Origin: Lachnospiraceae bacterium
GTDB taxonomy: Bacteria; Bacillota; Clostridia; Lachnospirales; Lachnospiraceae
Assembly: GCA_016301965.1 (NCBI GenBank)
Contig: JAEDOO010000001.1
Location: forward strand, 4,283 to 68,282
Direction of reading: 5' to 3'
Length of the DNA stretch: 64,000 nucleotides
Shown: positions 1 to 64,000 of the stretch, one piece after another
Layout: every line of letters begins with the position of its first letter
How positions within the stretch are numbered: the stretch's first letter is position 1
Notes under the pieces: generated by a model
What the model was told of the DNA's origin: nothing
Database searches by the model: none
Seen by the model: the letters and a program-made list of their open reading frames with translations, nothing else
Translations under genes and position numbers: made by a program

Positions 1-1668
1 GCTTATAAGATGGTAGATACCTGCGCCGCCGAGTTTGCTGCGGCCACACCGTACTATTATTCCGTATATGGCGGAGAAAATGAGGCAGAGAGCACTCATG
101 ACCGCAAAAAGGTACTGGTTCTTGGTTCCGGCCCTATCCGTATCGGACAGGGTATCGAGTTTGACTTCTGCTCCGTGCACTGTACCTGGGCTTTCTCTAA
201 GGAAGGCTATGAGACTATTATCGTGAACAACAACCCGGAGACCGTAAGTACCGACTTCGATATTGCCGACAAGCTGTATTTCGAGCCGTTGACTCCGGAA
301 GATGTGGAAAATATAGTTAATGTTGAGAAACCGGACGGCGCTGTTGTGCAGTTCGGTGGCCAGACAGCTATCAAGCTGACAGAAGCACTGATCAAGATGG
401 GTGTGAAGATTCTGGGTACCGATGCCGCGGACGTAGATGCCGCAGAGGATCGTGAACTGTTTGACCAGATTCTGGCCAAGACCGGTATCAAGCGTGCTGC
501 CGGACGTACCGTATTTACGGTAGATGAGGCTCTGGACGCTGCCCACGAGCTGGGTTATCCGGTGCTGGTTCGTCCTTCCTATGTACTGGGCGGTCAGGGC
601 ATGCAGATTGCCATCAACGATAAGGATATTATTGAATATATCGGTATTATCAACCGCTATACCCAGGAACATCCGATTCTGGTAGATAAATATATCGTGG
701 GTAAAGAGATCGAGGTCGATGCGGTATGCGACGGTAAGGACATCCTGATCCCGGGTATCATGGAGCATATCGAGAGGGCCGGTATCCATTCCGGAGACAG
801 TATCTCCGTATATCCGGCTCAGACCATCAGCGATAAGGCAAAGGCTACCATTGAAGAATATACCAAACGTCTGGCACAGGCTCTGCACGTGCTGGGTATG
901 ATCAATATCCAGTTCATCGTCAGCAATGAGGATGAAGAGGTTTACGTGATCGAGGTTAACCCCCGTTCCAGCCGTACTGTTCCCTATATCAGTAAGGTAA
1001 CCGGTATTCCGATCGTACCGTTGGCAACCAGAGCGATCCTTGGCCATTCCATCCGGGATATGGGCTATGAGCCGGGACTGCAGCCGGAGGCAAAACATTT
1101 TGCCATCAAGATGCCGGTATTCTCCTTTGAGAAGATCCGCGGTGCCGACATCAGCCTTGGACCGGAAATGAAATCCACCGGTGAGTGTCTGGGTATTGCT
1201 GAAAACTTTAATGAAGCACTGTACAAAGCTTTTATTGGCGCCAATGTACGTCTGCCGAAGTTTAAAAATATGATCATGACGGTCCGCGATGACGCAAAAG
1301 AGGAGTCTCTGGAGATTGCCCGCCGCTTCGAAGCTCTGGGTTACAAGATCTATGCCACCAGAGGAACAGCCAACTACTATCGTGAAAACGGCGTACATGC
1401 GATCCGTACCAACAAGATCGAACAGCCGTCACCGAACCTGATGGATCTGATTCTCGGTCACAAGATCGACCTGGTTATTGATATCCCGTCCAATGGTGTG
1501 GAACATTCCCGTGATGGTTTCCTGATCCGTCGTAATGCCATTGAGACTGGTGTTAACGTTATTACAGCCATCGATACCGCAAAAGCACTGGTATCCAGTC
1601 TGGAAAATACAGACCTGAATAGTCTGGAGCTCATCGATATCGCAACGATTGCCTCCAGAGGCAAATAA
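1..1668 (+). CDS. carB: carbamoyl-phosphate synthase large subunit, C-terminal ~555 aa (5' end outside window)
   Basis: The frame-1 ORF is open to the window edge. The translation reads ..KMVDTCAAEFAA.., VLVLGSGPIRIGQGIEFD and EVNPRSSRT (second ATP-grasp half), followed by a C-terminal MGS-like domain. Confidence 0.93.
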   Translation, partial: AYKMVDTCAAEFAAATPYYYSVYGGENEAESTHDRKKVLVLGSGPIRIGQGIEFDFCSVHCTWAFSKEGYETIIVNNNPETVSTDFDIADKLYFEPLTPEDVENIVNVEKPDGAVVQFGGQTAIKLTEALIKMGVKILGTDAADVDAAEDRELFDQILAKTGIKRAAGRTVFTVDEALDAAHELGYPVLVRPSYVLGGQGMQIAINDKDIIEYIGIINRYTQEHPILVDKYIVGKEIEVDAVCDGKDILIPGIMEHIERAGIHSGDSISVYPAQTISDKAKATIEEYTKRLAQALHVLGMINIQFIVSNEDEEVYVIEVNPRSSRTVPYISKVTGIPIVPLATRAILGHSIRDMGYEPGLQPEAKHFAIKMPVFSFEKIRGADISLGPEMKSTGECLGIAENFNEALYKAFIGANVRLPKFKNMIMTVRDDAKEESLEIARRFEALGYKIYATRGTANYYRENGVHAIRTNKIEQPSPNLMDLILGHKIDLVIDIPSNGVEHSRDGFLIRRNAIETGVNVITAIDTAKALVSSLENTDLNSLELIDIATIASRGK

Positions 1669-1734
1669 ATAGTGGAAAATGTATGACATAGCGGGCCTGG
1701 CCCGCTGCATACACTTTCAGAAAAAAGGTGTATT

Positions 1735-2634
1735 ATGCTGGAATATTTAAAAGTTATTCTTCTGGGAATCGTGGAGGGTATTACGGAATGGCTGCCGATC
1801 AGCAGCACCGGTCATCTGATTCTTGTGGAAGAATTTGTAAAGCTGAGCGCCAGGGAAGAATTTATGGAAGTTTTTCGTGTGGTGATCCAGCTTGGCGCGA
1901 TCATGGCAGTTGTGGTGCTGTACTGGAGCAAGCTGTGGCCTTTCCACAGAAAGCAGACGAGAGAAAAAAGCTGGTTTGCCAATCCCTGTGAAAAAGGCAT
2001 CGGACAGAAACTGCAGCAGTTTGCCGACCACTATGTGGATATGGGCAAGATCGTTCTGTGGCTCAAGATCGTTGTTGCTGTGATTCCGGCCATGATTTTT
2101 GGTCTGTTGTTTGATGACTGGATGGATGAGCATCTGTACAATTATATTGTTGTGGCCATTGCCCTTATCGTTTATGGTGTGATTTTCATTGTTCTGGAAA
2201 ACCGAAACAAAGGAAAAACTCCGGAAATCACAAAACTGAAAAATATCAGCTTTAAGACAGCCTTGGGTATCGGTCTGTTTCAGGTGCTGTCCCTGATCCC
2301 GGGTACTTCCCGCTCCGGATCTACCATTATCGGTGGTATGCTTCTGGGAACCAGCCGTGAGCTGGCAGCGGAATTTACCTTTTTCCTGGGTATTCCTGTC
2401 ATGGCCGGAGCCAGTCTGTTAAAGCTTTTGAAATTCGGTTTTGCCTTTGAAAGCGGCGAGATCGGTCTTTTGCTTGTGGGCATGGTGGTTTCTTTTGTGG
2501 TATCTATTCTGGCGATCCGTTTCCTTATGGGGTATATTAAAAAACACGATTTCAAAGTGTTTGGATGGTACAGAATCGTATTGGGTGTTCTGGTTATCAT
2601 TTACTTTTTCATAAAATCTGTGGTTGCGGCCTGA
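1735..2634 (+). CDS. uppP: undecaprenyl-diphosphate phosphatase (BacA/UppP)
   Basis: 299-aa polytopic membrane ORF with the [14 protein letters not shown] and [10 protein letters not shown] motifs. Confidence 0.9.
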
Positions 2635-2666
2635 GGGGCCTGAACCTGTGAAAGGGAGGTTTTGAC

Positions 2667-3596
2667 ATGACGAAGAAAAAAGTTGTAGTGGCTTTGGGAC
2701 ATACTGCTCTCGGTAAGACCATGCCGGAGCAGAGAGAAAATGTAAAGAAGGCGGCAAAGGCCATCGCTGATCTGGTGGAGGAAGGCGCTGAGGTTGCCAT
2801 TACCCACAGTAATTCCAATCAGGTGGGAATGATCCATACAGCCATGAATGAGTTTGGCCGTGATCACGCAGATTACACGGTAGCGCCAATGTCTGTCTGT
2901 TCTGCTATGAGCCAGGGGTATATCGGTTACGATCTGCAGAATGCCATCCGTACGGAGCTTTTGCACCGCGGCATCTACAAACCGGTGTGTACAGTGCTGA
3001 CTCAGGTGCCGGTAGATCCCTATGACGATGCATTTGATGAGCCCACAAAGGTAATCGGCCGTGTGCTGACGGAGGAAGAGGCTCATGCAGAGGAAGAGAA
3101 AGGCAATTATGTGACAAAGGTGGAGGGCGGCTACAGACGTATCGTGGCGGCTCCGATTCCTCAGGGTATTATCGAGATCGATTCTATCCGTACTTTGCTG
3201 GACGCTGGACATATCGTGATCGCCTGCGGCGGCGGCGGTATCCCGGTGCTGCAGCAGGACAGAAACTTAAAGGGCGCCAGTGCTATCATTGAGAAGGATT
3301 ATGTCTGCGGGCTGATGGCTTCTATGGTGGATGCGGATGAGCTTCTTTTGCTTACTGGCGTGGATGAGCTGGCTATTGGCTACGGTACGGAAAATGAGCA
3401 GAAGCTGGGGCTGATCTCTACGAATGAGGCTCGTAAGTATATGAAGGAAGAGAAGTTTGATAAGAAGACGGTGTATCCGAAGCTGAAGGCTTCTGTGGAA
3501 TTTGTGGATCAGAGACCGGGACGTTCGGCGGTGATTACTTCTTTGGCGAAGGCTAGGGAGGGGTATCTGGAGAAGGCGGGTACTATTATTAAATAA
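2667..3596 (+). CDS. carbamate kinase-like protein (amino-acid kinase fold) with non-canonical motifs
   Basis: 309 aa with a GGGAGG SD. Overall similarity to carbamate kinase (VVVALG..., IACGGGGIPV, LLLLTGVD). The usual GGNAL and HGNGPQVG motifs read GHTAL and HSNSNQVG here. Confidence 0.7.
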   Translation: MTKKKVVVALGHTALGKTMPEQRENVKKAAKAIADLVEEGAEVAITHSNSNQVGMIHTAMNEFGRDHADYTVAPMSVCSAMSQGYIGYDLQNAIRTELLHRGIYKPVCTVLTQVPVDPYDDAFDEPTKVIGRVLTEEEAHAEEEKGNYVTKVEGGYRRIVAAPIPQGIIEIDSIRTLLDAGHIVIACGGGGIPVLQQDRNLKGASAIIEKDYVCGLMASMVDADELLLLTGVDELAIGYGTENEQKLGLISTNEARKYMKEEKFDKKTVYPKLKASVEFVDQRPGRSAVITSLAKAREGYLEKAGTIIK

Positions 3597-3622
3597 GCGA
3601 AAAGAGAATATGGGATTTATTG

Positions 3623-3655
3623 AAAAGGCTGTTCCTTTATGGGGCAGCTTTTTTT
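3623..3655 (+). terminator. rho-independent terminator after the carbamate kinase-like gene
   Basis: Stem ggctgttcc / ggggcagc (two G-U pairs), 5-nt loop, then T7. Confidence 0.7.
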
Positions 3656-3659
3656 GAAT

Positions 3660-3797
3660 GGGGACGCATCCGCGGCGAAAGACAGAGCCCATAAAAGATG
3701 TCCGGGAAAACGCGCTCTCGCTCCGCCTCAAACGTAGCGGACACTAAGTTCTAGCTTCGCCTTCGGCTTGCTCTCACTAAGTGCCGGCGTTTTCGTA
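3660..3797 (+). repeat. palindromic intergenic repeat, copy A (left arm + core, right arm replaced/truncated)
   Basis: Near-identical to 3823-3960 at a 163-bp offset, with a few substitutions and one 1-nt indel. Confidence 0.9.
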
Positions 3798-3822
3798 GGG
3801 ATTTGCGGGTGGAGTTTTGAGT

Positions 3823-4014
3823 GGGGACGCATCCGCGGCGAAAGACAGAGCCCATAAAAGATGTCCGGGAAAACGCGCTTTCGCTCCACCTCAAACGCAG
3901 CGGACACTAAGTTCGAGCGTCGCCTGTAGGCTTGCTCTCACTAAGTGCCGGCGTTTTCGGAGGGTTTTCCCGGACATCTTTTATGGGCTCTGCCTTACGA
4001 CTCGGATGCTGGGT
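3823..4014 (+). repeat. palindromic intergenic repeat, copy B (complete ~190-bp hairpin-forming element)
   Basis: Perfect 29-bp inverted repeat: 3846-3874 cagagcccataaaagatgtccgggaaaac and 3964-3992 gttttcccggacatcttttatgggctctg. Imperfect pairing extends outward to about 3823 and 4014. The core lies at 3875-3963. Confidence 0.9.
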
Positions 4015-4071
4015 TTGACTGGCAAATTATGTATTGGTGTATTTTGTCTGCAGAAAGGACAATTAAATCAT

Positions 4072-4100
4072 TGAAAAATAATGGATGGTGTGATATACTT
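4072..4100 (+). promoter_or_regulatory. candidate sigma-A promoter for the kinase/surface-protein module (extended -10)
   Basis: TTGAAA (4072-4077), 17-nt spacer, TGaTATACT (4092-4100). This would give a ~290-nt AT-rich leader. Confidence 0.4.
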
Positions 4101-4240
4101 CACAATACATAGTATACTTAGAGGATATAAATGACATTTATACTATACAAAAGGCCTTTTCAACAATCTGTTCACACATTGAAATATTTGAAGTCATATT
4201 GCATAATTCGCCTTTATTTAATAATAACAGCAATCTCATA

Positions 4241-4256
4241 TGTTCTGTTCAGAACA
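4241..4256. promoter_or_regulatory. perfect palindrome, candidate operator
   Basis: TGTTCTG-TT-CAGAACA: 7-bp arms with a 2-nt centre, located in the leader upstream of the kinase gene. Confidence 0.35.
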
Positions 4257-4392
4257 ATTATCCAAAGACAATTTTTTAAAGAATAACTGTTTTTTTGCAA
4301 AAGAAACAAATCCAGACCATGAAAATGATAAAGGATACTATAGTTGTAACGGTTAGTGTTGCAGTACGTGCAGCAGAGCAGGAGGTACAAAA

Positions 4393-6180
4393 ATGTTAGA
4401 ACCCGGTATGCTTGTGGATGGTAAATACAAAATTCTCAGTAAAATCGGACAAGGCGGCATGAGCGTGGTATATCTGGCGTTAAATGAACGGGCCAATAAG
4501 ACCTGGGCAGTTAAGGAGATACGAAAAGATGGGGTAGAGGATTTTACACCGGTGCAGCAGGGGTTGTTGACAGAGATAGAAATTCTGAAACATCTGCATC
4601 ACAGATATTTGCCAAGTATAGTGGATATTATCGATGGCGAGGACAGTTTTGTTATTGTTATGGACTATATTCAGGGAAAATCGCTGGATAAAGTGCTTAA
4701 GGAACGGATCGAAAGAGAAAATCGCCCCTTGAGTGTGACAGAGGTGATTTCTCTGGGCAGACAGTTATGCGATGTGCTGGAGTATCTGCATACAAGAGAA
4801 TGTCCTGTGATTTACCGGGATTTGAAGCCGGCAAATATTATGTTAAAGCCGGATGGGGATATCTGTCTGATCGATTTTGGCACGGCGAGGATCCTGAAAA
4901 AAGGCAGCTCTGAGGATACAACCTGTCTGGGCACCCCAGGATACGCAGCTCCGGAGCAATATGGCGGGAGTGGACAGTCGGGTCCACAAAGTGATATCTA
5001 CTGCCTGGGAGCCACACTGCATTATCTGCTTACCGGGCGCAATCCATCGGCTGCACCGTTTCATTTCCCGCCAATCACACAATGTCGTCCAACGCTTATG
5101 GAAGAAACACCAAAAGAATTTCGCAATATACTGCTTGGACTGGAGATGCTGCTTTGCAGATGCACACAGTATGAGGCAGAAAAACGTTATAAAAACTGTG
5201 TTCAGCTAAAATATGACCTGGAGCATGCCGAAGAACTGAGCCTTCCTTTCCGACGAAAAATAAAACGAAAATTACAGATATTTTTTATATGTGTGGGATT
5301 GACCGTCGTATTGGGGGGTGCGGCTGTGGCTGGGAAATTATTAGCCAGAAGGACGATGATGACGGGATATGAATATTACATAGAAAATGCTTCCGTTGCC
5401 ACTGGCGAAAAGAAGTTCCAGCTGTATAAAAAAGCGATAGCCTTAAGTCCGCAAAGAGAAGAAGCATGGTTGAACTTGTTGGAACTGGCAGATGAGGATG
5501 CGGTATTTACTGCAGAAGAAAGCAGTCTGATCCTGGGTCTTTTAAATGCCAGAGAGCAAGGGAGATTTCTGGACAATAAGACACTGTTTCAACAAAATAA
5601 AGGCGGCTATGTTCGGTTCGCCTATGCCATGGGTATGCTGTATTACTATGGGAGAGGCAGTGGTCAGGACAAAAAATCAGCCGGCGGCTGGTTTGCGGTG
5701 GTGAGCAAAGCCAATCTGGCTGAACTTGATCTGAAAGACGATAACGAAAAAAAGACTGCCTGGCAGGCCAGAGCAAATGTTTTGGAAAAAATTTGTTCAT
5801 ATACAGGTAAAATCGGCCAGATCAACCAGGCGGGGGATGCACAGGTTTCTTACGGAGATTACTGGAGAGACTTGACCGGACTGTTGAAGGCGGGCATAGC
5901 GGAAAGAGACAATGAAATTACGAAACTGCGTCTGTATGATGAAATCGTGTATCAAATCTGTACAAACTATGCTGCATTTAAGGAGTCAGGAATTTCCAAA
6001 GAGGAAATAGAACAGACATTGACGTATATAGAAGATGAGGTTCAAAAAAGAGAGACAGAGGGAAATGCGGTGGCAGACAATCTGAAAGCGGAGATTTTAT
6101 CAGTCGCCGTACTGGGGAAAAGACAGATAGAAGCAGCCTTTTCAGATGCTGCACAGAGGAGAACAAAAACGATATCCTGA
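4393..6180 (+). CDS. Hanks-type Ser/Thr protein kinase, single TM, extracellular Sel1/TPR-like domain
   Basis: 595 aa with an AGGAGG SD. Kinase motifs: GQGGMSVVY, WAVKEI, YRDLKPANIM, DFGTA, GTPGYAAPEQ. TM segment LQIFFICVGLTVVLGGAAVAG. C-terminal Sel1-like motif MGMLYYYGRGSGQDKKSAGGWF. Confidence 0.88.
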   Translation: MLEPGMLVDGKYKILSKIGQGGMSVVYLALNERANKTWAVKEIRKDGVEDFTPVQQGLLTEIEILKHLHHRYLPSIVDIIDGEDSFVIVMDYIQGKSLDKVLKERIERENRPLSVTEVISLGRQLCDVLEYLHTRECPVIYRDLKPANIMLKPDGDICLIDFGTARILKKGSSEDTTCLGTPGYAAPEQYGGSGQSGPQSDIYCLGATLHYLLTGRNPSAAPFHFPPITQCRPTLMEETPKEFRNILLGLEMLLCRCTQYEAEKRYKNCVQLKYDLEHAEELSLPFRRKIKRKLQIFFICVGLTVVLGGAAVAGKLLARRTMMTGYEYYIENASVATGEKKFQLYKKAIALSPQREEAWLNLLELADEDAVFTAEESSLILGLLNAREQGRFLDNKTLFQQNKGGYVRFAYAMGMLYYYGRGSGQDKKSAGGWFAVVSKANLAELDLKDDNEKKTAWQARANVLEKICSYTGKIGQINQAGDAQVSYGDYWRDLTGLLKAGIAERDNEITKLRLYDEIVYQICTNYAAFKESGISKEEIEQTLTYIEDEVQKRETEGNAVADNLKAEILSVAVLGKRQIEAAFSDAAQRRTKTIS

Positions 6181-6196
6181 AAGGGGGAATGGCGTG

Positions 6197-9100
6197 ATGT
6201 TAACAGCTGCGAGTCAGCAGAATTTTGAAAAAACATATCAACTATATGATACCCTGCACCGGTATTGCGCTGTGGCTTTTACAGTTTTTCTGGTATTGTC
6301 TGTTGTTTTGTTTTTTGCTTTTCATGTACCGCAGATCCTGAAAAAAATGACGGGAAGATCTTTAAAAAAAGTAAAAAAGAATAAGCGCAGGATCAGGTCT
6401 GTATGTCTTTGGCTTGGCGTAGGGCTTTTGCTTGCTGCTATGACAATACAAACAGCAAAAGCTGCAGAATCGAACCAACAAGAAGAAAAGGTGAAAATAT
6501 GTTTTGATATGGCATGTACAAAGGATAACCCGCTGGTGCTGACCTATGGTGCGAAACCGGCAGAGCTGTCGTTTTCTCTGAAATACGGGAATACCGAGCT
6601 TAAGGAAGAGATAAAGCGCATGGAAATTGTGACAGACAACAAAGATGCCGTGGAAGTAACGGCTGATCGGTTTGCACAGAAGCTTACTTGCAGGGCAAAA
6701 CAGGAAAAAAACGGTTTGACAGCAGTAAAAATATCCGTGCGAACGGACACGCATCGATACAGCACAACAATATACATGCGAACCATATTTCTCCCGCAGC
6801 AGAAAAAAACAGAAAGCAGTCAGACGGGTTCTTTAAATCCTGAAAATAATTCGGAGAAAAAATCACACAATGCTGCCGCACAGGATACGTCAGTTCAAAA
6901 AAGAGAGAAACAAAATGCGCTGATGCCAGGAAAAGAAAGCAGGATATCCGACTATATTACAGTGAATGAAAAAACCAGTGTTCGTGTTCATGAGGATAAA
7001 GAAAACGATGTCTGCTATTATGGGAAAAATGCGTGGGTCAGCTTCAGACTGCATGGTGAATATAATAAAATGTATCTGGAAAACGGAAAAGACATTACTG
7101 AGACAGGGATGAGGCTGGAAGAAGGAAAATACTGTGGAGATAAGAAAGAGATTCTTGTATACCTGACCAGGGAGAATGAGATCAAGGATACTGCGCAGAC
7201 CGTGCTTGAGCAAAAGACAGACTTATTTGCACTTACCTTCATCTATGATTCTGAGGCACCGCAATGCGAGACCATTGATTTTGGCATGTGTCATAAAGTA
7301 TATGATGATCTGTCGGCTGATGTGACATTTAGTTTATATGAGAATAAACCGGTTTCTGCCAGCGTAGCTTTTGGTGACAGTGATTCTGGTGTCAGCGGAT
7401 GGTCCTATTATGTGGCAAAGATAACGGATGACAGCAGTTATGAAAGTCTATTAACAGAAGAAGATTTTGAAGATGTTTTGGCTGGCGGACATTTTTCTGA
7501 AGGAACAAAAGATCAGGTGATCAAGGTTGGGGAGATAGAGCGTGGAAAAATATCGGAAGGAAATTATGTGGTATTTGTCAAATTGATAGATCATGTGGGA
7601 AATATAAAAGTATATGGTTCAGATGGTGTTGTCATCGATGCCCATGACAATATTACGGTTGATATCGAGAAAAAAACTCAAGAAACAGAAGGGGAAGAAC
7701 GATGGCAAAACAGAAACTGGTATGCAGGTAATGCAAAGCTGGTGCTGAAAGCAGAGGAAGCTTCCGGAATAAACGACTGTTATTCGGGAGTGAATTGGAT
7801 GAAGTACACCGTTTCAAGGCATTACGGAAATGGAAAAACTGTTACAGAAAAGGAGCAGACGATATGTGCAGATATACCGCAAAAAATAACACGCAAAGAA
7901 CTTCAGACGTTCTGCAGGATGCAAAAGGATCTTTTTTTTACAGATACGAAAAGAAGCTCACAGGTGATCACTGTGCTTGCCATGGCAGCTGATCATGCAG
8001 GAAACCTTGTACAGAAGCCGGCGGAATATACGATGGTGCTGGATTCGATTGCTCCGAAATTTGTTGCTTCTGTATGTTCTCAGGTGAATCATGGGGGAAA
8101 ATTCCTGAACGGCTGCTATGCCAACAGCAATGTGACCTATACAGCATCGGTAAAAGAACGATTTCTTAAGGATATTTTGGTATCTGTCAATGGTACGGCA
8201 TATACGCTTAAGGAATTGCAGGAGCATCGGGAAGAACTGGGGATTGCGTCAGTGACCATGGACGAAACACCGGATATTACTAAAACGACAGATGGAAGTA
8301 CCTACACATTTTCTGTGGAGTTTGCGGCGGATGGTACGTATGATGTCCGTGGGTTTGTTCAGGACGCTTCCGGAAATACAGCGACAGATAGGGGCTTTCG
8401 ATTTATTATAGATACCGTCTGCCCGGAACTGGAAGTGAAGTATACCGCATATCGTAAAGACGGAACAAGCTGTGAACTGAAGTTGTCTGATCAGCATGTT
8501 TATATCGGAGAAGAATTTTCTCATGTAACAGCAGAAGCAATGGTCAGGGAATCAAATTTTGAGGCAAAAAACGCAAGCCTTACCTGTTATGCGAAAAACG
8601 CCAAAGGTAAAAATGTGGCGGTTCTGGATTATCGGAAAGCCTTTCAGGGAAAATGGGATAACCTGGGCAGTGTCAGTGAATCCGATACACGAAACATACT
8701 GAAAATGACACTTCCCGAGATTGCAATTGACGCAAATTATGAATTTGTCTATTACGTAAAGGATCTGGCAGGTAATGCGCTTGAAAAAGAGCAGAAACAA
8801 TCTTTGACGCTGGATCGCAGAAAACCCACGGGTATGGTGAAAGCAGATCATCTGGTACAGGAAAATGGTTCTGGAATATGGAAAAAACTGATACATAGGA
8901 TTACGTTCGGTCTGTTTGGAAAAAACAGTGTCAGGATTTCTATGACAGGACAGGATGAAACTTCCGGCATAGCTTCTGTTACTTACCTTGCAGCAGAAAA
9001 AGGATTGCCAAGAGAGGATCTTGAAAAAAGAACTGACTGGAAAATATATAAAAAAGAACTTACCTATCGCGGCAGTCAGAAACTGGTAATTTATGAAAAA

Positions 9101-11206
9101 ATTATCGATAAAGCCGGCAATATTCAATACATAAGTTCAGATGGTATGATCGTGGATGATACGGCTCCCGCATTGACAGTGGCAGTTACGCCTGAAACCG
9201 CCGGATGGGGTAAAGGTATATATAATGCCGCAGATCAGCCGGGATGCTTTGTCACGATAACAGACCCTGAAGTGAAGGCAGTCAGTGCAGGATTGAAAAA
9301 AATCAGCTGCAGCATTATGGACAATACATCCGGCACAACAGAGACAAAAACGTTGGCAGAAATACCCAAAACCGCACGAAAGCAGTGCTGGTCCGGCCAT
9401 ATTGCGATAGATCCGTCCCGGTTTACATCCAACGATATACAGGTAACGGTATATGCGCAGGACTGGTCCGGCCATACCGTAGTCTCTGCCGGAAAACATC
9501 TGAAAATAGACAATAAAGCTCCGAAGGTGAGTTTTTCTTTTGACAGAAGTGGTGTACAGAACAAAAAATATTTTCAAAATGAGAAAAAGCTGACGATCAC
9601 TGTGGAGGAAGAAAATTTTGATGACACATATAGACCGGAGGTGACATCTTCTTCAGGAGGAGGGTATACGATCAGTACATGGAAGCATGAGGGAAATATC
9701 CATACGGCACAACTTTCGTTCAGTGGTGACAGCGACTATGCTGTATCCTATGTATGCTATGATCTGGCAGGAAACAGATCGAATACAGAGAAACTGGACA
9801 CATTTACCGTTGACAGGACAAAGCCGATCATCCGTGTTTCTTTTGACCGTGCGGATGCAGTATGCTCCGGTTATTATAATACAGAAAGAACTGCTGTGAT
9901 CTCTGTAAAAGAACATAATTTCGATCCGGGGCAGATCCGGGTATATACAACAGCTTCTTTCGGTCAGCTGCCAAAACTTGACAGCTGGGTCAGCCATGGG
10001 GATCATCATACAGCAAAAATACATTTTTCCCAGGATGCTGTGTACACCCTTCGGGTGGAAGGAATGGACCTTGCAGGCAATAGCGCAAAAGAGTGTGTGA
10101 TGGAACAGTTTACGCTGGATCAGACAAGTCCGGATATTGTGATTTCAGGGGTGAAGGATAAATCAGCCAACAGGGGGAATGTAGCACCCGTGGTAACGAT
10201 CTCAGATACGAATCTTTCGGCAGATACAGTACAAGTCACACTTACCGGTGCAAATACAGGAGAGCACGAGATACATGCCATGGCATCTGTGCATACACAG
10301 AAAGGTCGTATGGTTGTGCGGTTTTATGATTTCGCAAAAGGTATGGATGATATTTATACATTAAGCTGCAAGGCTGTAGATAAAGCCGGAAATGAAACGA
10401 AGTCAGCGATCAGATTTTCTGTAAACCGGGACGGTTCCGCATACGAAATCGATGAGGCTACACAGAAACTTCTGGAACAGAGATATATTCGACAGCCAGA
10501 GGATATTGTGATTACAGAAATTAATAAAGATGATCTGTGCCTGACGGAAATAAGTTACAGTCTGGAAGGAAAAGTGGTCGTGCTAAAACAAGGGTCAGAT
10601 TATACGATAGAAAAAAGCGGCCAGGAAGATCAGTGGAAAACTTACAGATATCATATCCGTGCATCGTGTTTTCAAAAAGAGGGCACCTATGTAATCAATG
10701 TCTATTCAGAGGATGCGGCAAACAATAGATCCACCAACAAAATAAAGACACAACCAGTGATCTTTACCCTGGATCGTACAGCACCGGTTCTGGTCGTGTC
10801 CAATCTGGAGGATGGCGGAAAATATAATGAAGAAACTCATCGATTTACCATAAGCGCAAGAGATAATATCTCGTTGGATAAAGTGGCGGTTTATCTGGAC
10901 GGCGAATGTATACATACATATGGAAAAGAAGAGCTGGAAACCACCAACGGTAAACTGGATGTGGGTATTCCTGAAAGTGGTCAATACCAGAAGGTTACGT
11001 TGGAGGCTTTTGATAAAGCAGGAAATGTCTGCAGAGAAATCTATGATGCCCAAACCGATACGGTGATATCGGCATACAGAATCCTGGTTACGACCAATCG
11101 GCTCATCCAGATTTTGCACAGTATTCTGACAATGACAGGCATTCTGCTGACCATGCTCATTCTGGCAACAGGATATGTTCTTTGGCGCCATCTGCGTCAC
11201 AGGTAA
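6197..11206 (+). CDS. giant (1669 aa) membrane-anchored surface protein with >=11 Ig-like repeats
   Basis: ATG 6197 lies 8 nt after the SD AAGGGGGA; the track ORF start at 6146 overlaps the kinase gene. N-terminal hydrophobic segment plus a signal-peptide-like segment (..LLLAAMTIQTAKA/AE). A recurring D-x-[AS]-G-N ... D-x-x-x-P module boundary appears about 11 times. C-terminal TM plus basic tail (WRHLRHR); no LPXTG. Confidence 0.85.
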   Translation: MLTAASQQNFEKTYQLYDTLHRYCAVAFTVFLVLSVVLFFAFHVPQILKKMTGRSLKKVKKNKRRIRSVCLWLGVGLLLAAMTIQTAKAAESNQQEEKVKICFDMACTKDNPLVLTYGAKPAELSFSLKYGNTELKEEIKRMEIVTDNKDAVEVTADRFAQKLTCRAKQEKNGLTAVKISVRTDTHRYSTTIYMRTIFLPQQKKTESSQTGSLNPENNSEKKSHNAAAQDTSVQKREKQNALMPGKESRISDYITVNEKTSVRVHEDKENDVCYYGKNAWVSFRLHGEYNKMYLENGKDITETGMRLEEGKYCGDKKEILVYLTRENEIKDTAQTVLEQKTDLFALTFIYDSEAPQCETIDFGMCHKVYDDLSADVTFSLYENKPVSASVAFGDSDSGVSGWSYYVAKITDDSSYESLLTEEDFEDVLAGGHFSEGTKDQVIKVGEIERGKISEGNYVVFVKLIDHVGNIKVYGSDGVVIDAHDNITVDIEKKTQETEGEERWQNRNWYAGNAKLVLKAEEASGINDCYSGVNWMKYTVSRHYGNGKTVTEKEQTICADIPQKITRKELQTFCRMQKDLFFTDTKRSSQVITVLAMAADHAGNLVQKPAEYTMVLDSIAPKFVASVCSQVNHGGKFLNGCYANSNVTYTASVKERFLKDILVSVNGTAYTLKELQEHREELGIASVTMDETPDITKTTDGSTYTFSVEFAADGTYDVRGFVQDASGNTATDRGFRFIIDTVCPELEVKYTAYRKDGTSCELKLSDQHVYIGEEFSHVTAEAMVRESNFEAKNASLTCYAKNAKGKNVAVLDYRKAFQGKWDNLGSVSESDTRNILKMTLPEIAIDANYEFVYYVKDLAGNALEKEQKQSLTLDRRKPTGMVKADHLVQENGSGIWKKLIHRITFGLFGKNSVRISMTGQDETSGIASVTYLAAEKGLPREDLEKRTDWKIYKKELTYRGSQKLVIYEKIIDKAGNIQYISSDGMIVDDTAPALTVAVTPETAGWGKGIYNAADQPGCFVTITDPEVKAVSAGLKKISCSIMDNTSGTTETKTLAEIPKTARKQCWSGHIAIDPSRFTSNDIQVTVYAQDWSGHTVVSAGKHLKIDNKAPKVSFSFDRSGVQNKKYFQNEKKLTITVEEENFDDTYRPEVTSSSGGGYTISTWKHEGNIHTAQLSFSGDSDYAVSYVCYDLAGNRSNTEKLDTFTVDRTKPIIRVSFDRADAVCSGYYNTERTAVISVKEHNFDPGQIRVYTTASFGQLPKLDSWVSHGDHHTAKIHFSQDAVYTLRVEGMDLAGNSAKECVMEQFTLDQTSPDIVISGVKDKSANRGNVAPVVTISDTNLSADTVQVTLTGANTGEHEIHAMASVHTQKGRMVVRFYDFAKGMDDIYTLSCKAVDKAGNETKSAIRFSVNRDGSAYEIDEATQKLLEQRYIRQPEDIVITEINKDDLCLTEISYSLEGKVVVLKQGSDYTIEKSGQEDQWKTYRYHIRASCFQKEGTYVINVYSEDAANNRSTNKIKTQPVIFTLDRTAPVLVVSNLEDGGKYNEETHRFTISARDNISLDKVAVYLDGECIHTYGKEELETTNGKLDVGIPESGQYQKVTLEAFDKAGNVCREIYDAQTDTVISAYRILVTTNRLIQILHSILTMTGILLTMLILATGYVLWRHLRHR

Positions 11207-11229
11207 ATCTGATAGAATAAACAAAAGGA

Positions 11230-11258
11230 TTGTACTATTTCTGCAAAAGGAGTAGAAT
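11230..11258 (+). promoter_or_regulatory. candidate sigma-A promoter for the hydrolase gene
   Basis: TTGTAC (11230-11235), 17-nt spacer, TAGAAT (11253-11258). Confidence 0.4.
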
Positions 11259-11300
11259 AATTCAATGTGTTAATAAGAAAAAGAAGGTAAAGATTTTATT

Positions 11301-13358
11301 ATGCATAAAGATAACAAATCCACAAATACAGTTCGCCGTATCGGTGCCATGGCTCTGACGGGAATATTATGTCTGGGTGCGGCCGGAAATGACAATCTGC
11401 CTTTCTTTTTACAGGCTGCACATGCTGCAGAGGCAGAAAATAAGGAACGAGCAGCGGGCAGTGATGGTGCCTTTGCGAGTGATCCAGAGGAAAGCATACT
11501 GGAAGAAACAACAGAATCCGTTGTCGATGAAGAAACAACAGATTCTCCTCTGGAAAATGGTACTCAGGACACAGAAGAGAAACCGATAGAAAATCCACAG
11601 GACATACCTGAAGACAATACAAATAGTACAGGTGAAGAGAATTCGGATAATTCCGGGACGCAGAATACAAAACCGGGAAAACCATCCGATGGGGATACGG
11701 ATAAACAAAATAATGGAAATACAGCAGAAAACAGTAGTCCCGCTAATGAACAAAACTCTCAGAAACAGCCTGTCTCTGACGCGGAAAATGAACAGGATAC
11801 TCTGACAGAAGAGGAGGAACAGGAACTCAAAGAAGAAGAGGAACTGGCCGGTGAAGAAGAGGATAATGGAGAAGGAAATGAGGAGCTGATCGCTCAGCAG
11901 ACCATCATCCGGCTTCCAGAGATCGAAGAAGATTTTCGCTTCTGGACAGTTGAACGGGTATACGGTTTTGCTGCAGAAAAATTGACATTTTATGAGGAAA
12001 AGAATGAAAATTCCCGTAAAGTTGGTGAGCTGAAAAAGGATGGTCTTTTGTATGTTCTGCAGACACAGGAAGACGGATGGTATTATGCAGAGTCCGGCGA
12101 TGTTCGCGGATTTATCCGGGAAGATCAGGTGCTTACAGGACAAAAGGCACAGCCGTTGCTTATTCAGTACCAGCAAAAAGCAAAAGATCTGGCGGCCAGA
12201 CGCTCCAGAGAATATACGGGAATTGAACATGCAGTATCTCTGGCAGTCCCGCTGATCGATAAAACAGAAAATCAGGCCTATACATATATCCGGGCGACTG
12301 TTTGTCAGACGGTTGCAGATAAAGTGTATGCTCTCGTACAGGCAGATCGGGTGAACATCCGGGAAGAACAGAACACAGAGGGACGCATCGTTGGCAAACT
12401 ATCCAAAGACAGTCTCTGTTATATTCTGGCAGATCAGGACAGCGACTGGGTATTTGCAGAGTCGGGAAATGTCCGTGGCTTTGTCAAAAAAGAATATCTT
12501 AACATAGCGGACGAAGAAAACCAGCTGGCACAGGAAATCAAAGACAACTGCGAAGAAAACTATGCCACTGCAGAAGAAATCATAGCTCCCGCGGAAAACA
12601 AAGCGCTGTACTACACGCTGACCTCTATTCACTCCGGGAGTCAGCAGTCATCCCTTCGTTCTGAGCTATTGGCATATGCCGCACAGTTTGCCGGTAATCC
12701 TTACAAATGGGGCGGCAGCAGCCTGACAGATGGCACAGACTGTTCCGGATTCGCCAAAGCAATTTACGCAAAATTCGGCTACCAGCTCCCCAGAACCTCC
12801 CGTGCACAGTCTCAATGCGGCACCAAAATCGCGGTAGAAGATGCTCGTCCCGGAGATCTGATATTTTACGCCAAAAATGGACAGGTATATCATGTCGCCA
12901 TTTATGCCGGTGATGGCCGTACGATTGAAGCTGCCAACGAAGAGTTAGGTATAACCTCTCTGAATGCCTTCCGTAAAAATGCAGTATGGGCAGTCCATCT
13001 CCTCAGCGATGACAGAGAAATTCCGCAGGAATCCAGTATCGCAGCAGAGAATACAACAGCACAGGAACAGGGAGAAAGCCTGGGAGAGTATCATATTACC
13101 TACTATTGTCCCTGCGAAGCATGCAGCGATACAGCAGGCACTCTGCAGAAGGATCCCTCTCCCCTGGTAGAAGGCTGCACCGTGGCGGTAAGTCCCCTGA
13201 CAGCTCAGGAAGGAGAACAGCTGATCATCAACAGTCATCTCTACACCGCAATCCATCGAGATGACCTCAGGGAAAACGAAGCATCCATCTATGTCAGCTC
13301 CCACGAAAAAACAACCCAGCTGGCCGAGACAGATACACAACTATACAAGAAAAAATGA
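11301..13358 (+). CDS. secreted peptidoglycan hydrolase: acidic low-complexity region, 2x SH3b, NlpC/P60 endopeptidase, C-terminal 3D-like domain
   Basis: 685 aa with a signal peptide (..FLQAAHA/AE). SH3b-like GWYYAESGDVRGFI and DWVFAESGNVRGFV. NlpC/P60 motifs YKWGGSSLTDGTDCSGF and HVAIYAGDG. C-terminal YHITYYCPCEACSDTAGT resembles 3D/YuiC-type domains. Confidence 0.85.
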   Translation: MHKDNKSTNTVRRIGAMALTGILCLGAAGNDNLPFFLQAAHAAEAENKERAAGSDGAFASDPEESILEETTESVVDEETTDSPLENGTQDTEEKPIENPQDIPEDNTNSTGEENSDNSGTQNTKPGKPSDGDTDKQNNGNTAENSSPANEQNSQKQPVSDAENEQDTLTEEEEQELKEEEELAGEEEDNGEGNEELIAQQTIIRLPEIEEDFRFWTVERVYGFAAEKLTFYEEKNENSRKVGELKKDGLLYVLQTQEDGWYYAESGDVRGFIREDQVLTGQKAQPLLIQYQQKAKDLAARRSREYTGIEHAVSLAVPLIDKTENQAYTYIRATVCQTVADKVYALVQADRVNIREEQNTEGRIVGKLSKDSLCYILADQDSDWVFAESGNVRGFVKKEYLNIADEENQLAQEIKDNCEENYATAEEIIAPAENKALYYTLTSIHSGSQQSSLRSELLAYAAQFAGNPYKWGGSSLTDGTDCSGFAKAIYAKFGYQLPRTSRAQSQCGTKIAVEDARPGDLIFYAKNGQVYHVAIYAGDGRTIEAANEELGITSLNAFRKNAVWAVHLLSDDREIPQESSIAAENTTAQEQGESLGEYHITYYCPCEACSDTAGTLQKDPSPLVEGCTVAVSPLTAQEGEQLIINSHLYTAIHRDDLRENEASIYVSSHEKTTQLAETDTQLYKKK

Positions 13359-13400
13359 GACCCCCAAATAATCAGTCCCATCATTAACAAATCACAAACA

Positions 13401-13577
13401 GGTGTACGGGGAGGGGCTTTATTTGCTTCAGATCCCCCGCAAAACCCTCCGAAAACGCCGGCACTTAGCGAGAGCAAGCGAAAGCGCCGCTCGAGCTTAG
13501 TGTCCGCTGCGTTTGAGGTGGAGCGAGAGCGAGTTTTGCGGGGGATCTGAAGCAAATAAAGCCCCTCCCCGTACACC
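13401..13577 (-). repeat. palindromic intergenic repeat, copy C (same core as A/B, opposite orientation, different arms)
   Basis: Perfect 45-bp terminal inverted repeats (13401-13445 and 13533-13577). The 87-bp core 13446-13532 is the reverse complement of the 3875-3963 core, with a few mismatches. Confidence 0.9.
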
Positions 13578-13580
13578 GTC

Positions 13581-13706
13581 CGTCCCCATCCCTCCCCGAC
13601 GCTGAAAGTCGTCGGGCCTCGTCCCCATCCCGTCCCCGACACTGAAAGTCGTCGGGCCCCGTCCCTCATCCCCCATCCCCCTCCCCGACGCTGAAAGTCG
13701 TCGGGC
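13581..13706. repeat. three tandem mini-hairpin repeats (C-rich on + strand)
   Basis: The unit ..tccccgac(g/a)ctgaaagtcgtcgggc.. occurs 3 times at about 40-46-bp spacing. Each forms a cccgacg/cgtcggg stem with an 8-nt loop. Confidence 0.85.
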
Positions 13707-13829
13707 TCTCATCCGAATCTTCCAATCCAAATTTTTCCTCCCCCCACACATTGCGAATCCCCCCCAATTGTGCTATGCTATTGGCATATATTGAAAAAAT
13801 ATGCCCATTCGGCGAAAGAGAGGCACACT

Positions 13830-15302
13830 ATGAAACTATCCACATTGCTCGAAGGACTGCAGACAGAAATCCTGCAGGGCAGCCCAGATATAGACATCAA
13901 AGAAATCATCTACGATTCCCGAAAAGTAACACCCAAGACCCTTTTCATCTGCGTGCGCGGAGCCAATGCAGACGGACACAGCTTCGCAAAAGAAGTGGCA
14001 GCAAAAGGAGCCGCAGCACTGATCGTAGAAGAACCCGTAGACGTACCCGAAAACGTAACAGTAATCAAAGTACCAGACAGCCGCTTAGCCATGGCACTCA
14101 CCGCAGCAGCCTGGTATGGTCATCCGGCCGAAAAATTAAAGACCATCGGCGTAACCGGAACAAAAGGAAAAACCACGACCACATACCTGGTCAAATCCAT
14201 TCTTGAAAATGCCGGATACAAAGTAGGATTGATCGGCACCATCGAGACGATCATTGGAGAAAAAAAGATTCCTTCCGCCAACACCACACCCGAATCTTAC
14301 CTGATTCAGAAATATTTTGCAGAGATGGTGGAGGAAGGCTGCGATTGTGTAGTTATGGAAGTATCCTCCCAGGGACTGATGCTGCACAGAACGGCAGGAA
14401 TAACCTTTGATTTTGGTATATTTACCAACATAGAGCCCGACCATATCGGACCAAACGAACATGCCAGCTTCGAAGAATATCTGGAATGCAAAAGCCGCCT
14501 GTTAAGACAGTGCCGCGTCGGTATCGTCAACAGAGATGACGAACATTTTGATAAAATCATCAAAGGACATACCTGTACTCTGGAAACTTACGGCTTTGGA
14601 GAAAAAGCAGACCTCAGAGCTACCGATATACACCTGGTAACAAAAGGAGGAAGCCTTGGTATTGCATATAAAGCTACGGGACTTTTAGACCTCAATGTAG
14701 AAATCGATCTTCCGGGGAAGTTCAGTATTTATAATTCTCTGACGGCCATTGCCATCTGCCGCCATTTCAACGTTTCCGCAGAAAACATCGTAAAAGCTCT
14801 CAAAAATGCCAAAGTCAAAGGCCGTATTGAAATGGTGCATGTATCGGATGAATTCACACTGATGATTGATTATGCGCACAACGCCATGTCACTGGAAAGC
14901 CTTTTGACTACATTGCGGGAATATCATCCCCATCGTCTCGTATGCCTGTTCGGCTGTGGCGGAAACCGTTCCAGAGACCGACGATTCGAAATGGGAGAAG
15001 TATCCGGAAGACTGGCAGATCTGACCATTATCACTTCGGATAATCCACGGTTCGAAGAACCGCAGGCCATCATCGAAGACATCAAGACCGGCATGAAAAA
15101 GACAGACGGCAAATATGTGGAGATTCCAGATCGAAAGGAAGCCATTGCTTATGCCATTCACCACGGACAGCCTGGGGATATTGTTGTCCTGGCAGGAAAA
15201 GGACATGAGGATTATCAGGAGATCAAAGGGAAAAAGTATCCTATGGATGAAAGAGTCCTGATCCAGGAAATCCTGGATGAAGACAGCGCACGGGGAGAAT
15301 AA
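13830..15302 (+). CDS. murE: UDP-N-acetylmuramoyl-L-alanyl-D-glutamate--2,6-diaminopimelate ligase
   Basis: Motifs GVTGTKGKTTTTYL, DYAHN and SDNPR. Start chosen at ATG 13830 (MKLSTLLEGL) after the SD aaagagagg, because the track start 13770 lies in repeat-flanking sequence. Confidence 0.92.
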   Translation: MKLSTLLEGLQTEILQGSPDIDIKEIIYDSRKVTPKTLFICVRGANADGHSFAKEVAAKGAAALIVEEPVDVPENVTVIKVPDSRLAMALTAAAWYGHPAEKLKTIGVTGTKGKTTTTYLVKSILENAGYKVGLIGTIETIIGEKKIPSANTTPESYLIQKYFAEMVEEGCDCVVMEVSSQGLMLHRTAGITFDFGIFTNIEPDHIGPNEHASFEEYLECKSRLLRQCRVGIVNRDDEHFDKIIKGHTCTLETYGFGEKADLRATDIHLVTKGGSLGIAYKATGLLDLNVEIDLPGKFSIYNSLTAIAICRHFNVSAENIVKALKNAKVKGRIEMVHVSDEFTLMIDYAHNAMSLESLLTTLREYHPHRLVCLFGCGGNRSRDRRFEMGEVSGRLADLTIITSDNPRFEEPQAIIEDIKTGMKKTDGKYVEIPDRKEAIAYAIHHGQPGDIVVLAGKGHEDYQEIKGKKYPMDERVLIQEILDEDSARGE

Positions 15303-15355
15303 GCGGGTCACAGCCCTCGGCTGTGCTCGAAAATGTGCAGATACGGGGGAAAAAC

Positions 15356-17572
15356 ATGAAATATGCGGATGTGATCGTGGATATTTCTGCTGAACAGCTG
15401 GACAGACATTTTCAGTACAGGATTCCGGCAGCACTGGAGAATAGTGTGTATCCGGGTGTTCAGGTGGAAATTCCCTTTGGCGCCGGAAATAAAGTGATCC
15501 GGGGATATGTGATGCAGATTACCAATCAGCCGGATTATGATCCAAAAAAAATAAAAGATATTCGTTCTCTGTGTGAGCGAAGTGAAACTGTAGAAAGCCG
15601 TATGATGGAATTGGCCGTCTGGATCAGAAAAACGTATGGCTGTACCATGCTGCAGGCCTTGCGGACAGTTTTGCCAATACGACAGAAAACAGAACGACAC
15701 ATAAAGAAAAAAATAGTGCGGACCGCAGAAAAAGAGGAGATTTTATCACGCATACAGGAAGAAAGACGGAAAAATCATAGAGCAAGAGAACGGTTTCTTT
15801 GTTACGTTTTAGAACATGAAGAAGCAGAGTATTCTTCCTGTATAAAAGAGCTTAAATTAAATGCGGGAATTCTCAAAGCCTTTGAGAAAGAGGGCGTGGT
15901 TCGCATAGTGGACGCAACGGCCTCTGTGCCGATGAAGATTTCAGGCATGCATAGAGATATGCCTATCCTGACTGCCGAACAAGTAAAGACCCTGACAGAA
16001 ATCAGAGAAGAGTGGGAGAGGCAAGAGCCACGTCCTGTTCTTTTGCAGGGAATCACCGGCAGCGGCAAGACCATGCTTTATATGCATTTGATTGAACAGA
16101 CTTTGCGGGAAGGAAGGCAGGCGATTCTTCTTGTTCCGGAAATTGCGCTGACTTATCAGAACGTGGAGCGTTTTTGCCAGTGTTTTCAGGATAAAGTGGC
16201 CATTCTTCACTCCCGTCTTTCAGCCGGTGAGAAAGCTCAGCAATTTGAACGGGCACGAAACGGCAGCGCTTCTATTATGATCGGTCCGCGCTCAGCACTG
16301 TTTGCCCCGTTTCCCAATCTGGGACTGATCATTGTGGATGAGGAGCAGGAAACTTCCTACCATAGCGAGAAAACTCCTCGTTACCATGCCAGAGAAACAG
16401 CCGTTGAGAGAGGAAGGCTTGAGAAGGCGCATGTCGTTCTGGGATCGGCCACTCCATCTTTGGAGGCCGCCTGGCGCTGTGAACAAGGGTTGTACAAAAA
16501 GGTGGAATTAAACAGTCGTTATGGTCGTCATGGACTTCCGACAGTATATATCACAGATATGCGGGAAGAACTGAAATCGGGCAACCGTTCTGTATTCAGC
16601 AGACAGCTTCTGACTTCTCTTCGAGAATGTCTGGACAGAAAAGAGCAGGCGCTTTTGTTTTTGAACAGAAGAGGGTATGCCGGGTTTATTTCCTGCCGTA
16701 TGTGCGGATACGTCATCAAATGTCCGCATTGTGATGTCTCCATGACAATGCACAGAGATGGTCGTCTTGTCTGTCATTACTGTGGACGAAGTAAAAGTCC
16801 GGTCAATGTCTGTCCCTCCTGCGGATCACCCTATATCAGTGCTTTTCGGGCCGGTACGCAGCAGATTGAAGAGATGCTGCACAGGGAATTTCCAGAGGCC
16901 AGAATTCTTCGGATGGACATGGATACAACCCGACACAAAAATGATCACGAAGAGATCATCAGAACCTTTGGAGAACATAAGGCAGACATCCTGATCGGTA
17001 CACAGATGATCGTAAAAGGACATGATTTTCCGGAAGTAACACTTGTGGGAGTTCTGGCGGCAGATATGTCACTGTTTTCTGCGGATTATCGATCTGCAGA
17101 GAGAACCTTTCAGCTGCTGACGCAGGCTATAGGGCGGGCCGGACGGGCCGAAAAGGCAGGCTGCGCAGTAATACAGACGTATCATCCGGAACATTATGCC
17201 ATAGAGGCTGCTGCAGTGCAGGATTATGGACAGTTTTATCAGCAGGAAATCGGATATCGTGAGCTTATGGGATATCCGCCAGCCAGTTCCCTGTTGGCCA
17301 TACATGTCAGTTTTACAGATGCCGACCGGCTGGATATGGCCATGACATATCTGAAGCGTTTTCTGGAGAGAATCACACAGAAGGCAGAGGTGCAGATCAT
17401 TGGCCCTGCCGACGAAGCAGTGGCCAAAATTAACGATATGTACCGCCGGGCGATCTATATCAAGGGAAAAGATGAACAACTTTTAAAAATTCTGCGGGAG
17501 CAGACAGAGCATTATATAGAAATCAATAAAGGCTTTGAGGCCATGTATATACAATACGATTTAAATGCATAG
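15356..17572 (+). CDS. priA: primosomal protein N' (replication restart helicase PriA)
   Basis: Motifs GITGSGKT and IVDEEQE. Cys-rich zinc region CRMCG..CPHCD..CHYCG..CPSCG. Start at ATG 15356 after GGGGGA. Confidence 0.93.
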   Translation: MKYADVIVDISAEQLDRHFQYRIPAALENSVYPGVQVEIPFGAGNKVIRGYVMQITNQPDYDPKKIKDIRSLCERSETVESRMMELAVWIRKTYGCTMLQALRTVLPIRQKTERHIKKKIVRTAEKEEILSRIQEERRKNHRARERFLCYVLEHEEAEYSSCIKELKLNAGILKAFEKEGVVRIVDATASVPMKISGMHRDMPILTAEQVKTLTEIREEWERQEPRPVLLQGITGSGKTMLYMHLIEQTLREGRQAILLVPEIALTYQNVERFCQCFQDKVAILHSRLSAGEKAQQFERARNGSASIMIGPRSALFAPFPNLGLIIVDEEQETSYHSEKTPRYHARETAVERGRLEKAHVVLGSATPSLEAAWRCEQGLYKKVELNSRYGRHGLPTVYITDMREELKSGNRSVFSRQLLTSLRECLDRKEQALLFLNRRGYAGFISCRMCGYVIKCPHCDVSMTMHRDGRLVCHYCGRSKSPVNVCPSCGSPYISAFRAGTQQIEEMLHREFPEARILRMDMDTTRHKNDHEEIIRTFGEHKADILIGTQMIVKGHDFPEVTLVGVLAADMSLFSADYRSAERTFQLLTQAIGRAGRAEKAGCAVIQTYHPEHYAIEAAAVQDYGQFYQQEIGYRELMGYPPASSLLAIHVSFTDADRLDMAMTYLKRFLERITQKAEVQIIGPADEAVAKINDMYRRAIYIKGKDEQLLKILREQTEHYIEINKGFEAMYIQYDLNA

Positions 17573-17583
17573 AGGAGGACGTT

Positions 17584-18093
17584 ATGGCAATCAGAAATAT
17601 TCGGGTGATGGGAGACAGGGTACTGACAAAGGTCTGCCGTCCCGTAGAACAGATGACAGATAAAATCAGTACGTTGATCGGAGACATGTTTGATACCATG
17701 TATGATGCCTGTGGTGTGGGTCTGGCGGCACCTCAGGTAGGCATCCTGAAACGAATCGTTGTGATCGATGTGGGAGACGGAGAGGCATATTGTCTGATCA
17801 ATCCCGAGATCGTAGAAACTTCCGGCAGTCAGACAGGTGATGAAGGCTGCTTAAGCGTACCGGGAAAAGCCGGTAAGGTGACCAGACCGGATCATGTAGT
17901 GGTGCGTGCGCTGGATGAGAATATGGAACCTATTGAGGTGACAGGAGAGGGGCTTCTGGCCAGAGCTATATGTCATGAATGCGAGCATCTGGATGGTATT
18001 CTGTATGTGGAACATGTGGAAGGCGAGCTTCATGATGTATCCTATGATGAAGAGGATGCTTTTGATGAGATAGATGAGCTGATCGAAAAGTAA
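17584..18093 (+). CDS. def: peptide deformylase
   Basis: Metal-site motifs GVGLAAPQ, EGCLS and HECEHLDG. Confidence 0.95.
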   Translation: MAIRNIRVMGDRVLTKVCRPVEQMTDKISTLIGDMFDTMYDACGVGLAAPQVGILKRIVVIDVGDGEAYCLINPEIVETSGSQTGDEGCLSVPGKAGKVTRPDHVVVRALDENMEPIEVTGEGLLARAICHECEHLDGILYVEHVEGELHDVSYDEEDAFDEIDELIEK

Positions 18094-18114
18094 GGCAGGA
18101 AGCAGGTGAGAAAG

Positions 18115-19047
18115 ATGAAAGCAATATTTATGGGAACACCGGATTTTGCTGTGGGAGCCTTAAAAAAACTGGCAGAAGACGGTCATGAGATACTCGCTGT
18201 CATTACGCAGCCGGATAAACCCCAGGGCCGGAAAATGGTACTGACTCCGCCGCCGGTTAAAGAAGAAGCACTGCGTCTGGGGCTGGAGGTATATCAGCCC
18301 AAACGAGTACGTGATCCGGAATGTGTGGAATATATGAAAAGCCTGCATCCGGAGGTGATCATCGTGGCTGCTTTCGGACAGATCCTTCCGAAAGAAATCC
18401 TTTATCTGCCCAGATTTGGCTGCCTGAATATTCATGCCTCTCTGCTTCCGAAATACCGGGGGGCAGCCCCGATCCAGAGAGCAATTATCGATGGTGAAAA
18501 AGAGACGGGTGTAACGATGATGCGTATGGATGAAGGTCTGGATACCGGCGACATGCTGACAAAAGTTGTTGTACCTATTGAAGCGGATGAGACGGGCGGC
18601 AGCCTGTTTGACAAGCTTAGTGCTGCCGGTGCCAAGCTGATGAGCGAGACACTGCAAGCACTCATGGTGGAGGATATTCCCGGAGAAAAACAGCCGGAAA
18701 AAAGTCCGACACCGTATGCGGCTATGATCCGCCGGGAGGATGGCGTGATCGATTGGAAAAATTCTGCGGTTTCGCTGGAACGTCTTGTCCGCGGACTTTC
18801 CCCCTGGCCGGGATGCACTACTCGTCTGCAGGGAAAGCAGCTGAAGGTGTGGAAGACCAGAGTATGCCGTGAAAATTCCGAACAGTGTGCCGGCAGTGTA
18901 TGCTGCACAAAAAAGGATGCACTTTGTGTACAGACCGCAGATGGGATCTTAGAAATCCTGGAACTTCAGCTGGAGGGCAAAAAGCGGATGGATGCTGCAA
19001 CATTTTTAAGAGGCTGCAAGATTGCAGCTGGGACAATATTGGGATGA
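18115..19047 (+). CDS. fmt: methionyl-tRNA formyltransferase
   Basis: Motifs MKAIFMGTPDFAV and HASLLPKYRGAAPIQ. The track ORF begins at GTG 18106; ATG 18115 is preferred. Confidence 0.93.
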   Translation: MKAIFMGTPDFAVGALKKLAEDGHEILAVITQPDKPQGRKMVLTPPPVKEEALRLGLEVYQPKRVRDPECVEYMKSLHPEVIIVAAFGQILPKEILYLPRFGCLNIHASLLPKYRGAAPIQRAIIDGEKETGVTMMRMDEGLDTGDMLTKVVVPIEADETGGSLFDKLSAAGAKLMSETLQALMVEDIPGEKQPEKSPTPYAAMIRREDGVIDWKNSAVSLERLVRGLSPWPGCTTRLQGKQLKVWKTRVCRENSEQCAGSVCCTKKDALCVQTADGILEILELQLEGKKRMDAATFLRGCKIAAGTILG

Positions 19048-19110
19048 TTTTACATGTGTGCATGTATGGAAACAGCACAAAATTATCAGATACAGAGAGG
19101 GGGAGTATAG

Positions 19111-20481
19111 ATGGCGCAGGTAAGCCTGACCCGTGAACTGGTCATGCAGATGCTGCTTTCTGTCAGTCAGGAAGAGCAGTACAGCCATCTGGTACTGCGG
19201 GAGACACTGGAGAAATATCAGTTCCTTCCCAAACAGGACAGGGCGTTTATTACCCGGGTCTTTGAGGGAACGATCGAAAATCGCATACAGATCGATTATT
19301 GGGTCGATCAGATATCCAGTGTGAAAGTAAACAAGATGAAACCGGCAATTCGTGAAATTATTCGAAGTGCTGTTTATCAGATCGTATATATGGACGGTGT
19401 GCCAGACTCCGCAGCCTGCAACGAGGCTGTAAAACTGGCACAGAAAAAAGGATTTTACAGTCTGAAGGGATTTGTAAATGCCGTTCTTCGCAATCTCATC
19501 AGAACAAAAGACAATTTGCCTATGCCGCCTGTGACAATGGAAAAAACCTTTTTGTCTGTGAAATATTCGATACCGGAATGGCTGGTGGAAAAGTGGATCA
19601 ATGTTTATGGAGAAGAAATAACAGAAAGGATTTTAAAAGATTTCCTCAGAGAGCGTCCAACGACTGTCCGCGTCAAGACCTTTTGTTCGGATGTGGAACT
19701 GACATTGAATATGCTGAGGGAAGATGGCGTGACGGTGGAAAAAGCCCCATATGTCGATACAGCATATAATATTTCCGGATTTGACTATATTCCGGGTCTG
19801 AAGGCCTTTCGGGAAGGCAGGATCCAGGTGCAGGATGTCAGTTCTATGCTCGTGGCTGTCTGTGCGGCCCCGAAAAGAGGAGATGCTGTTCTTGATATTT
19901 GCGCGGCACCGGGAGGCAAGAGTCTTCATATAGCAGATCTTTTGCAGGGCACGGGCAATGTGCAGGCCAGAGATCTGACAGAATATAAGATCGGTCTGAT
20001 CCAGAAGAATATTGACCGGTGCGGAGTGGTCAATGTGGAAGCTGTCCGTCAGGATGCGACGATATTTGACCGTAAGAGTGCAGAGCAGTTTGATATAGTT
20101 CTGGCGGATGTCCCCTGTTCTGGCCTTGGCGTGATCGGTAAAAAAACAGATATCAAATACAGAATGGATCCGGAAAAGATCCGGGATCTGGTGCAGCTGC
20201 AGAGACAGATTCTGCACAATGCCGCTGCTTATGTGAAACCAGGCGGAGTTCTTCTGTACAGTACCTGTACCATCTGTGAGGAAGAAAACCAGGAAAATGT
20301 AAAATGGCTGACACAGCATTATCCTTTTCATGCAGAAAGTCTGGATCCTTATCTGCCGCCGCAGCTTCGCAGCGATCTGACGCAGTGGGGAATGCTGCAG
20401 CTTCTGCCGGGAATTCACAAAACAGATGGCTTCTTCCTGGCCAGACTGAAGAAGGAGGAAGACGATGGACTGGGATTGTAA
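19111..20481 (+). CDS. rsmB: 16S rRNA (cytosine967-C5)-methyltransferase
   Basis: NusB-like N-terminus. SAM methyltransferase motifs DICAAPGGK, DVPCSGLG and LLYSTCT. Confidence 0.9.
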   Translation: MAQVSLTRELVMQMLLSVSQEEQYSHLVLRETLEKYQFLPKQDRAFITRVFEGTIENRIQIDYWVDQISSVKVNKMKPAIREIIRSAVYQIVYMDGVPDSAACNEAVKLAQKKGFYSLKGFVNAVLRNLIRTKDNLPMPPVTMEKTFLSVKYSIPEWLVEKWINVYGEEITERILKDFLRERPTTVRVKTFCSDVELTLNMLREDGVTVEKAPYVDTAYNISGFDYIPGLKAFREGRIQVQDVSSMLVAVCAAPKRGDAVLDICAAPGGKSLHIADLLQGTGNVQARDLTEYKIGLIQKNIDRCGVVNVEAVRQDATIFDRKSAEQFDIVLADVPCSGLGVIGKKTDIKYRMDPEKIRDLVQLQRQILHNAAAYVKPGGVLLYSTCTICEEENQENVKWLTQHYPFHAESLDPYLPPQLRSDLTQWGMLQLLPGIHKTDGFFLARLKKEEDDGLGL

Positions 20482-20485
20482 ATCT

Positions 20486-21502
20486 ATGCTTCCGGAAGAA
20501 CTGAAGATCCTGGCAGCACAGATGGGAGAAAAACCCTTCCGGGCATCGCAGCTTTTTGGCTGGATCCACGAAAAGAACGTTTGTACTTACGATGAAATGA
20601 CAAATCTTCCGGCTGCTTTTCGACAGCGTCTTGAAAAGGAGTATCCACTGGTAACACTGGAGTGCGTACGGATGCAGGTATCAAAACTGGATGGAACCCG
20701 TAAATTCCTTTTCCGTCTGGAAGATGGCAATGTGGTGGAGAGCGTATGGATGGAATACCATCATGGCAACAGCGTCTGTATTTCTACACAGGTAGGATGT
20801 AAGATGGGCTGTCGCTTCTGTGCTTCCACACTGGATGGCTGGGTCCGTAATCTGAAGCCTTCAGAAATGCTGGAACAGATCTACCAGATCCAGAGGATCA
20901 TGAAAGCAAGAGTATCCAACATTGTTCTTATGGGTACCGGAGAACCGATGGATAATTATGATGCGGTGGTTCGTTTTATCCGCCTGATCAGCCACGAAAA
21001 GGGGTTGAATATCAGCCAGAGAAACATTACGGTTTCTACCTGCGGTATCGTACCAAAGATCCGGCAGTTTGCGGACGAACAGCTGAATGTGACACTGGCC
21101 CTTTCGCTTCATGCGCCGAATGATGAAAAAAGAAGGGAATTGATGCCCATTGCCAATCGTTATCACCTGGATGAGGTGATGGATGCCTGCCGATATTATT
21201 ATGAACGTACCGGCCGTCGACTTACGTTTGAATACAGTCTGGTGGGAGGAAAAAATGACGCAGAAGAGGATGCCAGACAGCTGGCCAGCCTTTTGAAAGG
21301 ACTCAACTGTCATGTGAATCTGATCCCTGTAAATCCCATAAAAGAGAGAGATTACGTGCAGTCTGGCCAAAAAGTTATCGAGGCATTTAAAAATAAACTT
21401 GAAAAATACAAAATTAATGTTACTATTAGAAGGGAAATGGGCCGGGATATTGACGGCGCATGTGGTCAGCTGAGAAAGAGTTATATGGACAAGAAGGAGT
21501 AA
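20486..21502 (+). CDS. rlmN: 23S rRNA/tRNA (adenine-C2)-methyltransferase, radical SAM
   Basis: FRASQLFGWI and the CxxxCxxC motif in GCKMGCRFCAS. Start at either 20465 or 20486; 20486 avoids an overlap with rsmB. Confidence 0.92.
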   Translation: MLPEELKILAAQMGEKPFRASQLFGWIHEKNVCTYDEMTNLPAAFRQRLEKEYPLVTLECVRMQVSKLDGTRKFLFRLEDGNVVESVWMEYHHGNSVCISTQVGCKMGCRFCASTLDGWVRNLKPSEMLEQIYQIQRIMKARVSNIVLMGTGEPMDNYDAVVRFIRLISHEKGLNISQRNITVSTCGIVPKIRQFADEQLNVTLALSLHAPNDEKRRELMPIANRYHLDEVMDACRYYYERTGRRLTFEYSLVGGKNDAEEDARQLASLLKGLNCHVNLIPVNPIKERDYVQSGQKVIEAFKNKLEKYKINVTIRREMGRDIDGACGQLRKSYMDKKE

Positions 21503-21513
21503 CTGACATTAAG

Positions 21514-22254
21514 ATGAAGTCATACGCATTGACAGACGTTGGCAGAGTCAGACATACGAATCAGGATTATCTCTTCGCATCCGATGAACCAATCGGTAAT
21601 CTGCCGAACCTGTATATCGTTGCCGATGGTATGGGAGGCCATAATGCGGGAGATTATGCATCCCGCTGTGCGGTCGGTACGGTGATCGATACTGTACGGG
21701 GGGAAAGAGAATTTAATCCGATACGTATCCTGCATTCCGCCATCGAAAAGGCAAATCAGGAAGTATATACAAAGGCCCAGCAGGATAAGGCACTGGAAGG
21801 TATGGGTACGACAATGGTGGCTGTGACCATTGTGGGAAAATACGCTTATGTGGCCAATGTAGGTGACAGCCGTTTATATGTGATCGGCAGTCAGCTTTTA
21901 CAGATTACCCGGGATCACTCGCTGGTAGGTGAGATGGTACGTATGGGTGAGCTTACAGAAGAAGAAGGACGTGTTCATCCGGACAAAAACATTATTACCC
22001 GTGCATTGGGGATCAATCCTACCGTCAAAGTGGATTTTTTTGATGTTAAACTGGAGGATAACAATAGTATCATGATGTGTTCTGACGGCCTGAGCAATAT
22101 GGTACCGGCCGAAGAGATCTTACAGACTGTACAGTCTTGCGTGGGAGAGCAGAATAAGGCACAGTGTCTGATAGATAAAGCAAATGAGAATGGCGGCAAG
22201 GACAATATTGCCGTTATTGTGATTGAACCGTTTACAGATGAGGTGAATATATGA
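21514..22254 (+). CDS. stp: PP2C-family Ser/Thr phosphatase
   Basis: Motifs TDVGRVRHTNQD, ADGMGGH, MCSDGL and GGKDNI. ATGA overlap with the kinase gene. Confidence 0.92.
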   Translation: MKSYALTDVGRVRHTNQDYLFASDEPIGNLPNLYIVADGMGGHNAGDYASRCAVGTVIDTVRGEREFNPIRILHSAIEKANQEVYTKAQQDKALEGMGTTMVAVTIVGKYAYVANVGDSRLYVIGSQLLQITRDHSLVGEMVRMGELTEEEGRVHPDKNIITRALGINPTVKVDFFDVKLEDNNSIMMCSDGLSNMVPAEEILQTVQSCVGEQNKAQCLIDKANENGGKDNIAVIVIEPFTDEVNI

Positions 22255-24434
22255 TAAATGAGGGTATGTTAATAGGGGAGCGTTACGAGATACTGGGACT
22301 GATCGGTTCCGGCGGTATGGCCGATGTATACAAGGCCAGAGATTCCAAATTAAACCGTCTGGTTGCCGTAAAGGTACTGCGCCAGGAATTTCGTATGGAC
22401 AAGACATTTGTCAGCAAGTTCCAGAAGGAAGCACAGGCAGCAGCAGGTCTGTCTCATCCGAACATTGTCAGTGTATACGATGTAGGTGAGGATGAGAATG
22501 CAAACTTCATTGTTATGGAGCTTGTGGAAGGCATTACACTGAAAGATTACATTAAAAGAAAGAAGAAGCTGAGCGTCAGAGAAGCCACCAGTATTGCCAT
22601 TCAGGTGTCTCTCGGACTGGAAGCAGCGCATAAATGCGGACTGGTACATCGTGATGTTAAACCGCAGAATATCATGATCTCAACAGACGGTAAAGTAAAA
22701 CTGTCGGATTTTGGTATTGCCAGAGCTGCATCTTCCAATACCATCAGCTCAAATGTCATGGGTTCTGTACATTACAGTTCTCCGGAGCAGGTGCGCGGCG
22801 GTTTTGCCAATGCGCAGAGTGATATCTATTCTCTGGGTATTACTTTATATGAGATGGTTACCGGACGAGTTCCATTTGACGGCGACACCAGTGTGGCGAT
22901 TGCCATTAAGCATCTGCAGGAAGAGATCATTCCGCCAAACAAATATGTGCCGGATCTCCCCTACAGCTTAAATCAGATCATCCTGAAATGTACACAGAAG
23001 AGCGTGGACAGACGATATGCCAGCATGGCAGATCTGATCATGGATCTGAAACGTTCCCTGGTAGATCCTAATGGAAATTTTGTGGAGCTTGCACCGTTGT
23101 CCAGCCATGCGCAGACGATCATGCTGTCCAAGGCAGAGATGGAAGCTATCCAGGCTGCTTCCGGCTCCCGTTATGAGGATGACGACGATGACGATGAGGA
23201 TGATGACGAGGAGGAAGAAAGACCGAGACGCCGCCGTTCCAGCCGGTATGATGAGGATGATGACGACGAGGATGACGAGGATGAGGGCGGCATCAGCGGT
23301 GCGCTGGAAAAGGCCATGACCATCGGCGGATTTATTATCGGAGCAATTATTATCGTTCTTTTGGTTGTATTTATCTGCAAAGCTGCCGGCCTGTTTGGAA
23401 ACAGCAGCAAGCCGGAAAGCTCTTCTGTAGTTCCTTCTTCCAGCAGTGTGGTTGCGCAGAGCAGCCAGGTCGAGGATACCGGAAAGGTTACTGTACCGGA
23501 TATTACAGGAAAAACAGTAAGTGAAGCACAGGAGATCCTTAACAAACTGCAGCTTGGTATCGCAAAAGGCGGCGAGGCTGCATCGGATACCGTTGCAGAG
23601 GGCCTGATCATATCACAGGATCTGATGGAAGGGACGACTGTAGCCACACATTCTACCGTGTATTATGTGATCAGTACCGGTGTGGCAGATATTACCGTGC
23701 CGGATGTCACAGGAAAAAGTCAGACCGTTGCCGAGACAACACTGAAATCCAGCGGACTGGAAACAAAGATCACACAGGAAAACAGTGATACTGTTCCCAT
23801 TGGTGATGTTATCCGCACCAATCCCAAAGCTGGTACAGAAGTATCTACCGGAAGTACAGTAGAAGTGGTTGTCAGCCTTGGAAAAGAAGATACACAGGTA
23901 GAAGTACCCAACGTTTACGGCGTTTCTGAAAATACAGCAAAGAAGACTTTGACCAATTTAAATCTTACGGTTGTGGTGGACACAGGTACCAGTACTAAGG
24001 TAAAAGCCGGAGAAGTTATGGCGCAGAGTATCAAAGCCGGTACGAAAGTAGACCAGAAGACAGAAATTACAATTACCGTCAACAGTGGAGCAGATACCAC
24101 ACAGGATCCGGATACTGCTGGCGACGCTACAGTGACACCGGGCGAAGAGGATGAGGATGACGAACAGCAGGAAGCCAAGGTATGGGCCTGCAATCAGCGT
24201 CTGGATACACCGCCAAATTACAGCGGCGGCCCCGTCAAACTGACCTTGTCACAGGTGGTAGACGGACAGACGGTAGAGAAGACCGTTGTAGAGAATGAAA
24301 GTCCGGAATTCCCGCTGACCTTCAGTACAGAAGGTGCTGAGGGTGTAAGTGTAGGTACCGTATATGTGTATGAGAAGATCGATGGGGAATACAAGAAGAT
24401 CGCCAAGTACACAGTTCCTTTTGAAGAATATTAA
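22251..24434 (+). CDS. prkC: PASTA-domain Ser/Thr protein kinase
   Basis: Kinase motifs GSGGMADVYKA, VAVKVL, HRDVKPQN and DFGIA. One TM segment and three PASTA repeats (VTVPDITGK, ITVPDVTGK, VEVPNVYGV). Confidence 0.93.
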   Translation: MINEGMLIGERYEILGLIGSGGMADVYKARDSKLNRLVAVKVLRQEFRMDKTFVSKFQKEAQAAAGLSHPNIVSVYDVGEDENANFIVMELVEGITLKDYIKRKKKLSVREATSIAIQVSLGLEAAHKCGLVHRDVKPQNIMISTDGKVKLSDFGIARAASSNTISSNVMGSVHYSSPEQVRGGFANAQSDIYSLGITLYEMVTGRVPFDGDTSVAIAIKHLQEEIIPPNKYVPDLPYSLNQIILKCTQKSVDRRYASMADLIMDLKRSLVDPNGNFVELAPLSSHAQTIMLSKAEMEAIQAASGSRYEDDDDDDEDDDEEEERPRRRRSSRYDEDDDDEDDEDEGGISGALEKAMTIGGFIIGAIIIVLLVVFICKAAGLFGNSSKPESSSVVPSSSSVVAQSSQVEDTGKVTVPDITGKTVSEAQEILNKLQLGIAKGGEAASDTVAEGLIISQDLMEGTTVATHSTVYYVISTGVADITVPDVTGKSQTVAETTLKSSGLETKITQENSDTVPIGDVIRTNPKAGTEVSTGSTVEVVVSLGKEDTQVEVPNVYGVSENTAKKTLTNLNLTVVVDTGTSTKVKAGEVMAQSIKAGTKVDQKTEITITVNSGADTTQDPDTAGDATVTPGEEDEDDEQQEAKVWACNQRLDTPPNYSGGPVKLTLSQVVDGQTVEKTVVENESPEFPLTFSTEGAEGVSVGTVYVYEKIDGEYKKIAKYTVPFEEY

Positions 24435-24437
24435 TAT

Positions 24438-25316
24438 ATGACTGGAAAGATTATAAAAGGTATTGCCGGATTCTACTACGTTTACGTAGTAGAATCCGGT
24501 ATTTATGAATGTAAGGCTGTTGGGATTTTTCGAAAAGATAAGATCAAGCCTCTGGTGGGCGATATGGTGCGTATCGAGGTGCTTAACGAGGAGAAGAAAG
24601 AGGGCAGCCTGGTGGAGATCCTTCCCCGGAAAAATGAACTGATTCGTCCGGCGGTGGCCAATGTTGATCAGGCTATGGTGATTTTTGCAGCGGATTTTCC
24701 AAAACCAAATTTTTCGCTGCTGAACCGTTTTTTGATCATGATGGAACGCAGAAACGTGTCGGTGGTGATCTGTTTCAATAAAATGGATCTTTTGGAAGAA
24801 AAAGATATCCAGAGACTGCATGAGATCTATGAGCCTGCCGGCTACCGGGTGCTGACCATCAGTGTAAAGCAAAAAAAGGGTATCGAAGAGGTACAAGCAC
24901 TTTTGGATCATAAGGTGACGGTGGTAGCAGGTCCTTCCGGAGTGGGAAAGTCCTCTCTGACCAACAGTCTGCAGAGAGATGTGGAAATGGAAACAGGAGA
25001 GATCAGCAAAAAGCTGAACCGCGGAAAGCATACCACCCGCCATTCCCAGCTGATCGAGCTGGGGGATGACAGCTGGTTTGTGGATACACCCGGTTTTTCC
25101 TCCCTGTATCTGGAAGATATGGAAAAGGAAGAATTGCGTCTGTATTTTCCGGAATTTGATCCTTACGAGGGACAGTGTCGCTATCAGGGCTGCACCCATA
25201 CGCATGAACCCGGATGTGCGGTAAAAGAGGCTCTTTCCGAGGGAAAGATAGAAAAACTGCGGTATGAGGGATATCTTGAGCTGTACGAAGAACTGAAAGA
25301 CAAGAAGAAAATGTAG
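24438..25316 (+). CDS. rsgA: ribosome small-subunit-dependent GTPase A
   Basis: Motifs NKMDL and GPSGVGKSSL. Zinc finger CRYQGCTHTHEPGC. Confidence 0.93.
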   Translation: MTGKIIKGIAGFYYVYVVESGIYECKAVGIFRKDKIKPLVGDMVRIEVLNEEKKEGSLVEILPRKNELIRPAVANVDQAMVIFAADFPKPNFSLLNRFLIMMERRNVSVVICFNKMDLLEEKDIQRLHEIYEPAGYRVLTISVKQKKGIEEVQALLDHKVTVVAGPSGVGKSSLTNSLQRDVEMETGEISKKLNRGKHTTRHSQLIELGDDSWFVDTPGFSSLYLEDMEKEELRLYFPEFDPYEGQCRYQGCTHTHEPGCAVKEALSEGKIEKLRYEGYLELYEELKDKKKM

Positions 25317-25337
25317 AGAACTGGAGCTGTTTTAGCT

Positions 25338-25988
25338 ATGAAAGCAATGGTGATCAGCGGGGGCACGATCGAGAAAGATTTTGCCCTTTCTTTTATCAGA
25401 GACTATGAACCTGACTATATTGTGGCGGCGGACAGGGGACTTGCCTTTTGCCTGGAAAATGAGATTAAAGTAAATCTGATCGTAGGGGATTTTGACAGTA
25501 TTCCCGGAGGAATTCTCGATACGTATGTTGCCCTACATCATGTGCCGGTACGGCGGTTCAATCCGGTAAAAGATGCCACAGATACGGAGATCGCGGTACG
25601 CCAGGTGGTGGAAGCGGGTGCCTCTGAAGCGATGCTTCTGGGAGCTACCGGAACCCGTCTTGACCATACCATCGGCAATATACAGTGCCTGCATATCCTT
25701 TTGGACGCAGGCATCCCGGCGGCGATTCTGGACAGCCATAACAGGATCAGCCTGCACAGAAAAGATTTTTTTATAAAAAAAGATGAACAGTTTGGGAAGT
25801 ATATCTCCTTTCTTCCGGCGGGAGAAGCGGTGGAGAAGCTTACGCTTAGCGGATTTAAATATCCTCTGCATGCGCAGCGGATAACCAATGCAGACAGTCT
25901 TTGTATCAGCAACGAGATCAACGAGGAGACAGCCGGCGTAACCTTTACAGGCGGCGAGCTGTTTATGATTCAATCCAGAGACAGTTAA
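25338..25988 (+). CDS. thiN: thiamine pyrophosphokinase
   Basis: 216 aa with GDFDS and KDATDTE motifs. It sits in the conserved position after rsgA. Confidence 0.8.
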   Translation: MKAMVISGGTIEKDFALSFIRDYEPDYIVAADRGLAFCLENEIKVNLIVGDFDSIPGGILDTYVALHHVPVRRFNPVKDATDTEIAVRQVVEAGASEAMLLGATGTRLDHTIGNIQCLHILLDAGIPAAILDSHNRISLHRKDFFIKKDEQFGKYISFLPAGEAVEKLTLSGFKYPLHAQRITNADSLCISNEINEETAGVTFTGGELFMIQSRDS

Positions 25989-26161
25989 TGCCGGGAAACT
26001 TTCTTGCGGTACGCAGGCAAGTATGATACACTGTACGCGGAATGCAGGCACAGTACAAAACAGAGGAAGTGCCTTTATTTGTGTAGTGAAATGTGTAGAA
26101 ACAAAGATGAGAAAGGCGGAAATGCTGGCAAACAGAGCATTTTCGGACAGGTATAAGAAAA

Positions 26162-27253
26162 ATGAAATTAGGTATCGTCGGATTACCAAACGTGGGGAAA
26201 AGCACCCTGTTTAATTCCCTGACCAAGGCGGGCGCCGAGTCTGCCAACTATCCATTCTGCACCATCGATCCCAATGTAGGTGTGGTGGCTGTGCCGGACA
26301 ATCGTCTGAAACTTCTGGGAGATTTCTATCATTCAAAGAAAGTGACCCCGGCGGTCATTGAATTTGTAGATATTGCCGGTCTGGTAAAAGGTGCCTCAAA
26401 GGGCGAGGGACTTGGTAATCAGTTTTTGGCTAACATCCGTGAAGTTGACGCGATCCTGCATGTGGTTCGCTGCTTTGAAGATCCCAATGTTATCCATGTG
26501 GATGGATCGGTGGATCCCATTCGAGATATTGAGACCATTAATCTGGAACTGATCTTTGCGGATCTGGAGGTACTGGAGCGCCGTATGGCAAAAGTGGGGC
26601 GCACCAGACAGATGGATAAGGCAGCTGCAAAAGAGTACACGCTGCTGGAGAAAATCAAAAAGCATCTGGAAGACGGTAAACCGGCCAAAACTCTGGAACT
26701 GGAAGATGACGATGAAGCAGCCATGATCAAAGACTATAATCTGTTGACGGCAAAACCGGTGATCTATGCGGCCAACGTGGCCGAGGATGAACTGGCCGGT
26801 GAAGACAATGATCTGGTGAAAAAGGTGCGTGAATACGCCGAGGCCGAGGGAAGTGAAGTGTTCAGTATCTGCGCGCAGATCGAGGAAGAAATCTCAGAGC
26901 TGGATGACGACGAGAAAAAGATGTTTCTGGAGGATCTGGGCATTGAGGAGTCCGGTCTGGACAAACTGATTACAGCCAGCTACCGTCTGCTGGGACTGAT
27001 GAGTTTTCTGACAGCAGGAGAGGATGAGACAAGAGCATGGACCATCAAAATCGGTACCAAGGCTCCGCAGGCTGCCGGAAAGATCCATACCGATTTTGAG
27101 AGAGGCTTTATCAAGGCAGAGGTGGTCAATTACCAGAATCTTCTGGACTGTGGTTCCTACGCCGGAGCCAGAGAGAAGGGACTTGTCCGCATGGAAGGAA
27201 AGGACTATGTGGTTCAGGACGGTGATGTGATTCTGTTCCGCTTTAATGTTTAA
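26162..27253 (+). CDS. ychF: redox-regulated ATPase YchF
   Basis: [28 protein letters not shown], and a C-terminal TGS-like domain. Confidence 0.93.
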
Positions 27254-27273
27254 GACAGCCGGAGGAAATTAGC

Positions 27274-28179
27274 ATGGATATGCAGATATATTTTCCTCAT
27301 CTGGGCATCTATCTGGAGCATGTGGGGAAAAATTTCAGTATCTTCGGATTTACCATTGCATATTACGGTGTAGTTATCGTTATCGGTATGCTGATTGCCA
27401 TGGCGCTGATCATGTATACGGCAAAACGTTTTGGGGAAAATCCGGATATGTATTATGATGTGAGCCTGATGGCCATCCTGATCGGCATCGTGGGGGCCAG
27501 AGCCTACTATGTGTTTTTTTCCTGGGATATGTACAAAGATGACCTTTGGCAGATATTCAATATTCGAAACGGCGGCCTGGCCATCTACGGCGGCATCCTT
27601 TTTGGTACCCTGACGGTGTTGGTGTATTCCCGGGTGAAGAAAAAAAGCTTTCTTCATATGGCAGATATCCTGATTCTGGGTGTGGTATTTGGCCAGATCA
27701 TGGGCCGTTGGGGCAATTTCTTTAATCGTGAGGCCTTTGGCGAATACACAGACGGACTGTTTGCCATGCAGCTGCCGGTTTCTGCTGTGCGTCAGAATGA
27801 GATTACCCAGGCCATGTGGGACCATGCGGTGACGATCAATGGCGTGGAGTTTATACAGGTATCCCCCACTTTCCTCTACGAAAGTCTGTGGAATCTGGGA
27901 CTTCTGGTTATTTTGTTGTTCCTCATCGGACGAAAACGTTTTGACGGTCAGGTCTTTCTGACCTATGTCATGGGGTATGGCCTGGGGAGGATGTGGATCG
28001 AAGGTCTGAGAACAGATCAGCTTCTGGTTCCGCAAACAGCGATTCCCGTATCCCAGCTTCTGTCTGGCACTATGGTGGTGGCTGCGGTCATAGGCCTTAT
28101 CGTACAGAGCCACAGGCACAGGAACCAGGGATGTCTGGTAAATGAAAAAAGCGGGAAAATGGATAAAAAACTGGGATGA
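27274..28179 (+). CDS. lgt: prolipoprotein diacylglyceryl transferase
   Basis: Polytopic membrane protein with GLAIYGGI and GRWGNFFNREAFG motifs. Confidence 0.92.
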   Translation: MDMQIYFPHLGIYLEHVGKNFSIFGFTIAYYGVVIVIGMLIAMALIMYTAKRFGENPDMYYDVSLMAILIGIVGARAYYVFFSWDMYKDDLWQIFNIRNGGLAIYGGILFGTLTVLVYSRVKKKSFLHMADILILGVVFGQIMGRWGNFFNREAFGEYTDGLFAMQLPVSAVRQNEITQAMWDHAVTINGVEFIQVSPTFLYESLWNLGLLVILLFLIGRKRFDGQVFLTYVMGYGLGRMWIEGLRTDQLLVPQTAIPVSQLLSGTMVVAAVIGLIVQSHRHRNQGCLVNEKSGKMDKKLG

Positions 28180-28215
28180 TCCCCCACCGCGATATAGATT
28201 TATGAAAAAAAGAGA

Positions 28216-28285
28216 AGAACGAAAAGACAATTATGGGATATGCATGGCATACATCCCCAAATGGCTGTCTTTTCGTTCTTTTTTT
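28216..28285 (+). terminator. rho-independent terminator after lgt
   Basis: 14-bp arms agaacgaaaagaca / tgtcttttcgttct, followed by a T tract. Confidence 0.7.
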
Positions 28286-28387
28286 GCTGCTCTGCAAGCG
28301 GAGGATGAGAGGATTCGGGAGGGCTCAGTTTGTCGTTTCCGCGCATGGGCTGTAAATAAAACGTAAAGAATTTTCTGTATTTCCCTC

Positions 28388-28416
28388 TTGCACTTTCCCA
28401 ATCCCTGGGGTAGAAT
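28388..28416 (+). promoter_or_regulatory. candidate dcw (mraZ) promoter
   Basis: TTGCAC (28388-28393), 17-nt spacer, TAGAAT (28411-28416). Confidence 0.55.
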
Positions 28417-28420
28417 AGGG

Positions 28421-28450
28421 GTACAAGTGGTACAAAGTGGAGAAAAGTGG
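28421..28450 (+). promoter_or_regulatory. candidate MraZ operator: three AAGTGG boxes at exact 10-bp period
   Basis: gtacAAGTGG tacaAAGTGG agaaAAGTGG, with GTGG at 28427, 28437 and 28447. The boxes lie just downstream of the -10. Confidence 0.55.
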
Positions 28451-28542
28451 TGGCAAAGGGAGGAACTGTGGCGGTTTCACTGACGCTGCCGGATGATAGA
28501 CAGGAGGGAGCTGTTGATCATCAGATAAGAGGTTGTTGCATT

Positions 28543-28974
28543 ATGTTCATGGGAGAATACAGTCATTCGATTGACGCAAAGGGGAGATTGATCATACCGT
28601 CGAAGTTCAGAGAACAGCTTGGGGAAGAGTTCGTACTGACAAAAGGCCTTGATGGTTGTCTTTCTATCTATCCCATGGATGAATGGACCGCTTTCGAAGA
28701 AAAACTCAAAGCTTTACCACTGACGAATAAAAATGCGCGAACCTTTTCAAGATTCTTTGTTGCAGGCGCTACATCCTGTGAACTGGACAAGCAGGGGAGA
28801 ATTCTCATTCCGGCAACGCTGAGAGAATTTGCTGGTCTGGAAAAGGATGTTGTACTGACTGGTAACATTACAAGGATCGAGATCTGGAGCAAAGAGAAGT
28901 GGGCAGAGAACAGTAACTATGATGATATGGATGCCATCGCAGAAGGTATGCAGGAAATGGGAATAGTGATCTGA
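28543..28974 (+). CDS. mraZ: transcriptional regulator MraZ
   Basis: [23 protein letters not shown] plus a second half with DKQGRILIP. The track ORF start 28447 runs through the operator region, so ATG 28543 is preferred. Confidence 0.92.
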
Positions 28975-28975
28975 T

Positions 28976-29914
28976 ATGGAATTCAAGCACACATCGGTTT
29001 TACTGAAGGAAACCATCGATAATCTGAACATCAGACCGGATGGAATATATGTAGACGGTACTCTGGGAGGAGCCGGACATGCATCCGAGGTTTGCAGACA
29101 ATTATCCGCCACGGGGAGATTTTTTGGAATAGATCAGGATGCAGCAGCAATTCGGGCTGCCGGTGAACGTCTGGCACCTTTTGGGGAAAAGGTCACCATC
29201 ATCCGCAGCAATTACTGCCATATGGTCCGCGAACTGCAGAACAGGGGAGTCAGGGGCGTGGACGGTATTGTTCTTGATCTGGGAGTATCCTCCTATCAGC
29301 TGGATGAGGCTGACAGAGGATTTACCTATCGCTTTGACGCTCCGCTGGATATGCGCATGGATCAGCGACAGGAAAAAACAGCAGGGGATATTGTAAATGA
29401 ATACACTGAAAGTGAATTATACAGAGTGATCCGGGACTACGGTGAGGATCAGTTCGCCAGGAATATTGCCAAGCATATTTGCATAGCCCGGCAGAAGGAG
29501 CCAATCCGTACCACCGGAGAACTCGTGGAGATCATCAAACAGGCCATTCCGATGAAAGTGAGGGCCAAGGGTGGTCATCCCGCAAAAAAGACCTTTCAGG
29601 CACTTCGCATTGAATTAAATCAGGAGTTGACGGTTCTGGAAGAGTCTCTGGATGATATGATCGGCTTTTTGAACGATGGCGGCCGTATCTGTATCATTAC
29701 CTTTCATTCATTGGAAGACCGTATTGTAAAATCCATTTTCAGGAAAAATGAAAATCCGTGTATTTGTCCGCCGAGTTTCCCGGTATGTGTCTGTGGAAGA
29801 ACACCAAAGGGAAGAGTGATCACAAGAAAACCCATACTTCCGGACGAAAAGGAAATGGAAGAAAACTCACGTTCAAAGAGCGCTAAACTTCGAGTGTTTG
29901 AGCGCATAAAATAA
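28976..29914 (+). CDS. rsmH: 16S rRNA (cytosine1402-N4)-methyltransferase
   Basis: Motifs [17 protein letters not shown] and FHSLEDR. Confidence 0.94.
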
Positions 29915-30423
29915 TGGATCAGGTGGTGTATCGGGTGAGTACAGCATATAGAAAATCACACAGTGTTGACATCAGGGATAACACAGGGTATTATGTGGAT
30001 GGCAATACCGTTCGGGTAGCTCCTGCCCAGTGGGAGGAGGAGCAGACCAGAAAACGGCAGGTCAGCAGCAAAACCAGAAAAAACAGAACAAAAGCCATGA
30101 GCATGAGCCGTGGATTTGTCGTATTCCTGTCGGCAATGTCTATCATGGCTATGTTTATGTGTGTTTCCTACGTTCAGCTTAAGACGGAGATTACCAGGCA
30201 GACCAAAAGGATTGCGTCTTTGCAGACAGATCTCAATGATCTGAAATCCGATAATGATGCTTTGGAGAATTCATATGAAGCATCTGTGGATCTGACACAG
30301 GTCTATGAGATAGCAACGGAGAAGCTTGGTATGCATTATCCGAACGAGGAACAGATCGTTTCATACAATGCCGACGGCAGCGGATATGTACGTCAGTACA
30401 GAGACGTGCCCGGAGATAAATAA
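29914..30423 (+). CDS. ftsL: FtsL-like cell division protein (single TM + coiled coil)
   Basis: 169 aa with a TAATG overlap with rsmH. TM segment FVVFLSAMSIMAMFMCV is followed by a heptad-like region. It sits in the conserved position in the dcw cluster. Confidence 0.7.
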   Translation: MDQVVYRVSTAYRKSHSVDIRDNTGYYVDGNTVRVAPAQWEEEQTRKRQVSSKTRKNRTKAMSMSRGFVVFLSAMSIMAMFMCVSYVQLKTEITRQTKRIASLQTDLNDLKSDNDALENSYEASVDLTQVYEIATEKLGMHYPNEEQIVSYNADGSGYVRQYRDVPGDK

Positions 30424-30443
30424 GAAATAAAAGAGGTAAGCGT

Positions 30444-32681
30444 GTGGCAGTAAAAAACAGACGGAGAAGAAAAGACCCCGTTTCGGAACGAAAACTGAAC
30501 GCTACGATGAGAACAAAGCTGGTAGGACTGTTTGCAATAGTCATACTGGCTTTTGTCGGTTTAGCGATTCGAATTACAGTGATCAATGCGCAGGATGGTG
30601 ATGCCTATAAAAAGAAGGTCCTGACGCAGTCTCAGCAGCAGTATTCCAGCAAGACGATTCCCTTTAAACGAGGAGATATTCTGGATACCAACGGAACCGT
30701 ACTGGCTACCAGTGAAAAGGTATATAACCTGATTCTGGATTGCAAAGTGGTGAATACAAAGGAGGAGTATGCAGAACCCACCATTGCTGCACTGAAAAAG
30801 TACTTTGGTGTGGAAGAAAGCGATGTGAGAGGCAGACTGGAGTCTGAGAAAACCAGAAACAGTCAGTATCAGATCCTGCAGAAGGAAGTAACCATTGAGC
30901 AAAAAAAAGCTTTTGAGGCCTACGTATCTCCAGAGGATGAAGATAAGGAAAAACTTACCGCAGAGCAGCTGGCAGAACGAAAAAAGGTAAAGGGGATATG
31001 GTTTGAGGAAACTTATAAGAGAATCTATCCTCTGAATTCTCTGGCCTGTGATGTCATCGGTTTTACGTATGATGGTACAACGGCCGACTGGGGAATTGAA
31101 GGTTATTATGGAAGTGTATTAAATGGCACGAATGGTCGGCAGTATGGGTATATCACCGAAGAGGATACAACGCAGCAGACGATCATTGAACCAAAGGATG
31201 GATCTACGATCGTATCTACCATAGATGCTAATATACAGAAAATTGTAGAAGAAAAATTAGCCTATCTCTGGAAAGCTTTGTCCAACGGTCCAAATGGCAG
31301 TGACGGTGCGGCAAACATCGGTGTGGTGGTACAGAATCCCAAAAACGGAGAAATTCTGGCTATGGCCAGTTCCCGTCCGTATGACCTGAATTCTCCCCGT
31401 GATCTGTCTTTGTTTTATACAGAAGAAGAACTGGAACATATGTCCGAGGAAAAGATGCTGGAAAAACTGCAGGAAATCTGGCAGAATTACTGCATCAGCA
31501 CACCTTTTGAACCGGGTTCGACTTTTAAACCGGTGACCATTGCTTCTGCATTGGATTGTGCGGATGTTTCAGAAGAGGATGTATTTCTTTGTGATGGTTT
31601 TGAAAAGTTCGGAAACAGCATGATCAAGTGCAGTGTATACCCACGAAGACATGGAGAACAGACGCTGGCGGATGCCTTAAAAAATTCATGCAACGATGCG
31701 CTGATGCAGATCGGTGCAGCCATGGGTGACAAACAGTTCTTACAATATCAGAAAAATTTTGGCTTTGGCAGCCGAACGGGGATCGATCTTCCCGGTGAGG
31801 CTTCCGGTATTATTTTCACCGAAGATTCTATGGGTGTGACGGAGCTGGCTTCTTCTTCTTTTGGACAGGGATTTACCTGTACCATGCTGCAGGAGATCAA
31901 TGCGTTCAGTGCCTGTATCAATGGAGGATATCTGTACAAGCCCTCTGTAATGAAAGAAATAATCAGCAATACTGGGGCTGTGGAACAGTCTTTTGATGCC
32001 ACGGTGGTGCGTCAGGCGGTATCCTCTGAAGTTTCCGACCGTGTCAGAGAATATCTGGGAACAGTCACCGGTTCAGATGGTACGGGTAAATACGCCAAAG
32101 TCAATGGCTACAGTATGGGCGGAAAAACAGGTACTGCGCAGAAGATGGGTACTGCCAATAAAGGAAAATACCTGGTTTCTTTTATCGGTTTTGCTCCGCT
32201 TAATGATCCGGAAGTGGTAGTGTATGTTGTTGTAGATGAACCAAATGCTGCCTCACAGGCGGACAGCCGTTACCCGCAGTGGCTGGCCCGGGAGATCATG
32301 CAGGAGCTTCTTCCCTATTTGAATATCTTCCCGGACGAGGAAGAAAAGAAAGAAGTGAATTCTGTCAGAATTTTCAACGAAATGGTTGAGTATATGTATG
32401 AAGAACAGGTGAAGCAGGAAGAATGGGCCAAGCAGAAAGCTGCAGCCGATACAGCTGCCCAGGAGGCAGGTACAACGACAACGGCGGATCCGGCACAAAC
32501 CACGGTTCCTGCAACAGGACAGACCGGCACGGATATTCTGAACGATCCGGATGCCGCACCGCCCCAGGAGGCAGACAATACAGATCTTGCCGTTCCGCCT
32601 CAGGATACAGAAAAGATCACAGGTGGTGAACAGCTGGATGATGATGGTATTGCCAATGATGACGCGGATATGATCAACTGA
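30444..32681 (+). CDS. class B penicillin-binding protein (FtsI/PBP2 family) with low-complexity C-terminal tail
   Basis: GTG start after AAGAGG. Motifs STFKP (SxxK), SCN and KTGT. Confidence 0.9.
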   Translation: MAVKNRRRRKDPVSERKLNATMRTKLVGLFAIVILAFVGLAIRITVINAQDGDAYKKKVLTQSQQQYSSKTIPFKRGDILDTNGTVLATSEKVYNLILDCKVVNTKEEYAEPTIAALKKYFGVEESDVRGRLESEKTRNSQYQILQKEVTIEQKKAFEAYVSPEDEDKEKLTAEQLAERKKVKGIWFEETYKRIYPLNSLACDVIGFTYDGTTADWGIEGYYGSVLNGTNGRQYGYITEEDTTQQTIIEPKDGSTIVSTIDANIQKIVEEKLAYLWKALSNGPNGSDGAANIGVVVQNPKNGEILAMASSRPYDLNSPRDLSLFYTEEELEHMSEEKMLEKLQEIWQNYCISTPFEPGSTFKPVTIASALDCADVSEEDVFLCDGFEKFGNSMIKCSVYPRRHGEQTLADALKNSCNDALMQIGAAMGDKQFLQYQKNFGFGSRTGIDLPGEASGIIFTEDSMGVTELASSSFGQGFTCTMLQEINAFSACINGGYLYKPSVMKEIISNTGAVEQSFDATVVRQAVSSEVSDRVREYLGTVTGSDGTGKYAKVNGYSMGGKTGTAQKMGTANKGKYLVSFIGFAPLNDPEVVVYVVVDEPNAASQADSRYPQWLAREIMQELLPYLNIFPDEEEKKEVNSVRIFNEMVEYMYEEQVKQEEWAKQKAAADTAAQEAGTTTTADPAQTTVPATGQTGTDILNDPDAAPPQEADNTDLAVPPQDTEKITGGEQLDDDGIANDDADMIN

Positions 32682-32739
32682 TGTATAACCCCACAGGAAA
32701 ATCCATACATTAAATGGATAGAACCTGTGGGGATTTTTT

Positions 32740-34482
32740 GTGGATACAAACAAAATATTTCACCGGAAAAAGGTGCGCCTGTTATGTTTTTTGTTCCTCA
32801 TCTGTCTTTTGCTGCTGGGGTGCAGGCTGACATATCTTATGGTGATCCGGGGAGAATACTACAGTGATAAAGCACAGAAACTTCATGAGAGAGAACGCCC
32901 GGTAAAAGCAGCCCGGGGGAAAATACTGGACAGAAATGGAAAAGTTCTGGCAGATAACCGGGCAGTGACTACCGTATCCGTAGTACACAGCCAGATTGGT
33001 GATGCCGAAGAAGTGATCCGCGTTCTTTCAAAGAATCTGGGGATAGAGGAAGAAAAAGTACGAAAAAAGGTGGAAAAGGTTTCCTCTATGGAACGGATCG
33101 CTTCCAATGTGGATAAGGAGACAGGGGATCGCATCAGAAAACTTGGTCTTTCAGGCGTAAAAGTAGATGAGGATTATAAAAGAACGTACCCTTATGGGGA
33201 ACTGGCCTCCAGAGTTCTGGGATTTACAGGGGCAGATAATCAGGGCATCATTGGTCTGGAAGTAGAGTATGATTCCTGGCTGAAGGGTACAAATGGTACC
33301 ATTTTAAGCCTGACGGATGCTAAAGGGGTAGATCTTTCCGATACGGGGGAGAGCAGGATCGATGCGATAGACGGCTGGGATCTGACCACAAGTCTTGATC
33401 TGAATATGCAGCTCTATGCCCAGCAGGCGGCAGGAAAGGTACTGGAGGAAAAACAGGCAGACAGAGTGTCTGTTCTTATGATGAATCCTCAAAATGGAGA
33501 AATCTATGCCATGGTAAATGTGCCGGAGTTTGATCTGAATGATCCCTATACTTTGCCGCAGAGTTCAGATGGTTTGACAGAAGAAGAAAAAACAGAGCTT
33601 TTGAATGCCATGTGGAGAAATCCCTGTCTGAGTGATACGTATGAACCGGGATCGGCATTTAAGATCATCACAGCCAGCGCAGCTCTCGAAGCCGGAAAAG
33701 TTACACTGGAAGATCAGTTTTTCTGTAATGGGTATCGTATCGTGGAGGACAGGAGAATACACTGCCACAAACGTACGGGACATGGGGCGGAAACGTTTCT
33801 GCAGGGTATAGAAAATTCCTGTAATCCTGTATTTATGGATGTGGCCCAGCGCCTGGGTGCCGAGGCGTTTTATGACAGCTTTGAACGCTTTGGGCTTTTG
33901 GAAAAAACGGGTATAGATTTGCCGGGTGAGGCAGGTACGATTATGCATAAGCTGGAAGATATCGGCCCTGTAGAACTGGCAACTATGGCTTTTGGCCAGT
34001 CTTTTCAGGTGACGCCGGTACGAATGGCCGCCACGGTAAGCGCGCTGATCAACGGCGGCCATAGGGTCATTCCCCATATCGGAGTGAAGCTGACCAATGC
34101 GGATGGCAGCAGAGAAAATATACTGACCTGGGACTGTACGGAACGCATCGTCAGTGAAAAAACATCCCAGACTATGCAGTATGCGCTGGAAAAGGTAGTA
34201 TCGGAGGGCGGAGGAAGCAAGGCATACATTGAAGGGTATGCCATCGGCGGAAAAACAGCTACATCCCAGACTTTGCCCAGAAGTGCGCACCGCTATATAG
34301 CCTCTTTTATTGGTTTTGCCCCTGCGGATGATCCGGAAATTCTGGCGATGTGTATTATTGAGGATCCGCAGGGAATTTATTATGGCGGAACGATTGCTGC
34401 CCCGGTGGTGCGGGACATTTTCCTGAATATACTTCCTTATCTGGAAATTGAAAAAAGCACGGAGGAAATAGACGAAGGATAA
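32740..34482 (+). CDS. class B penicillin-binding protein (SpoVD/FtsI-like)
   Basis: GTG start. Motifs SAFKI (SxxK) and SCN. The third motif reads KTA (GGKTATSQ) instead of KTG. Confidence 0.88.
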   Translation: MDTNKIFHRKKVRLLCFLFLICLLLLGCRLTYLMVIRGEYYSDKAQKLHERERPVKAARGKILDRNGKVLADNRAVTTVSVVHSQIGDAEEVIRVLSKNLGIEEEKVRKKVEKVSSMERIASNVDKETGDRIRKLGLSGVKVDEDYKRTYPYGELASRVLGFTGADNQGIIGLEVEYDSWLKGTNGTILSLTDAKGVDLSDTGESRIDAIDGWDLTTSLDLNMQLYAQQAAGKVLEEKQADRVSVLMMNPQNGEIYAMVNVPEFDLNDPYTLPQSSDGLTEEEKTELLNAMWRNPCLSDTYEPGSAFKIITASAALEAGKVTLEDQFFCNGYRIVEDRRIHCHKRTGHGAETFLQGIENSCNPVFMDVAQRLGAEAFYDSFERFGLLEKTGIDLPGEAGTIMHKLEDIGPVELATMAFGQSFQVTPVRMAATVSALINGGHRVIPHIGVKLTNADGSRENILTWDCTERIVSEKTSQTMQYALEKVVSEGGGSKAYIEGYAIGGKTATSQTLPRSAHRYIASFIGFAPADDPEILAMCIIEDPQGIYYGGTIAAPVVRDIFLNILPYLEIEKSTEEIDEG

Positions 34483-34487
34483 AACGG

Positions 34488-34516
34488 TTGATAATTGCCT
34501 CAAAAAGCATTATACT
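34488..34516 (+). promoter_or_regulatory. candidate internal promoter upstream of mraY
   Basis: TTGATA (34488-34493), 17-nt spacer, TATACT (34511-34516). A GC hairpin ccgccgc-ttta-gcggcgg follows at 34543-34560. Confidence 0.4.
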
Positions 34517-34588
34517 GTGGGAGAATCCGACAAAAGAGAATGCCGCCGCTTTAGCGGCGGGAGCATATGAAACAGAGGTTAAAAAAAT

Positions 34589-35545
34589 ATGGATAAGTTT
34601 TTAGTGATACCGGTACTTGTGGCGTTTGCGATCAGTGTTGCAGTAGCTCCTTTTATTATCCCCTTTCTGCGAAAACTGAAGGTGGGACAGACGGAACGAG
34701 TGGATGGTGTACAGTCCCATTTGAAAAAGGCAGGCACCCCCACCATGGGAGGTATGATCTTTTTGCTGGCAACAACTGTGACATCTCTTTTTTACGTGAA
34801 GAGTTGTCCGGAAATTATTCCTGTATTGTTTCTGACACTGGGCTTTGGCCTGATCGGTTTTCTCGATGATTATCTGAAGGTGGTACTCAGGCGTTCCGAT
34901 GGTCTTTTGCCAAAACAGAAAATGGCACTGCAGATCGTTGTAACGGCAGTATTTGCCTTTTATCTGATTCGCTATACCGATATTTCTCTGAATCTGCAGA
35001 TTCCTTTTATGAATGGTTTCTGCCTGGACATTGGATGGCTGGCGGTGCCTCTCATGTTTTTTGTTGTGATCGGTACGGTAAATGGCGTGAATTTTACGGA
35101 TGGACTGGACGGACTGGCATCCAGCGTGACGGTGATGGTGGCTATTTTCTTTACGGTAGCAGCGCTGGCAAAAGGTGTAGCCATTACACCGATAACCTGT
35201 GCAGTACTGGGATCCCTGATGGGATTTTTGATCTTTAACTGTTTTCCAGCCAGTGTATTTATGGGAGATACAGGTTCTCTGGCTTTGGGCGGTTTTGTGG
35301 CAGGATGTGCCTATATGCTGCAGATGCCGGTATTTCTGCTGATCGTCGGTCTGATTTATGTGGTAGAGGTATTGTCTGTTATCATTCAGGTTACCTATTT
35401 CAAGAAGACCGGTGGAAAAAGAATTTTCAAGATGGCTCCGATCCATCATCATTTTGAGCTGTGCGGATGGTCAGAGACCAGAGTTGTATTTATTTTTGCC
35501 ATTATCACAGCAATGCTGTGTATGATTGGGTTCCTGGCAATGTAG
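34589..35545 (+). CDS. mraY: phospho-N-acetylmuramoyl-pentapeptide transferase
   Basis: Motifs NFTDGLDGLA, MGDTGSLALGG and APIHHHFE. Confidence 0.95.
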   Translation: MDKFLVIPVLVAFAISVAVAPFIIPFLRKLKVGQTERVDGVQSHLKKAGTPTMGGMIFLLATTVTSLFYVKSCPEIIPVLFLTLGFGLIGFLDDYLKVVLRRSDGLLPKQKMALQIVVTAVFAFYLIRYTDISLNLQIPFMNGFCLDIGWLAVPLMFFVVIGTVNGVNFTDGLDGLASSVTVMVAIFFTVAALAKGVAITPITCAVLGSLMGFLIFNCFPASVFMGDTGSLALGGFVAGCAYMLQMPVFLLIVGLIYVVEVLSVIIQVTYFKKTGGKRIFKMAPIHHHFELCGWSETRVVFIFAIITAMLCMIGFLAM

Positions 35546-35554
35546 GAGGATAAT

Positions 35555-36913
35555 ATGGAATTTTGTGGTAAAAAAGTACTTGTTTTCGGAACAGGAATCA
35601 GTGGTATCGGTGCTGCTGACCTGCTGACGCAGCAGGGCGCCGAAGTGATTCTTTATGATGGCAATGAAAACGTGGATAAAGATGGTGTCAGAGCCAGATT
35701 GAAAGCTCCTGAAAAAACAGAGCTCCTTCTGGGTGAGTTGGCGGATGCAGTTCTTGATGCGCTGGAGCTGGCAGTGCTAAGCCCGGGTGTTCCCACAGAT
35801 CTTCCCATCGTACTGCGAATGAAAGAAAAACGCATTCCGGTGATTGGAGAGGTTGAGCTGGCATATCAGACCGGCGCAGGCCGTGTGTTTGCCATAACCG
35901 GAACAAATGGCAAGACCACGACAACAGCGCTTCTGGGACAGATCATGAGGGACTATTACCCGGAAGTCTATGTGGTGGGAAATATAGGTACACCGTATAC
36001 ATCCGTATCTGCTGCCATGAGTGAAAAGGCGGTTACCGTTGCAGAGATCAGCAGTTTCCAGCTGGAGACGATCAGGGATTTTCATCCGGAGGTCAGCGCC
36101 ATCTTAAATATTACAGAAGATCATCTGAACCGTCATCATACTATGGAAGAGTATATTCGGGTAAAGGAAATGATCACAAAGAATCAGACAAAGGACAATA
36201 CCGTGGTTCTCAATTATGAAGATGAGGTGCTTCGGGAGTTTGGGGAAAAATCGCCCGCCAGCGTATTGTATTTTTCCAGCCGGCGCAGCCTTTCTGAAGG
36301 TATCTGTCTGGAAAATGATGATATCGTACTTCGTTACCATGGCGAAACGATCAGCGTTCTTAACGTTCATGAGCAGCATCTTCTTGGACTTCACAATTAT
36401 GAAAATATCATGGCTGCTGTGGCAATGGCATACTGTGCCGGTGTCCCCGTGGACAGCATTCGCCATTCTGTGAAAAATTTCCATGCGGTAGAGCACCGGA
36501 TCGAATTTGTCAGGGAAATCAATGGCGTGGCTTATTATAACGATTCTAAGGGAACAAATCCGGATGCTGCCATTAAGGGAATTCAGGCGATGAACCGTCC
36601 GACGCTTCTGATTGGCGGAGGATACGATAAGGAATCCAGCTATGAAGAATGGATTCGGGCCTTTGACGGCAAGGTGCGTTTCCTGGTACTGATAGGCCAG
36701 ACAAAAGAAAAGATCGCGGCGGCTGCCAGATCCTGTGGATTTACAGATATTATCCTGGAAGAGAATCTGGAAGACGCGGTGGCTACCTGTGCCAGACTGG
36801 CCAGACCAGGAGATGCCGTACTTCTTTCTCCTGCCTGCGCAAGCTGGGGACAGTTTCCGAATTATGAAGTCAGAGGAAAGATGTTTAAGGAATACGTGCA
36901 GCGCATGGCCTGA
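35555..36913 (+). CDS. murD: UDP-N-acetylmuramoylalanine--D-glutamate ligase
   Basis: VLVFGTGISGIGAA, GTNGKTTTT, and a C-terminal Mur ligase domain. Confidence 0.94.
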   Translation: MEFCGKKVLVFGTGISGIGAADLLTQQGAEVILYDGNENVDKDGVRARLKAPEKTELLLGELADAVLDALELAVLSPGVPTDLPIVLRMKEKRIPVIGEVELAYQTGAGRVFAITGTNGKTTTTALLGQIMRDYYPEVYVVGNIGTPYTSVSAAMSEKAVTVAEISSFQLETIRDFHPEVSAILNITEDHLNRHHTMEEYIRVKEMITKNQTKDNTVVLNYEDEVLREFGEKSPASVLYFSSRRSLSEGICLENDDIVLRYHGETISVLNVHEQHLLGLHNYENIMAAVAMAYCAGVPVDSIRHSVKNFHAVEHRIEFVREINGVAYYNDSKGTNPDAAIKGIQAMNRPTLLIGGGYDKESSYEEWIRAFDGKVRFLVLIGQTKEKIAAAARSCGFTDIILEENLEDAVATCARLARPGDAVLLSPACASWGQFPNYEVRGKMFKEYVQRMA

Positions 36914-36977
36914 CATAAGTTCTTGATTTTCTTTGCCGGGCATATATTTGTGACAGTAAAAGAGATCGGGGATACGT

Positions 36978-38108
36978 ATGGGGCGTTTATGGATACGCGG
37001 ACAACATCCGGATCGCCTGCTTGCAGCGGTTATTGTGCTGTTGACTGCCCTGGGCATGGTCTATCTGTACAGCACAGGTGCTTATTATGGAGCAGCAAGA
37101 TTTCATGATCCAACATATTATGTAAAAAAACAGTTTATGGCGGTCAGCCTCGGCCTGGCGGTGATGTACGGTGTATCCTGTATAGAATATACCTGGATCA
37201 CCCGCCGGGCGGGGCTGTTTTATTTTGTGTCCCTGCTTTTGTCTGCAGCCGTACTGGTAGTTGGAAAAGAATACAATGGTTCGAAAAGATGGCTGGCTTT
37301 TGGCCCCCTGTCCTTTCAGCCGGCAGAATTTGCCAAGGCAGCGGTGATTCTTCTGCTGGCTTCGGTAATCAGTAAAAAGAAGGCAGAAAACGCTGGCTTT
37401 TTCTTTGCCGTAAAGATATTTTTGCTGATTCTTCCTTCTGTTATCCTTGTAGGAACGAACAATCTGAGTACGGCAGTGATCATTTTAGGGATCGCAGCCT
37501 GTCTGATCTTTATGGCAAATCCAAAGTATCTCCAGTTTGCGGGGCTGGGAGCGGCAGCTGTTGTGATGGCCGGGATCTTTCTGGCGATGGAAAGCTATCG
37601 GCTGGAGCGAATTGCCGTCTGGCTGGATCCTGAAAATTATGACAAGGGGTTTCAGACCATACAAGGACTGTATGCCATTGGCAGCGGAGGACTGTTTGGC
37701 CTAGGCCTGGGGGCGGGACGGCAGAAACTCGGATTTGTACCTGAGGCGCAGAATGATATGATCTTTTCTATCATCTGTGAGGAAACAGGACTGGTGGGCG
37801 CCCTGCTTTTGCTGAGCCTGTTTGGCTTTTTGATTTTCCGACTGTATATCCTGTCTGTGCGGTCCAGAGATCTGGAAGGAAGTCTTCTTCTGGCGGGAAT
37901 AATGACACATATTGCCCTGCAGGTCATTCTGAATGTGGCTGTGGTGACTAACTCTATCCCGAACACAGGGATTACCCTTCCATTTATCAGCTATGGCGGA
38001 ACGTCGATCGTTTTTTTGCATGGAGAGCTGGGAGTGGCTCTGGCAGTGAGCCGGCAGGTGCCCCATCGCACAGATAGCTTTCTGGCAGCATATACTGGAT
38101 ATGAGTAA
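36978..38108 (+). CDS. ftsW: SEDS-family peptidoglycan glycosyltransferase FtsW/SpoVE
   Basis: Polytopic membrane protein with NTGITLPFISYGGTS. Confidence 0.9.
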   Translation: MGRLWIRGQHPDRLLAAVIVLLTALGMVYLYSTGAYYGAARFHDPTYYVKKQFMAVSLGLAVMYGVSCIEYTWITRRAGLFYFVSLLLSAAVLVVGKEYNGSKRWLAFGPLSFQPAEFAKAAVILLLASVISKKKAENAGFFFAVKIFLLILPSVILVGTNNLSTAVIILGIAACLIFMANPKYLQFAGLGAAAVVMAGIFLAMESYRLERIAVWLDPENYDKGFQTIQGLYAIGSGGLFGLGLGAGRQKLGFVPEAQNDMIFSIICEETGLVGALLLLSLFGFLIFRLYILSVRSRDLEGSLLLAGIMTHIALQVILNVAVVTNSIPNTGITLPFISYGGTSIVFLHGELGVALAVSRQVPHRTDSFLAAYTGYE

Positions 38109-38125
38109 AAATCCGGGGCAGAGCT

Positions 38126-39457
38126 TTGGGCAGGATCTGTGTGCAGGGCAAAAGAGAGCTTCAGGGAGAAGTTGCGGTTCAGGGATCAAAAAATGCTGCG
38201 CTGCCCATCATGGCAGCGGCTCTATTACATAAAGGAAGTACAGTACTGCACAATTGTCCGAAAATATCAGATGTATTTGTTATGGAACAGATTTTGCGGC
38301 AGCTTGGGGTTGTTACCCATTGGGAAGGTCATTCACTGCTCCTGGATTGCCGTCAGGTGTGCGGATACAGTATTCCAGCCTCTGAGACAGAGAAAATGCG
38401 GGCATCTGTTTTGCTGGCGGGGAGCCTTCTTGGCCGAAAAAAATGTGTGTGTATGGGATATCCGGGAGGCTGCGTGATTGGACATCGGCCGATCGATCTT
38501 CATCTGGAGGTGTTTACCCGCATGGGAGCTTATAAAGATGAGGATGGAAAACAATTGAAGATCACGGCAGACAGCCTGCAGGGAATCCGATACCGGTTTC
38601 CGAAAGTCTCCGTAGGAGCAACGGAAAATGCTGTTCTTGCTGCGGTGGCAGGAGAGGGCTGGACCATATTGGAGAATGCAGCCCGGGAACCGGAAGTGAC
38701 CGCTCTTTGCAGTTTCCTGAAAAAAATGGGTGTAAGAATAGAAAACGACGGGAGGGGAACGCTGTGCATTCTGGGCGGCTGCCTGCTTTCAGATGTGGAA
38801 TTTGCCATTCCGCCGGACAGAATTGTGGCGGGAACTTTTTTGCTGGCAGGAGCTGCAATGCGTTCCAGAATCACTCTTTTGCAGGCGCCTTCCCGACAGC
38901 TTAACAGTCTGCTGACCCTTTATAAGAAAATGGGTGGACAATATTTGGTCAGTGGTGGTACACTGGAAACTGACAGTCGCGGTGTCAGGTGTGCTTTGCC
39001 GCTGACTGAGACGGGAGTTTATCCTGGATTTCCCACAGATCTGCAGCCTCTATTGATGGCTGTATGCTGTACGCTGCAGGGGGAAAGCCGGATTCGGGAA
39101 AATGTATTTGACAATCGGTTTCGTGTGGCAGAGCCACTGAAGAAAATGGGAGCAAAAATTAAAATCAGAGATACATATGCCGAAATTCAAGGTCCGGCAG
39201 TACTCAAAGGCTGCCGGGTAAAAGCCATGGATCTGAGAGCGGGTGCCGCTCTTGTAATAGCAGCACTTTATGCGGAGGGTGAAACGATCATAGATTCCTG
39301 CGAGTACATTGAGCGGGGCTATGAAACACTGTATCAGGATATTAACCTGCTGGGTGGCAGGATCAGAAAAGAGAATGATAGTATAGATGAAACAGAAACT
39401 ACAGGAATATTTGAAAAAAATCAAACAGAAACTACAGGCTGGTCTGCAAAAGAGTAA
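38126..39457 (+). CDS. murA: UDP-N-acetylglucosamine 1-carboxyvinyltransferase
   Basis: TTG start. GSKNAALPIMAAALL and the catalytic-Cys motif YPGGCVIGHRPIDLH. It has a ~25-aa C-terminal tail beyond the usual end. Confidence 0.9.
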   Translation: MGRICVQGKRELQGEVAVQGSKNAALPIMAAALLHKGSTVLHNCPKISDVFVMEQILRQLGVVTHWEGHSLLLDCRQVCGYSIPASETEKMRASVLLAGSLLGRKKCVCMGYPGGCVIGHRPIDLHLEVFTRMGAYKDEDGKQLKITADSLQGIRYRFPKVSVGATENAVLAAVAGEGWTILENAAREPEVTALCSFLKKMGVRIENDGRGTLCILGGCLLSDVEFAIPPDRIVAGTFLLAGAAMRSRITLLQAPSRQLNSLLTLYKKMGGQYLVSGGTLETDSRGVRCALPLTETGVYPGFPTDLQPLLMAVCCTLQGESRIRENVFDNRFRVAEPLKKMGAKIKIRDTYAEIQGPAVLKGCRVKAMDLRAGAALVIAALYAEGETIIDSCEYIERGYETLYQDINLLGGRIRKENDSIDETETTGIFEKNQTETTGWSAKE

Positions 39458-40700
39458 ACAACGGCTGAGCAGTCAGAAACTGGACAATATCCCTCGGGTC
39501 AGTCCGAAGCTGGCAGCAGGAATTGGAATTTCTCTGGTAGTATTTGCCGCTGTGCTGTGGTTTTTCGTCCATTTTTCCGTGCGTGAAGTTATTGTGCTTG
39601 GCAATATCCATTATACAAAAGAGGAGATCACGGATACGGTACAGAGGGGACTTTTCGGAAACAATACCCTGATCGTGAGCCGCAGCCGCAAGAGTTTTTC
39701 ACCGGAGACACTGGATCTTGTAGACCGGATCGAAGTGGAGATGAAAGATGAGCATACACTTCAGATCACAGTGCAGGAACGACAGCTGATCGGTTATGTA
39801 CAATATCTGGATAGCAATCTGTATTTTGACAGTGAAGGCCGCATCATGAACAGTGTGGTGCGGGAAGAAGAGACTGCCGAAGAAGAGCAGAAGGTACTTG
39901 CAGCAGAAGCTGTGGGAAAGACAGCTACATCCTATGTGGCTGCAATGAAGGAGGCTCCTCAGATTTGTGGTCTTAACTTTGCCTGGGCACGTCTGCACGA
40001 AATACTGCCGGTAGAGGATGCTTCTGTATTTAATACGATTCTGGGCATCAGCCGAATGATCAACAAATACAGTATTTTTCCGGATGCTGTGGTATTTGAT
40101 GAGAAAATGGATATTTCTCTGACATATGGTGAGATCACGGTGGATTTGGGTGCGGATCAGCTGATGGAAGAGAAGCTGGCAAGAGTGGCTGCCATACTGC
40201 CGAGTATAGAAGGAAAACAGGGAATTCTGCATATGGAAGATTATGACGGAAGCTCTGAAAATATCGTCTTTTCCCAGACGCTTCTGACGGCAGAAGCTGT
40301 TGATGATGAGGAAGATGAAACCGTACAGGAGAAAGGACAATCAGAGAAAGATGACACAGAAGAATCTGTGTCTCATGAGTATGCGCTGGTGCTTCGAGAC
40401 GATGAAACTGCGAAAGATACAAAAGGTGACGCTCATACAACGGAGGCAGATCAGCTGACGGGAAATCCCTCGTCGGAAAGTACGCAGCTGACAGCAGGAG
40501 ATTATCCGGCGGAAAGTACAGAAACTGCACCGTCAGCAACAAGCCAGACAACAGGATCAGGCCAGACAGAAACGGCCGGTCAGACAACAGAAAGTTCACA
40601 GAACAATACAGGAAATCCGGCAGAAGAAACCACGCCGCCGCAGTCTTCCGGGACGCAGCAGATACAGATCGACAAACCTGTATTGAATAATCTTCCCTAG
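39387..40700 (+). CDS. ftsQ: FtsQ/DivIB-like cell division protein (TM + POTRA) with Thr/Ser/Gln-rich tail
   Basis: TM segment LAAGIGISLVVFAAVLWFFV is followed by the POTRA-like VREVIVLGNIHYTKEEI. The only in-frame ATG/GTG/TTG upstream of the TM is 39387, giving a 71-nt overlap with murA. Confidence 0.75.
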   Translation: MKQKLQEYLKKIKQKLQAGLQKSKQRLSSQKLDNIPRVSPKLAAGIGISLVVFAAVLWFFVHFSVREVIVLGNIHYTKEEITDTVQRGLFGNNTLIVSRSRKSFSPETLDLVDRIEVEMKDEHTLQITVQERQLIGYVQYLDSNLYFDSEGRIMNSVVREEETAEEEQKVLAAEAVGKTATSYVAAMKEAPQICGLNFAWARLHEILPVEDASVFNTILGISRMINKYSIFPDAVVFDEKMDISLTYGEITVDLGADQLMEEKLARVAAILPSIEGKQGILHMEDYDGSSENIVFSQTLLTAEAVDDEEDETVQEKGQSEKDDTEESVSHEYALVLRDDETAKDTKGDAHTTEADQLTGNPSSESTQLTAGDYPAESTETAPSATSQTTGSGQTETAGQTTESSQNNTGNPAEETTPPQSSGTQQIQIDKPVLNNLP

Positions 40701-40750
40701 GAGGGGAAAGTAAAGAATGTGAAAACCAGATGAAAAAATGAAAAAAAGAG

Positions 40751-40779
40751 TTGCGCATTGCGGTTTGGGAATGTATTAT
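40751..40779 (+). promoter_or_regulatory. candidate ftsZ promoter
   Basis: TTGCGC (40751-40756), 17-nt spacer, TATTAT (40774-40779) preceded by TG. Confidence 0.45.
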
Positions 40780-40863
40780 ATATACGTATATGACTTTATA
40801 TGGGATTTTTTTGCCCTAAGGGGTTTTAATTGTAGCACGTTTAGTTAAAAAGGAGGAAATACT

Positions 40864-42018
40864 TTGTTAGAGATCATGACAAATGAAGCTGAGTCTTCGG
40901 CAAAGATCATTGTAATCGGTGTCGGCGGTGCCGGCAATAATGCTGTAAATCGCATGGTTGAAGAATCTATCGGCGGAGTTGAGTTCGTCGGAATCAATAC
41001 AGATAAACAGGCCCTGACTCTGTGCAAGGCTCCCACTGTTCTGCAGATCGGTGAGAAACTGACAAAAGGTCTTGGCGCAGGCGCCAAGCCGGAAATCGGT
41101 GAAAAGGCTGCTGAGGAGAGCATGGAAGAGATCCGTCAGATTATGGAAGGGGCAGATATGGTATTCGTTACCTGCGGTATGGGCGGCGGTACTGGTACTG
41201 GTGCGGCTCCGGTCGTTGCCGGGATTGCCAAAGAAATGGGCATTCTGACTGTCGGCGTGGTAACCAAACCTTTCCGTTTTGAGGCCAGAACGCGTATGAG
41301 CAATGCTCTGGCAGGAATTGAGAAACTGGAAGCCAATGTAGACACGCTGATCGTTATCCCGAACGATAAACTTCTGGAAATCGTTGATCGTCGTACCACG
41401 ATGCCGGAGGCATTAAAGAAAGCGGATGAAGTTCTTCAGCAGGCTGTTCAGGGTATCACGGATCTTATCAATCTGCCGGCTCTGATCAACCTTGACTTTG
41501 CTGATGTTAAGACTGTCATGGTGGATAAGGGTGTGGCTCATATCGGTATCGGTGAAGCCAAAGGTGACGATAAGGCTCTTGAGGCTGTACAGCAGGCTGT
41601 ATCCAGTCCTCTTCTGGAGACAACCATCAACGGTGCATCCCATGTTATCATCAATATTTCCGGTGATATTTCTCTTATGGATGCCAACGATGCTGCAAGC
41701 TATGTACAGGATCTGGCTGGAGAAGATGCCAATATTATCTTTGGTGCAATGTATGACGATACTGCTGTGGATACAGCCAGAATCACAGTTATTGCTACAG
41801 GACTGGATGATGCGACCGCTAAGATGGCCAGCGTAAAAGAAGGTACTCCGAAGAAGAAAGCAGCAGAAGAAAAACCGGCGGCTGAGAAGAAACCGGTACA
41901 GCAGAATGCTCCATCTTTCACAATGCCGACTTTCTCTATTCCGGCTGCAACACCGATGACGAGCACTGTACAGAAAAAAGATATCCAGATTCCGGATTTC
42001 CTCAAAAATAAAAGATAA
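40864..42018 (+). CDS. ftsZ: cell division GTPase FtsZ
   Basis: Motifs [10 protein letters not shown] and [13 protein letters not shown] 40864 lies 7 nt after AGGAGG; ATG 40876 is an alternative start. Confidence 0.96.
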
Positions 42019-42044
42019 TCTGTCTGAATAATAACAAAAGACCT

Positions 42045-42089
42045 AAAAAGCACTGTTTCCCATGCTTATCGGAAAACAGTGCTTTTTTT
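42045..42089. terminator. bidirectional rho-independent terminator between ftsZ (+) and aroE (-)
   Basis: aaaaagcactgtttcc - loop - ggaaaacagtgcttttttt, with an A tract on one side and a T tract on the other. Confidence 0.8.
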
Positions 42090-42135
42090 ACTTTATTGCC
42101 ATAAGGTCTGAAAGGATGTTTATGACAATAACATA

Positions 42136-43017
42136 TTATTTGGAAAAGAATTTTTCCTTAACCAGATCTGTGGGCATAGCAAGACCGGTAAAATGATGAA
42201 AGGCTACTGCGCCCTGATAAAGCAGCATATACATGCCATTGCCGGTGATGCAGCCGCGTTCTTTTGCCATGGACAGGAAACGGGTTTCCTGTGGGTCGTA
42301 GATAACATCGCATACGTGCAGGCCGGGATAAAAAACCTCGGGATCGGTAACGATGCAGTTTTCCGGATGAGGATTCATACCCACAGAGGTGGCATTGATC
42401 AGCATATCACTTTCGGCAGCACAGCGTTTCAGAGAGGCCATGTCGGCAGAATCGTACAGCTCAACAGTTGTCTTGGTGGTGGAACGAATGGCATCGGCCA
42501 AAGCTTCGGTACGTTGGTGAAAACGACTGGAAGGACGGGAAAAAATGTGAATTTTTCGGGCGTTGTCCAGGGCGGCCTGAGCACAGATGGCGGTACCGGC
42601 ACCCCCGGCTCCCAAAATGGTAATGGACTTGCCTTCCGGCCGGAAACCGGTTTCGGCAGCAGCTTTCCAGAAGCCGGCCCCGTCTGTGTTGTATCCATAA
42701 AGGATACCGTCACGGTTGACAACCGTATTGACAGCCTGCATAAGTTTGGCTTCCGGAGAAAGATGATCGCAAAGCTCAACCATACGGTTTTTGTTTGGCA
42801 TCGTAAGATTAAAACCTCGGATCCCGGCAGCTTTCAGACCGTCTACCGCGGTTTTTAACTGTTCCTCGAGAATTTCAAAGCAAAGATATACACTGTCCAG
42901 GCCGAGATACCGAAAAGACAGGTTATGCATCAGTGGAGATTTGCTGTGGTGTACAGGACTTCCCAGCAATCCATACAGGCTGGTAGTCCCGGTGATTTCG
43001 GGTATACTTGAAGACAT
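42136..43017 (-). CDS. aroE: shikimate dehydrogenase
   Basis: Motifs GSPVHHSKSPLMHN and ILGAGGAG. 293 aa. Confidence 0.9.
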   Translation of the reverse strand: MSSSIPEITGTTSLYGLLGSPVHHSKSPLMHNLSFRYLGLDSVYLCFEILEEQLKTAVDGLKAAGIRGFNLTMPNKNRMVELCDHLSPEAKLMQAVNTVVNRDGILYGYNTDGAGFWKAAAETGFRPEGKSITILGAGGAGTAICAQAALDNARKIHIFSRPSSRFHQRTEALADAIRSTTKTTVELYDSADMASLKRCAAESDMLINATSVGMNPHPENCIVTDPEVFYPGLHVCDVIYDPQETRFLSMAKERGCITGNGMYMLLYQGAVAFHHFTGLAMPTDLVKEKFFSK

Positions 43018-43179
43018 AATGACACTTCCTTTGTGTAAAGAATTAAATTAATCTTATCTTAGCATGGATAGACATTCCTTGTAAAGAAAGTTATAATATA
43101 ACCGTTTGCAACAGCCGATACAGCATTTTGCGGCTGAAAAAAAGAGACAAACACAGAAGAGATAAGAGGATAGGAAAAA

Positions 43180-43938
43180 ATGAAACGTACAGTACAGATA
43201 AAAAATTTGAACATTGGCAGTGGTATGCCGAAAATCTGTGTTCCCATTACTGGTGTGACGGAAACAGAGATCCTGGCACAGGCAGCTGCCATAAAAGAGG
43301 CATCTCCCGATCTTGTGGAATGGCGAGTGGATTTTTTTGCGCAAAGGGAAGAAGAGAAGGCGGTAGAGAAGATCCTTTCGGCACTGGCAGAGATTTTGCA
43401 GGGTATCCCTCTGCTGTTTACCCTGCGTACAGACCGGGAAGGAGGCGCTGCCCATGTGGATGTGCCGACGTATGAAAAAATTTTGCGCCATGCATTGCTG
43501 TGCCCGCAGACAGATCTGATCGATGTGGAAGTGATGAAGGATGTGGATTGTGCGGCGCGCATCACAGACGCTGCCCATGACAGAAATGTTCCTGTGATTG
43601 CGTCTAACCATCATTTTGAAGGAACTCCTTCAAATGAAGAGATAGACTGCATTTTTTCCTGCATGGAAAAAACAGGCGCAGATATCCTGAAGATGGCGGT
43701 AATGCCGGAGAATGGCTACGATGTGGTGCGGATGATGGAACAAACCTTACGCTGGAATGAAAGAAGTGAACGGCCGCTGATTACCATGTCCATGGGAACC
43801 TTAGGGGGGATCAGCCGCATGTGCGGAGAAATGACGGGCTCCTCTGTAACTTTTGCTTCGGTAACGGCGGCATCTGCGCCGGGGCAGATCGATATGACTT
43901 CTCTCAAATATATATTGCAGATTCTGCACCGGGAGTGA
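43180..43938 (+). CDS. aroD: type I 3-dehydroquinate dehydratase
   Basis: 252 aa. Motifs LVEWRVDFF, ADILKMAVMP (Schiff-base Lys) and SMGTLGGISR. Confidence 0.9.
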   Translation: MKRTVQIKNLNIGSGMPKICVPITGVTETEILAQAAAIKEASPDLVEWRVDFFAQREEEKAVEKILSALAEILQGIPLLFTLRTDREGGAAHVDVPTYEKILRHALLCPQTDLIDVEVMKDVDCAARITDAAHDRNVPVIASNHHFEGTPSNEEIDCIFSCMEKTGADILKMAVMPENGYDVVRMMEQTLRWNERSERPLITMSMGTLGGISRMCGEMTGSSVTFASVTAASAPGQIDMTSLKYILQILHRE

Positions 43939-43944
43939 AAATCC

Positions 43945-44010
43945 TGTCGAATTGTTTTTTATAGTGTCCGCACTGTTTTGACAAATAAAGCACCTCATCC
44001 TTTCTATAAT
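43945..44010 (+). promoter_or_regulatory. candidate Spo0A-dependent spoIIG promoter
   Basis: 0A box TGTCGAA (43945-43951). TTGACA (43978-43983) is overlapped by the reverse near-0A box TTTGACA. A 21-nt spacer precedes TATAAT (44005-44010). Confidence 0.5.
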
Positions 44011-44047
44011 GGAATGCATCTGGACAACAGAGAATTCTGTTATAGGA

Positions 44048-44779
44048 ATGGTGAGGTGCTTTTTGTATGTGGTAAAAGCTCTGAAGACCAAAGAATGGCA
44101 CAGAAAGAACTGGTGGATTCCGGCAGGGCTGGCTGCCGCCGGTGCGCTGAGATATACGGGAAACAGAGTGCATCCTAAAAGCAGCGCATACGTTTTGCGT
44201 GAAATCAGGGATGTTCGATTGTCTGTCTGCGGAGAGACTGTGGGACTCAGAGGTCTTGTGGATACGGGAAACTGTCTGTATGACGGCAGGGAATGCAGGC
44301 CGGTATGTGTGATGGATAAAGCGGTAATCGAGAAAGAGCTGCCTTTGCTGAAAAAACGTATGGAACGTTATCTCAGAGGGGAGTATACAGAGGGAAAACT
44401 TGATTTCCATTATCTTCCTTACTGTAGTCTCGGTCGGCCCGATGGGCTGGCTCTCGTTTTTACGGCGGAATATCTGATCGTCCAAAGGAACAGAAGCAAA
44501 AGAAAAACAATGCATCCGAGGATTGCTGTTGCCGACGGCAGTCTGTTATTTGGCCGGGCTTATCAGATCATACTGAATCCGGATGTTTTGCGAAAAAAGG
44601 GAGGAATGAAGCATGGCAGGTTATGCAGTCGGCAGAGAACGGGCAAGGGGATGTTTCCCTGGTTTTACCAGAATACGGATACAGAAAACGGGAGAAATTT
44701 GCTATATTGGAGGAACAGATATTCTTCCGGCCCCTCTTTCTTTGGAAGAAGAAGCACAGATGATCCAGAAATTTCATGA
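44048..44779 (+). CDS. spoIIGA: SpoIIGA-like aspartic protease (pro-sigma-E processing), N-terminally short and C-terminally extended; possibly degenerate
   Basis: [11 protein letters not shown] (the catalytic DxGN motif), YLPYCSLG and [11 protein letters not shown] align with the B. subtilis SpoIIGA C-terminal domain. The start is uncertain (ATG 44048, TTG 44063 or GTG 44069); track ATG 44009 lies inside the -10 box. There are about 85 residues or fewer before the catalytic Asp. The 3' end overlaps sigE by 167 nt. Confidence 0.6.
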
Positions 44780-45350
44780 GACAGCGGATGAAGACGCAAG
44801 AAATCAGCTGATTGAACATAATCTGCGTCTGGTAGTATATATTGCCCAGAAATTTGATAACACCGGTGTGGGATCAGAAGATTTGATTTCCATTGGTACG
44901 ATAGGTCTGATCAAGGCGGTGAATTCCTTTGATCCCGGAAAAAAGATCAAACTGGCGACCTACGCGTCCCGATGTATTGAAAATGAGATTCTGATGTATC
45001 TGAGAAGGAACAGCAAACTCAGAATGGAAGTTTCCATAGACGAGCCGCTGAATGTAGATTGGGATGGCAATGAACTTCTTCTGTCAGATATCCTGGGAAC
45101 AGATGAGGATCTGATCTATCGGGATCTGGAACAGGAAGTGGAGTGCAGATTGCTGAAAGGGGCTATTTCCCGTCTGAGCAGAAGGGAGCAGACGATAATC
45201 TGTCTGAGGTTTGGCATTAATATGCCGGATGGAAAGGAAAAGACACAAAAAGAAGTGGCAGATATTCTGGGTATTTCGCAATCCTATATTTCCAGACTGG
45301 AGAAACGTATTATGAAACAGCTGAAAAAAGATATAGCCCGCTATGAATAG
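44613..45350 (+). CDS. sigE: sporulation sigma factor SigE (pro-sigma-E)
   Basis: [33 protein letters not shown] and [19 protein letters not shown]. The ATG lies 8 nt after GGGAGG. Confidence 0.93.
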
Positions 45351-45455
45351 ATAGCTGTCAAGGTGTATTATTTTTTAAATTTCTACAGCAATCGTATATT
45401 CGATGCCATAAATGAGAATCATTTTACTATCCGATGGATAGGAGGATTCTTAATT

Positions 45456-46232
45456 ATGGCATTGCATAAAGTGGAAATCTGCGGAGTCAGTACAGCCAAA
45501 TTGCCGGTACTGAGCGATGAAGAAAAACAGACTTTACTGGAAAAAGTCAAGGCAGGAGACCAGGAGGCCAGAGAAACCTATATCAAAGGAAATCTGCGGT
45601 TGGTCTTAAGTGTGATCCGACGTTTTTCGGGCAGTAATGAGAATGCAGATGATCTGTTTCAGATCGGCTGTATAGGACTGATCAAGGCGATTGATAATTT
45701 TGATACCAGTCTGCAGGTAAAATTCAGCACATACGCCGTACCCATGATCATTGGTGAAGTACGCAGATATCTGCGTGATAATAACAGTGTCCGGGTCAGC
45801 CGTTCTTTGAAGGACACTGCTTATAAAGCAATCAGCGCCAGAGAACGTTATATGAAGACGAAACAAAAAGAACCGTCACTGGATGAAATTGCGCAGGAAA
45901 TAGGTATCAGTCAGGAAGATATTGTCTATGCGCTGGACGCCATGCAAAGTCCAATGAGCCTGTACGAGCCGGTATATACAGAAGGCGGCGATGTGCTGTA
46001 TGTGATGGATCAGATCAGTGACCGCAAAAATAAGGAGGAAAACTGGATCGAGGATATTTCTCTCCGGGAGGCGATGGAACGTCTGGAACAAAGGGAGAAA
46101 CATATCATTAGTCTGCGGTTTTTTGAAGGGAGGACGCAGACAGAGGTGGCCAGGGAAATTGGCATTTCACAGGCACAGGTTAGCCGGCTGGAAAAACATG
46201 CTTTGGGGCATATGCGGCAGTATCTGAGCTGA
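45456..46232 (+). CDS. sigG: sporulation sigma factor SigG
   Basis: MALHKVEICGVSTAKLPVLSDEE, GNLRLVLSVIRRF and GISQAQVSRLEK. Start at ATG 45456 after GGAGG. Confidence 0.9.
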   Translation: MALHKVEICGVSTAKLPVLSDEEKQTLLEKVKAGDQEARETYIKGNLRLVLSVIRRFSGSNENADDLFQIGCIGLIKAIDNFDTSLQVKFSTYAVPMIIGEVRRYLRDNNSVRVSRSLKDTAYKAISARERYMKTKQKEPSLDEIAQEIGISQEDIVYALDAMQSPMSLYEPVYTEGGDVLYVMDQISDRKNKEENWIEDISLREAMERLEQREKHIISLRFFEGRTQTEVAREIGISQAQVSRLEKHALGHMRQYLS

Positions 46233-46254
46233 AAAGTGAGACGGGAATCCCAAA

Positions 46255-46325
46255 AGAAAAGCAGTCCCTCTGAAAGACGGTTATGTATTCCTGAGCGACT
46301 TTCAGAGGGACTGCTTTTCTTTTTT
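46255..46325 (+). terminator. rho-independent terminator after sigG
   Basis: 22-bp arms agaaaagcagtccctctgaaag / ctttcagagggactgcttttct, then a T tract. Confidence 0.85.
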
Positions 46326-46483
46326 ACTGCAGGTGTAACAGAGTGATACGAATATGATACAAAGATGAAGAATGGTTAAATTTGAGAAAAACCGTGGAAA
46401 GGACAAAGGAGTTGTGTTAAGATAGGCATCAGTTATCCCGAACGAAGGTTATGGGATAAAATCTATACAGAAAGAGGGATTCT

Positions 46484-48193
46484 ATGAAAGAAGTGAAGAT
46501 GACGAAACGTATCAACAGTTTTCTGCTCATGGCTTTGACGGCTGTGCTGGCGATTCTTCTGACGATCACGGGGGTTCGCGCGGACAATGTGATTGCGAAT
46601 GCGAATCCGAAAGATGATGGCAGTGCGGTAAGTATCAGTGTTAAGACGGAAAAAGCCTACAAGAACATCAAAGTACAGATCTATCATAGTGACGAGGATA
46701 TTTCCAAAGCCACATGGCATGAACTGACGTATACGGGCTCCGATAATCTCTGGTCTGCAGTGATCCCTGCAGATAAATTTTCTAATGAGAAGACGGGTGA
46801 ATTTTATTATTGCGTATGGGGCATTGCAGGAGAGGATACAGATGAATATCTGACAAAGGGAATGTTCGAACTGAAAGATCTTCCCCTTTCGGTAACCGGA
46901 TCGGATGCCAACGGAGTTAAAAACACCTTTAAAGTAACCGTAGCCGGTCTGGAGAAGAGTAAAAATGTTTCTAAAGTTAAGCTGGAAGTAACAGCTGGAA
47001 ATAAAGCGGCGTACACGTATACACCGTCTCTTCAGAAAGATGGTACATATCAGACCGAAGTAAAACTTTCCAATCATAAGTATTACTGGGGAAAATATTC
47101 TCTTAAAGCTACCATATCTTTGGAGGATGGAAAGACAAGAACCGTAAGCGGAGAATATAATTTTGATCCTCAGAATTATTATCGTATAGGCAAAGGGAAC
47201 GATGATAAAAGCCGTACATTTTATGCCAGCAATCTTACGGTAAAGGGCAGTAAAGTTACTGTGGAGCTGTGGAGTAAGACAAATGGCCGCGATGATGTGA
47301 CAACATATACGATGAAGAAAGAAGGCAGACTGTATAAGGTTGTTGTAAATCTGACAAAACTGAAACACCAGGGTATTGCTTATTTCCGTGTGAAAGTGGA
47401 TGGTAAACAGTGCGGGGCCGATTTTGAATACAAGATTCCCGCAAATGTTGTGAAGAAAAACGGCTGGTATTACGAAAAGTACAATGGCACGACCTATAAA
47501 TTTTATTATGAGAATGGTGTGAAACGAAAAGATGTTTCCAGCCTGATCAAAAACAAAAAATATATGATCGAGCTGAATCGCGCTGCCTGTGTCGCTACTG
47601 TGCTTGCTTATGATTCCCAGAAAAAGACTTATTGTATTCCGGTTAAAGCATTTACGGTTTCTGTCGGAAGTGATGTGTCCAGCACAAAAACTTCCAAGGG
47701 ATTGACATTGAAATCCAGATTTACACCACTGGGTACATATTCCGTATGCTCCAATGGCAAAGCGGTCCGGTATTCTATGAAGACTATGGTAGAACCGGAT
47801 AAGAGCCGGGTATATGCAAGATGGGCAACGCACCTTGTAGGAAATGTGTATTTCCATGCAATCGCTGTCAGCAAAAATTCACATAAGGCATTGAATTACA
47901 AAACATACAATAAGCTGGGATCTCCCGCTTCTGCCGGATGTATCCGTATGACGGTAGCGGATGCAAAGTGGATTTACGATAATATTAAGACCGGTACCAA
48001 GGTTAAGATCATCAAAGGAAGTAAAAATACACCTGGACCGCTGGGTAAACCGGCAACAATCCGAATCAAATCTTCGAAAGTGAAATATGATCCTACGGAT
48101 CCGGCTATTTCTGATTCCACAAAACAGAAAGACTATAAGGCGGGCAGAATCACCGGTTATATGAAGAAAAACGGAACAAAAGTCGGTTATTGA
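46484..48193 (+). CDS. secreted L,D-transpeptidase (YkuD domain) with Bsp-like repeats and a cell-wall-binding repeat
   Basis: Signal peptide. Repeats of the type VTVELWSKTNGRDDVTTY. A GWYYEKYNGTTYKFYYENG repeat. YkuD catalytic motif HAIAVS...SPASAGCIRM. Confidence 0.85.
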   Translation: MKEVKMTKRINSFLLMALTAVLAILLTITGVRADNVIANANPKDDGSAVSISVKTEKAYKNIKVQIYHSDEDISKATWHELTYTGSDNLWSAVIPADKFSNEKTGEFYYCVWGIAGEDTDEYLTKGMFELKDLPLSVTGSDANGVKNTFKVTVAGLEKSKNVSKVKLEVTAGNKAAYTYTPSLQKDGTYQTEVKLSNHKYYWGKYSLKATISLEDGKTRTVSGEYNFDPQNYYRIGKGNDDKSRTFYASNLTVKGSKVTVELWSKTNGRDDVTTYTMKKEGRLYKVVVNLTKLKHQGIAYFRVKVDGKQCGADFEYKIPANVVKKNGWYYEKYNGTTYKFYYENGVKRKDVSSLIKNKKYMIELNRAACVATVLAYDSQKKTYCIPVKAFTVSVGSDVSSTKTSKGLTLKSRFTPLGTYSVCSNGKAVRYSMKTMVEPDKSRVYARWATHLVGNVYFHAIAVSKNSHKALNYKTYNKLGSPASAGCIRMTVADAKWIYDNIKTGTKVKIIKGSKNTPGPLGKPATIRIKSSKVKYDPTDPAISDSTKQKDYKAGRITGYMKKNGTKVGY

Positions 48194-48223
48194 TAACTTT
48201 ATAAAAAGAGACCGAAAGGGATC

Positions 48224-48298
48224 AAAAAAGGGGCCGCTGCAATTTGCAGCGGCTCCTTTTGACACCGGACCAAACCGGCCGGGATAACAAACCGGCCG
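48224..48298. terminator. bidirectional terminator region between the transpeptidase (+) and PHP (-) genes
   Basis: 12-bp stem ggggccgctgca/tgcagcggctcc flanked by A6 and T4, plus a second hairpin built on two ccggccgg palindromes. Confidence 0.7.
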
Positions 48299-48299
48299 G

Positions 48300-49010
48300 T
48301 CAGCGGATGAGATACCGCTTTAATTTGACAGGATCCAGATTTAGGATCAACCGGTCGGGAATGCCGCATTCCCGAAGGAGTGGTTCGATATGGCGAAAAT
48401 CACCGACATGGTCAGCGCCATGGCTATCGCTGGATAAAAGAATGGGATGGTCAAGCTTTTTACACAAAGTAAGAATCTTACGAACATTATCCCGGGTGTC
48501 GCCGCGGTAGCCTTTCGGTGAAAGCGAGCTGTCATTGATCTCCAGAAGAACACGGTAAGAAACAGCGGCCTCTGTCAGGGCTTCATAATCTGCCGGATAG
48601 TGAGCGTCATCACAATGTCCGATCACGGAAACGTAGGGATTTTTCATGGCACCAATATAGGCGGCTGTGTTTTCTTCCAGGGTTCCGGGACGCAGATTTG
48701 GACGATGCATGCTGGCAATGGCATAATCCAGACCCGACAGAGTTACAGAATCCATATCTACCCGTCCTGTATAATCCAGAATATTCAATTCTATACCATA
48801 TAAAAGCTCCACGCCGCAGCGAAACTTCGGTGCCATGGAAAGACTGCGGAAATAGGATACTGTTCCGGCACACATAGTAGACGGCGCATGGTCGGACACC
48901 CCGAGAAGTGTAAGTCCCCGGGCTTTTGCAGTCTTAGCCAGATCTGTAATGGTAGCCTGAGTGGCATGACCGCTGGCAATGGAATGTGTATGAATATCTG
49001 CATAGTACAT
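48300..49010 (-). CDS. PHP-domain metal-dependent phosphoesterase (YcdX-like)
   Basis: MYYADIHTHSIASGHA, VSDHAP and SSDSHGADHVGDF. Start at ATG 49010; track start 49040 is a less likely upstream ATG. Confidence 0.8.
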   Translation of the reverse strand: MYYADIHTHSIASGHATQATITDLAKTAKARGLTLLGVSDHAPSTMCAGTVSYFRSLSMAPKFRCGVELLYGIELNILDYTGRVDMDSVTLSGLDYAIASMHRPNLRPGTLEENTAAYIGAMKNPYVSVIGHCDDAHYPADYEALTEAAVSYRVLLEINDSSLSPKGYRGDTRDNVRKILTLCKKLDHPILLSSDSHGADHVGDFRHIEPLLRECGIPDRLILNLDPVKLKRYLIR

Positions 49011-49093
49011 AAAATCATCTCCTATAAAAGAGTTGCACAAAAATACATTTTAAGTATGAGGCAAACTGTATAAAAAGTCAATAGTTTATGAAG

Positions 49094-49154
49094 AAAACAA
49101 CGGAAAACAAAATATGAATCCGAAAAAGCAACACCTAAAACAACATAAAACAAT
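49094..49154 (+). repeat. A/C-rich tract with four AAAACAA[C/A/T] direct repeats in two 10-nt-spaced pairs
   Basis: AAAACAAC at 49094, AAAACAAA at 49104, AAAACAAC at 49137, AAAACAAT at 49147. The tract lies upstream of BMC promoter P1. Confidence 0.6.
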
Positions 49155-49185
49155 AAAAACAAAAGAGAAAGTTATGAGGTAATTG

Positions 49186-49214
49186 TTGACTTTGACTATT
49201 GCATAAGATATAAT
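49186..49214 (+). promoter_or_regulatory. BMC locus promoter P1 (near-consensus sigma-A)
   Basis: TTGACT (49186-49191), 17-nt spacer, TATAAT (49209-49214). Confidence 0.65.
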
Positions 49215-49277
49215 GTTTATCAGCATAAAGTATAGTGTGCGGGACTGTTGTCGAGAAAAAATCACGGAGGTTGCGTA

Positions 49278-50069
49278 ATGGGTTATCTGGATACAAAAGG
49301 ACGAATATTTGATATCCAGCGTTTCTCAGTACATGATGGCCCGGGTATCCGGACGATCGTGTTCCTGAAGGGATGTCCTCTGCGCTGCCAGTGGTGCTGC
49401 AATCCCGAGTCGCAGTCCAGAGATATTGAGACCATGCGGGTAGCCGGAGAGACAAAGATCATCGGACAGGATGTTACCGTGGCACAGGTCATGGCGACAG
49501 TGGAGAAGGACAGATCCTACTACCGCAGATCCGGCGGAGGGCTTACCCTTTCCGGCGGAGAAGCTACCATGCAGCCGCAGTTTGCTGCAGACCTTCTGCA
49601 GGCGGCCAAAATGTCCGGCATCGGCACGGCCATGGAAAGTATGGGGTGCTGCCCGTATAAGAGTCTTGAACTGATTCTTCCCTGGCTGGATACATATCTG
49701 ATGGATATCAAACACACAGATCCGGAAAAACATAAAGCCTTTACCGGTGTCCGCAATGAGCTGATGCTGGAAAATGCCAGAAAAGTTGCTGTTTCCGGTA
49801 TGGCTGAGCTGGTGATCCGGGTTCCTGTGATACCTACGTTCAACGATACGAAAAAGGAGATCCAGGACATAGCCGTATTTGCCGGTCAGCTTCCGGGGGT
49901 CAGAAGGATACATCTTCTTCCATATCATCGTCTGGGCAGTGAAAAATACATCGGCCTTGATCGTGTATATAAGATGGATGAGATCATACCACCGGAAATG
50001 GATCATATGCTTATGCTGAAGGACGCAGTTGAGATGGTTTCTGATCTTGATTGCCGGATCGGCGGATAA
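49278..50069 (+). CDS. glycyl-radical enzyme activating protein (radical SAM)
   Basis: 263 aa. RFSVHDGPGIRTIVFLKGCPLRCQWCCNPES contains the CxxxCxxC motif. ATG 49278 follows GGAGG. Confidence 0.88.
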   Translation: MGYLDTKGRIFDIQRFSVHDGPGIRTIVFLKGCPLRCQWCCNPESQSRDIETMRVAGETKIIGQDVTVAQVMATVEKDRSYYRRSGGGLTLSGGEATMQPQFAADLLQAAKMSGIGTAMESMGCCPYKSLELILPWLDTYLMDIKHTDPEKHKAFTGVRNELMLENARKVAVSGMAELVIRVPVIPTFNDTKKEIQDIAVFAGQLPGVRRIHLLPYHRLGSEKYIGLDRVYKMDEIIPPEMDHMLMLKDAVEMVSDLDCRIGG

Positions 50070-50117
50070 CTTATCCGGGATCCTGAAAGTGCGGTGATAT
50101 ACCGCAGGAGGATAAAT

Positions 50118-50495
50118 ATGGGTTATACAGACAATATGAGCCCTGAAGTCAAACAGAGGATCGTACAGGAACTGGTACCTGGTAAACAGATATCCCTGGC
50201 ACATATTATCGCGAATCCGGATCGGATCATGTATGAAAAGCTTGGTCTGGATCCGTCTGTAGATTACGCAAAGTCTGCCATTGGTATTCTGACGGTCAGT
50301 CCGTCAGAGACGGCTATCATTATGGGGGATATCGCGGTGAAGTCTTCCGGTATCGATCTTGGATTTGTGGATCGTTTTAGCGGCAGCCTGATCATCACAG
50401 GAACTGTTTCTGAGGTAGAGGCTTCGGTTAACGCAATTCTGGATTACGTAGGCAATACTCTTGGATTTGCCGTCTGCCCGGTCACAAGGACCTGA
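50118..50495 (+). CDS. pduU: BMC shell protein, circularly permuted PduU/EutS type
   Basis: ELVPGKQISLAHIIANP, AIGILTVSP, GFVDRFSGSLIITG and ..VTRT. ATG follows AGGAGG. Confidence 0.85.
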   Translation: MGYTDNMSPEVKQRIVQELVPGKQISLAHIIANPDRIMYEKLGLDPSVDYAKSAIGILTVSPSETAIIMGDIAVKSSGIDLGFVDRFSGSLIITGTVSEVEASVNAILDYVGNTLGFAVCPVTRT

Positions 50496-50502
50496 TGATA
50501 CT

Positions 50503-50988
50503 ATGAAGAAGATCGTACTGATGGGCCGCAGTGAGGCAGGAAAGACCACACTCACTCAGGCACTCAAAGGAGAAAAGATACATTATCATAAGACCCAGTA
50601 TGTTAATAACTTTGATGTGATCATCGATACACCGGGCGAATACGCCCAGACAGCCAAACTTGGACATGCGCTGGCGCTGTATTCCTATGAAGGCGATGTA
50701 GTTGGCCTTCTGTGTTCGGCCATTGAACCATATTCCCTTTATCCACCCTGCATTACCTGCATGTGCAACAGGGAAGTGATCGGTATAGTGACCAAGATCA
50801 ATCATCCCAAAGCCAATCCCGAGAGAGCGGAGCGGTGGCTGAGGCTGGCCGGCTGTAAAGATGTGTTCTGGGTGGATTCTCATCTGGGACAGGGAATCCC
50901 GGAAATTCTGGAACATTTGAGGGAACCGGGCGATGTGATGCCCTGGGAAAAGGAAGAAAACCAACAAAACCCAACACAAACCAGATAA
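50503..50988 (+). CDS. pduV: EutP/PduV-family small GTPase
   Basis: MKKIVLMGRSEAGKTTLTQAL and IDTPGEY. 161 aa. Confidence 0.85.
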   Translation: MKKIVLMGRSEAGKTTLTQALKGEKIHYHKTQYVNNFDVIIDTPGEYAQTAKLGHALALYSYEGDVVGLLCSAIEPYSLYPPCITCMCNREVIGIVTKINHPKANPERAERWLRLAGCKDVFWVDSHLGQGIPEILEHLREPGDVMPWEKEENQQNPTQTR

Positions 50989-51058
50989 AACAACTACAAA
51001 ACAACATAATTTGAATTGACACCCTGCAGCATGGAGGGTATAATGTCAATAGATTCAA
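50987..51058 (+). promoter_or_regulatory. BMC locus internal promoter P2 (consensus sigma-A) with flanking repeats
   Basis: AAAACAAC x2 (50987 and 50998). TTGACA (51016-51021), 17-nt spacer, TATAAT (51039-51044). The promoter is bracketed by the imperfect inverted repeat ttgaattgaca ... tgtcaatagattcaa. Confidence 0.65.
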
Positions 51059-51091
51059 AAGAAACCAACTATTTTCAAGGAGGAAATGAAA

Positions 51092-51928
51092 ATGCAAAAC
51101 GAATTTGAAATCAAAAAACAAATTTGTGAGATCGGTCGCAGAATCTACAACAAAGGTATGGTAGCAGCTAATGATGGTAACATCTCCGTTAAGCTGTCCG
51201 ACAATGAGTTCCTTTGTACACCTACTGGTGTATCCAAAGGTTTCATGACACCGGAGTATATCTGCAAGGTTGATAAAGAAGGTAAAGTGATCCAGGCTAA
51301 CCCGGGATTCAGACCGTCTTCCGAGATCAAAATGCACATGAGAGTTTATTCTAAGAGACCGGACGTTGGTGCTGTAGTTCATGCTCATCCGCTGTATGCT
51401 ACATCCTTCGCTATTGCCGGTATCCCGCTGACACAGCCGATCATGCCGGAAGCTGTTATCGCTCTTGGCTGCGTTCCGATCGCTGAGTACGGTACACCGT
51501 CCACAATGGAGATCCCGGACAATGTTGAAAAATATCTTCCGTACTTCGATGCAGTTCTGCTGGAGAGCCATGGTGCTCTGACCTGGTCTACAGACCTTCT
51601 GGCTGCATACATGAAGATGGAGTCTGTTGAGTTCTACGCACAGCTGCTGTATCAGTCCAAGGTTCTGGGAGGACCGAAGGAATTCGATTCCAAGACAGTT
51701 GAGAGACTGTATGAGATCAGAAGACAGATGGGTCTTCCGGGCAAACATCCGGCAAACCTGTGCCAGAACAAAGGCGAGAAGAACTGCCACAACTGTGGCG
51801 GCGGATGTCATTCCAGCAGCAATCTGGGCGCTTGCACAGGCAGTGTACAGGCTGATCCGAACGCAACAAACGCAGACCTGGTTACAGCTATCACAAAGAA
51901 AGTAATGGCTCAGCTGGGACTTCAGTAA
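51092..51928 (+). CDS. class II (fuculose/rhamnulose-1-phosphate type) aldolase with Cys/His-rich linker and C-terminal encapsulation peptide
   Basis: ANDGNISVKL, PSSEIKMHMRVY, VVHAHP and LLESHGALTW. A C-terminal ~55-aa extension ends in ADLVTAITKKVMAQLGLQ. ATG 51092 lies 8 nt after GGAGG (the track start is 51086). Confidence 0.88.
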   Translation: MQNEFEIKKQICEIGRRIYNKGMVAANDGNISVKLSDNEFLCTPTGVSKGFMTPEYICKVDKEGKVIQANPGFRPSSEIKMHMRVYSKRPDVGAVVHAHPLYATSFAIAGIPLTQPIMPEAVIALGCVPIAEYGTPSTMEIPDNVEKYLPYFDAVLLESHGALTWSTDLLAAYMKMESVEFYAQLLYQSKVLGGPKEFDSKTVERLYEIRRQMGLPGKHPANLCQNKGEKNCHNCGGGCHSSSNLGACTGSVQADPNATNADLVTAITKKVMAQLGLQ

Positions 51929-51946
51929 GACTGGGGGGAATAACTC

Positions 51947-53335
51947 GTGGCAGTAAATGAGAGCATGGTACAGGATATCGTGAAAGAGGTTATGGCAAAG
52001 ATGCAGCTGGCATCCGCACCGACCGGTAATCACGGTGTATTTCAGGACATGAACGAAGCGATCGAGGCTGCCAAAAAGTCTCAGAAGATCGTTCGCAGAA
52101 TGTCCATGGACCAGAGAGAACAGATCATTTCTGTTATCCGCAGAAAGACAAGAGAAAATGCAGAGATTCTGGCCCGCATGGGTGTGGACGAGACTGGAAT
52201 GGGTAACGTGCCGCACAAGATTCTGAAACATCAGCTGGTAGCTGAAAAAGTTCCGGGAACTGAAGATATCACCACACAGGCTTTCTCTGGTGACCGTGGA
52301 CTGACTCTGGTAGAGATGGGACCCTTTGGGGTTATCGGTGCGATCACACCGTGTACAAACCCCAGTGAGACAGTTCTGTGCAATACCATGGGTATGTTCG
52401 CCGGCGGAAATACAGTAGTATTCAATCCGCATCCGGCAGCAATCAAAACATCTATCTACGCAGTTAACATGGTAAACGAAGCTTCTCTGGAATGCGGCGG
52501 ACCGGACAACATCGCGGTTACCGTAGAGAAACCCACCATGGAGACCAGCGCTATCATGATGAAACATCCGGACATCCCGCTGATCGCGGCAACAGGTGGC
52601 CCGGGCGTTGTTACCGCCGTTCTTTCTTCCGGTAAGAGAGGTATCGGCGCAGGTGCCGGAAATCCGCCGGCACTGGTAGATGAGACAGCAGATATCCGCA
52701 AAGCTGCAGAAGACATCGTTAACGGATGTACATTCGATAACAATCTTCCTTGTATCGCCGAGAAAGAGATCGTTGCCGTTTCTTCTATCGCAGATGAACT
52801 GATGTACTATATGCTGAATGAGCAGGGCTGCTACCTGATCAACGAAGAACAGCAGAAACAGCTGACAGACGTTGTATTAAAGGGCGGCAGACTGAACCGT
52901 AAATGTGTCGGCAGAAGCGCTAAGGTTCTGCTTTCCATGATCGGTATTGATGTTCCGGACAATATCCGCTGCATCACATTCTTCGGCGAAAAAGAACATC
53001 CGCTGATCACAGAAGAGCTGATGATGCCGATCCTTGGTATTGTCAGAGTAAAAGACTTCGAGGAAGGACTTGCCACAGCTAAGTGGCTGGAGCATGGCAA
53101 CCGCCATTCTGCACATATCCATTCCAAGAATGTTGACCGTATCACGGAATATGCACGTGAGCTGGATACAGCCATCCTTGTAAAGAATGGTCCGTCCTAT
53201 GCAGCTCTGGGCTTCGGCGGTGAGAGCATCTGTACTTTCACTATTGCCAGCCGTACCGGCGAAGGTCTGACAAGTGCCAAGACATTCACCAAGGCAAGAC
53301 GCTGCGTAATGCAGGACAGCTTGTGCATTCGCTAA
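51947..53335 (+). CDS. CoA-acylating aldehyde dehydrogenase (PduP/EutE family) with N-terminal encapsulation peptide
   Basis: N-terminal MVQDIVKEVMAKMQL and catalytic Cys in NNLPCIAEKE. GTG start after GGGGGGA. Confidence 0.88.
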   Translation: MAVNESMVQDIVKEVMAKMQLASAPTGNHGVFQDMNEAIEAAKKSQKIVRRMSMDQREQIISVIRRKTRENAEILARMGVDETGMGNVPHKILKHQLVAEKVPGTEDITTQAFSGDRGLTLVEMGPFGVIGAITPCTNPSETVLCNTMGMFAGGNTVVFNPHPAAIKTSIYAVNMVNEASLECGGPDNIAVTVEKPTMETSAIMMKHPDIPLIAATGGPGVVTAVLSSGKRGIGAGAGNPPALVDETADIRKAAEDIVNGCTFDNNLPCIAEKEIVAVSSIADELMYYMLNEQGCYLINEEQQKQLTDVVLKGGRLNRKCVGRSAKVLLSMIGIDVPDNIRCITFFGEKEHPLITEELMMPILGIVRVKDFEEGLATAKWLEHGNRHSAHIHSKNVDRITEYARELDTAILVKNGPSYAALGFGGESICTFTIASRTGEGLTSAKTFTKARRCVMQDSLCIR

Positions 53336-53352
53336 ACAGGAGGAACTAAAAA

Positions 53353-54582
53353 ATGGACGTAAATTCAATTAATATTGAAGATATCGTTAAACAGGTCCTG
53401 GCAGATATGACAGGAAAGGCTCCGGCAGCTGCAGCAGCTCCTGCAAGTGCTCCGGCAGCACAGGGCGGTATCCCGAAAACAGCACGTGTAGCTGTTCTTA
53501 CTGACCTGAAACATTTTGAACTTAAGGAATACCCGATCCCGCCGTTAGGCGATGATGATCTTCTTGTTAAAGTAGAGGGTTGTGGTGTCTGCGGTACAGA
53601 CGCTCATGAGTTCAAGGTTGATCCGTTCGGACTGATCCCGGTTGCTCTGGGACATGAAGGTACCGGTGAGATCGTTGCCATGGGTAAGAATGTTAAGACA
53701 GATACAGCCGGCAAGCCGGTTAAGGTTGGTGACAAGATCGTAACCTGTATGATTTTCAAGGATGATCCGGAGATCACCATGTTCGACCTGAACAAGAAAA
53801 ACGTTGGCGGTGCCGATGTATACGGTCTGCTTCCGGATGATGATATCCATCTGAACGGCTGGTTCGCTGATTATATCTTCGTAAGAGGCGGCAGCTTCGG
53901 ATCCACTTTCTTTAATGTAAGTGATCTGGATCTGGATTCCCGTATCCTGATCGAGCCCTGCGCAGTTCTGATCCACGCTGTGGAGAGAGCAAAAACTACA
54001 GGCATCCTGAAATTCAACAGCCGTGTAGCTGTTCAGGGATGCGGACCGATCGGTCTGATTTGTATCGCTATTCTGCGTACTATGGGTATCGAGAATATCG
54101 TTGCTATTGATGGTAATGAGCAGAGACTGGCATTCGCTAAGAGAATGGGTGCTGACAATTCTGTTAACTTCGCTAACTTCCAGGGCATCGAGGCTCTGAC
54201 AGAAGGCGTTAAAGACGCTTTCGGCGGACATCTGGCAGATTTCGCATTCCAGTGTACAGGTAATCCGAAGGCTCATGCCAATATTTACAAATTTATCCGT
54301 AACGGCGGCGGACTTTGCGAGCTTGGTTTCTTCATCAATGGTGGAGATGCTACGATCAATCCGCACTTCGATCTGTGTTCCAAAGAGATCAACCTGGTTG
54401 GTTCCTGGGTATACACACTGAGAGATTACGTTACCACATTTGATTTCCTGAAGAGAGCACAGGCCATCGGACTTCCGATGAAAGAACTTATCACTCATAA
54501 GTTCCCGCTTGAACAGATCAATGAGGCTCTTGAGACCAACCTTTCCATGAAAGGACTCAAGATTGCCGTCGTTAACAAATAA
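53353..54582 (+). CDS. zinc-dependent MDR alcohol dehydrogenase with N-terminal encapsulation peptide and Ala/Pro linker
   Basis: N-terminal INIEDIVKQVLADMTG, then APAAAAAPASAPAA. GCGVCGTDAHEF, GHEGTGEIV and a GCGPIGL Rossmann motif. Confidence 0.85.
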   Translation: MDVNSINIEDIVKQVLADMTGKAPAAAAAPASAPAAQGGIPKTARVAVLTDLKHFELKEYPIPPLGDDDLLVKVEGCGVCGTDAHEFKVDPFGLIPVALGHEGTGEIVAMGKNVKTDTAGKPVKVGDKIVTCMIFKDDPEITMFDLNKKNVGGADVYGLLPDDDIHLNGWFADYIFVRGGSFGSTFFNVSDLDLDSRILIEPCAVLIHAVERAKTTGILKFNSRVAVQGCGPIGLICIAILRTMGIENIVAIDGNEQRLAFAKRMGADNSVNFANFQGIEALTEGVKDAFGGHLADFAFQCTGNPKAHANIYKFIRNGGGLCELGFFINGGDATINPHFDLCSKEINLVGSWVYTLRDYVTTFDFLKRAQAIGLPMKELITHKFPLEQINEALETNLSMKGLKIAVVNK

Positions 54583-54604
54583 GATTAGTTAATCAGGTGA
54601 TAGT

Positions 54605-54922
54605 ATGGCAGAAGCTGTAGGATTATTAGAGGTTTACGGACTGACCACAGCCTTTCAGGCAGCAGACGCAGGCTGCAAGGCCGCAAATGTCCGTCTCGAA
54701 ATATTTGATAAAAACAAACCTGCACGAAATGCAGACAAAATGCCTGTTCCGCTGATCATCTGTGTGAAATTCCGCGGAAGTGTCCAGGACGTGACAGCGG
54801 CTGTGGAAGCGGGCATGGCAATCGCAGAGCAGGAGGCTGGTGTAGTGCAGCATTACGTCATCGCAAATCCTACAGAGGACTGCGAAAAAATGCTGAAGAT
54901 CAGCTGTCTTGACAAAGCTTGA
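54605..54922 (+). CDS. BMC-H shell protein with divergent pore-loop region
   Basis: AVGLLEVYGLTTAFQAADAGCKAANV... The BMC fold is recognisable, but the canonical K-I-G-S-G loop is replaced by FDKNKPARNADKMPVPL. Confidence 0.75.
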   Translation: MAEAVGLLEVYGLTTAFQAADAGCKAANVRLEIFDKNKPARNADKMPVPLIICVKFRGSVQDVTAAVEAGMAIAEQEAGVVQHYVIANPTEDCEKMLKISCLDKA

Positions 54923-54958
54923 CGAAAAAAGTAAACCATTGTTCAGGAGGAAAGAAAC

Positions 54959-55234
54959 ATGGCTAAAGAAGCATTAGGAATGATTGAGACCAGAGGTCTT
55001 ACTGCTGCTATCGAAGCTGCAGATGCAATGAGCAAAGCAGCAGAGGTTGCTCTGGTAGGAACAGAGAAGATCGGTTCCGGTCTGGTAACCGTTATGGTTC
55101 GTGGTGATGTAGGTGCCGTTAAGGCTGCCGTAGAAGCTGGAAGCGCAGCAGCATCCAGACTTGGCGAGCTGGTAGCTACACATGTAATCCCGAGACCGCA
55201 TGAGGACGTTGAGAAGATCCTTCCGAGAATCTGA
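54959..55234 (+). CDS. pduA: BMC-H shell protein (PduA/EutM type)
   Basis: [58 protein letters not shown]. Confidence 0.92.
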
Positions 55235-55258
55235 TCCTGAGACATCATTGGAGGAATC

Positions 55259-55546
55259 ATGGGAAAATCATATGGCTTTTTTGAAGTACCCGGTGTCGTA
55301 GCAGCTATGGATGCACTGGATATTATGTGCAAAACATCAGATGTTGTACTGGCCAGCTGGGAACGTAAGATGGGTGGCCGTCTGGTAACCCTGATTATTG
55401 AAGGAGATGTATCTTCTGTTCAGCAGGCAATCGATGCGGCATGTGAAAAGTGTATCAAAAAACCTGCTTGTCACGCAGTCATAGCACGTCCCCATGAAGA
55501 GATCGTACGTATCGTTGAGCGCAGCGCGAAACGGTGGAAGAAGTAG
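55259..55546 (+). CDS. BMC-H shell protein (divergent)
   Basis: [50 protein letters not shown]. Confidence 0.8.
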
Positions 55547-55557
55547 GGGGACACGAC

Positions 55558-56064
55558 ATGGCGGAAATTAAAAAGACAACCAGTAAAGCAGCTGCCCCTA
55601 AAAAAGCTGTTGCGGCGCGTACGAGTGCTGCAGGTACAACAGCAAAAAAGGTAACAGCAAAGAAACCGGCTGCCGCTCCGAAAAAAGAGAGTGCAGCTAA
55701 GACTGCCGCTGCAGATGCAGCTGAGGCAGATAAAATCGTTAAAAATGTGGGCGAAGCCCCGATTATCCACAAGGAGGAAAAAAGAATGGCACAGGAAGCA
55801 TTAGGAATGGTTGAAACCAGAGGTTTAGTAGCAAATATCGAAGCAGCAGATGCTATGTGCAAAGCTGCTAACGTTGCTCTGGTTGGTACAGAGAAAATCG
55901 GTTCCGGTCTGGTAACTGTTATGGTTCGCGGCGATGTTGGCGCTGTTAAATCTTCTGTAGAAGCAGGCGCAAACGCTGCATCCAGACTTGGTGAGCTGGT
56001 AGCTACACACGTAATCCCGAGACCGCACGAGGATGTTGAGAAGATCCTGCCGGCAATCAAATAA
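55558..56064 (+). CDS. BMC-H shell protein (PduA paralogue) with 76-aa basic Ala/Lys/Pro-rich N-terminal extension
   Basis: [43 protein letters not shown]... is followed by a domain roughly 85-90% identical (by eye) to the 54959 product. An in-frame internal ATG at 55786 is preceded by AAGGAGGA. Confidence 0.85.
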
Positions 56065-56095
56065 GCATTTTTAATACTTAAGGAATTGCATAAGC

Positions 56096-56136
56096 TGCAG
56101 TGCAGTGTCTACATATATTTACACTGCACTGCTCTT
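56096..56136 (+). terminator. intra-operon stem-loop (attenuator/processing site candidate) after the shell-gene block
   Basis: Perfect 12-bp stem gcagtgcagtgt / acactgcactgc with a 12-nt loop, followed by tcttt. Confidence 0.45.
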
Positions 56137-56163
56137 TAAAAAAACAAGAAAGCAGGTGTCAAC

Positions 56164-56808
56164 ATGCAAAATCAGGATGTTGAATTAATTACCAGACTGG
56201 TAATGGAAGCCATCCAGCAGCAAACTCCTTCCAAACAGGGATTTGCTGTACCGGTTGGTGTATCCGCAAGACATGTACATCTGTCCCAGGCAGATCTGGA
56301 GGTGCTGTTCGGTGAAGGCTATCAGCTGACAAAGAAAAAAGAGCTGATGGGCGGACAGTTTGCATCCAACGAGCAGGTTACTATCGTAGGACTTAAGCTT
56401 CGTGCCATCGAGAATGTCCGTATCCTCGGACCGTGCCGTAAGGCTTCCCAGGTGGAGATCTCAAAGACAGATGCACTTAAGCTCGGAATCAAGGCACCGG
56501 TCAGAGAATCAGGTGATGTAGCCGGCTCTGCACCGATCGCACTGGTTGGACCAAAAGGTGTTCTGTACCTCAATGAGGGATGTATCGTAGCTCAGAGACA
56601 TATCCATATGTCCCCGGCAGATGCTGCAGCAGCAGGCGTAAAGGATGGCGACATCGTTTCCGTTCAGGCTGAAAACGAGAGAGGAACCACATTCAACCAC
56701 GTTAAGATCCGTGTTCATGAAACATTCACACTGGAAATGCACATTGATACAGATGAGGCCAATGCAGCCGGTATCAAACAGGGCGACACTGTTAGAATGT
56801 TCAAATAA
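56164..56808 (+). CDS. pduL: phosphate propanoyltransferase (PduL) with N-terminal encapsulation-type helix
   Basis: PVGVSARHVHLSQADLEVLFG and the second-half QRHIHMSPADA. N-terminal VELITRLVMEAIQQ. Confidence 0.9.
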   Translation: MQNQDVELITRLVMEAIQQQTPSKQGFAVPVGVSARHVHLSQADLEVLFGEGYQLTKKKELMGGQFASNEQVTIVGLKLRAIENVRILGPCRKASQVEISKTDALKLGIKAPVRESGDVAGSAPIALVGPKGVLYLNEGCIVAQRHIHMSPADAAAAGVKDGDIVSVQAENERGTTFNHVKIRVHETFTLEMHIDTDEANAAGIKQGDTVRMFK

Positions 56809-56872
56809 TAAGCGCAAAAGGGGCGGATTATTTTCGCCCCTATACGTGTAAATAACCACATGGAGGTATGAG

Positions 56873-57139
56873 ATGATTGTAGGCAAAGTAGTAGGCAGTG
56901 TTGTTTCTACCAGAAAAAGCGACAATCTGATAGGTCAGAAATTTATGATTGTAGAGCCGGTGCAGCATATGAAAGGCAGCCTTAATCAGCTCGTGGCCAT
57001 CGACAACATTGGTGCCGGTGTAGGCGAATTTGTGCTTGTAGCGCAGGGCAGCGCAGCCAGAATCGGTTGCGGACTTGATTCAGCACCGATAGATGCGGCT
57101 ATTGTTGGTATCATTGACGACGGAGCAGGATTGGAGTGA
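56873..57139 (+). CDS. pduN: BMC-P pentameric vertex protein (EutN/PduN/CcmL family)
   Basis: MIVGKVVGSVVSTRK...GQKFMIVEP...DAAIVGIID. 88 aa. Confidence 0.88.
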   Translation: MIVGKVVGSVVSTRKSDNLIGQKFMIVEPVQHMKGSLNQLVAIDNIGAGVGEFVLVAQGSAARIGCGLDSAPIDAAIVGIIDDGAGLE

Positions 57140-57143
57140 TAAC

Positions 57144-58469
57144 ATGGATATCAATACATTAAAAAATATCTTGCAGGAGAATGGTATCGTTGGCGCCGGC
57201 GGAGCGGGATTTCCCACATATGCAAAGCTGGATGAGAGAGCTAACACAATTCTTCTGAACTGTGCCGAGTGTGAACCGCTTCTGAAACTCCACAGACAGC
57301 TGCTGGAAAAACATGCGTATGAGATCATGAAAACGTTCAGCATGGTAGCAGATGTAGTTGGTGCAGACGAGGCAATTATCGGCGTTAAAGAGTCTTACAA
57401 AGATACAGTCAAGGCTCTGGAAACATACATAGACGAATTTCCGAAGGTACGCATTCATCAGCTGCCGGAAGTATATCCGATGGGCGATGAGGTCGTACTG
57501 ATTTATGAAGCAACGGGACGTGTTGTACGTCCGGGCGGACTTCCCATTGAACAGGGAGTTGCCGTATTTAACGTAGAGACTATTTATAATGTGTATCGTG
57601 CAGTGGAAAAACAGCAGCCGGTTACAGACAAGCTTGTATCTGTAGTGGCTGAGGTAGAACATCCGGTGACAGTGCGTGTGCCCATCGGCACTGCTCTCAG
57701 TGAAGTAGTTGCCATGGCAGGTGTGACTACAGTCAAGGATCCGGTATACTTTGTGGGCGGCCCAATGATGGGCTTTATCGGTTCCGGAGATATGCCGGTG
57801 ACCAAGACCACAAATGCTGTTCTGGTACTTCCGCAGGATCACGTTATTGTCAATAAAAAGAGAAGTAAAGCATCTATTGGCATGAAGAGAGCAGCATCTA
57901 TCTGCTGCCAGTGCCATATGTGTACGGACATGTGTCCGAGATTTAACCTGGGTCATCCAATCCAGCCGCATATGTTTATGCGTGCTACATCCAATCATGA
58001 CTTCCAGGATACAAATCCTTATCTGAACACATTCTTCTGCTGTTCCTGTGGTGTGTGTGAGATGTATGCCTGCCCGCAGAGCCTGGCACCCCGCTCACTG
58101 ATGCTGGAATTCAAAGGCGGACTGCGCAAAAATGGCGTGAAACCGCCTCAGGTTACCGCAAAACCGGTTCATGACGGCAGAGAACTCAGAAAGGTTCCGG
58201 AAGAGAGACTGATGGCCAGACTGGGACTGTCCAGATATGACAAACCGGCTCCGCTTAATGATACAGTGGCAGCGGTAAAGAAAGTAACTGTCAAACTCAG
58301 CCAGCACATCGGTGCGCCGGCACAGGCTGTCGTAAAGAAAGGTGACATTGTCACTGCAGGACAGGTAATTGCCAAACCGGCTGACAAGGCGTTGAGCGTT
58401 GCTATTCATGCTTCTATCAGCGGAAGAGTAACGGATGTGAATGATCAGACGATCGTGATCGTAGCATAA
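57144..58469 (+). CDS. PduS/RnfC-like flavin and Fe-S oxidoreductase
   Basis: GIVGAGGAGFPTYAKL (RnfC/NuoF-like) and 4Fe-4S motifs CCQCHMCTDMCP and CCSCGVCEMYACP. Confidence 0.8.
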   Translation: MDINTLKNILQENGIVGAGGAGFPTYAKLDERANTILLNCAECEPLLKLHRQLLEKHAYEIMKTFSMVADVVGADEAIIGVKESYKDTVKALETYIDEFPKVRIHQLPEVYPMGDEVVLIYEATGRVVRPGGLPIEQGVAVFNVETIYNVYRAVEKQQPVTDKLVSVVAEVEHPVTVRVPIGTALSEVVAMAGVTTVKDPVYFVGGPMMGFIGSGDMPVTKTTNAVLVLPQDHVIVNKKRSKASIGMKRAASICCQCHMCTDMCPRFNLGHPIQPHMFMRATSNHDFQDTNPYLNTFFCCSCGVCEMYACPQSLAPRSLMLEFKGGLRKNGVKPPQVTAKPVHDGRELRKVPEERLMARLGLSRYDKPAPLNDTVAAVKKVTVKLSQHIGAPAQAVVKKGDIVTAGQVIAKPADKALSVAIHASISGRVTDVNDQTIVIVA

Positions 58470-58486
58470 GAAAGGATGTGCACAAG

Positions 58487-59035
58487 ATGAGTAAAGCAAT
58501 CGGAATGATTGAATTTAAGACCATAGCTACAGGTATTACCGCAGCAGATGCTATGGTAAAGACAGCAGACGTCGAGCTTGTAGAAGCACAGGCTGTATGT
58601 CCCGGTAAATATATTGCTATTGTTTCCGGCGATCTGAGTGCTGTCAAAGCAGCTGTAGACGCAGCCTGCACACAGTATGAGACAGAACTGATTGACAGTA
58701 TGGTTCTGGGTAATCCTCATGAGTCTATTTTCCCGGCAATTTACGGTGCTTCCCATGTAGATGATATCAGCGCTCTCGGTATTATCGAGACATACGATGT
58801 GGCTGCTATCATTGAGGCAGCCGATGCTGCTGCAAAGACAGCTATCGTTGAACTGATCGAGCTGCGTATTGCCAAGGGTATGTGCGGTAAATCCTATATG
58901 CTGCTTACCGGCGAGGTATCTGCAGTTGAGGCAGCTATAGAGAGAGCCAAAGCAGTAGTTGGTCCGAAAGGAATGTATCTGGATTCTTCTGTTATTGCCC
59001 ATCCGGATAAAAAGATCGCCAATTCGATCTTATAA
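58487..59035 (+). CDS. pduT: BMC-T tandem-domain shell protein (PduT-like)
   Basis: Two BMC domains (AIGMIEFKTIATGITAADAMVK.. and ALGIIETYDVAAIIEAADAAAK..). A Cys in VCPGKY sits at the position of the PduT cluster ligand. Confidence 0.82.
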   Translation: MSKAIGMIEFKTIATGITAADAMVKTADVELVEAQAVCPGKYIAIVSGDLSAVKAAVDAACTQYETELIDSMVLGNPHESIFPAIYGASHVDDISALGIIETYDVAAIIEAADAAAKTAIVELIELRIAKGMCGKSYMLLTGEVSAVEAAIERAKAVVGPKGMYLDSSVIAHPDKKIANSIL

Positions 59036-59081
59036 TCATCTTTAAGATGAAAAACGCAGCTGCAGGAAAGGAGAGCAACAG

Positions 59082-59846
59082 ATGTTAGCACTCGAAAGAA
59101 GAAATCTGATACTCGAAAAGCTGCAGGAAGACAAAAAAGTTGTTGTGAGTTTGCTCAGCCGCCAGTTTGGAGTGTCGGAGGAGACGATCCGCCGCGATCT
59201 GGAAAAGCTGGAGTCTGACGGCTTTGCCATAAAGAGCTATGGCGGAGCTGTGCTGAATGAAAACAGCAACGTTGATATGCCCTTTGGCATCCGAAAAAAT
59301 AAAAACGTTTCTGCAAAACAGAAAATTGCCGAGCTGGCAGCAAAACTGGTGGACGATGATGATCAGATCATGCTGGATGCCAGTACCACTGCTGTATTTA
59401 TAGCCCGCGCACTGAAACAGAAATCTCGCCTGACAGTAGTCACCAACTCTATTGAGGTGTTGCTTGAACTTTCGGATATCTCTGGCTGGAATGTGATATC
59501 TACCGGAGGTAAGCTGAAAGAAGGTTATCTTGCGCTTCTGGGTTACAATGCACAGGTAGGGGTGGAACGTTACTGTGCGGATAAACTGTTTCTGTCCTGC
59601 AAGGGTTTGGATATTTTTCGTGGATTTATGGATTCCCAGGAAGCCTTTGCACAGGTGAAACAGTCCATGCTTCGCTCTGCACGGGAAATATATCTAGTAG
59701 TGGATAATTCCAAATTCGAGCAGGGGGCATTTTGCAAGATCGGTGATTTTGGTATCTTAAGCGGTATCATTACGGACAGAGAGCCGGAGCAGGAATGGCA
59801 GGAATTTTTCAGAGAGCAGGGCATACGCTGCTACTATCCCCGTTGA
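59082..59846 (+). CDS. DeoR-family transcriptional regulator
   Basis: N-terminal HTH (RRNLILEKLQEDKKVVVSLLSRQFGVSEETIRRDL) plus a sugar-phosphate-binding C-terminal domain. 254 aa. Confidence 0.88.
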   Translation: MLALERRNLILEKLQEDKKVVVSLLSRQFGVSEETIRRDLEKLESDGFAIKSYGGAVLNENSNVDMPFGIRKNKNVSAKQKIAELAAKLVDDDDQIMLDASTTAVFIARALKQKSRLTVVTNSIEVLLELSDISGWNVISTGGKLKEGYLALLGYNAQVGVERYCADKLFLSCKGLDIFRGFMDSQEAFAQVKQSMLRSAREIYLVVDNSKFEQGAFCKIGDFGILSGIITDREPEQEWQEFFREQGIRCYYPR

Positions 59847-59879
59847 TGAGGATATTTCGAAAAAAGGTGAAAACTAGTT

Positions 59880-61025
59880 ATGAATACATTTAAAATGTTA
59901 ACCACGATCCATTTCGGAGATAACGCACTGGATCATCTGAAGGAAATTACCTATCAGAGAATTATGGTGATCATGGATCCGTTTGTCTATACAAGCGGTC
60001 TGTATAAGCAGATTACAAAACCTCTCGAAGAGGCACATAAAGATTATACGATTTTCAGCGATGTTGTGCCGGATGCTCCAATCGATAAGATTTCGGCCGG
60101 TGTAAAGGCATTTCTTGAGTACAAGCCGGATGCGATCGTTGCTGTAGGCGGCGGTTCTGCAATAGATTCTTCCAAATCTATCCGTGAATTTGCATTGAAA
60201 ATCAACCCTTATGGTAAAGTGGGTCTGATCGCTATTCCGACGACCAGTGGTACAGGATCCGAGGTAACAGCCTTTGCTGTAGTTAATGACACTCAGGCTA
60301 AGGTAAAATATCCGCTTGTATCTGACAGTCTGACTGCCGATGAAGCTATTCTGGATGCGGCGCTGGTTACCAGTGTACCGCCGGCGGTCACAGCGGATAC
60401 GGGTATGGATGTTGTGACTCATGCGCTGGAGTCTTATGTCAGCACACAGCATAATGAGTTTTCTGCTGCTCTTGCAGAGAAAGCTCTGGAGATCTGTGGT
60501 GTGTTCCTGCCCAGATGTTATTATGACGGTCAGGATATGCATGCCCGTCAGAAGATGCATGTGGCTTCTTGTCTGGCAGGACTTGCTTTCAATACCGCGT
60601 CTCTGGGTATCAATCACAGTATGGCACATCAGCTGGGCGCTAGATTCCATATTCCCCATGGCCGTGCCAATGCGATGCTGTTGCCCCATGTTATTGAGTT
60701 TAACTCAGATATCAATCATGCCAGCCGCAGTCAGAAGGAATACCTTCCCGCTGTGGAACGATATGCTTCTGTAGCCCATGTGCTGGGATTATCAAGCTAC
60801 AATCCGGTTATGGGTGTCAGATCTCTGGTGAACTGGACACAGTTTATGATGAAGGAAATGGCAATTCCCATGCGCATTTCCGAACTGAAAACGATCAGTG
60901 CAGTGGAATATTTCGATGCTCTGGATGATATGGCAGAAAAAGCATTGAATGACGGCTGTACGGCAACTAATCCGCGCCCGGTGACCAAGGAGCAGATTAA
61001 GCATATTTATACAAAGCTCTGGTAA
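59880..61025 (+). CDS. iron-containing alcohol dehydrogenase (lactaldehyde/propanediol oxidoreductase-like)
   Basis: AVGGGSAIDSSK, PTTSGTGSEVT, and His-rich metal-site residues (HALESY, HSMAHQLG, HGRANA). Confidence 0.85.
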   Translation: MNTFKMLTTIHFGDNALDHLKEITYQRIMVIMDPFVYTSGLYKQITKPLEEAHKDYTIFSDVVPDAPIDKISAGVKAFLEYKPDAIVAVGGGSAIDSSKSIREFALKINPYGKVGLIAIPTTSGTGSEVTAFAVVNDTQAKVKYPLVSDSLTADEAILDAALVTSVPPAVTADTGMDVVTHALESYVSTQHNEFSAALAEKALEICGVFLPRCYYDGQDMHARQKMHVASCLAGLAFNTASLGINHSMAHQLGARFHIPHGRANAMLLPHVIEFNSDINHASRSQKEYLPAVERYASVAHVLGLSSYNPVMGVRSLVNWTQFMMKEMAIPMRISELKTISAVEYFDALDDMAEKALNDGCTATNPRPVTKEQIKHIYTKLW

Positions 61026-61073
61026 TCGAAAGAGATAATCTCGACATATAGTTGATGATACTTGGTACTTTAG

Positions 61074-61115
61074 CAGAGGCGTTGCCCATAAAGCAGCGCC
61101 TCTGTTTGCATTTTT
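61074..61115 (+). terminator. rho-independent terminator closing the BMC/alcohol dehydrogenase unit
   Basis: cagaggcgttgc / gcagcgcctctg stem (one G-U pair), 7-nt loop, then tttgcattttt. Confidence 0.75.
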
Positions 61116-61203
61116 ACAACAGATAGTTTCCTGTAGGAGGAAAACAAGTACGGCATTACACATAGGTAAGACAGAATAGTGTATACAGGAAGGAAACAAG
61201 ACC

Positions 61204-62274
61204 GTGAGTGCGACGATAAAAGATATAAAAGAAGAAACCGGTTTATCGCTGGCAACGATCTCCAAGTATCTCAATGGAGGGAAAGTGCTGGACAAAAATG
61301 CGCAGCTGATTCGCACAGCTGTAGAAAAACTCCATTATCAGCCCAATGAGATGGCCCGCAGCCTGGTGACCAACAAAACCAGAACAGTAGGGGTGGTATG
61401 CTACAGTGTGGCATCGCTGTTTGCGGGTATTATGTTAAAACATGTAGGTGATTTTCTGCGCAGCAAAGGTTATGGTGTGCTGATCTGTGATTCTGATAAT
61501 AAGGAAGAATTGCAGGCAGAAAATATTCGTTTTATGCTGAATAAGAAAGTGGATGGCATTATTATTATCCCTGTATCTACCAGTGCGGACAGTCTGAAGA
61601 TCGCCCGGGATGCAAATGTGCCTGTGGTGGTTTTGGATCGTGATATGGAAGGCAATGATCATGATGTGGTCACTGTCGATAATTACAGTGCCGGTGTCAA
61701 ACTGATGAATTTTCTCATCGAGCGTCATCATACCAGAATCGCTTTGATCAGCTCAGGGAAACATTCTTCACACGAAGCAAGAAATCAGGCATACATGGAT
61801 GTGCTGAAAAGGGAAGGTATTCCAGTCAGAAATGAATATATCTGCCTTGATAATCACACCATGGAAGCCGGATACTGTGCCATGAAAAAGCTTCTGCGTC
61901 TGGAGGAACGGCCTACTGCTGTTTTTTCTACGGGCTATGAATTTAATCTGGGCATTGTTATGGCGCTGAATGAGGATAACGTCAAATATCCGGAAGAGAT
62001 GTCTATCGTAGGCTTTGATGATCTGATCCTGCCAAGTATTCTGCACACGCAGCTGACCGTCATGAGCCAGCCTATGGAAAAAATGGGCAGAGCCGCCGCT
62101 TCCTTACTCTTGAAACGGATCCATGGGAAAAAGAGCGCGAAACCGGAACATATCATTTTTGATGCTGTACTTCTTGGGGGGAATTCTGTGATCGACCTCA
62201 CAAAATCAGGTTCTGAAAATATTTTGTGGAAAAGTCGTGAAAAGCGTTTACAATCCCGAGGAGAGATAGTATAA
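61204..62274 (+). CDS. LacI-family transcriptional regulator
   Basis: GTG start. HTH ATIKDIKEETGLSLATISKYLNG plus a periplasmic-binding-protein-like core. Confidence 0.88.
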   Translation: MSATIKDIKEETGLSLATISKYLNGGKVLDKNAQLIRTAVEKLHYQPNEMARSLVTNKTRTVGVVCYSVASLFAGIMLKHVGDFLRSKGYGVLICDSDNKEELQAENIRFMLNKKVDGIIIIPVSTSADSLKIARDANVPVVVLDRDMEGNDHDVVTVDNYSAGVKLMNFLIERHHTRIALISSGKHSSHEARNQAYMDVLKREGIPVRNEYICLDNHTMEAGYCAMKKLLRLEERPTAVFSTGYEFNLGIVMALNEDNVKYPEEMSIVGFDDLILPSILHTQLTVMSQPMEKMGRAAASLLLKRIHGKKSAKPEHIIFDAVLLGGNSVIDLTKSGSENILWKSREKRLQSRGEIV

Positions 62275-62283
62275 TCATTATAC

Positions 62284-62312
62284 ACAAAACGTTTCGAGTG
62301 AAAACGTTTTTG
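62284..62312. promoter_or_regulatory. two tandem palindromic LacI-type operator candidates
   Basis: acaAAACGTTTcg (core 62287-62294) and tgAAAACGTTTTtg (core 62301-62310). Confidence 0.5.
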
Positions 62313-62404
62313 TGTATGTTGCCGAGTATAAAATGTCACAAGTTGTAGTTCCTTGTGGCTTTTTATATTGGACACGCAAAAAAAAAACGTTGGGAGGAAG
62401 AAAA

Positions 62405-63382
62405 TTGGAAAAGATCAAACAAAATCCAATCGTAAAGAAGCTGGGACTTAACAGAATCATCCTTGTTGTCATCCTGATTCTCATGTTCATCGTCTTCAGA
62501 GTAGCACTGGGCAGCAAATTCCCTGTTGCCGAGAGTATCACTTCTACTTTGAACTACGTATACTTCCTGGGCTTCTTGTCACTCGGTGTTACCTTTGTTA
62601 TCGCAACAGGCGGAATCGATTTCTCTATCGGTCCGGTTATGTTCTGCTGCGCACTGATGTCAGGCTACTGCCTGAATTCCTATCATGTACCGCTTGTGCT
62701 GGCCATGATCATCAGTATTCTGATCGGTACTCTTTTTGGTACCTTTAACGGATGGCTGGTATCCTACATGTCAGTACCGGCATTCATCGTATCCATGGCA
62801 TCCATGAATATCGCCAAAGGTATGGCATCTGTATTTACCAAGACACAGTCTGTCAGCTGGCCGCTGGCTTCTGACCCGGTAAACGGATGGCTCAGAAGTA
62901 TTGTTTCCGTAAACGGATTCCCGGTAGGTCTGATCATTTTCCTGGTCGCTGCTGTGATCTGCGGAATCATTCTTTACAATACCAAGCCGGGACGTTATAT
63001 CCTTTGCCTTGGTTCAAACCGTGAGGCTGTAAGACTTTCTGGTGTTAACACCAAGAAATGGGAAATGCTTGCCTACATAATCTGTGGTACTCTGGTTGGT
63101 ATCGCTTCTCTGTTCTTCGTTGCTGCATACACAACTGTTCAGCCTGGTTACGGCGATCAGTACAACAACGAAGCCATTGCCGGTTGTGTAATGGGTGGTA
63201 CTTCCATGGTCGGCGGTCTCGCTTCCATCGGTGGTACAGTAATCGGTGTTGCTATTATCTCACTTCTTCAGCAGGGTATTATGGCATTTGGTCTTGGTAA
63301 AGGTCAGCAGATGATCATTACCGGTATTATCGTTATCGTTGCCGTATATGCCGATGTAAGTGCAAGACGCAGAAAGAACTGA
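62405..63382 (+). CDS. sugar ABC transporter permease (RbsC/branched-type family)
   Basis: Polytopic membrane protein with ATGGIDFSIGPVM and GGTSMVGGLASIGGT. TTG 62405 follows GGGAGGAAG; track start 62312 has no SD. Confidence 0.85.
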   Translation: MEKIKQNPIVKKLGLNRIILVVILILMFIVFRVALGSKFPVAESITSTLNYVYFLGFLSLGVTFVIATGGIDFSIGPVMFCCALMSGYCLNSYHVPLVLAMIISILIGTLFGTFNGWLVSYMSVPAFIVSMASMNIAKGMASVFTKTQSVSWPLASDPVNGWLRSIVSVNGFPVGLIIFLVAAVICGIILYNTKPGRYILCLGSNREAVRLSGVNTKKWEMLAYIICGTLVGIASLFFVAAYTTVQPGYGDQYNNEAIAGCVMGGTSMVGGLASIGGTVIGVAIISLLQQGIMAFGLGKGQQMIITGIIVIVAVYADVSARRRKN

Positions 63383-63398
63383 TGGGAAAGGAGAAGAG

Positions 63399-64000
63399 AA
63401 TGGGCGAAGTTATTTTAACAATGAAAGAAATCGATAAGTCTTTCCCGGGCGTCCACGCACTGGATCATGTTAACTTCGAAGTTAGACGCGGAGAAGTACA
63501 TGCTCTTATGGGAGAGAACGGTGCCGGTAAATCTACTCTTATGAAGGTTCTGACAGGTATCTATAAGAAAGACTCCGGTACGATCATTTATGAAGGCAAA
63601 GAGACTGAGTTCAGCAGCACACGTGAAGCGCAGGATGCAGGCGTGGTTATCGTGCATCAGGAGCTGAACATGGTCGGTGACCTGACCGTTGCACAGAACA
63701 TCTTCATTGGCCGTGAGCCGAAAAAAGGTATTCGTATCGATGACAAGAAGATGATCGAAGATTCCAAAGCTCTGTTTGAAGAGTTAAATATCGATATCAA
63801 CCCGAAGGAAAAGATGAGTAACCTGACAGTAGGTAAACAGCAGATGTGTGAGATCGCAAAAGCTATCTCTCATAAAGCTAAAGTTATCATCTTCGATGAG
63901 CCGTCTGCAGCTCTGACAGAAAAAGAGATCGCAGACTTGTTCGTTATCATTCGTGACCTTCGCGAAAAAGGTCTGGGTATCGTTTATATTTCTCACCGTA
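63399..64000 (+). CDS. sugar ABC transporter ATP-binding protein, N-terminal ~200 aa (3' end outside window)
   Basis: My own translation reads MGEVILTMKEIDKSFPGVHALDHVNFEVRRGEVHALMGENGAGKSTLMK...LTVGKQQMCEIAKA...IIFDEPSAALT. The ORF is open at the window end, so it is absent from the ORF track. Confidence 0.88.

Follow-up and report, generated by a model that had tools for sequence, protein, structure and literature searches.

Organization of the repeat copies

The window, the 64-kb stretch of Lachnospiraceae DNA that was analysed, contained three copies of a palindromic repeat beside the genes for a carbamate kinase, a Ser/Thr kinase, an NlpC/P60 protein and MurE. Copies A (3659–3821) and B (3822–4009) were arranged in tandem on the plus strand, and copy C (13401–13588) was located on the minus strand. 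The common core that a first-pass annotation had recognized in the three copies was recovered with a length of 87–89 nt; its exact segments of 22 and 30 nt had three matches each and were absent from dinucleotide shuffles (expectation 0.00). A covariance-model search with the core detected no fourth copy within the window. The folding z scores were −9.1 for copy B and −14.8 for copy C.

An intrinsic terminator of the carbamate kinase gene (3623–3655; standard type, called by eye) was located 5′ of copy A, and the left-flank motif of this copy, TGGGGAC (3659–3665, plus strand), was placed directly 3′ of it. The 46-nt left arm of copy A (3666–3711) had no complementary right arm of its own and was identical, letter for letter, to the left arm of copy B in this window. 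The core (3712–3799; 88.6 bits with the covariance model) included box 1 (3730–3748) and box 2 (3777–3795), and was followed by a right remnant (3800–3821) composed of a truncated C-type inner arm and a junction, GTTTTGAG, into copy B. This remnant was variable or partly deleted among strains. The right flank at 3800–3813 (GATTTGCGGGTGGA) resembled the C-type inner arm GTTTTGCGGGGGAT, and the corresponding flank of strains L038 and L042, GGAGGGTTTTGCGGGTGGA, matched that arm near-exactly, so that the suggestion of a chimeric copy A was upheld. The head-to-tail fusion of copies A and B was likewise confirmed, with a period of 163–164 nt and 91–95% identity.

Copy B started with the motif TGGGGAC (3822–3828, plus strand), followed by a 46-nt left arm (3829–3874) that was 91% complementary to the 46-nt right arm (3964–4009) in this window. 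The perfect 29-bp inverted repeat described previously was found as the core-proximal 29 nt of these arms. The 89-nt core (3875–3963; 118 bits) was composed of an unpaired 5′ segment, GCGCTTTCGCTCC, the helix P2, box 1 (3893–3911), an apical hairpin and box 2 (3941–3959), and the right arm was followed by a T/G-rich flank, TGGGTTTGA.

In copy C, read on the minus strand in the element's own orientation, the left-flank motif TGGGGACGGAC (13578–13588) preceded the left arm (13533–13577), the 87-nt core (13446–13532; 116 bits) with box 1 (13496–13514) and box 2 (13450–13468), and the 45-nt right arm (13401–13445). The arms were complementary at 45 of 45 positions, in agreement with the perfect 45-bp inverted repeat of different sequence reported earlier, and the closing arms of copies B and C (45–46 nt) were unrelated to each other. 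Three tandem units abutted copy C on its upstream side in the same orientation (13590–13714, minus strand). Each unit, of 36–49 nt, was composed of a G-rich motif (..ATGGGGACG..) and a small hairpin, CCCGACGAC-TTTCA-GCGTCGGG, and the number of units was 1 to 3 depending on the strain. The motif before the left arm was (T)GGGGAC, and in all long-arm copies a motif ending in ..GGAC was located 5′ of the left arm and TG plus a T/G-rich stretch on the right side.

Complementarity of the arms

Across six independent long-arm copies, Watson–Crick pairing with the copy's own partner was found at 260 of 264 arm positions (98.5%), whereas the outer arm positions were paired at 34.5% when matched with foreign arms. 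At most arm positions, three or four pair types occurred, and G–T wobble pairs were found at 2 of the 264. The core-proximal 12–19 nt of the arms were conserved within subfamilies and the outer 25–30 nt were unrelated between copies; the earlier description of the arms as diverged is therefore valid for their outer parts but not for these inner segments. The arms were unrelated even inside one genome, and no two copies had common arms. The length of the basal stem depended on the lineage, being 19–27 bp in two lineages and 45–52 bp in the Blautia-like lineage of the window. The arms of copy B were complementary at 46 of 46 positions in 8 of 11 strain contigs; the four mismatches in the window were strain-specific, with the left arm of copy B replaced by the variant of copy A.

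Fold and covariation of the core

The core, which had been noted as an imperfect palindrome, indeed folded on itself: its approximately 90 nt formed an imperfect hairpin with covarying helices around the two boxes. The box helix was formed by CGC-AG-CGG(T)ACTAAG and CTAAGTGCCG-GCG, and contained a conserved 2-nt bulge, one A–A mismatch and one T/U–G pair. The apex was a variable hairpin, and a 14–17-nt segment on the 5′ side was unpaired. Covariation was overwhelming. Pairing was kept in 93.4% of the cells compared with 85.5% in shuffles, and 19 pairs were changed on both sides compared with 6.1 ± 1.7 in shuffles, a value reached in 0 of 500; when the partners were slid by 1–3 columns as a control, 36–48% of the cells were paired. 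Helix P2, for example, covaried from AAACGC/GCGTTT to GGAAGTGCGC/GCGCACTTCC. Both boxes were identical across the carrier lineages and genera, in which housekeeping genes are approximately 66% identical at the DNA level.

The fold energies of the plus and minus strands were similar, with no consistent strand difference, and the element as a whole was symmetric. These properties are consistent with a double-stranded or cruciform DNA site for a host protein of chromosome organization, replication or recombination, in which the boxes would be inverted half-sites. Strictly Watson–Crick arms would be expected if both strands had to fold, the low copy number and the opposed orientation of copies A/B and C, 9.4 kb apart, would suit such a site, and the chimeric copy A fits a past recombination between oppositely oriented copies. 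However, the boxes were spaced differently in different copies, a feature that fits poorly with a dimer bound to duplex DNA. The bulge and the unpaired 5′ segment were asymmetric, and the core was never inverted relative to its flanks in 36 strain assemblies. Element motifs showed apparent resemblances to the MOBQ oriT nick region (TAAGTGC), the Noc binding site (TTTCCCGG), the CodY box, dif and the B. subtilis Ter/RTP site, each of which fitted some copies only. Apparent likenesses were also seen to the Cas12a repeat loop (CUAAGUG), SRP RNA and twister. All of these resemblances concerned one subfamily or a 7–8-mer each, had no Rfam or BLAST support and were regarded as coincidences that serve as leads at most. 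A cruciform protein site is considered very unlikely.

Distribution among relatives

The same core with different self-complementary arms was found in three uncultured Lachnospiraceae metagenome-assembled genomes, at a human-gut locus represented by 25 assemblies, and on the 627-kb megaplasmid of the cultured Lachnospira eligens ATCC 27750. The family thus occurs in at least three Lachnospiraceae lineages besides that of the window and is not restricted to the three initial copies, and every further copy had a conserved centre and copy-specific self-pairing arms. The L. eligens replicon carried the element at two places, the second of which was not in its first 100 kb. Metagenomes contained a handful of contig variants each, indicating a low copy number.

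At the orthologous locus, the element was located 3′ of the carbamate kinase terminator in both the window species and a sister species. Between these species, four-fold degenerate sites were 65% identical, the outer arms 43–47% and the core approximately 85%, and arm pairing was kept at 41–46 of 46 positions. At this locus the arms had changed in situ, at a rate slightly above that of four-fold degenerate sites. The arms paired almost perfectly within a copy, as the first reading had it, but their supposed exchangeability was borne out by real chimerism only in copy A. In three relatives with a carbamate kinase 84–93% identical, the locus was without the element, and copy C was absent in a relative with a 90% identical MurE.

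This pattern of presence in two sister species and absence at orthologous sites raises the alternative of a mobile single-stranded-DNA element. In this view, a nuclease or transposase whose gene lies at another place, for example a Y1/HUH-type enzyme such as those acting on REP or IS200/IS605 hairpins, would recognize and cleave the element at the box hairpin and the ..GGAC flank, and snap-back synthesis at the core hairpin after insertion would copy the flank and give each copy its own perfect arms. The occurrence at unrelated loci in both orientations and the identity of the boxes across genera are as predicted by horizontal spread, and arms unrelated even within one genome would be expected. 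A conserved linear motif that abuts a variable hairpin resembles an enzyme signal, and the same motif preceded the small hairpins at 13590–13714, whose number varied among strains. On the other hand, the flank motif was not conserved in the other two lineages, and presence or absence was not polymorphic within species among 11 strains at the A/B locus or 25 at the human-gut locus. The absence of common arms between any two copies argues against recent transposition, as do the lack of target-site duplications and the very low copy number against mobility in general. Open-ended snap-back synthesis does not predict arms of a fixed length of 45–52 nt with conserved outer flanks. No candidate enzyme gene was found nearby; the only IS seen close to a copy, of the IS605 family, was inserted approximately 70 nt from the repeat in L043 and L044, and it was set aside because its ends were unrelated to the repeat. 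Mobility of this kind is judged unlikely, although it comes first among the alternatives.

The arms were also considered as guides or spacers. Six arms gave no match among 50,697 phage records, viral contigs scanned for the element contained nothing, and a plasmid search with the element returned only the L. eligens megaplasmid; this interpretation was rejected.

Strain variation and probable arm-to-arm conversion

Differences between strains bear on how the arms stay complementary. In copy C of strains L045 and L046, a G-to-A change relative to the window in the left arm was mirrored by a C-to-T change at the paired position, within otherwise near-identical DNA. At the human-gut locus, the forms AATAT/ATATT and AAGAT/ATCTT were present together with the mismatched intermediate AAGAT/ATATT in several assemblies. 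In most strains, the partnerless left arm of copy A differed from that of copy B at four clustered positions, while the two arms of copy B agreed with each other. Mirrored substitutions, clustered multi-base changes and mismatched intermediates, the marks of quasipalindrome correction, were thus all observed. Together with the scarcity of wobble pairs, the mirrored substitutions and intermediates point to templated copying from arm to arm.

Template-switch mutations are a mutational process that creates and maintains hairpins, and they are able to maintain them without selection (PMC8794818). The repeat shares with template-switch quasipalindromes the mirrored single-base and clustered changes, the intermediates in the population and the scarce wobble, but the mechanism was described on short stems of known RNA genes, whereas here it would act on 45–52-bp repeat arms around a constrained core (PMC8794818).

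Exchange between copies was visible as well. Apical-loop and box variants were shuffled between copies A and B across strains, and four arm mismatches were tolerated in the window strain, L038, L042 and L044. The 5′ segment was mutated in L044, and box 1 was deleted in L016, L024 and L028. Judged from these sequences, the element is not essential, given that damaged forms are tolerated in some strains.

Such observations lend some weight to a neutral, functionless relic, in which an old palindromic insertion would be preserved, arms and cores alike, by conversion from arm to arm and between copies. The overwriting of the left arm of copy B by that of copy A shows conversion between copies at work, the damaged variants of L016, L024, L028 and L044 are tolerated, and template switching needs no selection. 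Concerted evolution within a genome, however, cannot keep the boxes identical between genera at approximately 66% DNA identity, P2 and the apical stem covary instead of decaying, and the core is better conserved between the sister species than four-fold degenerate sites. Long palindromes are prone to deletion, and their persistence therefore needs an explanation. The neutral relic is regarded as the least probable of the interpretations considered.

Persistence through speciation and covariation across genera imply selection for a closed stem. The original argument for selection on a long hairpin or cruciform is thus supported by these two observations but not by perfect pairing as such, which conversion would explain.

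Gene context and transcription

In all seven copies with readable neighbours, a stop codon was located no more than approximately 130 nt upstream of the element. Four of the seven were within approximately 25 nt of the stop codon with no other terminator between. In L003, L004 and L005, the left arm began approximately 20 nt or less after the stop of a co-oriented gene, and in the L. eligens copy it began 3 nt after the stop codon. Five loci were co-oriented with the neighbouring genes and three were opposite (copy C, the second L002 copy and the human-gut locus). This mixed orientation does not support a strand-specific RNA function.

Metatranscriptome contigs that covered the upstream genes ran on into copy A and, at copy C, into its first arm. 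The RNA evidence consisted of unstranded assembled contigs, which possibly contain DNA and were broken inside the palindrome. They ended approximately 30 nt into the arms, which probably reflects the word size of the assemblers (~31 nt) rather than the end of a transcript. None of the RNA runs examined contained a high-depth contig confined to the element, and no promoter-like site was found upstream of the left arm.

A uridine tract was not consistently present 3′ of the stem, a clear T run following the right arm only in L003, so that the element is not a standard terminator. A scan with a terminator consensus did not call the arm hairpins; it called only a 6-pair stem in the right flank of copy B (4007–4024) and none at copy C. 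An intrinsic terminator was accordingly rejected, with most copies having a stem without a direct uridine tract.

A stand-alone structured RNA made from one strand, such as a small RNA, a protein-sequestering RNA or a new self-cleaving ribozyme, would use the boxes as its active or binding centre, with the long stem as its P1 helix. Invariant nucleotides at internal loops and bulges with covarying helices on their flanks are the usual signature of functional RNAs, and five of the eight loci were co-oriented with and directly after the upstream gene. Non-canonical pairs in the element orientation were mostly G–U, with approximately 8 G–U against 3 A–C events in our own count, a difference too weak to be used as a strand test. 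The missing promoter and element-only contigs, the three opposite loci and the about equal folding of both strands stand against this, and stems of approximately 46 bp almost without wobble are unlike those of RNAs under selection for RNA pairing. A match to Rfam was also lacking, including all ribozyme classes at E-values up to 10. A stand-alone RNA is considered quite unlikely. With regard to the form proposed at the outset, hairpin or cruciform, the data fit an RNA hairpin and a cruciform alike, and the element has in addition been characterized as low-copy and located at gene 3′ ends.

Comparison with known repeat families

The repeat, which the first-pass annotation had not recognized, matched no known family. 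The whole window gave no match at gathering thresholds to Rfam 15, whose families include ribozymes, 6S, SRP, attC and CRISPR repeats. Separate searches of the regions around A/B, around C and around the copy of L. eligens gave only chance matches (E ≥ 0.37) far below the gathering scores, and neither the Rfam ribozyme classes nor the attC models matched at E-values up to 10. The literature, searched by sequence and by keywords, contained no description of the element. It represents a previously undescribed low-copy family of palindromic non-coding elements of approximately 190 bases in gut Lachnospiraceae.

The arrangement is the opposite of a classical MITE, as had been proposed. Terminal repeats were not conserved family-wide, only the core-proximal 12–19 nt being common, and no direct target-site duplication abutted the arms in seven long-arm copies. 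ERIC/IRU, Correia, RUP and other MITE-like repeats are similar in being imperfect palindromes of 100–200 nt in intergenic transcribed regions, with indels at fixed points, here represented by a form with a 45-nt insertion and the box-1 deletion. In these families, by contrast, conservation extends over the full length and is strongest at the ends, and target-site duplications occur in many of them.

REP/REPIN sequences of Proteobacteria, associated with RAYT, are likewise non-coding, extragenic and palindromic. They lie at gene 3′ ends, pointing either way and in some cases as tandem copies, with a short conserved linear motif next to the hairpin, and hairpins at mRNA 3′ ends are possible. In REP, however, the palindrome itself is conserved and the REPIN loop is variable, which is reversed here, and REP copies number hundreds per genome compared with 3 in 64 kb and 2 places on the 627-kb replicon. 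Membership was rejected on the basis of the unconserved palindrome, the absence of GTAG and the very low copy number; no RAYT gene was encoded beside any copy.

In attC and ssoA-type motifs, the structure is also kept with little conservation of the stem sequence, and conserved bases are bulged or mismatched in a long hairpin; their function depends on the folded single strand. The outer ends of attC are conserved and its cassettes form arrays next to an integrase, none of which applies to the element. An integron attC site was rejected, since a conserved centre with variable ends is the reverse arrangement and the neighbours are housekeeping genes. The ssoA origins lie on rolling-circle plasmids, a context different from that of the element. 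A retron msr-msd was rejected because the flanking genes included no reverse transcriptase.

Proposed role of the element

The explanation favoured here, tentatively and at a little less than even confidence, is that the repeat forms a non-coding hairpin cassette located at the 3′ ends of genes, whose stem would be kept by template switching together with selection and whose core would be a recognition module. Intra-element template switching during replication, at the DNA level, would be the main process that keeps the arms complementary, a change in one arm being either erased or copied into the other, and selection for a closed stem would act on top of it. The possibility that the arms stay perfect through conversion alone, in an element without function, was counted against this explanation. 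Most likely, a putative trans-acting factor recognizes the invariant box module, which the long stem would present to it. The analysis found neither a binding factor nor a gene associated with the element. Since the element lies downstream of stop codons, in four copies without an intervening terminator, the mRNA of the upstream gene would carry it as a large 3′-terminal hairpin, which may block 3′ exonucleases, be cut by RNase III or serve as a platform for proteins.

A variant of this explanation, improbable and rated below the stand-alone RNA, assigns an active role to the core. As a sequence-specific hairpin, and together with a putative factor that recognizes it, it would be a palindrome-organizing module that drives the copying of one flank onto the other. 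Instead of a passive quasipalindrome, there would then be a dedicated system that makes and constantly renews locus-specific perfect stems from whatever sequence adjoins, and information might be stored in the variable stem, which could act for example as a guide in the form of double-stranded RNA or a hairpin.

Gut Lachnospiraceae are abundant and poorly annotated, and the repeat would add a new conserved structured element to them. Its invariant module is precisely defined, and a recognizing factor is therefore directly searchable; L. eligens ATCC 27750, one of the carriers, is a cultured strain. The strain data would provide a natural example of template switching on a population scale, in which both arms of a long stem change together and intermediates are segregating. 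This bears on how long helices keep their pairing, and covariation alone can overstate selection.

Palindromes of this kind break short-read assemblies, a practical point for assembly. All seven contigs with a downstream murE gene ended upstream of murE, at or within copy C or the small-hairpin repeats. Palindromes also yield spurious ORF calls; a protein-database search with the ORF crossing copy B returned two matches, both from the same locus.

Structure of the three copies

Reading of the sequence at 3400–4300 and 13250–13750 bore out the three-copy palindromic repeat described in the first-pass annotation. Copy B, on the plus strand, was composed of an 89-nt core enclosed by two 46-nt arms (3829–3874 and 3964–4009), which were 91% complementary overall and perfectly so over the core-proximal 29 nt. 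Copy C, on the minus strand, contained an 87-nt core between arms at 13401–13445 and 13533–13577, which were complementary at 45/45 positions and quite unlike those of copy B in sequence. Copy A (3659–3821, plus strand) was fused head-to-tail to B with a period of 163–164 nt and was chimeric, as had been proposed, consisting of B's left arm, the core and a truncated right flank resembling the inner arm of the C type. Two stretches of the core, 22 and 30 nt long, had exactly three matches each in the 64 kb, where shuffling predicted 0.00, and copies B and C folded much more stably than shuffled sequence (z = -9.1 and -14.8, respectively). When the window was searched, with filters off, using a covariance model built on the core, no fourth copy emerged.

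Copy C was adjoined by three tandem small-hairpin units of 36–49 nt in its own orientation (13590–13714, minus strand). In each unit, a G-rich motif (..GGGATGGGGACG..) was followed by an 8-bp hairpin (CCCGACGAC TTTCA GCGTCGGG). Strains carried 1, 2 or 3 units, which makes this stretch a variable-number tandem repeat; it lies immediately upstream of the putative murE promoter. The G runs on its minus strand could form G-quadruplexes.

Occurrence and classification

Public collections were scanned with one exact 19-mer from the core, so the resulting counts do not define the real breadth of the family: five contigs from three uncultured Lachnospiraceae MAGs in a one-genome-per-species collection, 28 metagenome contigs and no viral contig. 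The scan would have missed the copy in Lachnospira ([Eubacterium]) eligens ATCC 27750, which sits in an unannotated spacer of a 627-kb megaplasmid; when plasmids were queried with the core in a sensitive BLAST search, this replicon alone was hit. Phage genomes gave no match, no Rfam family reached threshold or matched even at E-values up to 10, and no description of the repeat was found in the literature.

All extracted copies fell into three lineages. The Blautia-like lineage comprised seven independent copies, namely A, B and C and those on the public contigs L002 to L005, with arms of 45–52 nt. The second was one human-gut locus between fmt and a membrane-protein gene, sampled in 25 assemblies, with arms of 19–23 nt, and the third was L. 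eligens, with arms of 26–27 nt. Copy number was low everywhere: the window had three copies, metagenomes yielded a few contig variants, and the L. eligens replicon had two places, none within its first 100 kb. Independent copies numbered only about ten.

The element shared the lifestyle of the REP, ERIC and MITE class, being non-coding, palindromic, extragenic and located at 3' ends, but lacked the shared terminal repeats, target-site duplication, whole-length conservation and high copy number that define that class. In its logic, with covarying helices surrounding a conserved module of loop and bulge, it followed structured motifs of RNA or single-stranded DNA. It did not qualify as an attC site, retron or CRISPR repeat.

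Conserved core and covarying helices

In their own orientation, the left flanks of the Blautia-like copies ended in ..GGAC, usually TGGGGAC or GGGACGGAC, followed by the left arm, an unpaired pyrimidine-rich segment of 14–17 nt (CGCTYTCGCTCC) and helix P2. Box 1 (CGC-AG-CGG(T)ACTAAG), a variable apical hairpin and box 2 (CTAAGTGCCG-GCG) came next, and P2', the right arm and a right flank made up of TG and T/G-rich sequence completed the element. Box 1 paired with box 2 in a helix containing a 2-nt AG bulge, one A-A mismatch and one T/U-G pair. The boxes were identical in all three lineages, and the genes flanking the human-gut copies had only ~66% DNA identity to those of the window. The helices around the boxes covaried, P2 being GGAAGTGCGC/GCGCACTTCC in L. 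eligens versus AAACGC/GCGTTT in the other lineages.

When 16 sequences were aligned to the covariance model, 93.4% of the cells of the core fold were paired, compared with 85.5% in shuffles, and two-sided changes occurred at 19 pairs, compared with 6.1 +/- 1.7 (0/500 shuffles reached 19); fitting to the model biases this alignment toward structure, but the contrast is still large. Sliding the partners by 1–3 columns lowered pairing to 36–48%, and an independent MAFFT/RNAalifold run agreed with the fold. Within-genome concerted evolution could not account for identical boxes and covarying helices across genera. A protein-binding site, as duplex or cruciform, is a less well supported and quite improbable reading of the element.

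In the cores of all copies, the unpaired 5' segment (CGCTC..CGCTC) nearly repeated, in direct orientation, the apical stem's 3' strand (for example, 3875–3888 versus 3930–3938), and it was complementary to the 5' strand of that stem. In L. eligens, it was instead complementary to the 3' strand. Across the three lineages, this complementarity shifted in step with the apical stem, a pattern that suggests an alternative pairing. In another mouse-gut Lachnospiraceae MAG, 82-nt tandem repeats lay at the end of a contig (L001, 1–170), with an AddA/UvrD-like helicase gene downstream of them. Box 2 (CTAAGTGCCGGCGTTTT(T)CGAAGG) was present in these repeats and box 1 and the arms were absent, so the box may be a module shared with other repeat types.

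Pairing and probable copying of the arms

Six independent long-arm copies were compared, anchored at the core boundary. Watson–Crick pairing with the copy's own partner was found at 260/264 arm positions, with G-T at two more, whereas pairing with another copy's arm was 34.5% over the outer 28 positions and 72.9% over the inner 16. Most positions showed three or four pair types. The earlier claim that arms differ between copies yet pair within each copy was thus upheld; the stem is real, and each copy has its own. Arm conservation fell outward from the core, and the range of long-arm lengths was narrow (45–52 nt).

In two independent assemblies (L045 and L046), copy C differed from the window by a G-to-A change in one arm and a C-to-T change at the exact paired position, other differences around it being mainly in small-hairpin unit number. 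The human-gut locus had arms AATAT/ATATT and AAGAT/ATCTT, and the mismatched intermediate AAGAT/ATATT in several assemblies. At the A/B locus, the arms of copy B were perfect (46/46) in 8 of 11 strains. The left arm of copy A, which has no partner, differed from the B arms at four positions clustered within 10 nt, and in the window strain, L038 and L042 this variant had overwritten B's left arm, which explains the four mismatches noted in the first-pass annotation. In strain contig L044, a single fused copy (A-type left arm and B right arm) with the same mismatches replaced the tandem.

The mirrored change at C, the human-gut intermediates and the A/B pattern argue for arm-to-arm copying rather than slow compensatory selection. 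Only 0.8% of arm positions were wobble pairs; far more are expected in stems on which selection for RNA pairing alone has acted. We infer that the proximate mechanism is replication-linked template switching. Such switching perfects quasipalindromes and yields one-step and multi-base 'compensatory' changes (PMC8794818). Most sequences came from metagenomes assembled from short reads, a procedure that can go wrong at palindromes; nevertheless, independent assemblies of different samples, made with different assemblers, showed the mirrored changes, and the 45-nt arms were judged shorter than the assemblers' final word lengths.

Divergence, gain and loss

In a sister species (L002, L010), whose coding flanks were 89% identical to the window, the element was found at the corresponding position, past the terminator of the carbamate kinase gene. 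Identity between the two was 65% at four-fold degenerate sites, 43–47% in the outer arms and ~85% in the core, and both elements still paired at 41–46 of 46 positions. This comparison indicates selection on the core and on stem closure.

Some strains of the human-gut species had a 45-nt internal insertion, and others (L016, L024, L028) a deletion removing box 1 between two similar direct repeats, the unpaired segment and the apical 3' strand. The unpaired segment of L044 was heavily mutated. The element is therefore dispensable; a relic without function is a less well supported reading, slightly less probable even than a protein-binding site. In three relatives with 84–93% identical carbamate kinase, the terminator was followed directly by the promoter and the element was absent, and a relative with 90%-identical MurE lacked copy C, the small-hairpin units and the NlpC/P60 gene. 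Polymorphism for the presence or absence of the element was not seen within a species, which places gain and loss on a speciation timescale, with no active hopping.

By analogy with REP/RAYT and IS200/IS605, the element might act and move as single-stranded DNA recognised by a hairpin-specific enzyme. The conserved ..GGAC motif abutting hairpins of differing sequence, the variable number of small-hairpin units and the gain or loss between species would fit this main rival, which we nevertheless consider unlikely, since recent transposition is absent, no partner gene was found and the ..GGAC motif is not conserved in the other lineages.

Location at gene 3' ends

The reading that we tentatively favour, at not quite an even chance, is a non-coding hairpin cassette at gene 3' ends. 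Its core would be a constrained recognition module, its closing stem would be kept perfect by arm-to-arm template switching and selection for closure, and it would at least be transcribed into a large 3'-terminal hairpin. A stop codon lay within ~130 nt upstream in all seven copies with readable neighbouring genes. In L003, L004 and L005, a co-oriented gene ended ~20 nt before the start of the left arm and no other terminator intervened; in L. eligens, the arm started 3 nt past the stop codon. Five loci were co-oriented with the upstream gene and three were opposite (copy C, the second L002 copy and the human-gut locus). A standard terminator was ruled out because a T run followed the stem only occasionally.

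Contigs from metatranscriptome runs that covered the upstream genes continued into copy A and, at copy C, 30 nt into the first arm, and their stops in the arms were attributed to the assemblers' ~31-nt word size in a palindrome. These contigs carry no strand information and weakly suggest transcription by read-through. No consistent fold-energy difference was found between the strands. A strand-specific RNA gene or ribozyme is less well supported and doubtful, if somewhat more probable than a binding site or relic.

Surrounding genes and other repeats

The three copies were intergenic within a housekeeping region with all genes on the plus strand, in the order carB-like, uppP, carbamate kinase, A/B, Ser/Thr kinase, 1686-aa Ig-like-domain protein, NlpC/P60 protein, C, murE and priA. 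The A/B pair lay between the carbamate kinase gene's own terminator (3623–3655) and a promoter-like site (4071–4099). Copy C had the stop codon of the NlpC/P60 gene (13358) on one side and, on the other, a putative murE promoter (~13751–13785) in a region where a consensus promoter scan returned no site. MurE homologues, by their source names, placed the organism near Blautia and Oliverpabstia, and sequencing runs containing the region were mostly pig-gut samples.

The opposed A/B (plus) and C (minus) flanked a 9.4-kb block (3659–13588) encoding the Ser/Thr kinase, the Ig-like-domain surface protein and the NlpC/P60-SH3 hydrolase. In L002, B-like and C-like copies faced each other only ~270 nt apart, close to a contig end. 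Gene content of the block differed in other relatives, L055 lacking NlpC/P60 and L057 and L062 having a PP2C phosphatase. Past recombination between opposed copies would be compatible with copy A's chimeric arms.

An IS200/IS605-family insertion encoding Y1 TnpA and TnpB (OrfB_IS605 / Cas12f-like) lay ~70 nt downstream of B's right arm in L043 (from ~4420) and L044 (460–2300), corresponding to about window 4085; its ends were unrelated to the repeat. ORFs running through the repeat, annotated in public assemblies as hypothetical proteins of 70–136 aa (window 3817–4074 and 13289–13669; L043 3973–4185; L044 189–599), are almost certainly spurious. Two direct repeats of 196 and 84 nt at 54945–56058, 81–90% identical and 827 nt apart, probably mark adjacent paralogous genes. 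A GAT/GAC/GAG-rich low-complexity repeat (23178–23284) within a 727-aa ORF (22251–24434) would encode an acidic Asp/Glu-rich stretch.

Follow-up and report, generated by a model that had tools for sequence, protein, structure and literature searches.

Fucose/rhamnose microcompartment loci of the GRM5 type, known from Clostridium phytofermentans (Cphy_1174-1187) and Roseburia inulinivorans (Zarzycki 2015, Ferlez 2019), carry a signature glycyl radical enzyme (GRE; PF02901 plus PF01228, ~841 aa). PVM-like loci (Axen 2014; Sutter 2021) are aldolase-signature metabolosomes of human-gut Clostridia that have no GRE and usually have a DeoR regulator; their acylating aldehyde dehydrogenase (AldDH), PduL and BMC-P have their nearest homologues in GRM5, and Axen et al. 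suggested that such loci may be GRM5 fragments (PMC4207490). The enzyme that generates the aldehyde can also be missing or distant from the locus in other types (GRM3C, MUF1 and EUT2x, Sutter 2021 supplement; Ravcheev 2019): in GRM3C the GRE and its activase are separated, yet both lie in the locus, and in MUF1 and EUT2x the locus has neither a signature enzyme nor a remaining activase. In fucose/rhamnose microcompartment genomes in particular, the dehydratase may be distal or absent (Ravcheev et al. 2019, PMC6620236).

Here, we analyzed a 64-kb stretch of Lachnospiraceae DNA (the window), of which positions 49011-61115 hold a complete GRM5-type locus without a GRE. The first-pass annotation had likened this locus to the C. 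phytofermentans and R. inulinivorans loci and had listed its genes from the activase to the DeoR regulator. Pfam and NCBIfam confirm that order and, apart from the GRE, content and order match GRM5; the Fe-ADH that lies within the same stretch had not been named. All genes of the locus are on the plus strand:

48300-49010, minus strand: PHP-domain phosphoesterase, divergent to the locus (Pfam PF02811; NCBIfam PRK09248)
49011-49277, plus strand: P1, predicted promoter/operator region before the activase gene, with a GGAGG ribosome-binding site (promoter scan)
49278-50069, plus strand: activase (GRE activating enzyme, 263 aa), intact (Pfam Radical_SAM/Fer4_12; NCBIfam TIGR02494)
50118-50495, plus strand: PduU/EutS-type permuted BMC-H shell protein (PF00936; NCBIfam EutS subfamily)
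50503-50988, plus strand: PduV/EutP small GTPase-like protein (PF10662; TIGR02528)
50960-51085, plus strand: P2, predicted second regulated promoter, before the aldolase gene (promoter scan)
51086-51928, plus strand: class II aldolase, fuculose/rhamnulose-phosphate type (PF00596)
51947-53335, plus strand: CoA-acylating AldDH, PduP type (PF00171)
53353-54582, plus strand: Zn-ADH with N-terminal extension, GRM5 "lactaldehyde reductase" type (PF00107, PF08240), the family role in GRM5 being that assigned by Ferlez 2019
54605-54922, plus strand: BMC-H shell protein 1 (PF00936)
54959-55234, plus strand: BMC-H shell protein 2 (PF00936)
55259-55546, plus strand: BMC-H shell protein 3 (PF00936)
55558-56064, plus strand: BMC-H shell protein 4 (PF00936 at ORF residues 89-164)
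56164-56808, plus strand: PduL-type phosphotransacylase (PTAC; PF06130)
56873-57139, plus strand: BMC-P pentamer (vertex) protein (PF03319)
57144-58469, plus strand: PduS-like flavin/Fe-S oxidoreductase (PF01512, PF13534, PF13375)
58487-59035, plus strand: BMC-T shell protein, PduT type, Cys38 retained (two PF00936 domains; TIGR02526)
59082-59846, plus strand: DeoR-family regulator (PF08220, PF00455)
59880-61025, plus strand: Fe-ADH, FucO/PduQ-like, last gene of the locus (PF00465, PF25137; TIGR02638 match below cut-off)
61072-61106, plus strand: terminator-like hairpin closing the locus, 14 pairs followed by a T run (sequence scan)

As in GRM5, the activase is short and lacks a ferredoxin insert, and the aldolase, AldDH and Zn-ADH bear encapsulation-peptide-like extensions: in the aldolase a Cys-rich linker and a C-terminal helix, seen in a C-terminal alignment across loci, and in the AldDH an N-terminal helix. 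Unlike in GRM5, the signature GRE is gone and the activase is the first gene behind P1. The locus shares with PVM-like loci its aldolase, the lack of a GRE, the DeoR regulator and a gut Clostridia host, but, compared by description only, it retains an activase that is absent from their published descriptions. It is further set apart from those descriptions by PduS/PduT and the full GRM5 order, and it keeps the Zn-ADH, whereas a core alcohol dehydrogenase is described as missing from most PVM-like loci. Unlike GRM3C it keeps the activase alone, and unlike MUF1 and EUT2x it keeps one that is conserved across a multi-species lineage.

The flanks and nearest relatives place the locus within GRM5. 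The PHP gene is a conserved left neighbour of GRM5 loci: in at least 20 related ones, and likewise in L102-L108 and L118, it adjoins the GRE on its 5' side; the Fe-ADH occupies the same position in L016, L023, L024, L032, L102 and L105. L105, among the closest relatives, has exactly the gene order of the window plus the GRE, and the GRE-less clade falls within GRM5 in neighbour-joining trees built from the concatenated enzymes and from the activase. The first-pass annotation had placed the GRE of the known loci immediately upstream of its activase and had allowed that an activase-first arrangement might be common. Such an arrangement is not the usual one: in all 74 related loci outside the clade the GRE (~841 aa) lies directly 5' of the activase, and the two stay adjacent even where they have moved as a pair, so that a split pair would be unusual for this family. 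As a separate observation, the protein database holds misassembled GRE/activase entries with internal duplications (P0001, P0122-P0124).

The search for the GRE was extended beyond the locus. A tblastn search with four GRM5 GREs against the whole window returned neither a GRE nor a remnant (best E = 0.18), which covers ~49 kb on the upstream side of the activase start and 14.7 kb on its downstream side, and in the sister species (L010 and L117) ~27 kb of downstream sequence likewise contained no GRE. None of the window ORFs of 650 aa or more is a GRE (they encode an Ig-like surface protein, an NlpC/P60 hydrolase, PriA, PrkC and a PBP), and the 589-aa ORF at 50798-52567 on the minus strand is antisense to the aldolase and AldDH genes, both as first annotated. 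The 120 top database relatives of the L023 GRE, the closest GRE, included none that was conspicuous above 79% identity, and two real matches whose context was examined both lie in canonical loci. Metagenome assemblies are fragile in general, and misassembled entries like those above exist, but it is scarcely credible that faulty assembly or binning at 49.0-49.3 kb removed the GRE. Five Logan runs with an identical activase, six species-representative MAGs from different projects and the metagenome contigs L099 and L101 each yielded the GRE-less junction (PHP on the minus strand, promoter, activase) independently; the spacer of this junction diverges in step with the flanking genes. The recurrence of this junction in independent assemblies, in the six MAGs and in a deeper GRE-less lineage, whose activase is 75% identical, argues that the absence is not an assembly artefact.

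As the first-pass annotation had proposed, the 267-bp spacer between the PHP gene and the activase contains a promoter (TTGACT-17-TATAAT at 49186-49214); it also contains a GTCAATAG box at 49077-49084 and A-rich repeats of the AAAACAAC/AAACCACA type. Its elements can be aligned to the spacers that separate PHP from the GRE in L105 and L023, and to other GRE-less loci; an Rfam search of the region gave no family and tblastn no GRE remnant. P2 has a perfect TTGACA-17-TATAAT (51016-51044, 12/12 positions), AAAACAAC-type repeats and a GTCAATAG box at 51045-51052, and is conserved in clade members and in the GRE-containing L023, L105, L102, L098, L026 and L047. Within the window, GTCAATAG occurs at P1 and P2 only. 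By alignment, the P1 region is the counterpart of the sequence that precedes the GRE in relatives that carry one, and it is predicted to drive the activase now. The GRE deletion was clean and old, with the promoter retained. It removed the ~2.5-kb ORF for the glycyl radical 1,2-propanediol dehydratase from between P1 and the activase gene, in an ancestor shared by at least six species-level lineages and a deeper branch of uncultured gut Lachnospiraceae.

The orphaned activase scores 289 bits against TIGR02494 (cut-off 174) and 191 bits against the PflA equivalog, below the cut-off of 232, and it aligns end to end with E. coli PFL-AE (3C8F), keeping the DGPGIR, CxxxCxxC and GGE motifs. Conserved columns were defined by a threshold of 95% conservation or more among 73 GRE-linked activases; 94 of 95 are unchanged in all seven clade activases, and with L099 and L101 added none of 94 has changed. 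The first reading of the ORF as intact holds. Such a gene could be a functionless, decaying relic of a recent deletion, since it borders the scar left by the deletion and the locus no longer encodes its cognate GRE. This explanation is effectively refuted: beyond the unchanged columns, more than 10 independent sequences all carry an intact ORF, dN/dS between pairs in the clade is 0.01-0.08 at dS 0.2-2.4, including pairs with dS above 1, and dN/dS stays below 0.09 against the deep lineage L099, where dS is saturated. The dS values also exclude recent horizontal copying among the clade sequences. Relative to the other enzymes the activase evolves at a rate of 1.6-1.9, which is not above that of close GRE-containing pairs (1.3-2.2). 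Judged from these substitution patterns, the activase is under strong purifying selection throughout the GRE-less lineage and is not decaying. Between clades its rate is modestly raised (ratio 1.41 versus 1.18), and its 13 clade-specific fixed substitutions include two next to the GGE motif, L97T and C98M; the rate excess and these two substitutions would be consistent with a new partner.

Since the activase is strongly conserved despite the GRE deletion, it probably serves a radical enzyme encoded elsewhere. E. coli PflA activates the trans-encoded GREs TdcE and GrcA, so one activase can serve non-adjacent GREs; the activase of the window shares the short architecture of PflA, although for PflA the gene of the main substrate, PflB, still lies alongside. 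We favour, at roughly even odds of being right, a functional activase that would install the glycyl radical on a GRE from another chromosomal site. That GRE would most likely be a propanediol dehydratase of the same family, GRE-activase pairs of which occur outside a microcompartment context in the sister genus Blautia (GRE 73% identical). With such a distal dehydratase, the compartment would still run the GRM5 pathway, a reading that is about evenly poised: fuculose-1-P or rhamnulose-1-P would be cleaved to DHAP and lactaldehyde, lactaldehyde reduced to 1,2-propanediol, propanediol dehydrated to propionaldehyde, and propionaldehyde converted to propionyl-CoA and propionyl-phosphate, plus propanol. 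Distal dehydratases and GRM5 relatives that have no GRE ("PVM-like") have been described before; a conserved orphan activase apparently has not.

The remaining enzymes bear on a possible but less probable alternative, close to the PVM-like lactaldehyde chemistry in a GRM chassis first proposed for this locus. Here the lineage would have no propanediol-dehydratase GRE, the activase would have been co-opted for another GRE (e.g. PFL) or a new substrate, and lactaldehyde from the aldolase would be disproportionated, being oxidized through lactyl-CoA to lactate plus ATP and, in balance, reduced to 1,2-propanediol. Aldolase, AldDH, ADH and PduL, the core set, suffice for this, and the GRE is missing from the locus, the window and the sister-species flanks. 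GRM5-related GRE-less loci occur in gut Firmicutes (PMC4207490; PMC8217296 supplement), and 3 of 13 fucose/rhamnose microcompartment genomes lack a dehydratase, for which Ravcheev 2019 favoured such a pathway (PMC6620236). The activase substitutions fit this alternative as well, as do the non-conservative, clade-specific E346F, V379K and A405E at otherwise conserved AldDH columns. However, a fucose/rhamnose-type P1 is an odd site for an activase serving PFL or an unrelated GRE. The AldDH, which matches the Cphy1178 structure 4C3S with E = 4e-232, retains its catalytic K94, N138, C269, E357 and H387, and its tunnel residues L421 and I433 are hydrophobic, as in GRE-containing loci; such positions were the argument for Cphy1178 preferring propionaldehyde over hydroxy-aldehydes (Tuck et al. 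2016, PMC4762007). Near the tunnel, the loop differs only by G427S and F428I, a change that the GRE-containing L023 has too. The AldDH is predicted to keep a propionaldehyde-type tunnel. No conserved column has changed in the aldolase (0/149), PduL or PduS, and only one in the Zn-ADH. PduS (dN/dS 0.02-0.09, CxxCxxCxxxC intact) and PduT (dN/dS below 0.02, VCPGKY intact) are as tightly constrained as the activase, and they, like all core enzymes, are still under strong purifying selection. In GRMs, PduS/PduT are thought to supply the activase with electrons (PMC6325248). Together with the conservation of the activase, these results disfavour the lactaldehyde chemistry.

The propionaldehyde-type tunnel and the PduS homologue would also suit dehydration by a B12-dependent PduCDE encoded elsewhere, with the activase kept for an unrelated reason. 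The PduC large subunit is ~550 aa, and no pduCDE is present in the window, where locus genes and every ORF of at least 510 aa were covered. Clostridium methylpentosum offers a precedent, a B12-dependent dehydratase co-localised with fucose/rhamnose microcompartment genes (PMC6620236), but PduS occurs in all GRM5 loci irrespective of B12 (PMC6325248), and this explanation, which leaves the conservation of the activase unaccounted for, is improbable.

BMC-H shell protein 2 is 100% identical throughout the GRE-less clade, and the translation of BMC-H shell protein 4 shows an Ala/Lys-rich N-terminal extension of ~80 aa; its counterpart in L086 is a called 168-aa gene.

The microcompartment locus keeps a conserved activase directly behind the operon promoter and encodes no glycyl radical enzyme (GRE). 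The gene order given in the first-pass annotation, from the activase to DeoR on the plus strand, was borne out by the ORF map, translations, Pfam and NCBIfam.

Genes and borders of the locus (window positions; activase to DeoR called from the ORF map, Pfam and NCBIfam)
48300-49010, minus strand, PHP phosphoesterase, upstream neighbour of the activase
49278-50069, plus strand, activase
50118-50495, plus strand, PduU/EutS
50503-50988, plus strand, PduV/EutP
51086-51928, plus strand, class II aldolase
51947-53335, plus strand, acylating aldehyde dehydrogenase (AldDH)
53353-54582, plus strand, Zn-type alcohol dehydrogenase (Zn-ADH)
54605-56064, plus strand, four BMC-H genes
56164-56808, plus strand, PduL
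56873-57139, plus strand, BMC-P
57144-58469, plus strand, PduS-like protein
58487-59035, plus strand, PduT-type BMC-T
59082-59846, plus strand, DeoR
59880-61025, plus strand, Fe-ADH, last gene of the locus
61072-61106, strong terminator-like hairpin, locus end

That neither the locus nor the window holds a GRE gene, as first annotated, was upheld by tblastn and by inspection of the long ORFs. When four GRM5 GREs were searched against the whole 64 kb, the best E-value was 0.18, and no GRE remnant was detected in the 267-bp spacer between the PHP and activase genes, or elsewhere in the window, at E-values up to 10. PF02901 and PF01228 were found in no long ORF of the window or of the related contigs L006-L010, L082 and L099, and the window ORFs of at least 650 aa all encode housekeeping or surface proteins. 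Counted from the activase start, tblastn of the window revealed no GRE within ~49 kb upstream and 14.7 kb downstream. In the L010 species none was found within ~27 kb downstream, as read via L117, a 696-kb contig of that species which is 97.4% identical to L010 and was reached through an ABC permease homologue; searches for exact copies of the Fe-ADH and ABC permease proteins yielded short contigs only. The ~13 kb added downstream by L117 encode an ABC transporter, His_Phos_1, LrgAB, GntR, HAD, MBL and MatE proteins and no GRE. A similarity search with the nearest GRE, that of the GRE-containing relative L023, gave after the self-match a set of listed matches that were all 76-79% identical, with nothing distinctive among them, which leaves room for a distal GRE. 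Three higher-scoring matches were misassemblies with internal duplications, and the two real matches examined (P0125 and P0172) sit in canonical PHP-GRE-activase loci. The metagenome-derived activase/GRE entries P0001, P0122, P0123 and P0124 contain internal tandem duplications, probably misassemblies, whose inflated HMMER scores outrank true relatives.

The GRE-less junction is reproducible. An identical activase adjoins the same YkuD/PHP (minus strand) genes in five independent Logan assemblies. When one genome per species was scanned with the activase, six species-representative MAGs (L006-L010 and L082) carried an activase 89-98% identical to that of the window, and the order PHP (minus strand)-spacer-activase without a GRE was present in 6/6; L009 is a bin labelled Ruminococcus bromii, and the others carry the label uncultured Lachnospiraceae. 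The deeper contig L099, whose activase and PHP are 75% and 72% identical to those of the window, has the same GRE-less junction and shares the spacer motif TCGAGAAAAAATCAC with the window, so the loss of the GRE predates the 89-98% clade. Since the junction recurs in five Logan assemblies, six MAGs and L099, an assembly artefact is excluded for practical purposes. The first-pass annotation had allowed that an activase-first order with a distal GRE might be the common state of these loci. It is not: in the other 74 of 74 loci (activase at most 72% identical), a GRE of ~841 aa lies immediately 5' of the activase, cut by a contig end in two of them, and the order PHP (minus strand)-GRE-activase occurs in at least 20. 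A close relative, L105, has the exact gene order of the window plus the GRE. In neighbour-joining trees, whether built from the concatenated enzymes or from the activase, the GRE-less clade falls within GRM5, with L023 and a Blautia group as neighbours; the AldDH of the window is 84% identical to that of L023.

The PHP-activase spacer (P1; 267 bp, with TTGACT-17-TATAAT at 49186-49214) aligns with the spacer 5' of the GRE in L105 and L023, and these spacers have in common a GTCAATAG box, A-rich AAAACAAC/AAACCACA-type repeats, a TTGAC -35 and a TATAAT -10. The promoter is kept, the GRE ORF is lost and the activase is now the first gene. A second region, P2 (50960-51085), precedes the aldolase, with a perfect-consensus promoter at 51016-51044 and a repeat architecture as in P1 (49060-49215). 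P1 and P2 are of one design, consisting of tandem A-rich AAAACAAC/AAACCACA-type repeats, a near-consensus or perfect TTGACA-17-TATAAT and the GTCAATAG box, which occurs twice in the 64 kb, only at P1 and P2. Since P2 has this P1-like architecture and a P2-type region upstream of the aldolase is conserved in the GRE-containing loci L023, L105, L102, L098, L026 and L047, such loci seem to comprise two co-regulated units, [GRE-activase-PduU-PduV] and [aldolase through Fe-ADH]. The shared elements look like a common operator system, on which the DeoR regulator possibly acts. No riboswitch or leader RNA was matched in Rfam across 48-62 kb at E-values up to 0.1.

Is the remaining activase functional? 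The first-pass reading of its ORF as intact (CPLRCQWC) agrees with the motifs, the family score and the alignment to PFL-AE. The 263-aa protein (PF04055 and PF13353) contains CPLRCQWC (CxxxCxxC), HDGPGIR (DGxGxR) and SGGE (GGE), scores 289 bits against TIGR02494 (cut-off 174) and is collinear end to end with the 245-aa E. coli PFL-AE (3C8F), placing it by sequence in the glycyl-radical enzyme activating protein family (TIGR02494/PFL-AE-like radical SAM). It has no ~70-aa ferredoxin-like insert, the TIGR02494 match falling in two stretches that skip it. Pairwise dN/dS within the clade is 0.01-0.08 at dS 0.2-2.4, like that of the neighbouring genes; against L099, dN is 0.16-0.19 and dS is saturated. 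Among 73 GRE-linked activases, 95 columns reach a conservation of at least 95%; all seven clade sequences keep 94 of them, and the remaining one shows a Ser-to-Thr change in three of the seven. Relaxed selection was rejected, the activase rate relative to the other enzymes inside the clade (1.6-1.9) lying within the range of close GRE-containing pairs, and this constraint excludes, for practical purposes, a decaying relic. PduS (dN/dS 0.02-0.09, Fe-S motif present) is constrained like the activase, and PduT has a dN/dS below 0.02 and keeps Cys38. From these substitution patterns we take the activase to be alive and maintained by selection behind the operon's own regulated promoter.

A different use for the compartment was proposed in the first-pass annotation, in which loss of the GRE leaves PVM-like chemistry that starts from aldolase-derived lactaldehyde. 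The class II aldolase (PF00596) and the Zn-ADH (PF00107, PF08240) expected of a GRM5 locus are both encoded, and terminal extensions are visible on their proteins in the translations and the C-terminal alignment. The locus also fits PVM-like loci as characterised in the PMC8217296 supplement and PMC4207490 (class II aldolase as candidate signature enzyme, no GRE, AldDH/PTAC/BMC-P closest to GRM5), a likeness at the level of published description. The enzymes point the other way. The AldDH is a close homologue of Cphy1178 of Clostridium phytofermentans (4C3S; E = 4e-232), for which Tuck et al. argued that propionaldehyde is the natural substrate, hydroxylated aldehydes being kept out by the hydrophobic I421 and I433 (PMC4762007). 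The tunnel of the window AldDH has I433 and L421, the latter also found in 18/34 GRE-containing loci, and all catalytic residues are kept. Conserved columns have changed more often in the clade AldDH (4/201) than in the other enzymes (1/652; Fisher p = 0.012), none having changed in the aldolase, PduL and PduS and one in the Zn-ADH. One AldDH change, G427S with F428I, lies on the loop between the tunnel residues and is common to the clade and GRE-containing L023; the remaining three give no clear signal. With the loop change shared with L023 and the tunnel residues unchanged, we rejected these changes as evidence of lactaldehyde specificity, and no sign of adaptation to lactaldehyde was seen in the conserved columns of the locus enzymes or in the AldDH tunnel. 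PVM-like chemistry also needs a new client for the activase. Given the constraint on activase, PduS and PduT and the unchanged AldDH tunnel, we do not favour it and consider it doubtful.

The simplest reading, to which we give about even credence, is that of a GRE encoded in trans, because the activase family is known only to activate GREs and is kept here by selection, and the downstream enzymes look unchanged. The activase would activate a GRE encoded away from the locus, most likely a propanediol dehydratase, and the compartment would keep ordinary GRM5 chemistry. It is rather unlikely, in our judgement, that the genomes lack any propanediol-dehydratase-type GRE and that the GRM5 organelle was converted in situ to a PVM-like, lactaldehyde-disproportionating compartment, its activase and PduS/PduT kept over tens of percent sequence divergence through a newly acquired client; such a client would be either another GRE, activated in trans, or a substrate within the compartment that is not a GRE.

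Free-standing GRE-activase pairs of this family, which lack shell and core microcompartment genes within 10 kb, occur at L011, L013-L015, L017, L019-L022, L025, L036, L040, L041 and others, mostly Blautia. This makes a GRE copy outside the locus plausible for this part of the family. These free-standing GREs are ~73% identical to microcompartment-linked GREs; the pair of Blautia faecis (L019) stands among genes for a two-component system, a PTS EIIC, peptidases, an Fe-hydrogenase-like protein and an LDH. In four loci (L066, L077, L080 and L083) the GRE and activase have moved as an intact pair and now follow DeoR or BMC-T, at the microcompartment operon's 3' end. Another locus, L045, has a second, distant GRE-activase pair (1311-3700; 29% and 34% identity) immediately upstream of its canonical pair.

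By definition, a GRM locus carries a GRE and its cognate activase (Ferlez 2019; PMC6325248). Since this definition requires both, the locus, which encodes no GRE (PF02901 plus PF01228), falls outside GRM proper; it has every other GRM5 feature, including an activase without the ferredoxin-like insert, a trait of GRM5 activases only, and nests within GRM5. Related states are already described. In PMC4207490 and the PMC8217296 supplement, GRE-less GRM5 relatives are catalogued as PVM-like, among them loci of Hungatella hathewayi and Clostridium bolteae; the same supplement also lists GRM3C, with GRE and activase separated, and MUF1 and EUT2x without signature enzymes. Ravcheev et al. describe 13 gut genomes with a fucose/rhamnose microcompartment, the dehydratase being present in 10/13 and co-localised in only 6 (PMC6620236). 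A leftover conserved activase is not mentioned in the accessible parts of these accounts, be it for the GRE-less GRM5 relatives, GRM3C/MUF1/EUT2x or the Ravcheev genomes, and appears to be the new part.

Gut Firmicutes use GRM5 compartments as a route for converting fucose and rhamnose of host and dietary origin to propionate and propanol, and the GRE-less lineage occurs in gut samples from humans (Hadza, HRGM) and pigs. Its predicted role in cross-feeding depends on whether it releases propionate and propanol or, instead, 1,2-propanediol and lactate. The lineage offers a natural experiment, its signature enzyme gene having been uncoupled from the activase. If the GRE is encoded in trans, cargo genes need not reside in the locus, and locus-based classifiers would wrongly type these organelles as PVM-like or incomplete. 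Should there be no GRE, a conserved clientless activase would suggest that this radical SAM family has an activity as yet unknown.

Several further features of the locus and its borders were observed. At the aldolase C-terminus (51700-51928), a Cys/His motif, HPxxxC-x5-9-CHxC-x2-3-C, lies between the aldolase domain and a C-terminal encapsulation-peptide-like helix; it is conserved across GRM5 loci, in the same region of ~18 related loci, and suggests a metal or Fe-S site in this linker. The fourth BMC-H protein has an Ala/Lys/Pro-rich low-complexity N-terminal extension of ~80 residues (55558-55800), and related loci have annotated homologues of about the same length (160-168 aa). The PHP-domain phosphoesterase (48300-49010, minus strand) behaves like a conserved accessory gene of the locus: at least 20 related loci, in varied genomic contexts, have it transcribed away from the GRE/activase promoter. 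In L117 the Fe-ADH downstream of DeoR (7222-8368) appears as two separate ORFs (215 and 174 aa), through either pseudogenisation by a frameshift or an error in the sequence. Adjoining the locus, a YkuD (L,D-transpeptidase)/GBS Bsp-like protein (46484-48193, plus strand) has 51-63% identity among clade members, against 82-100% for neighbouring genes, which marks it as a fast-evolving surface protein. Upstream of it, a sigma-factor pair and an adjacent 289-aa ORF are inverted in L008 (800-3100) relative to the window (44009-46232) and L010.
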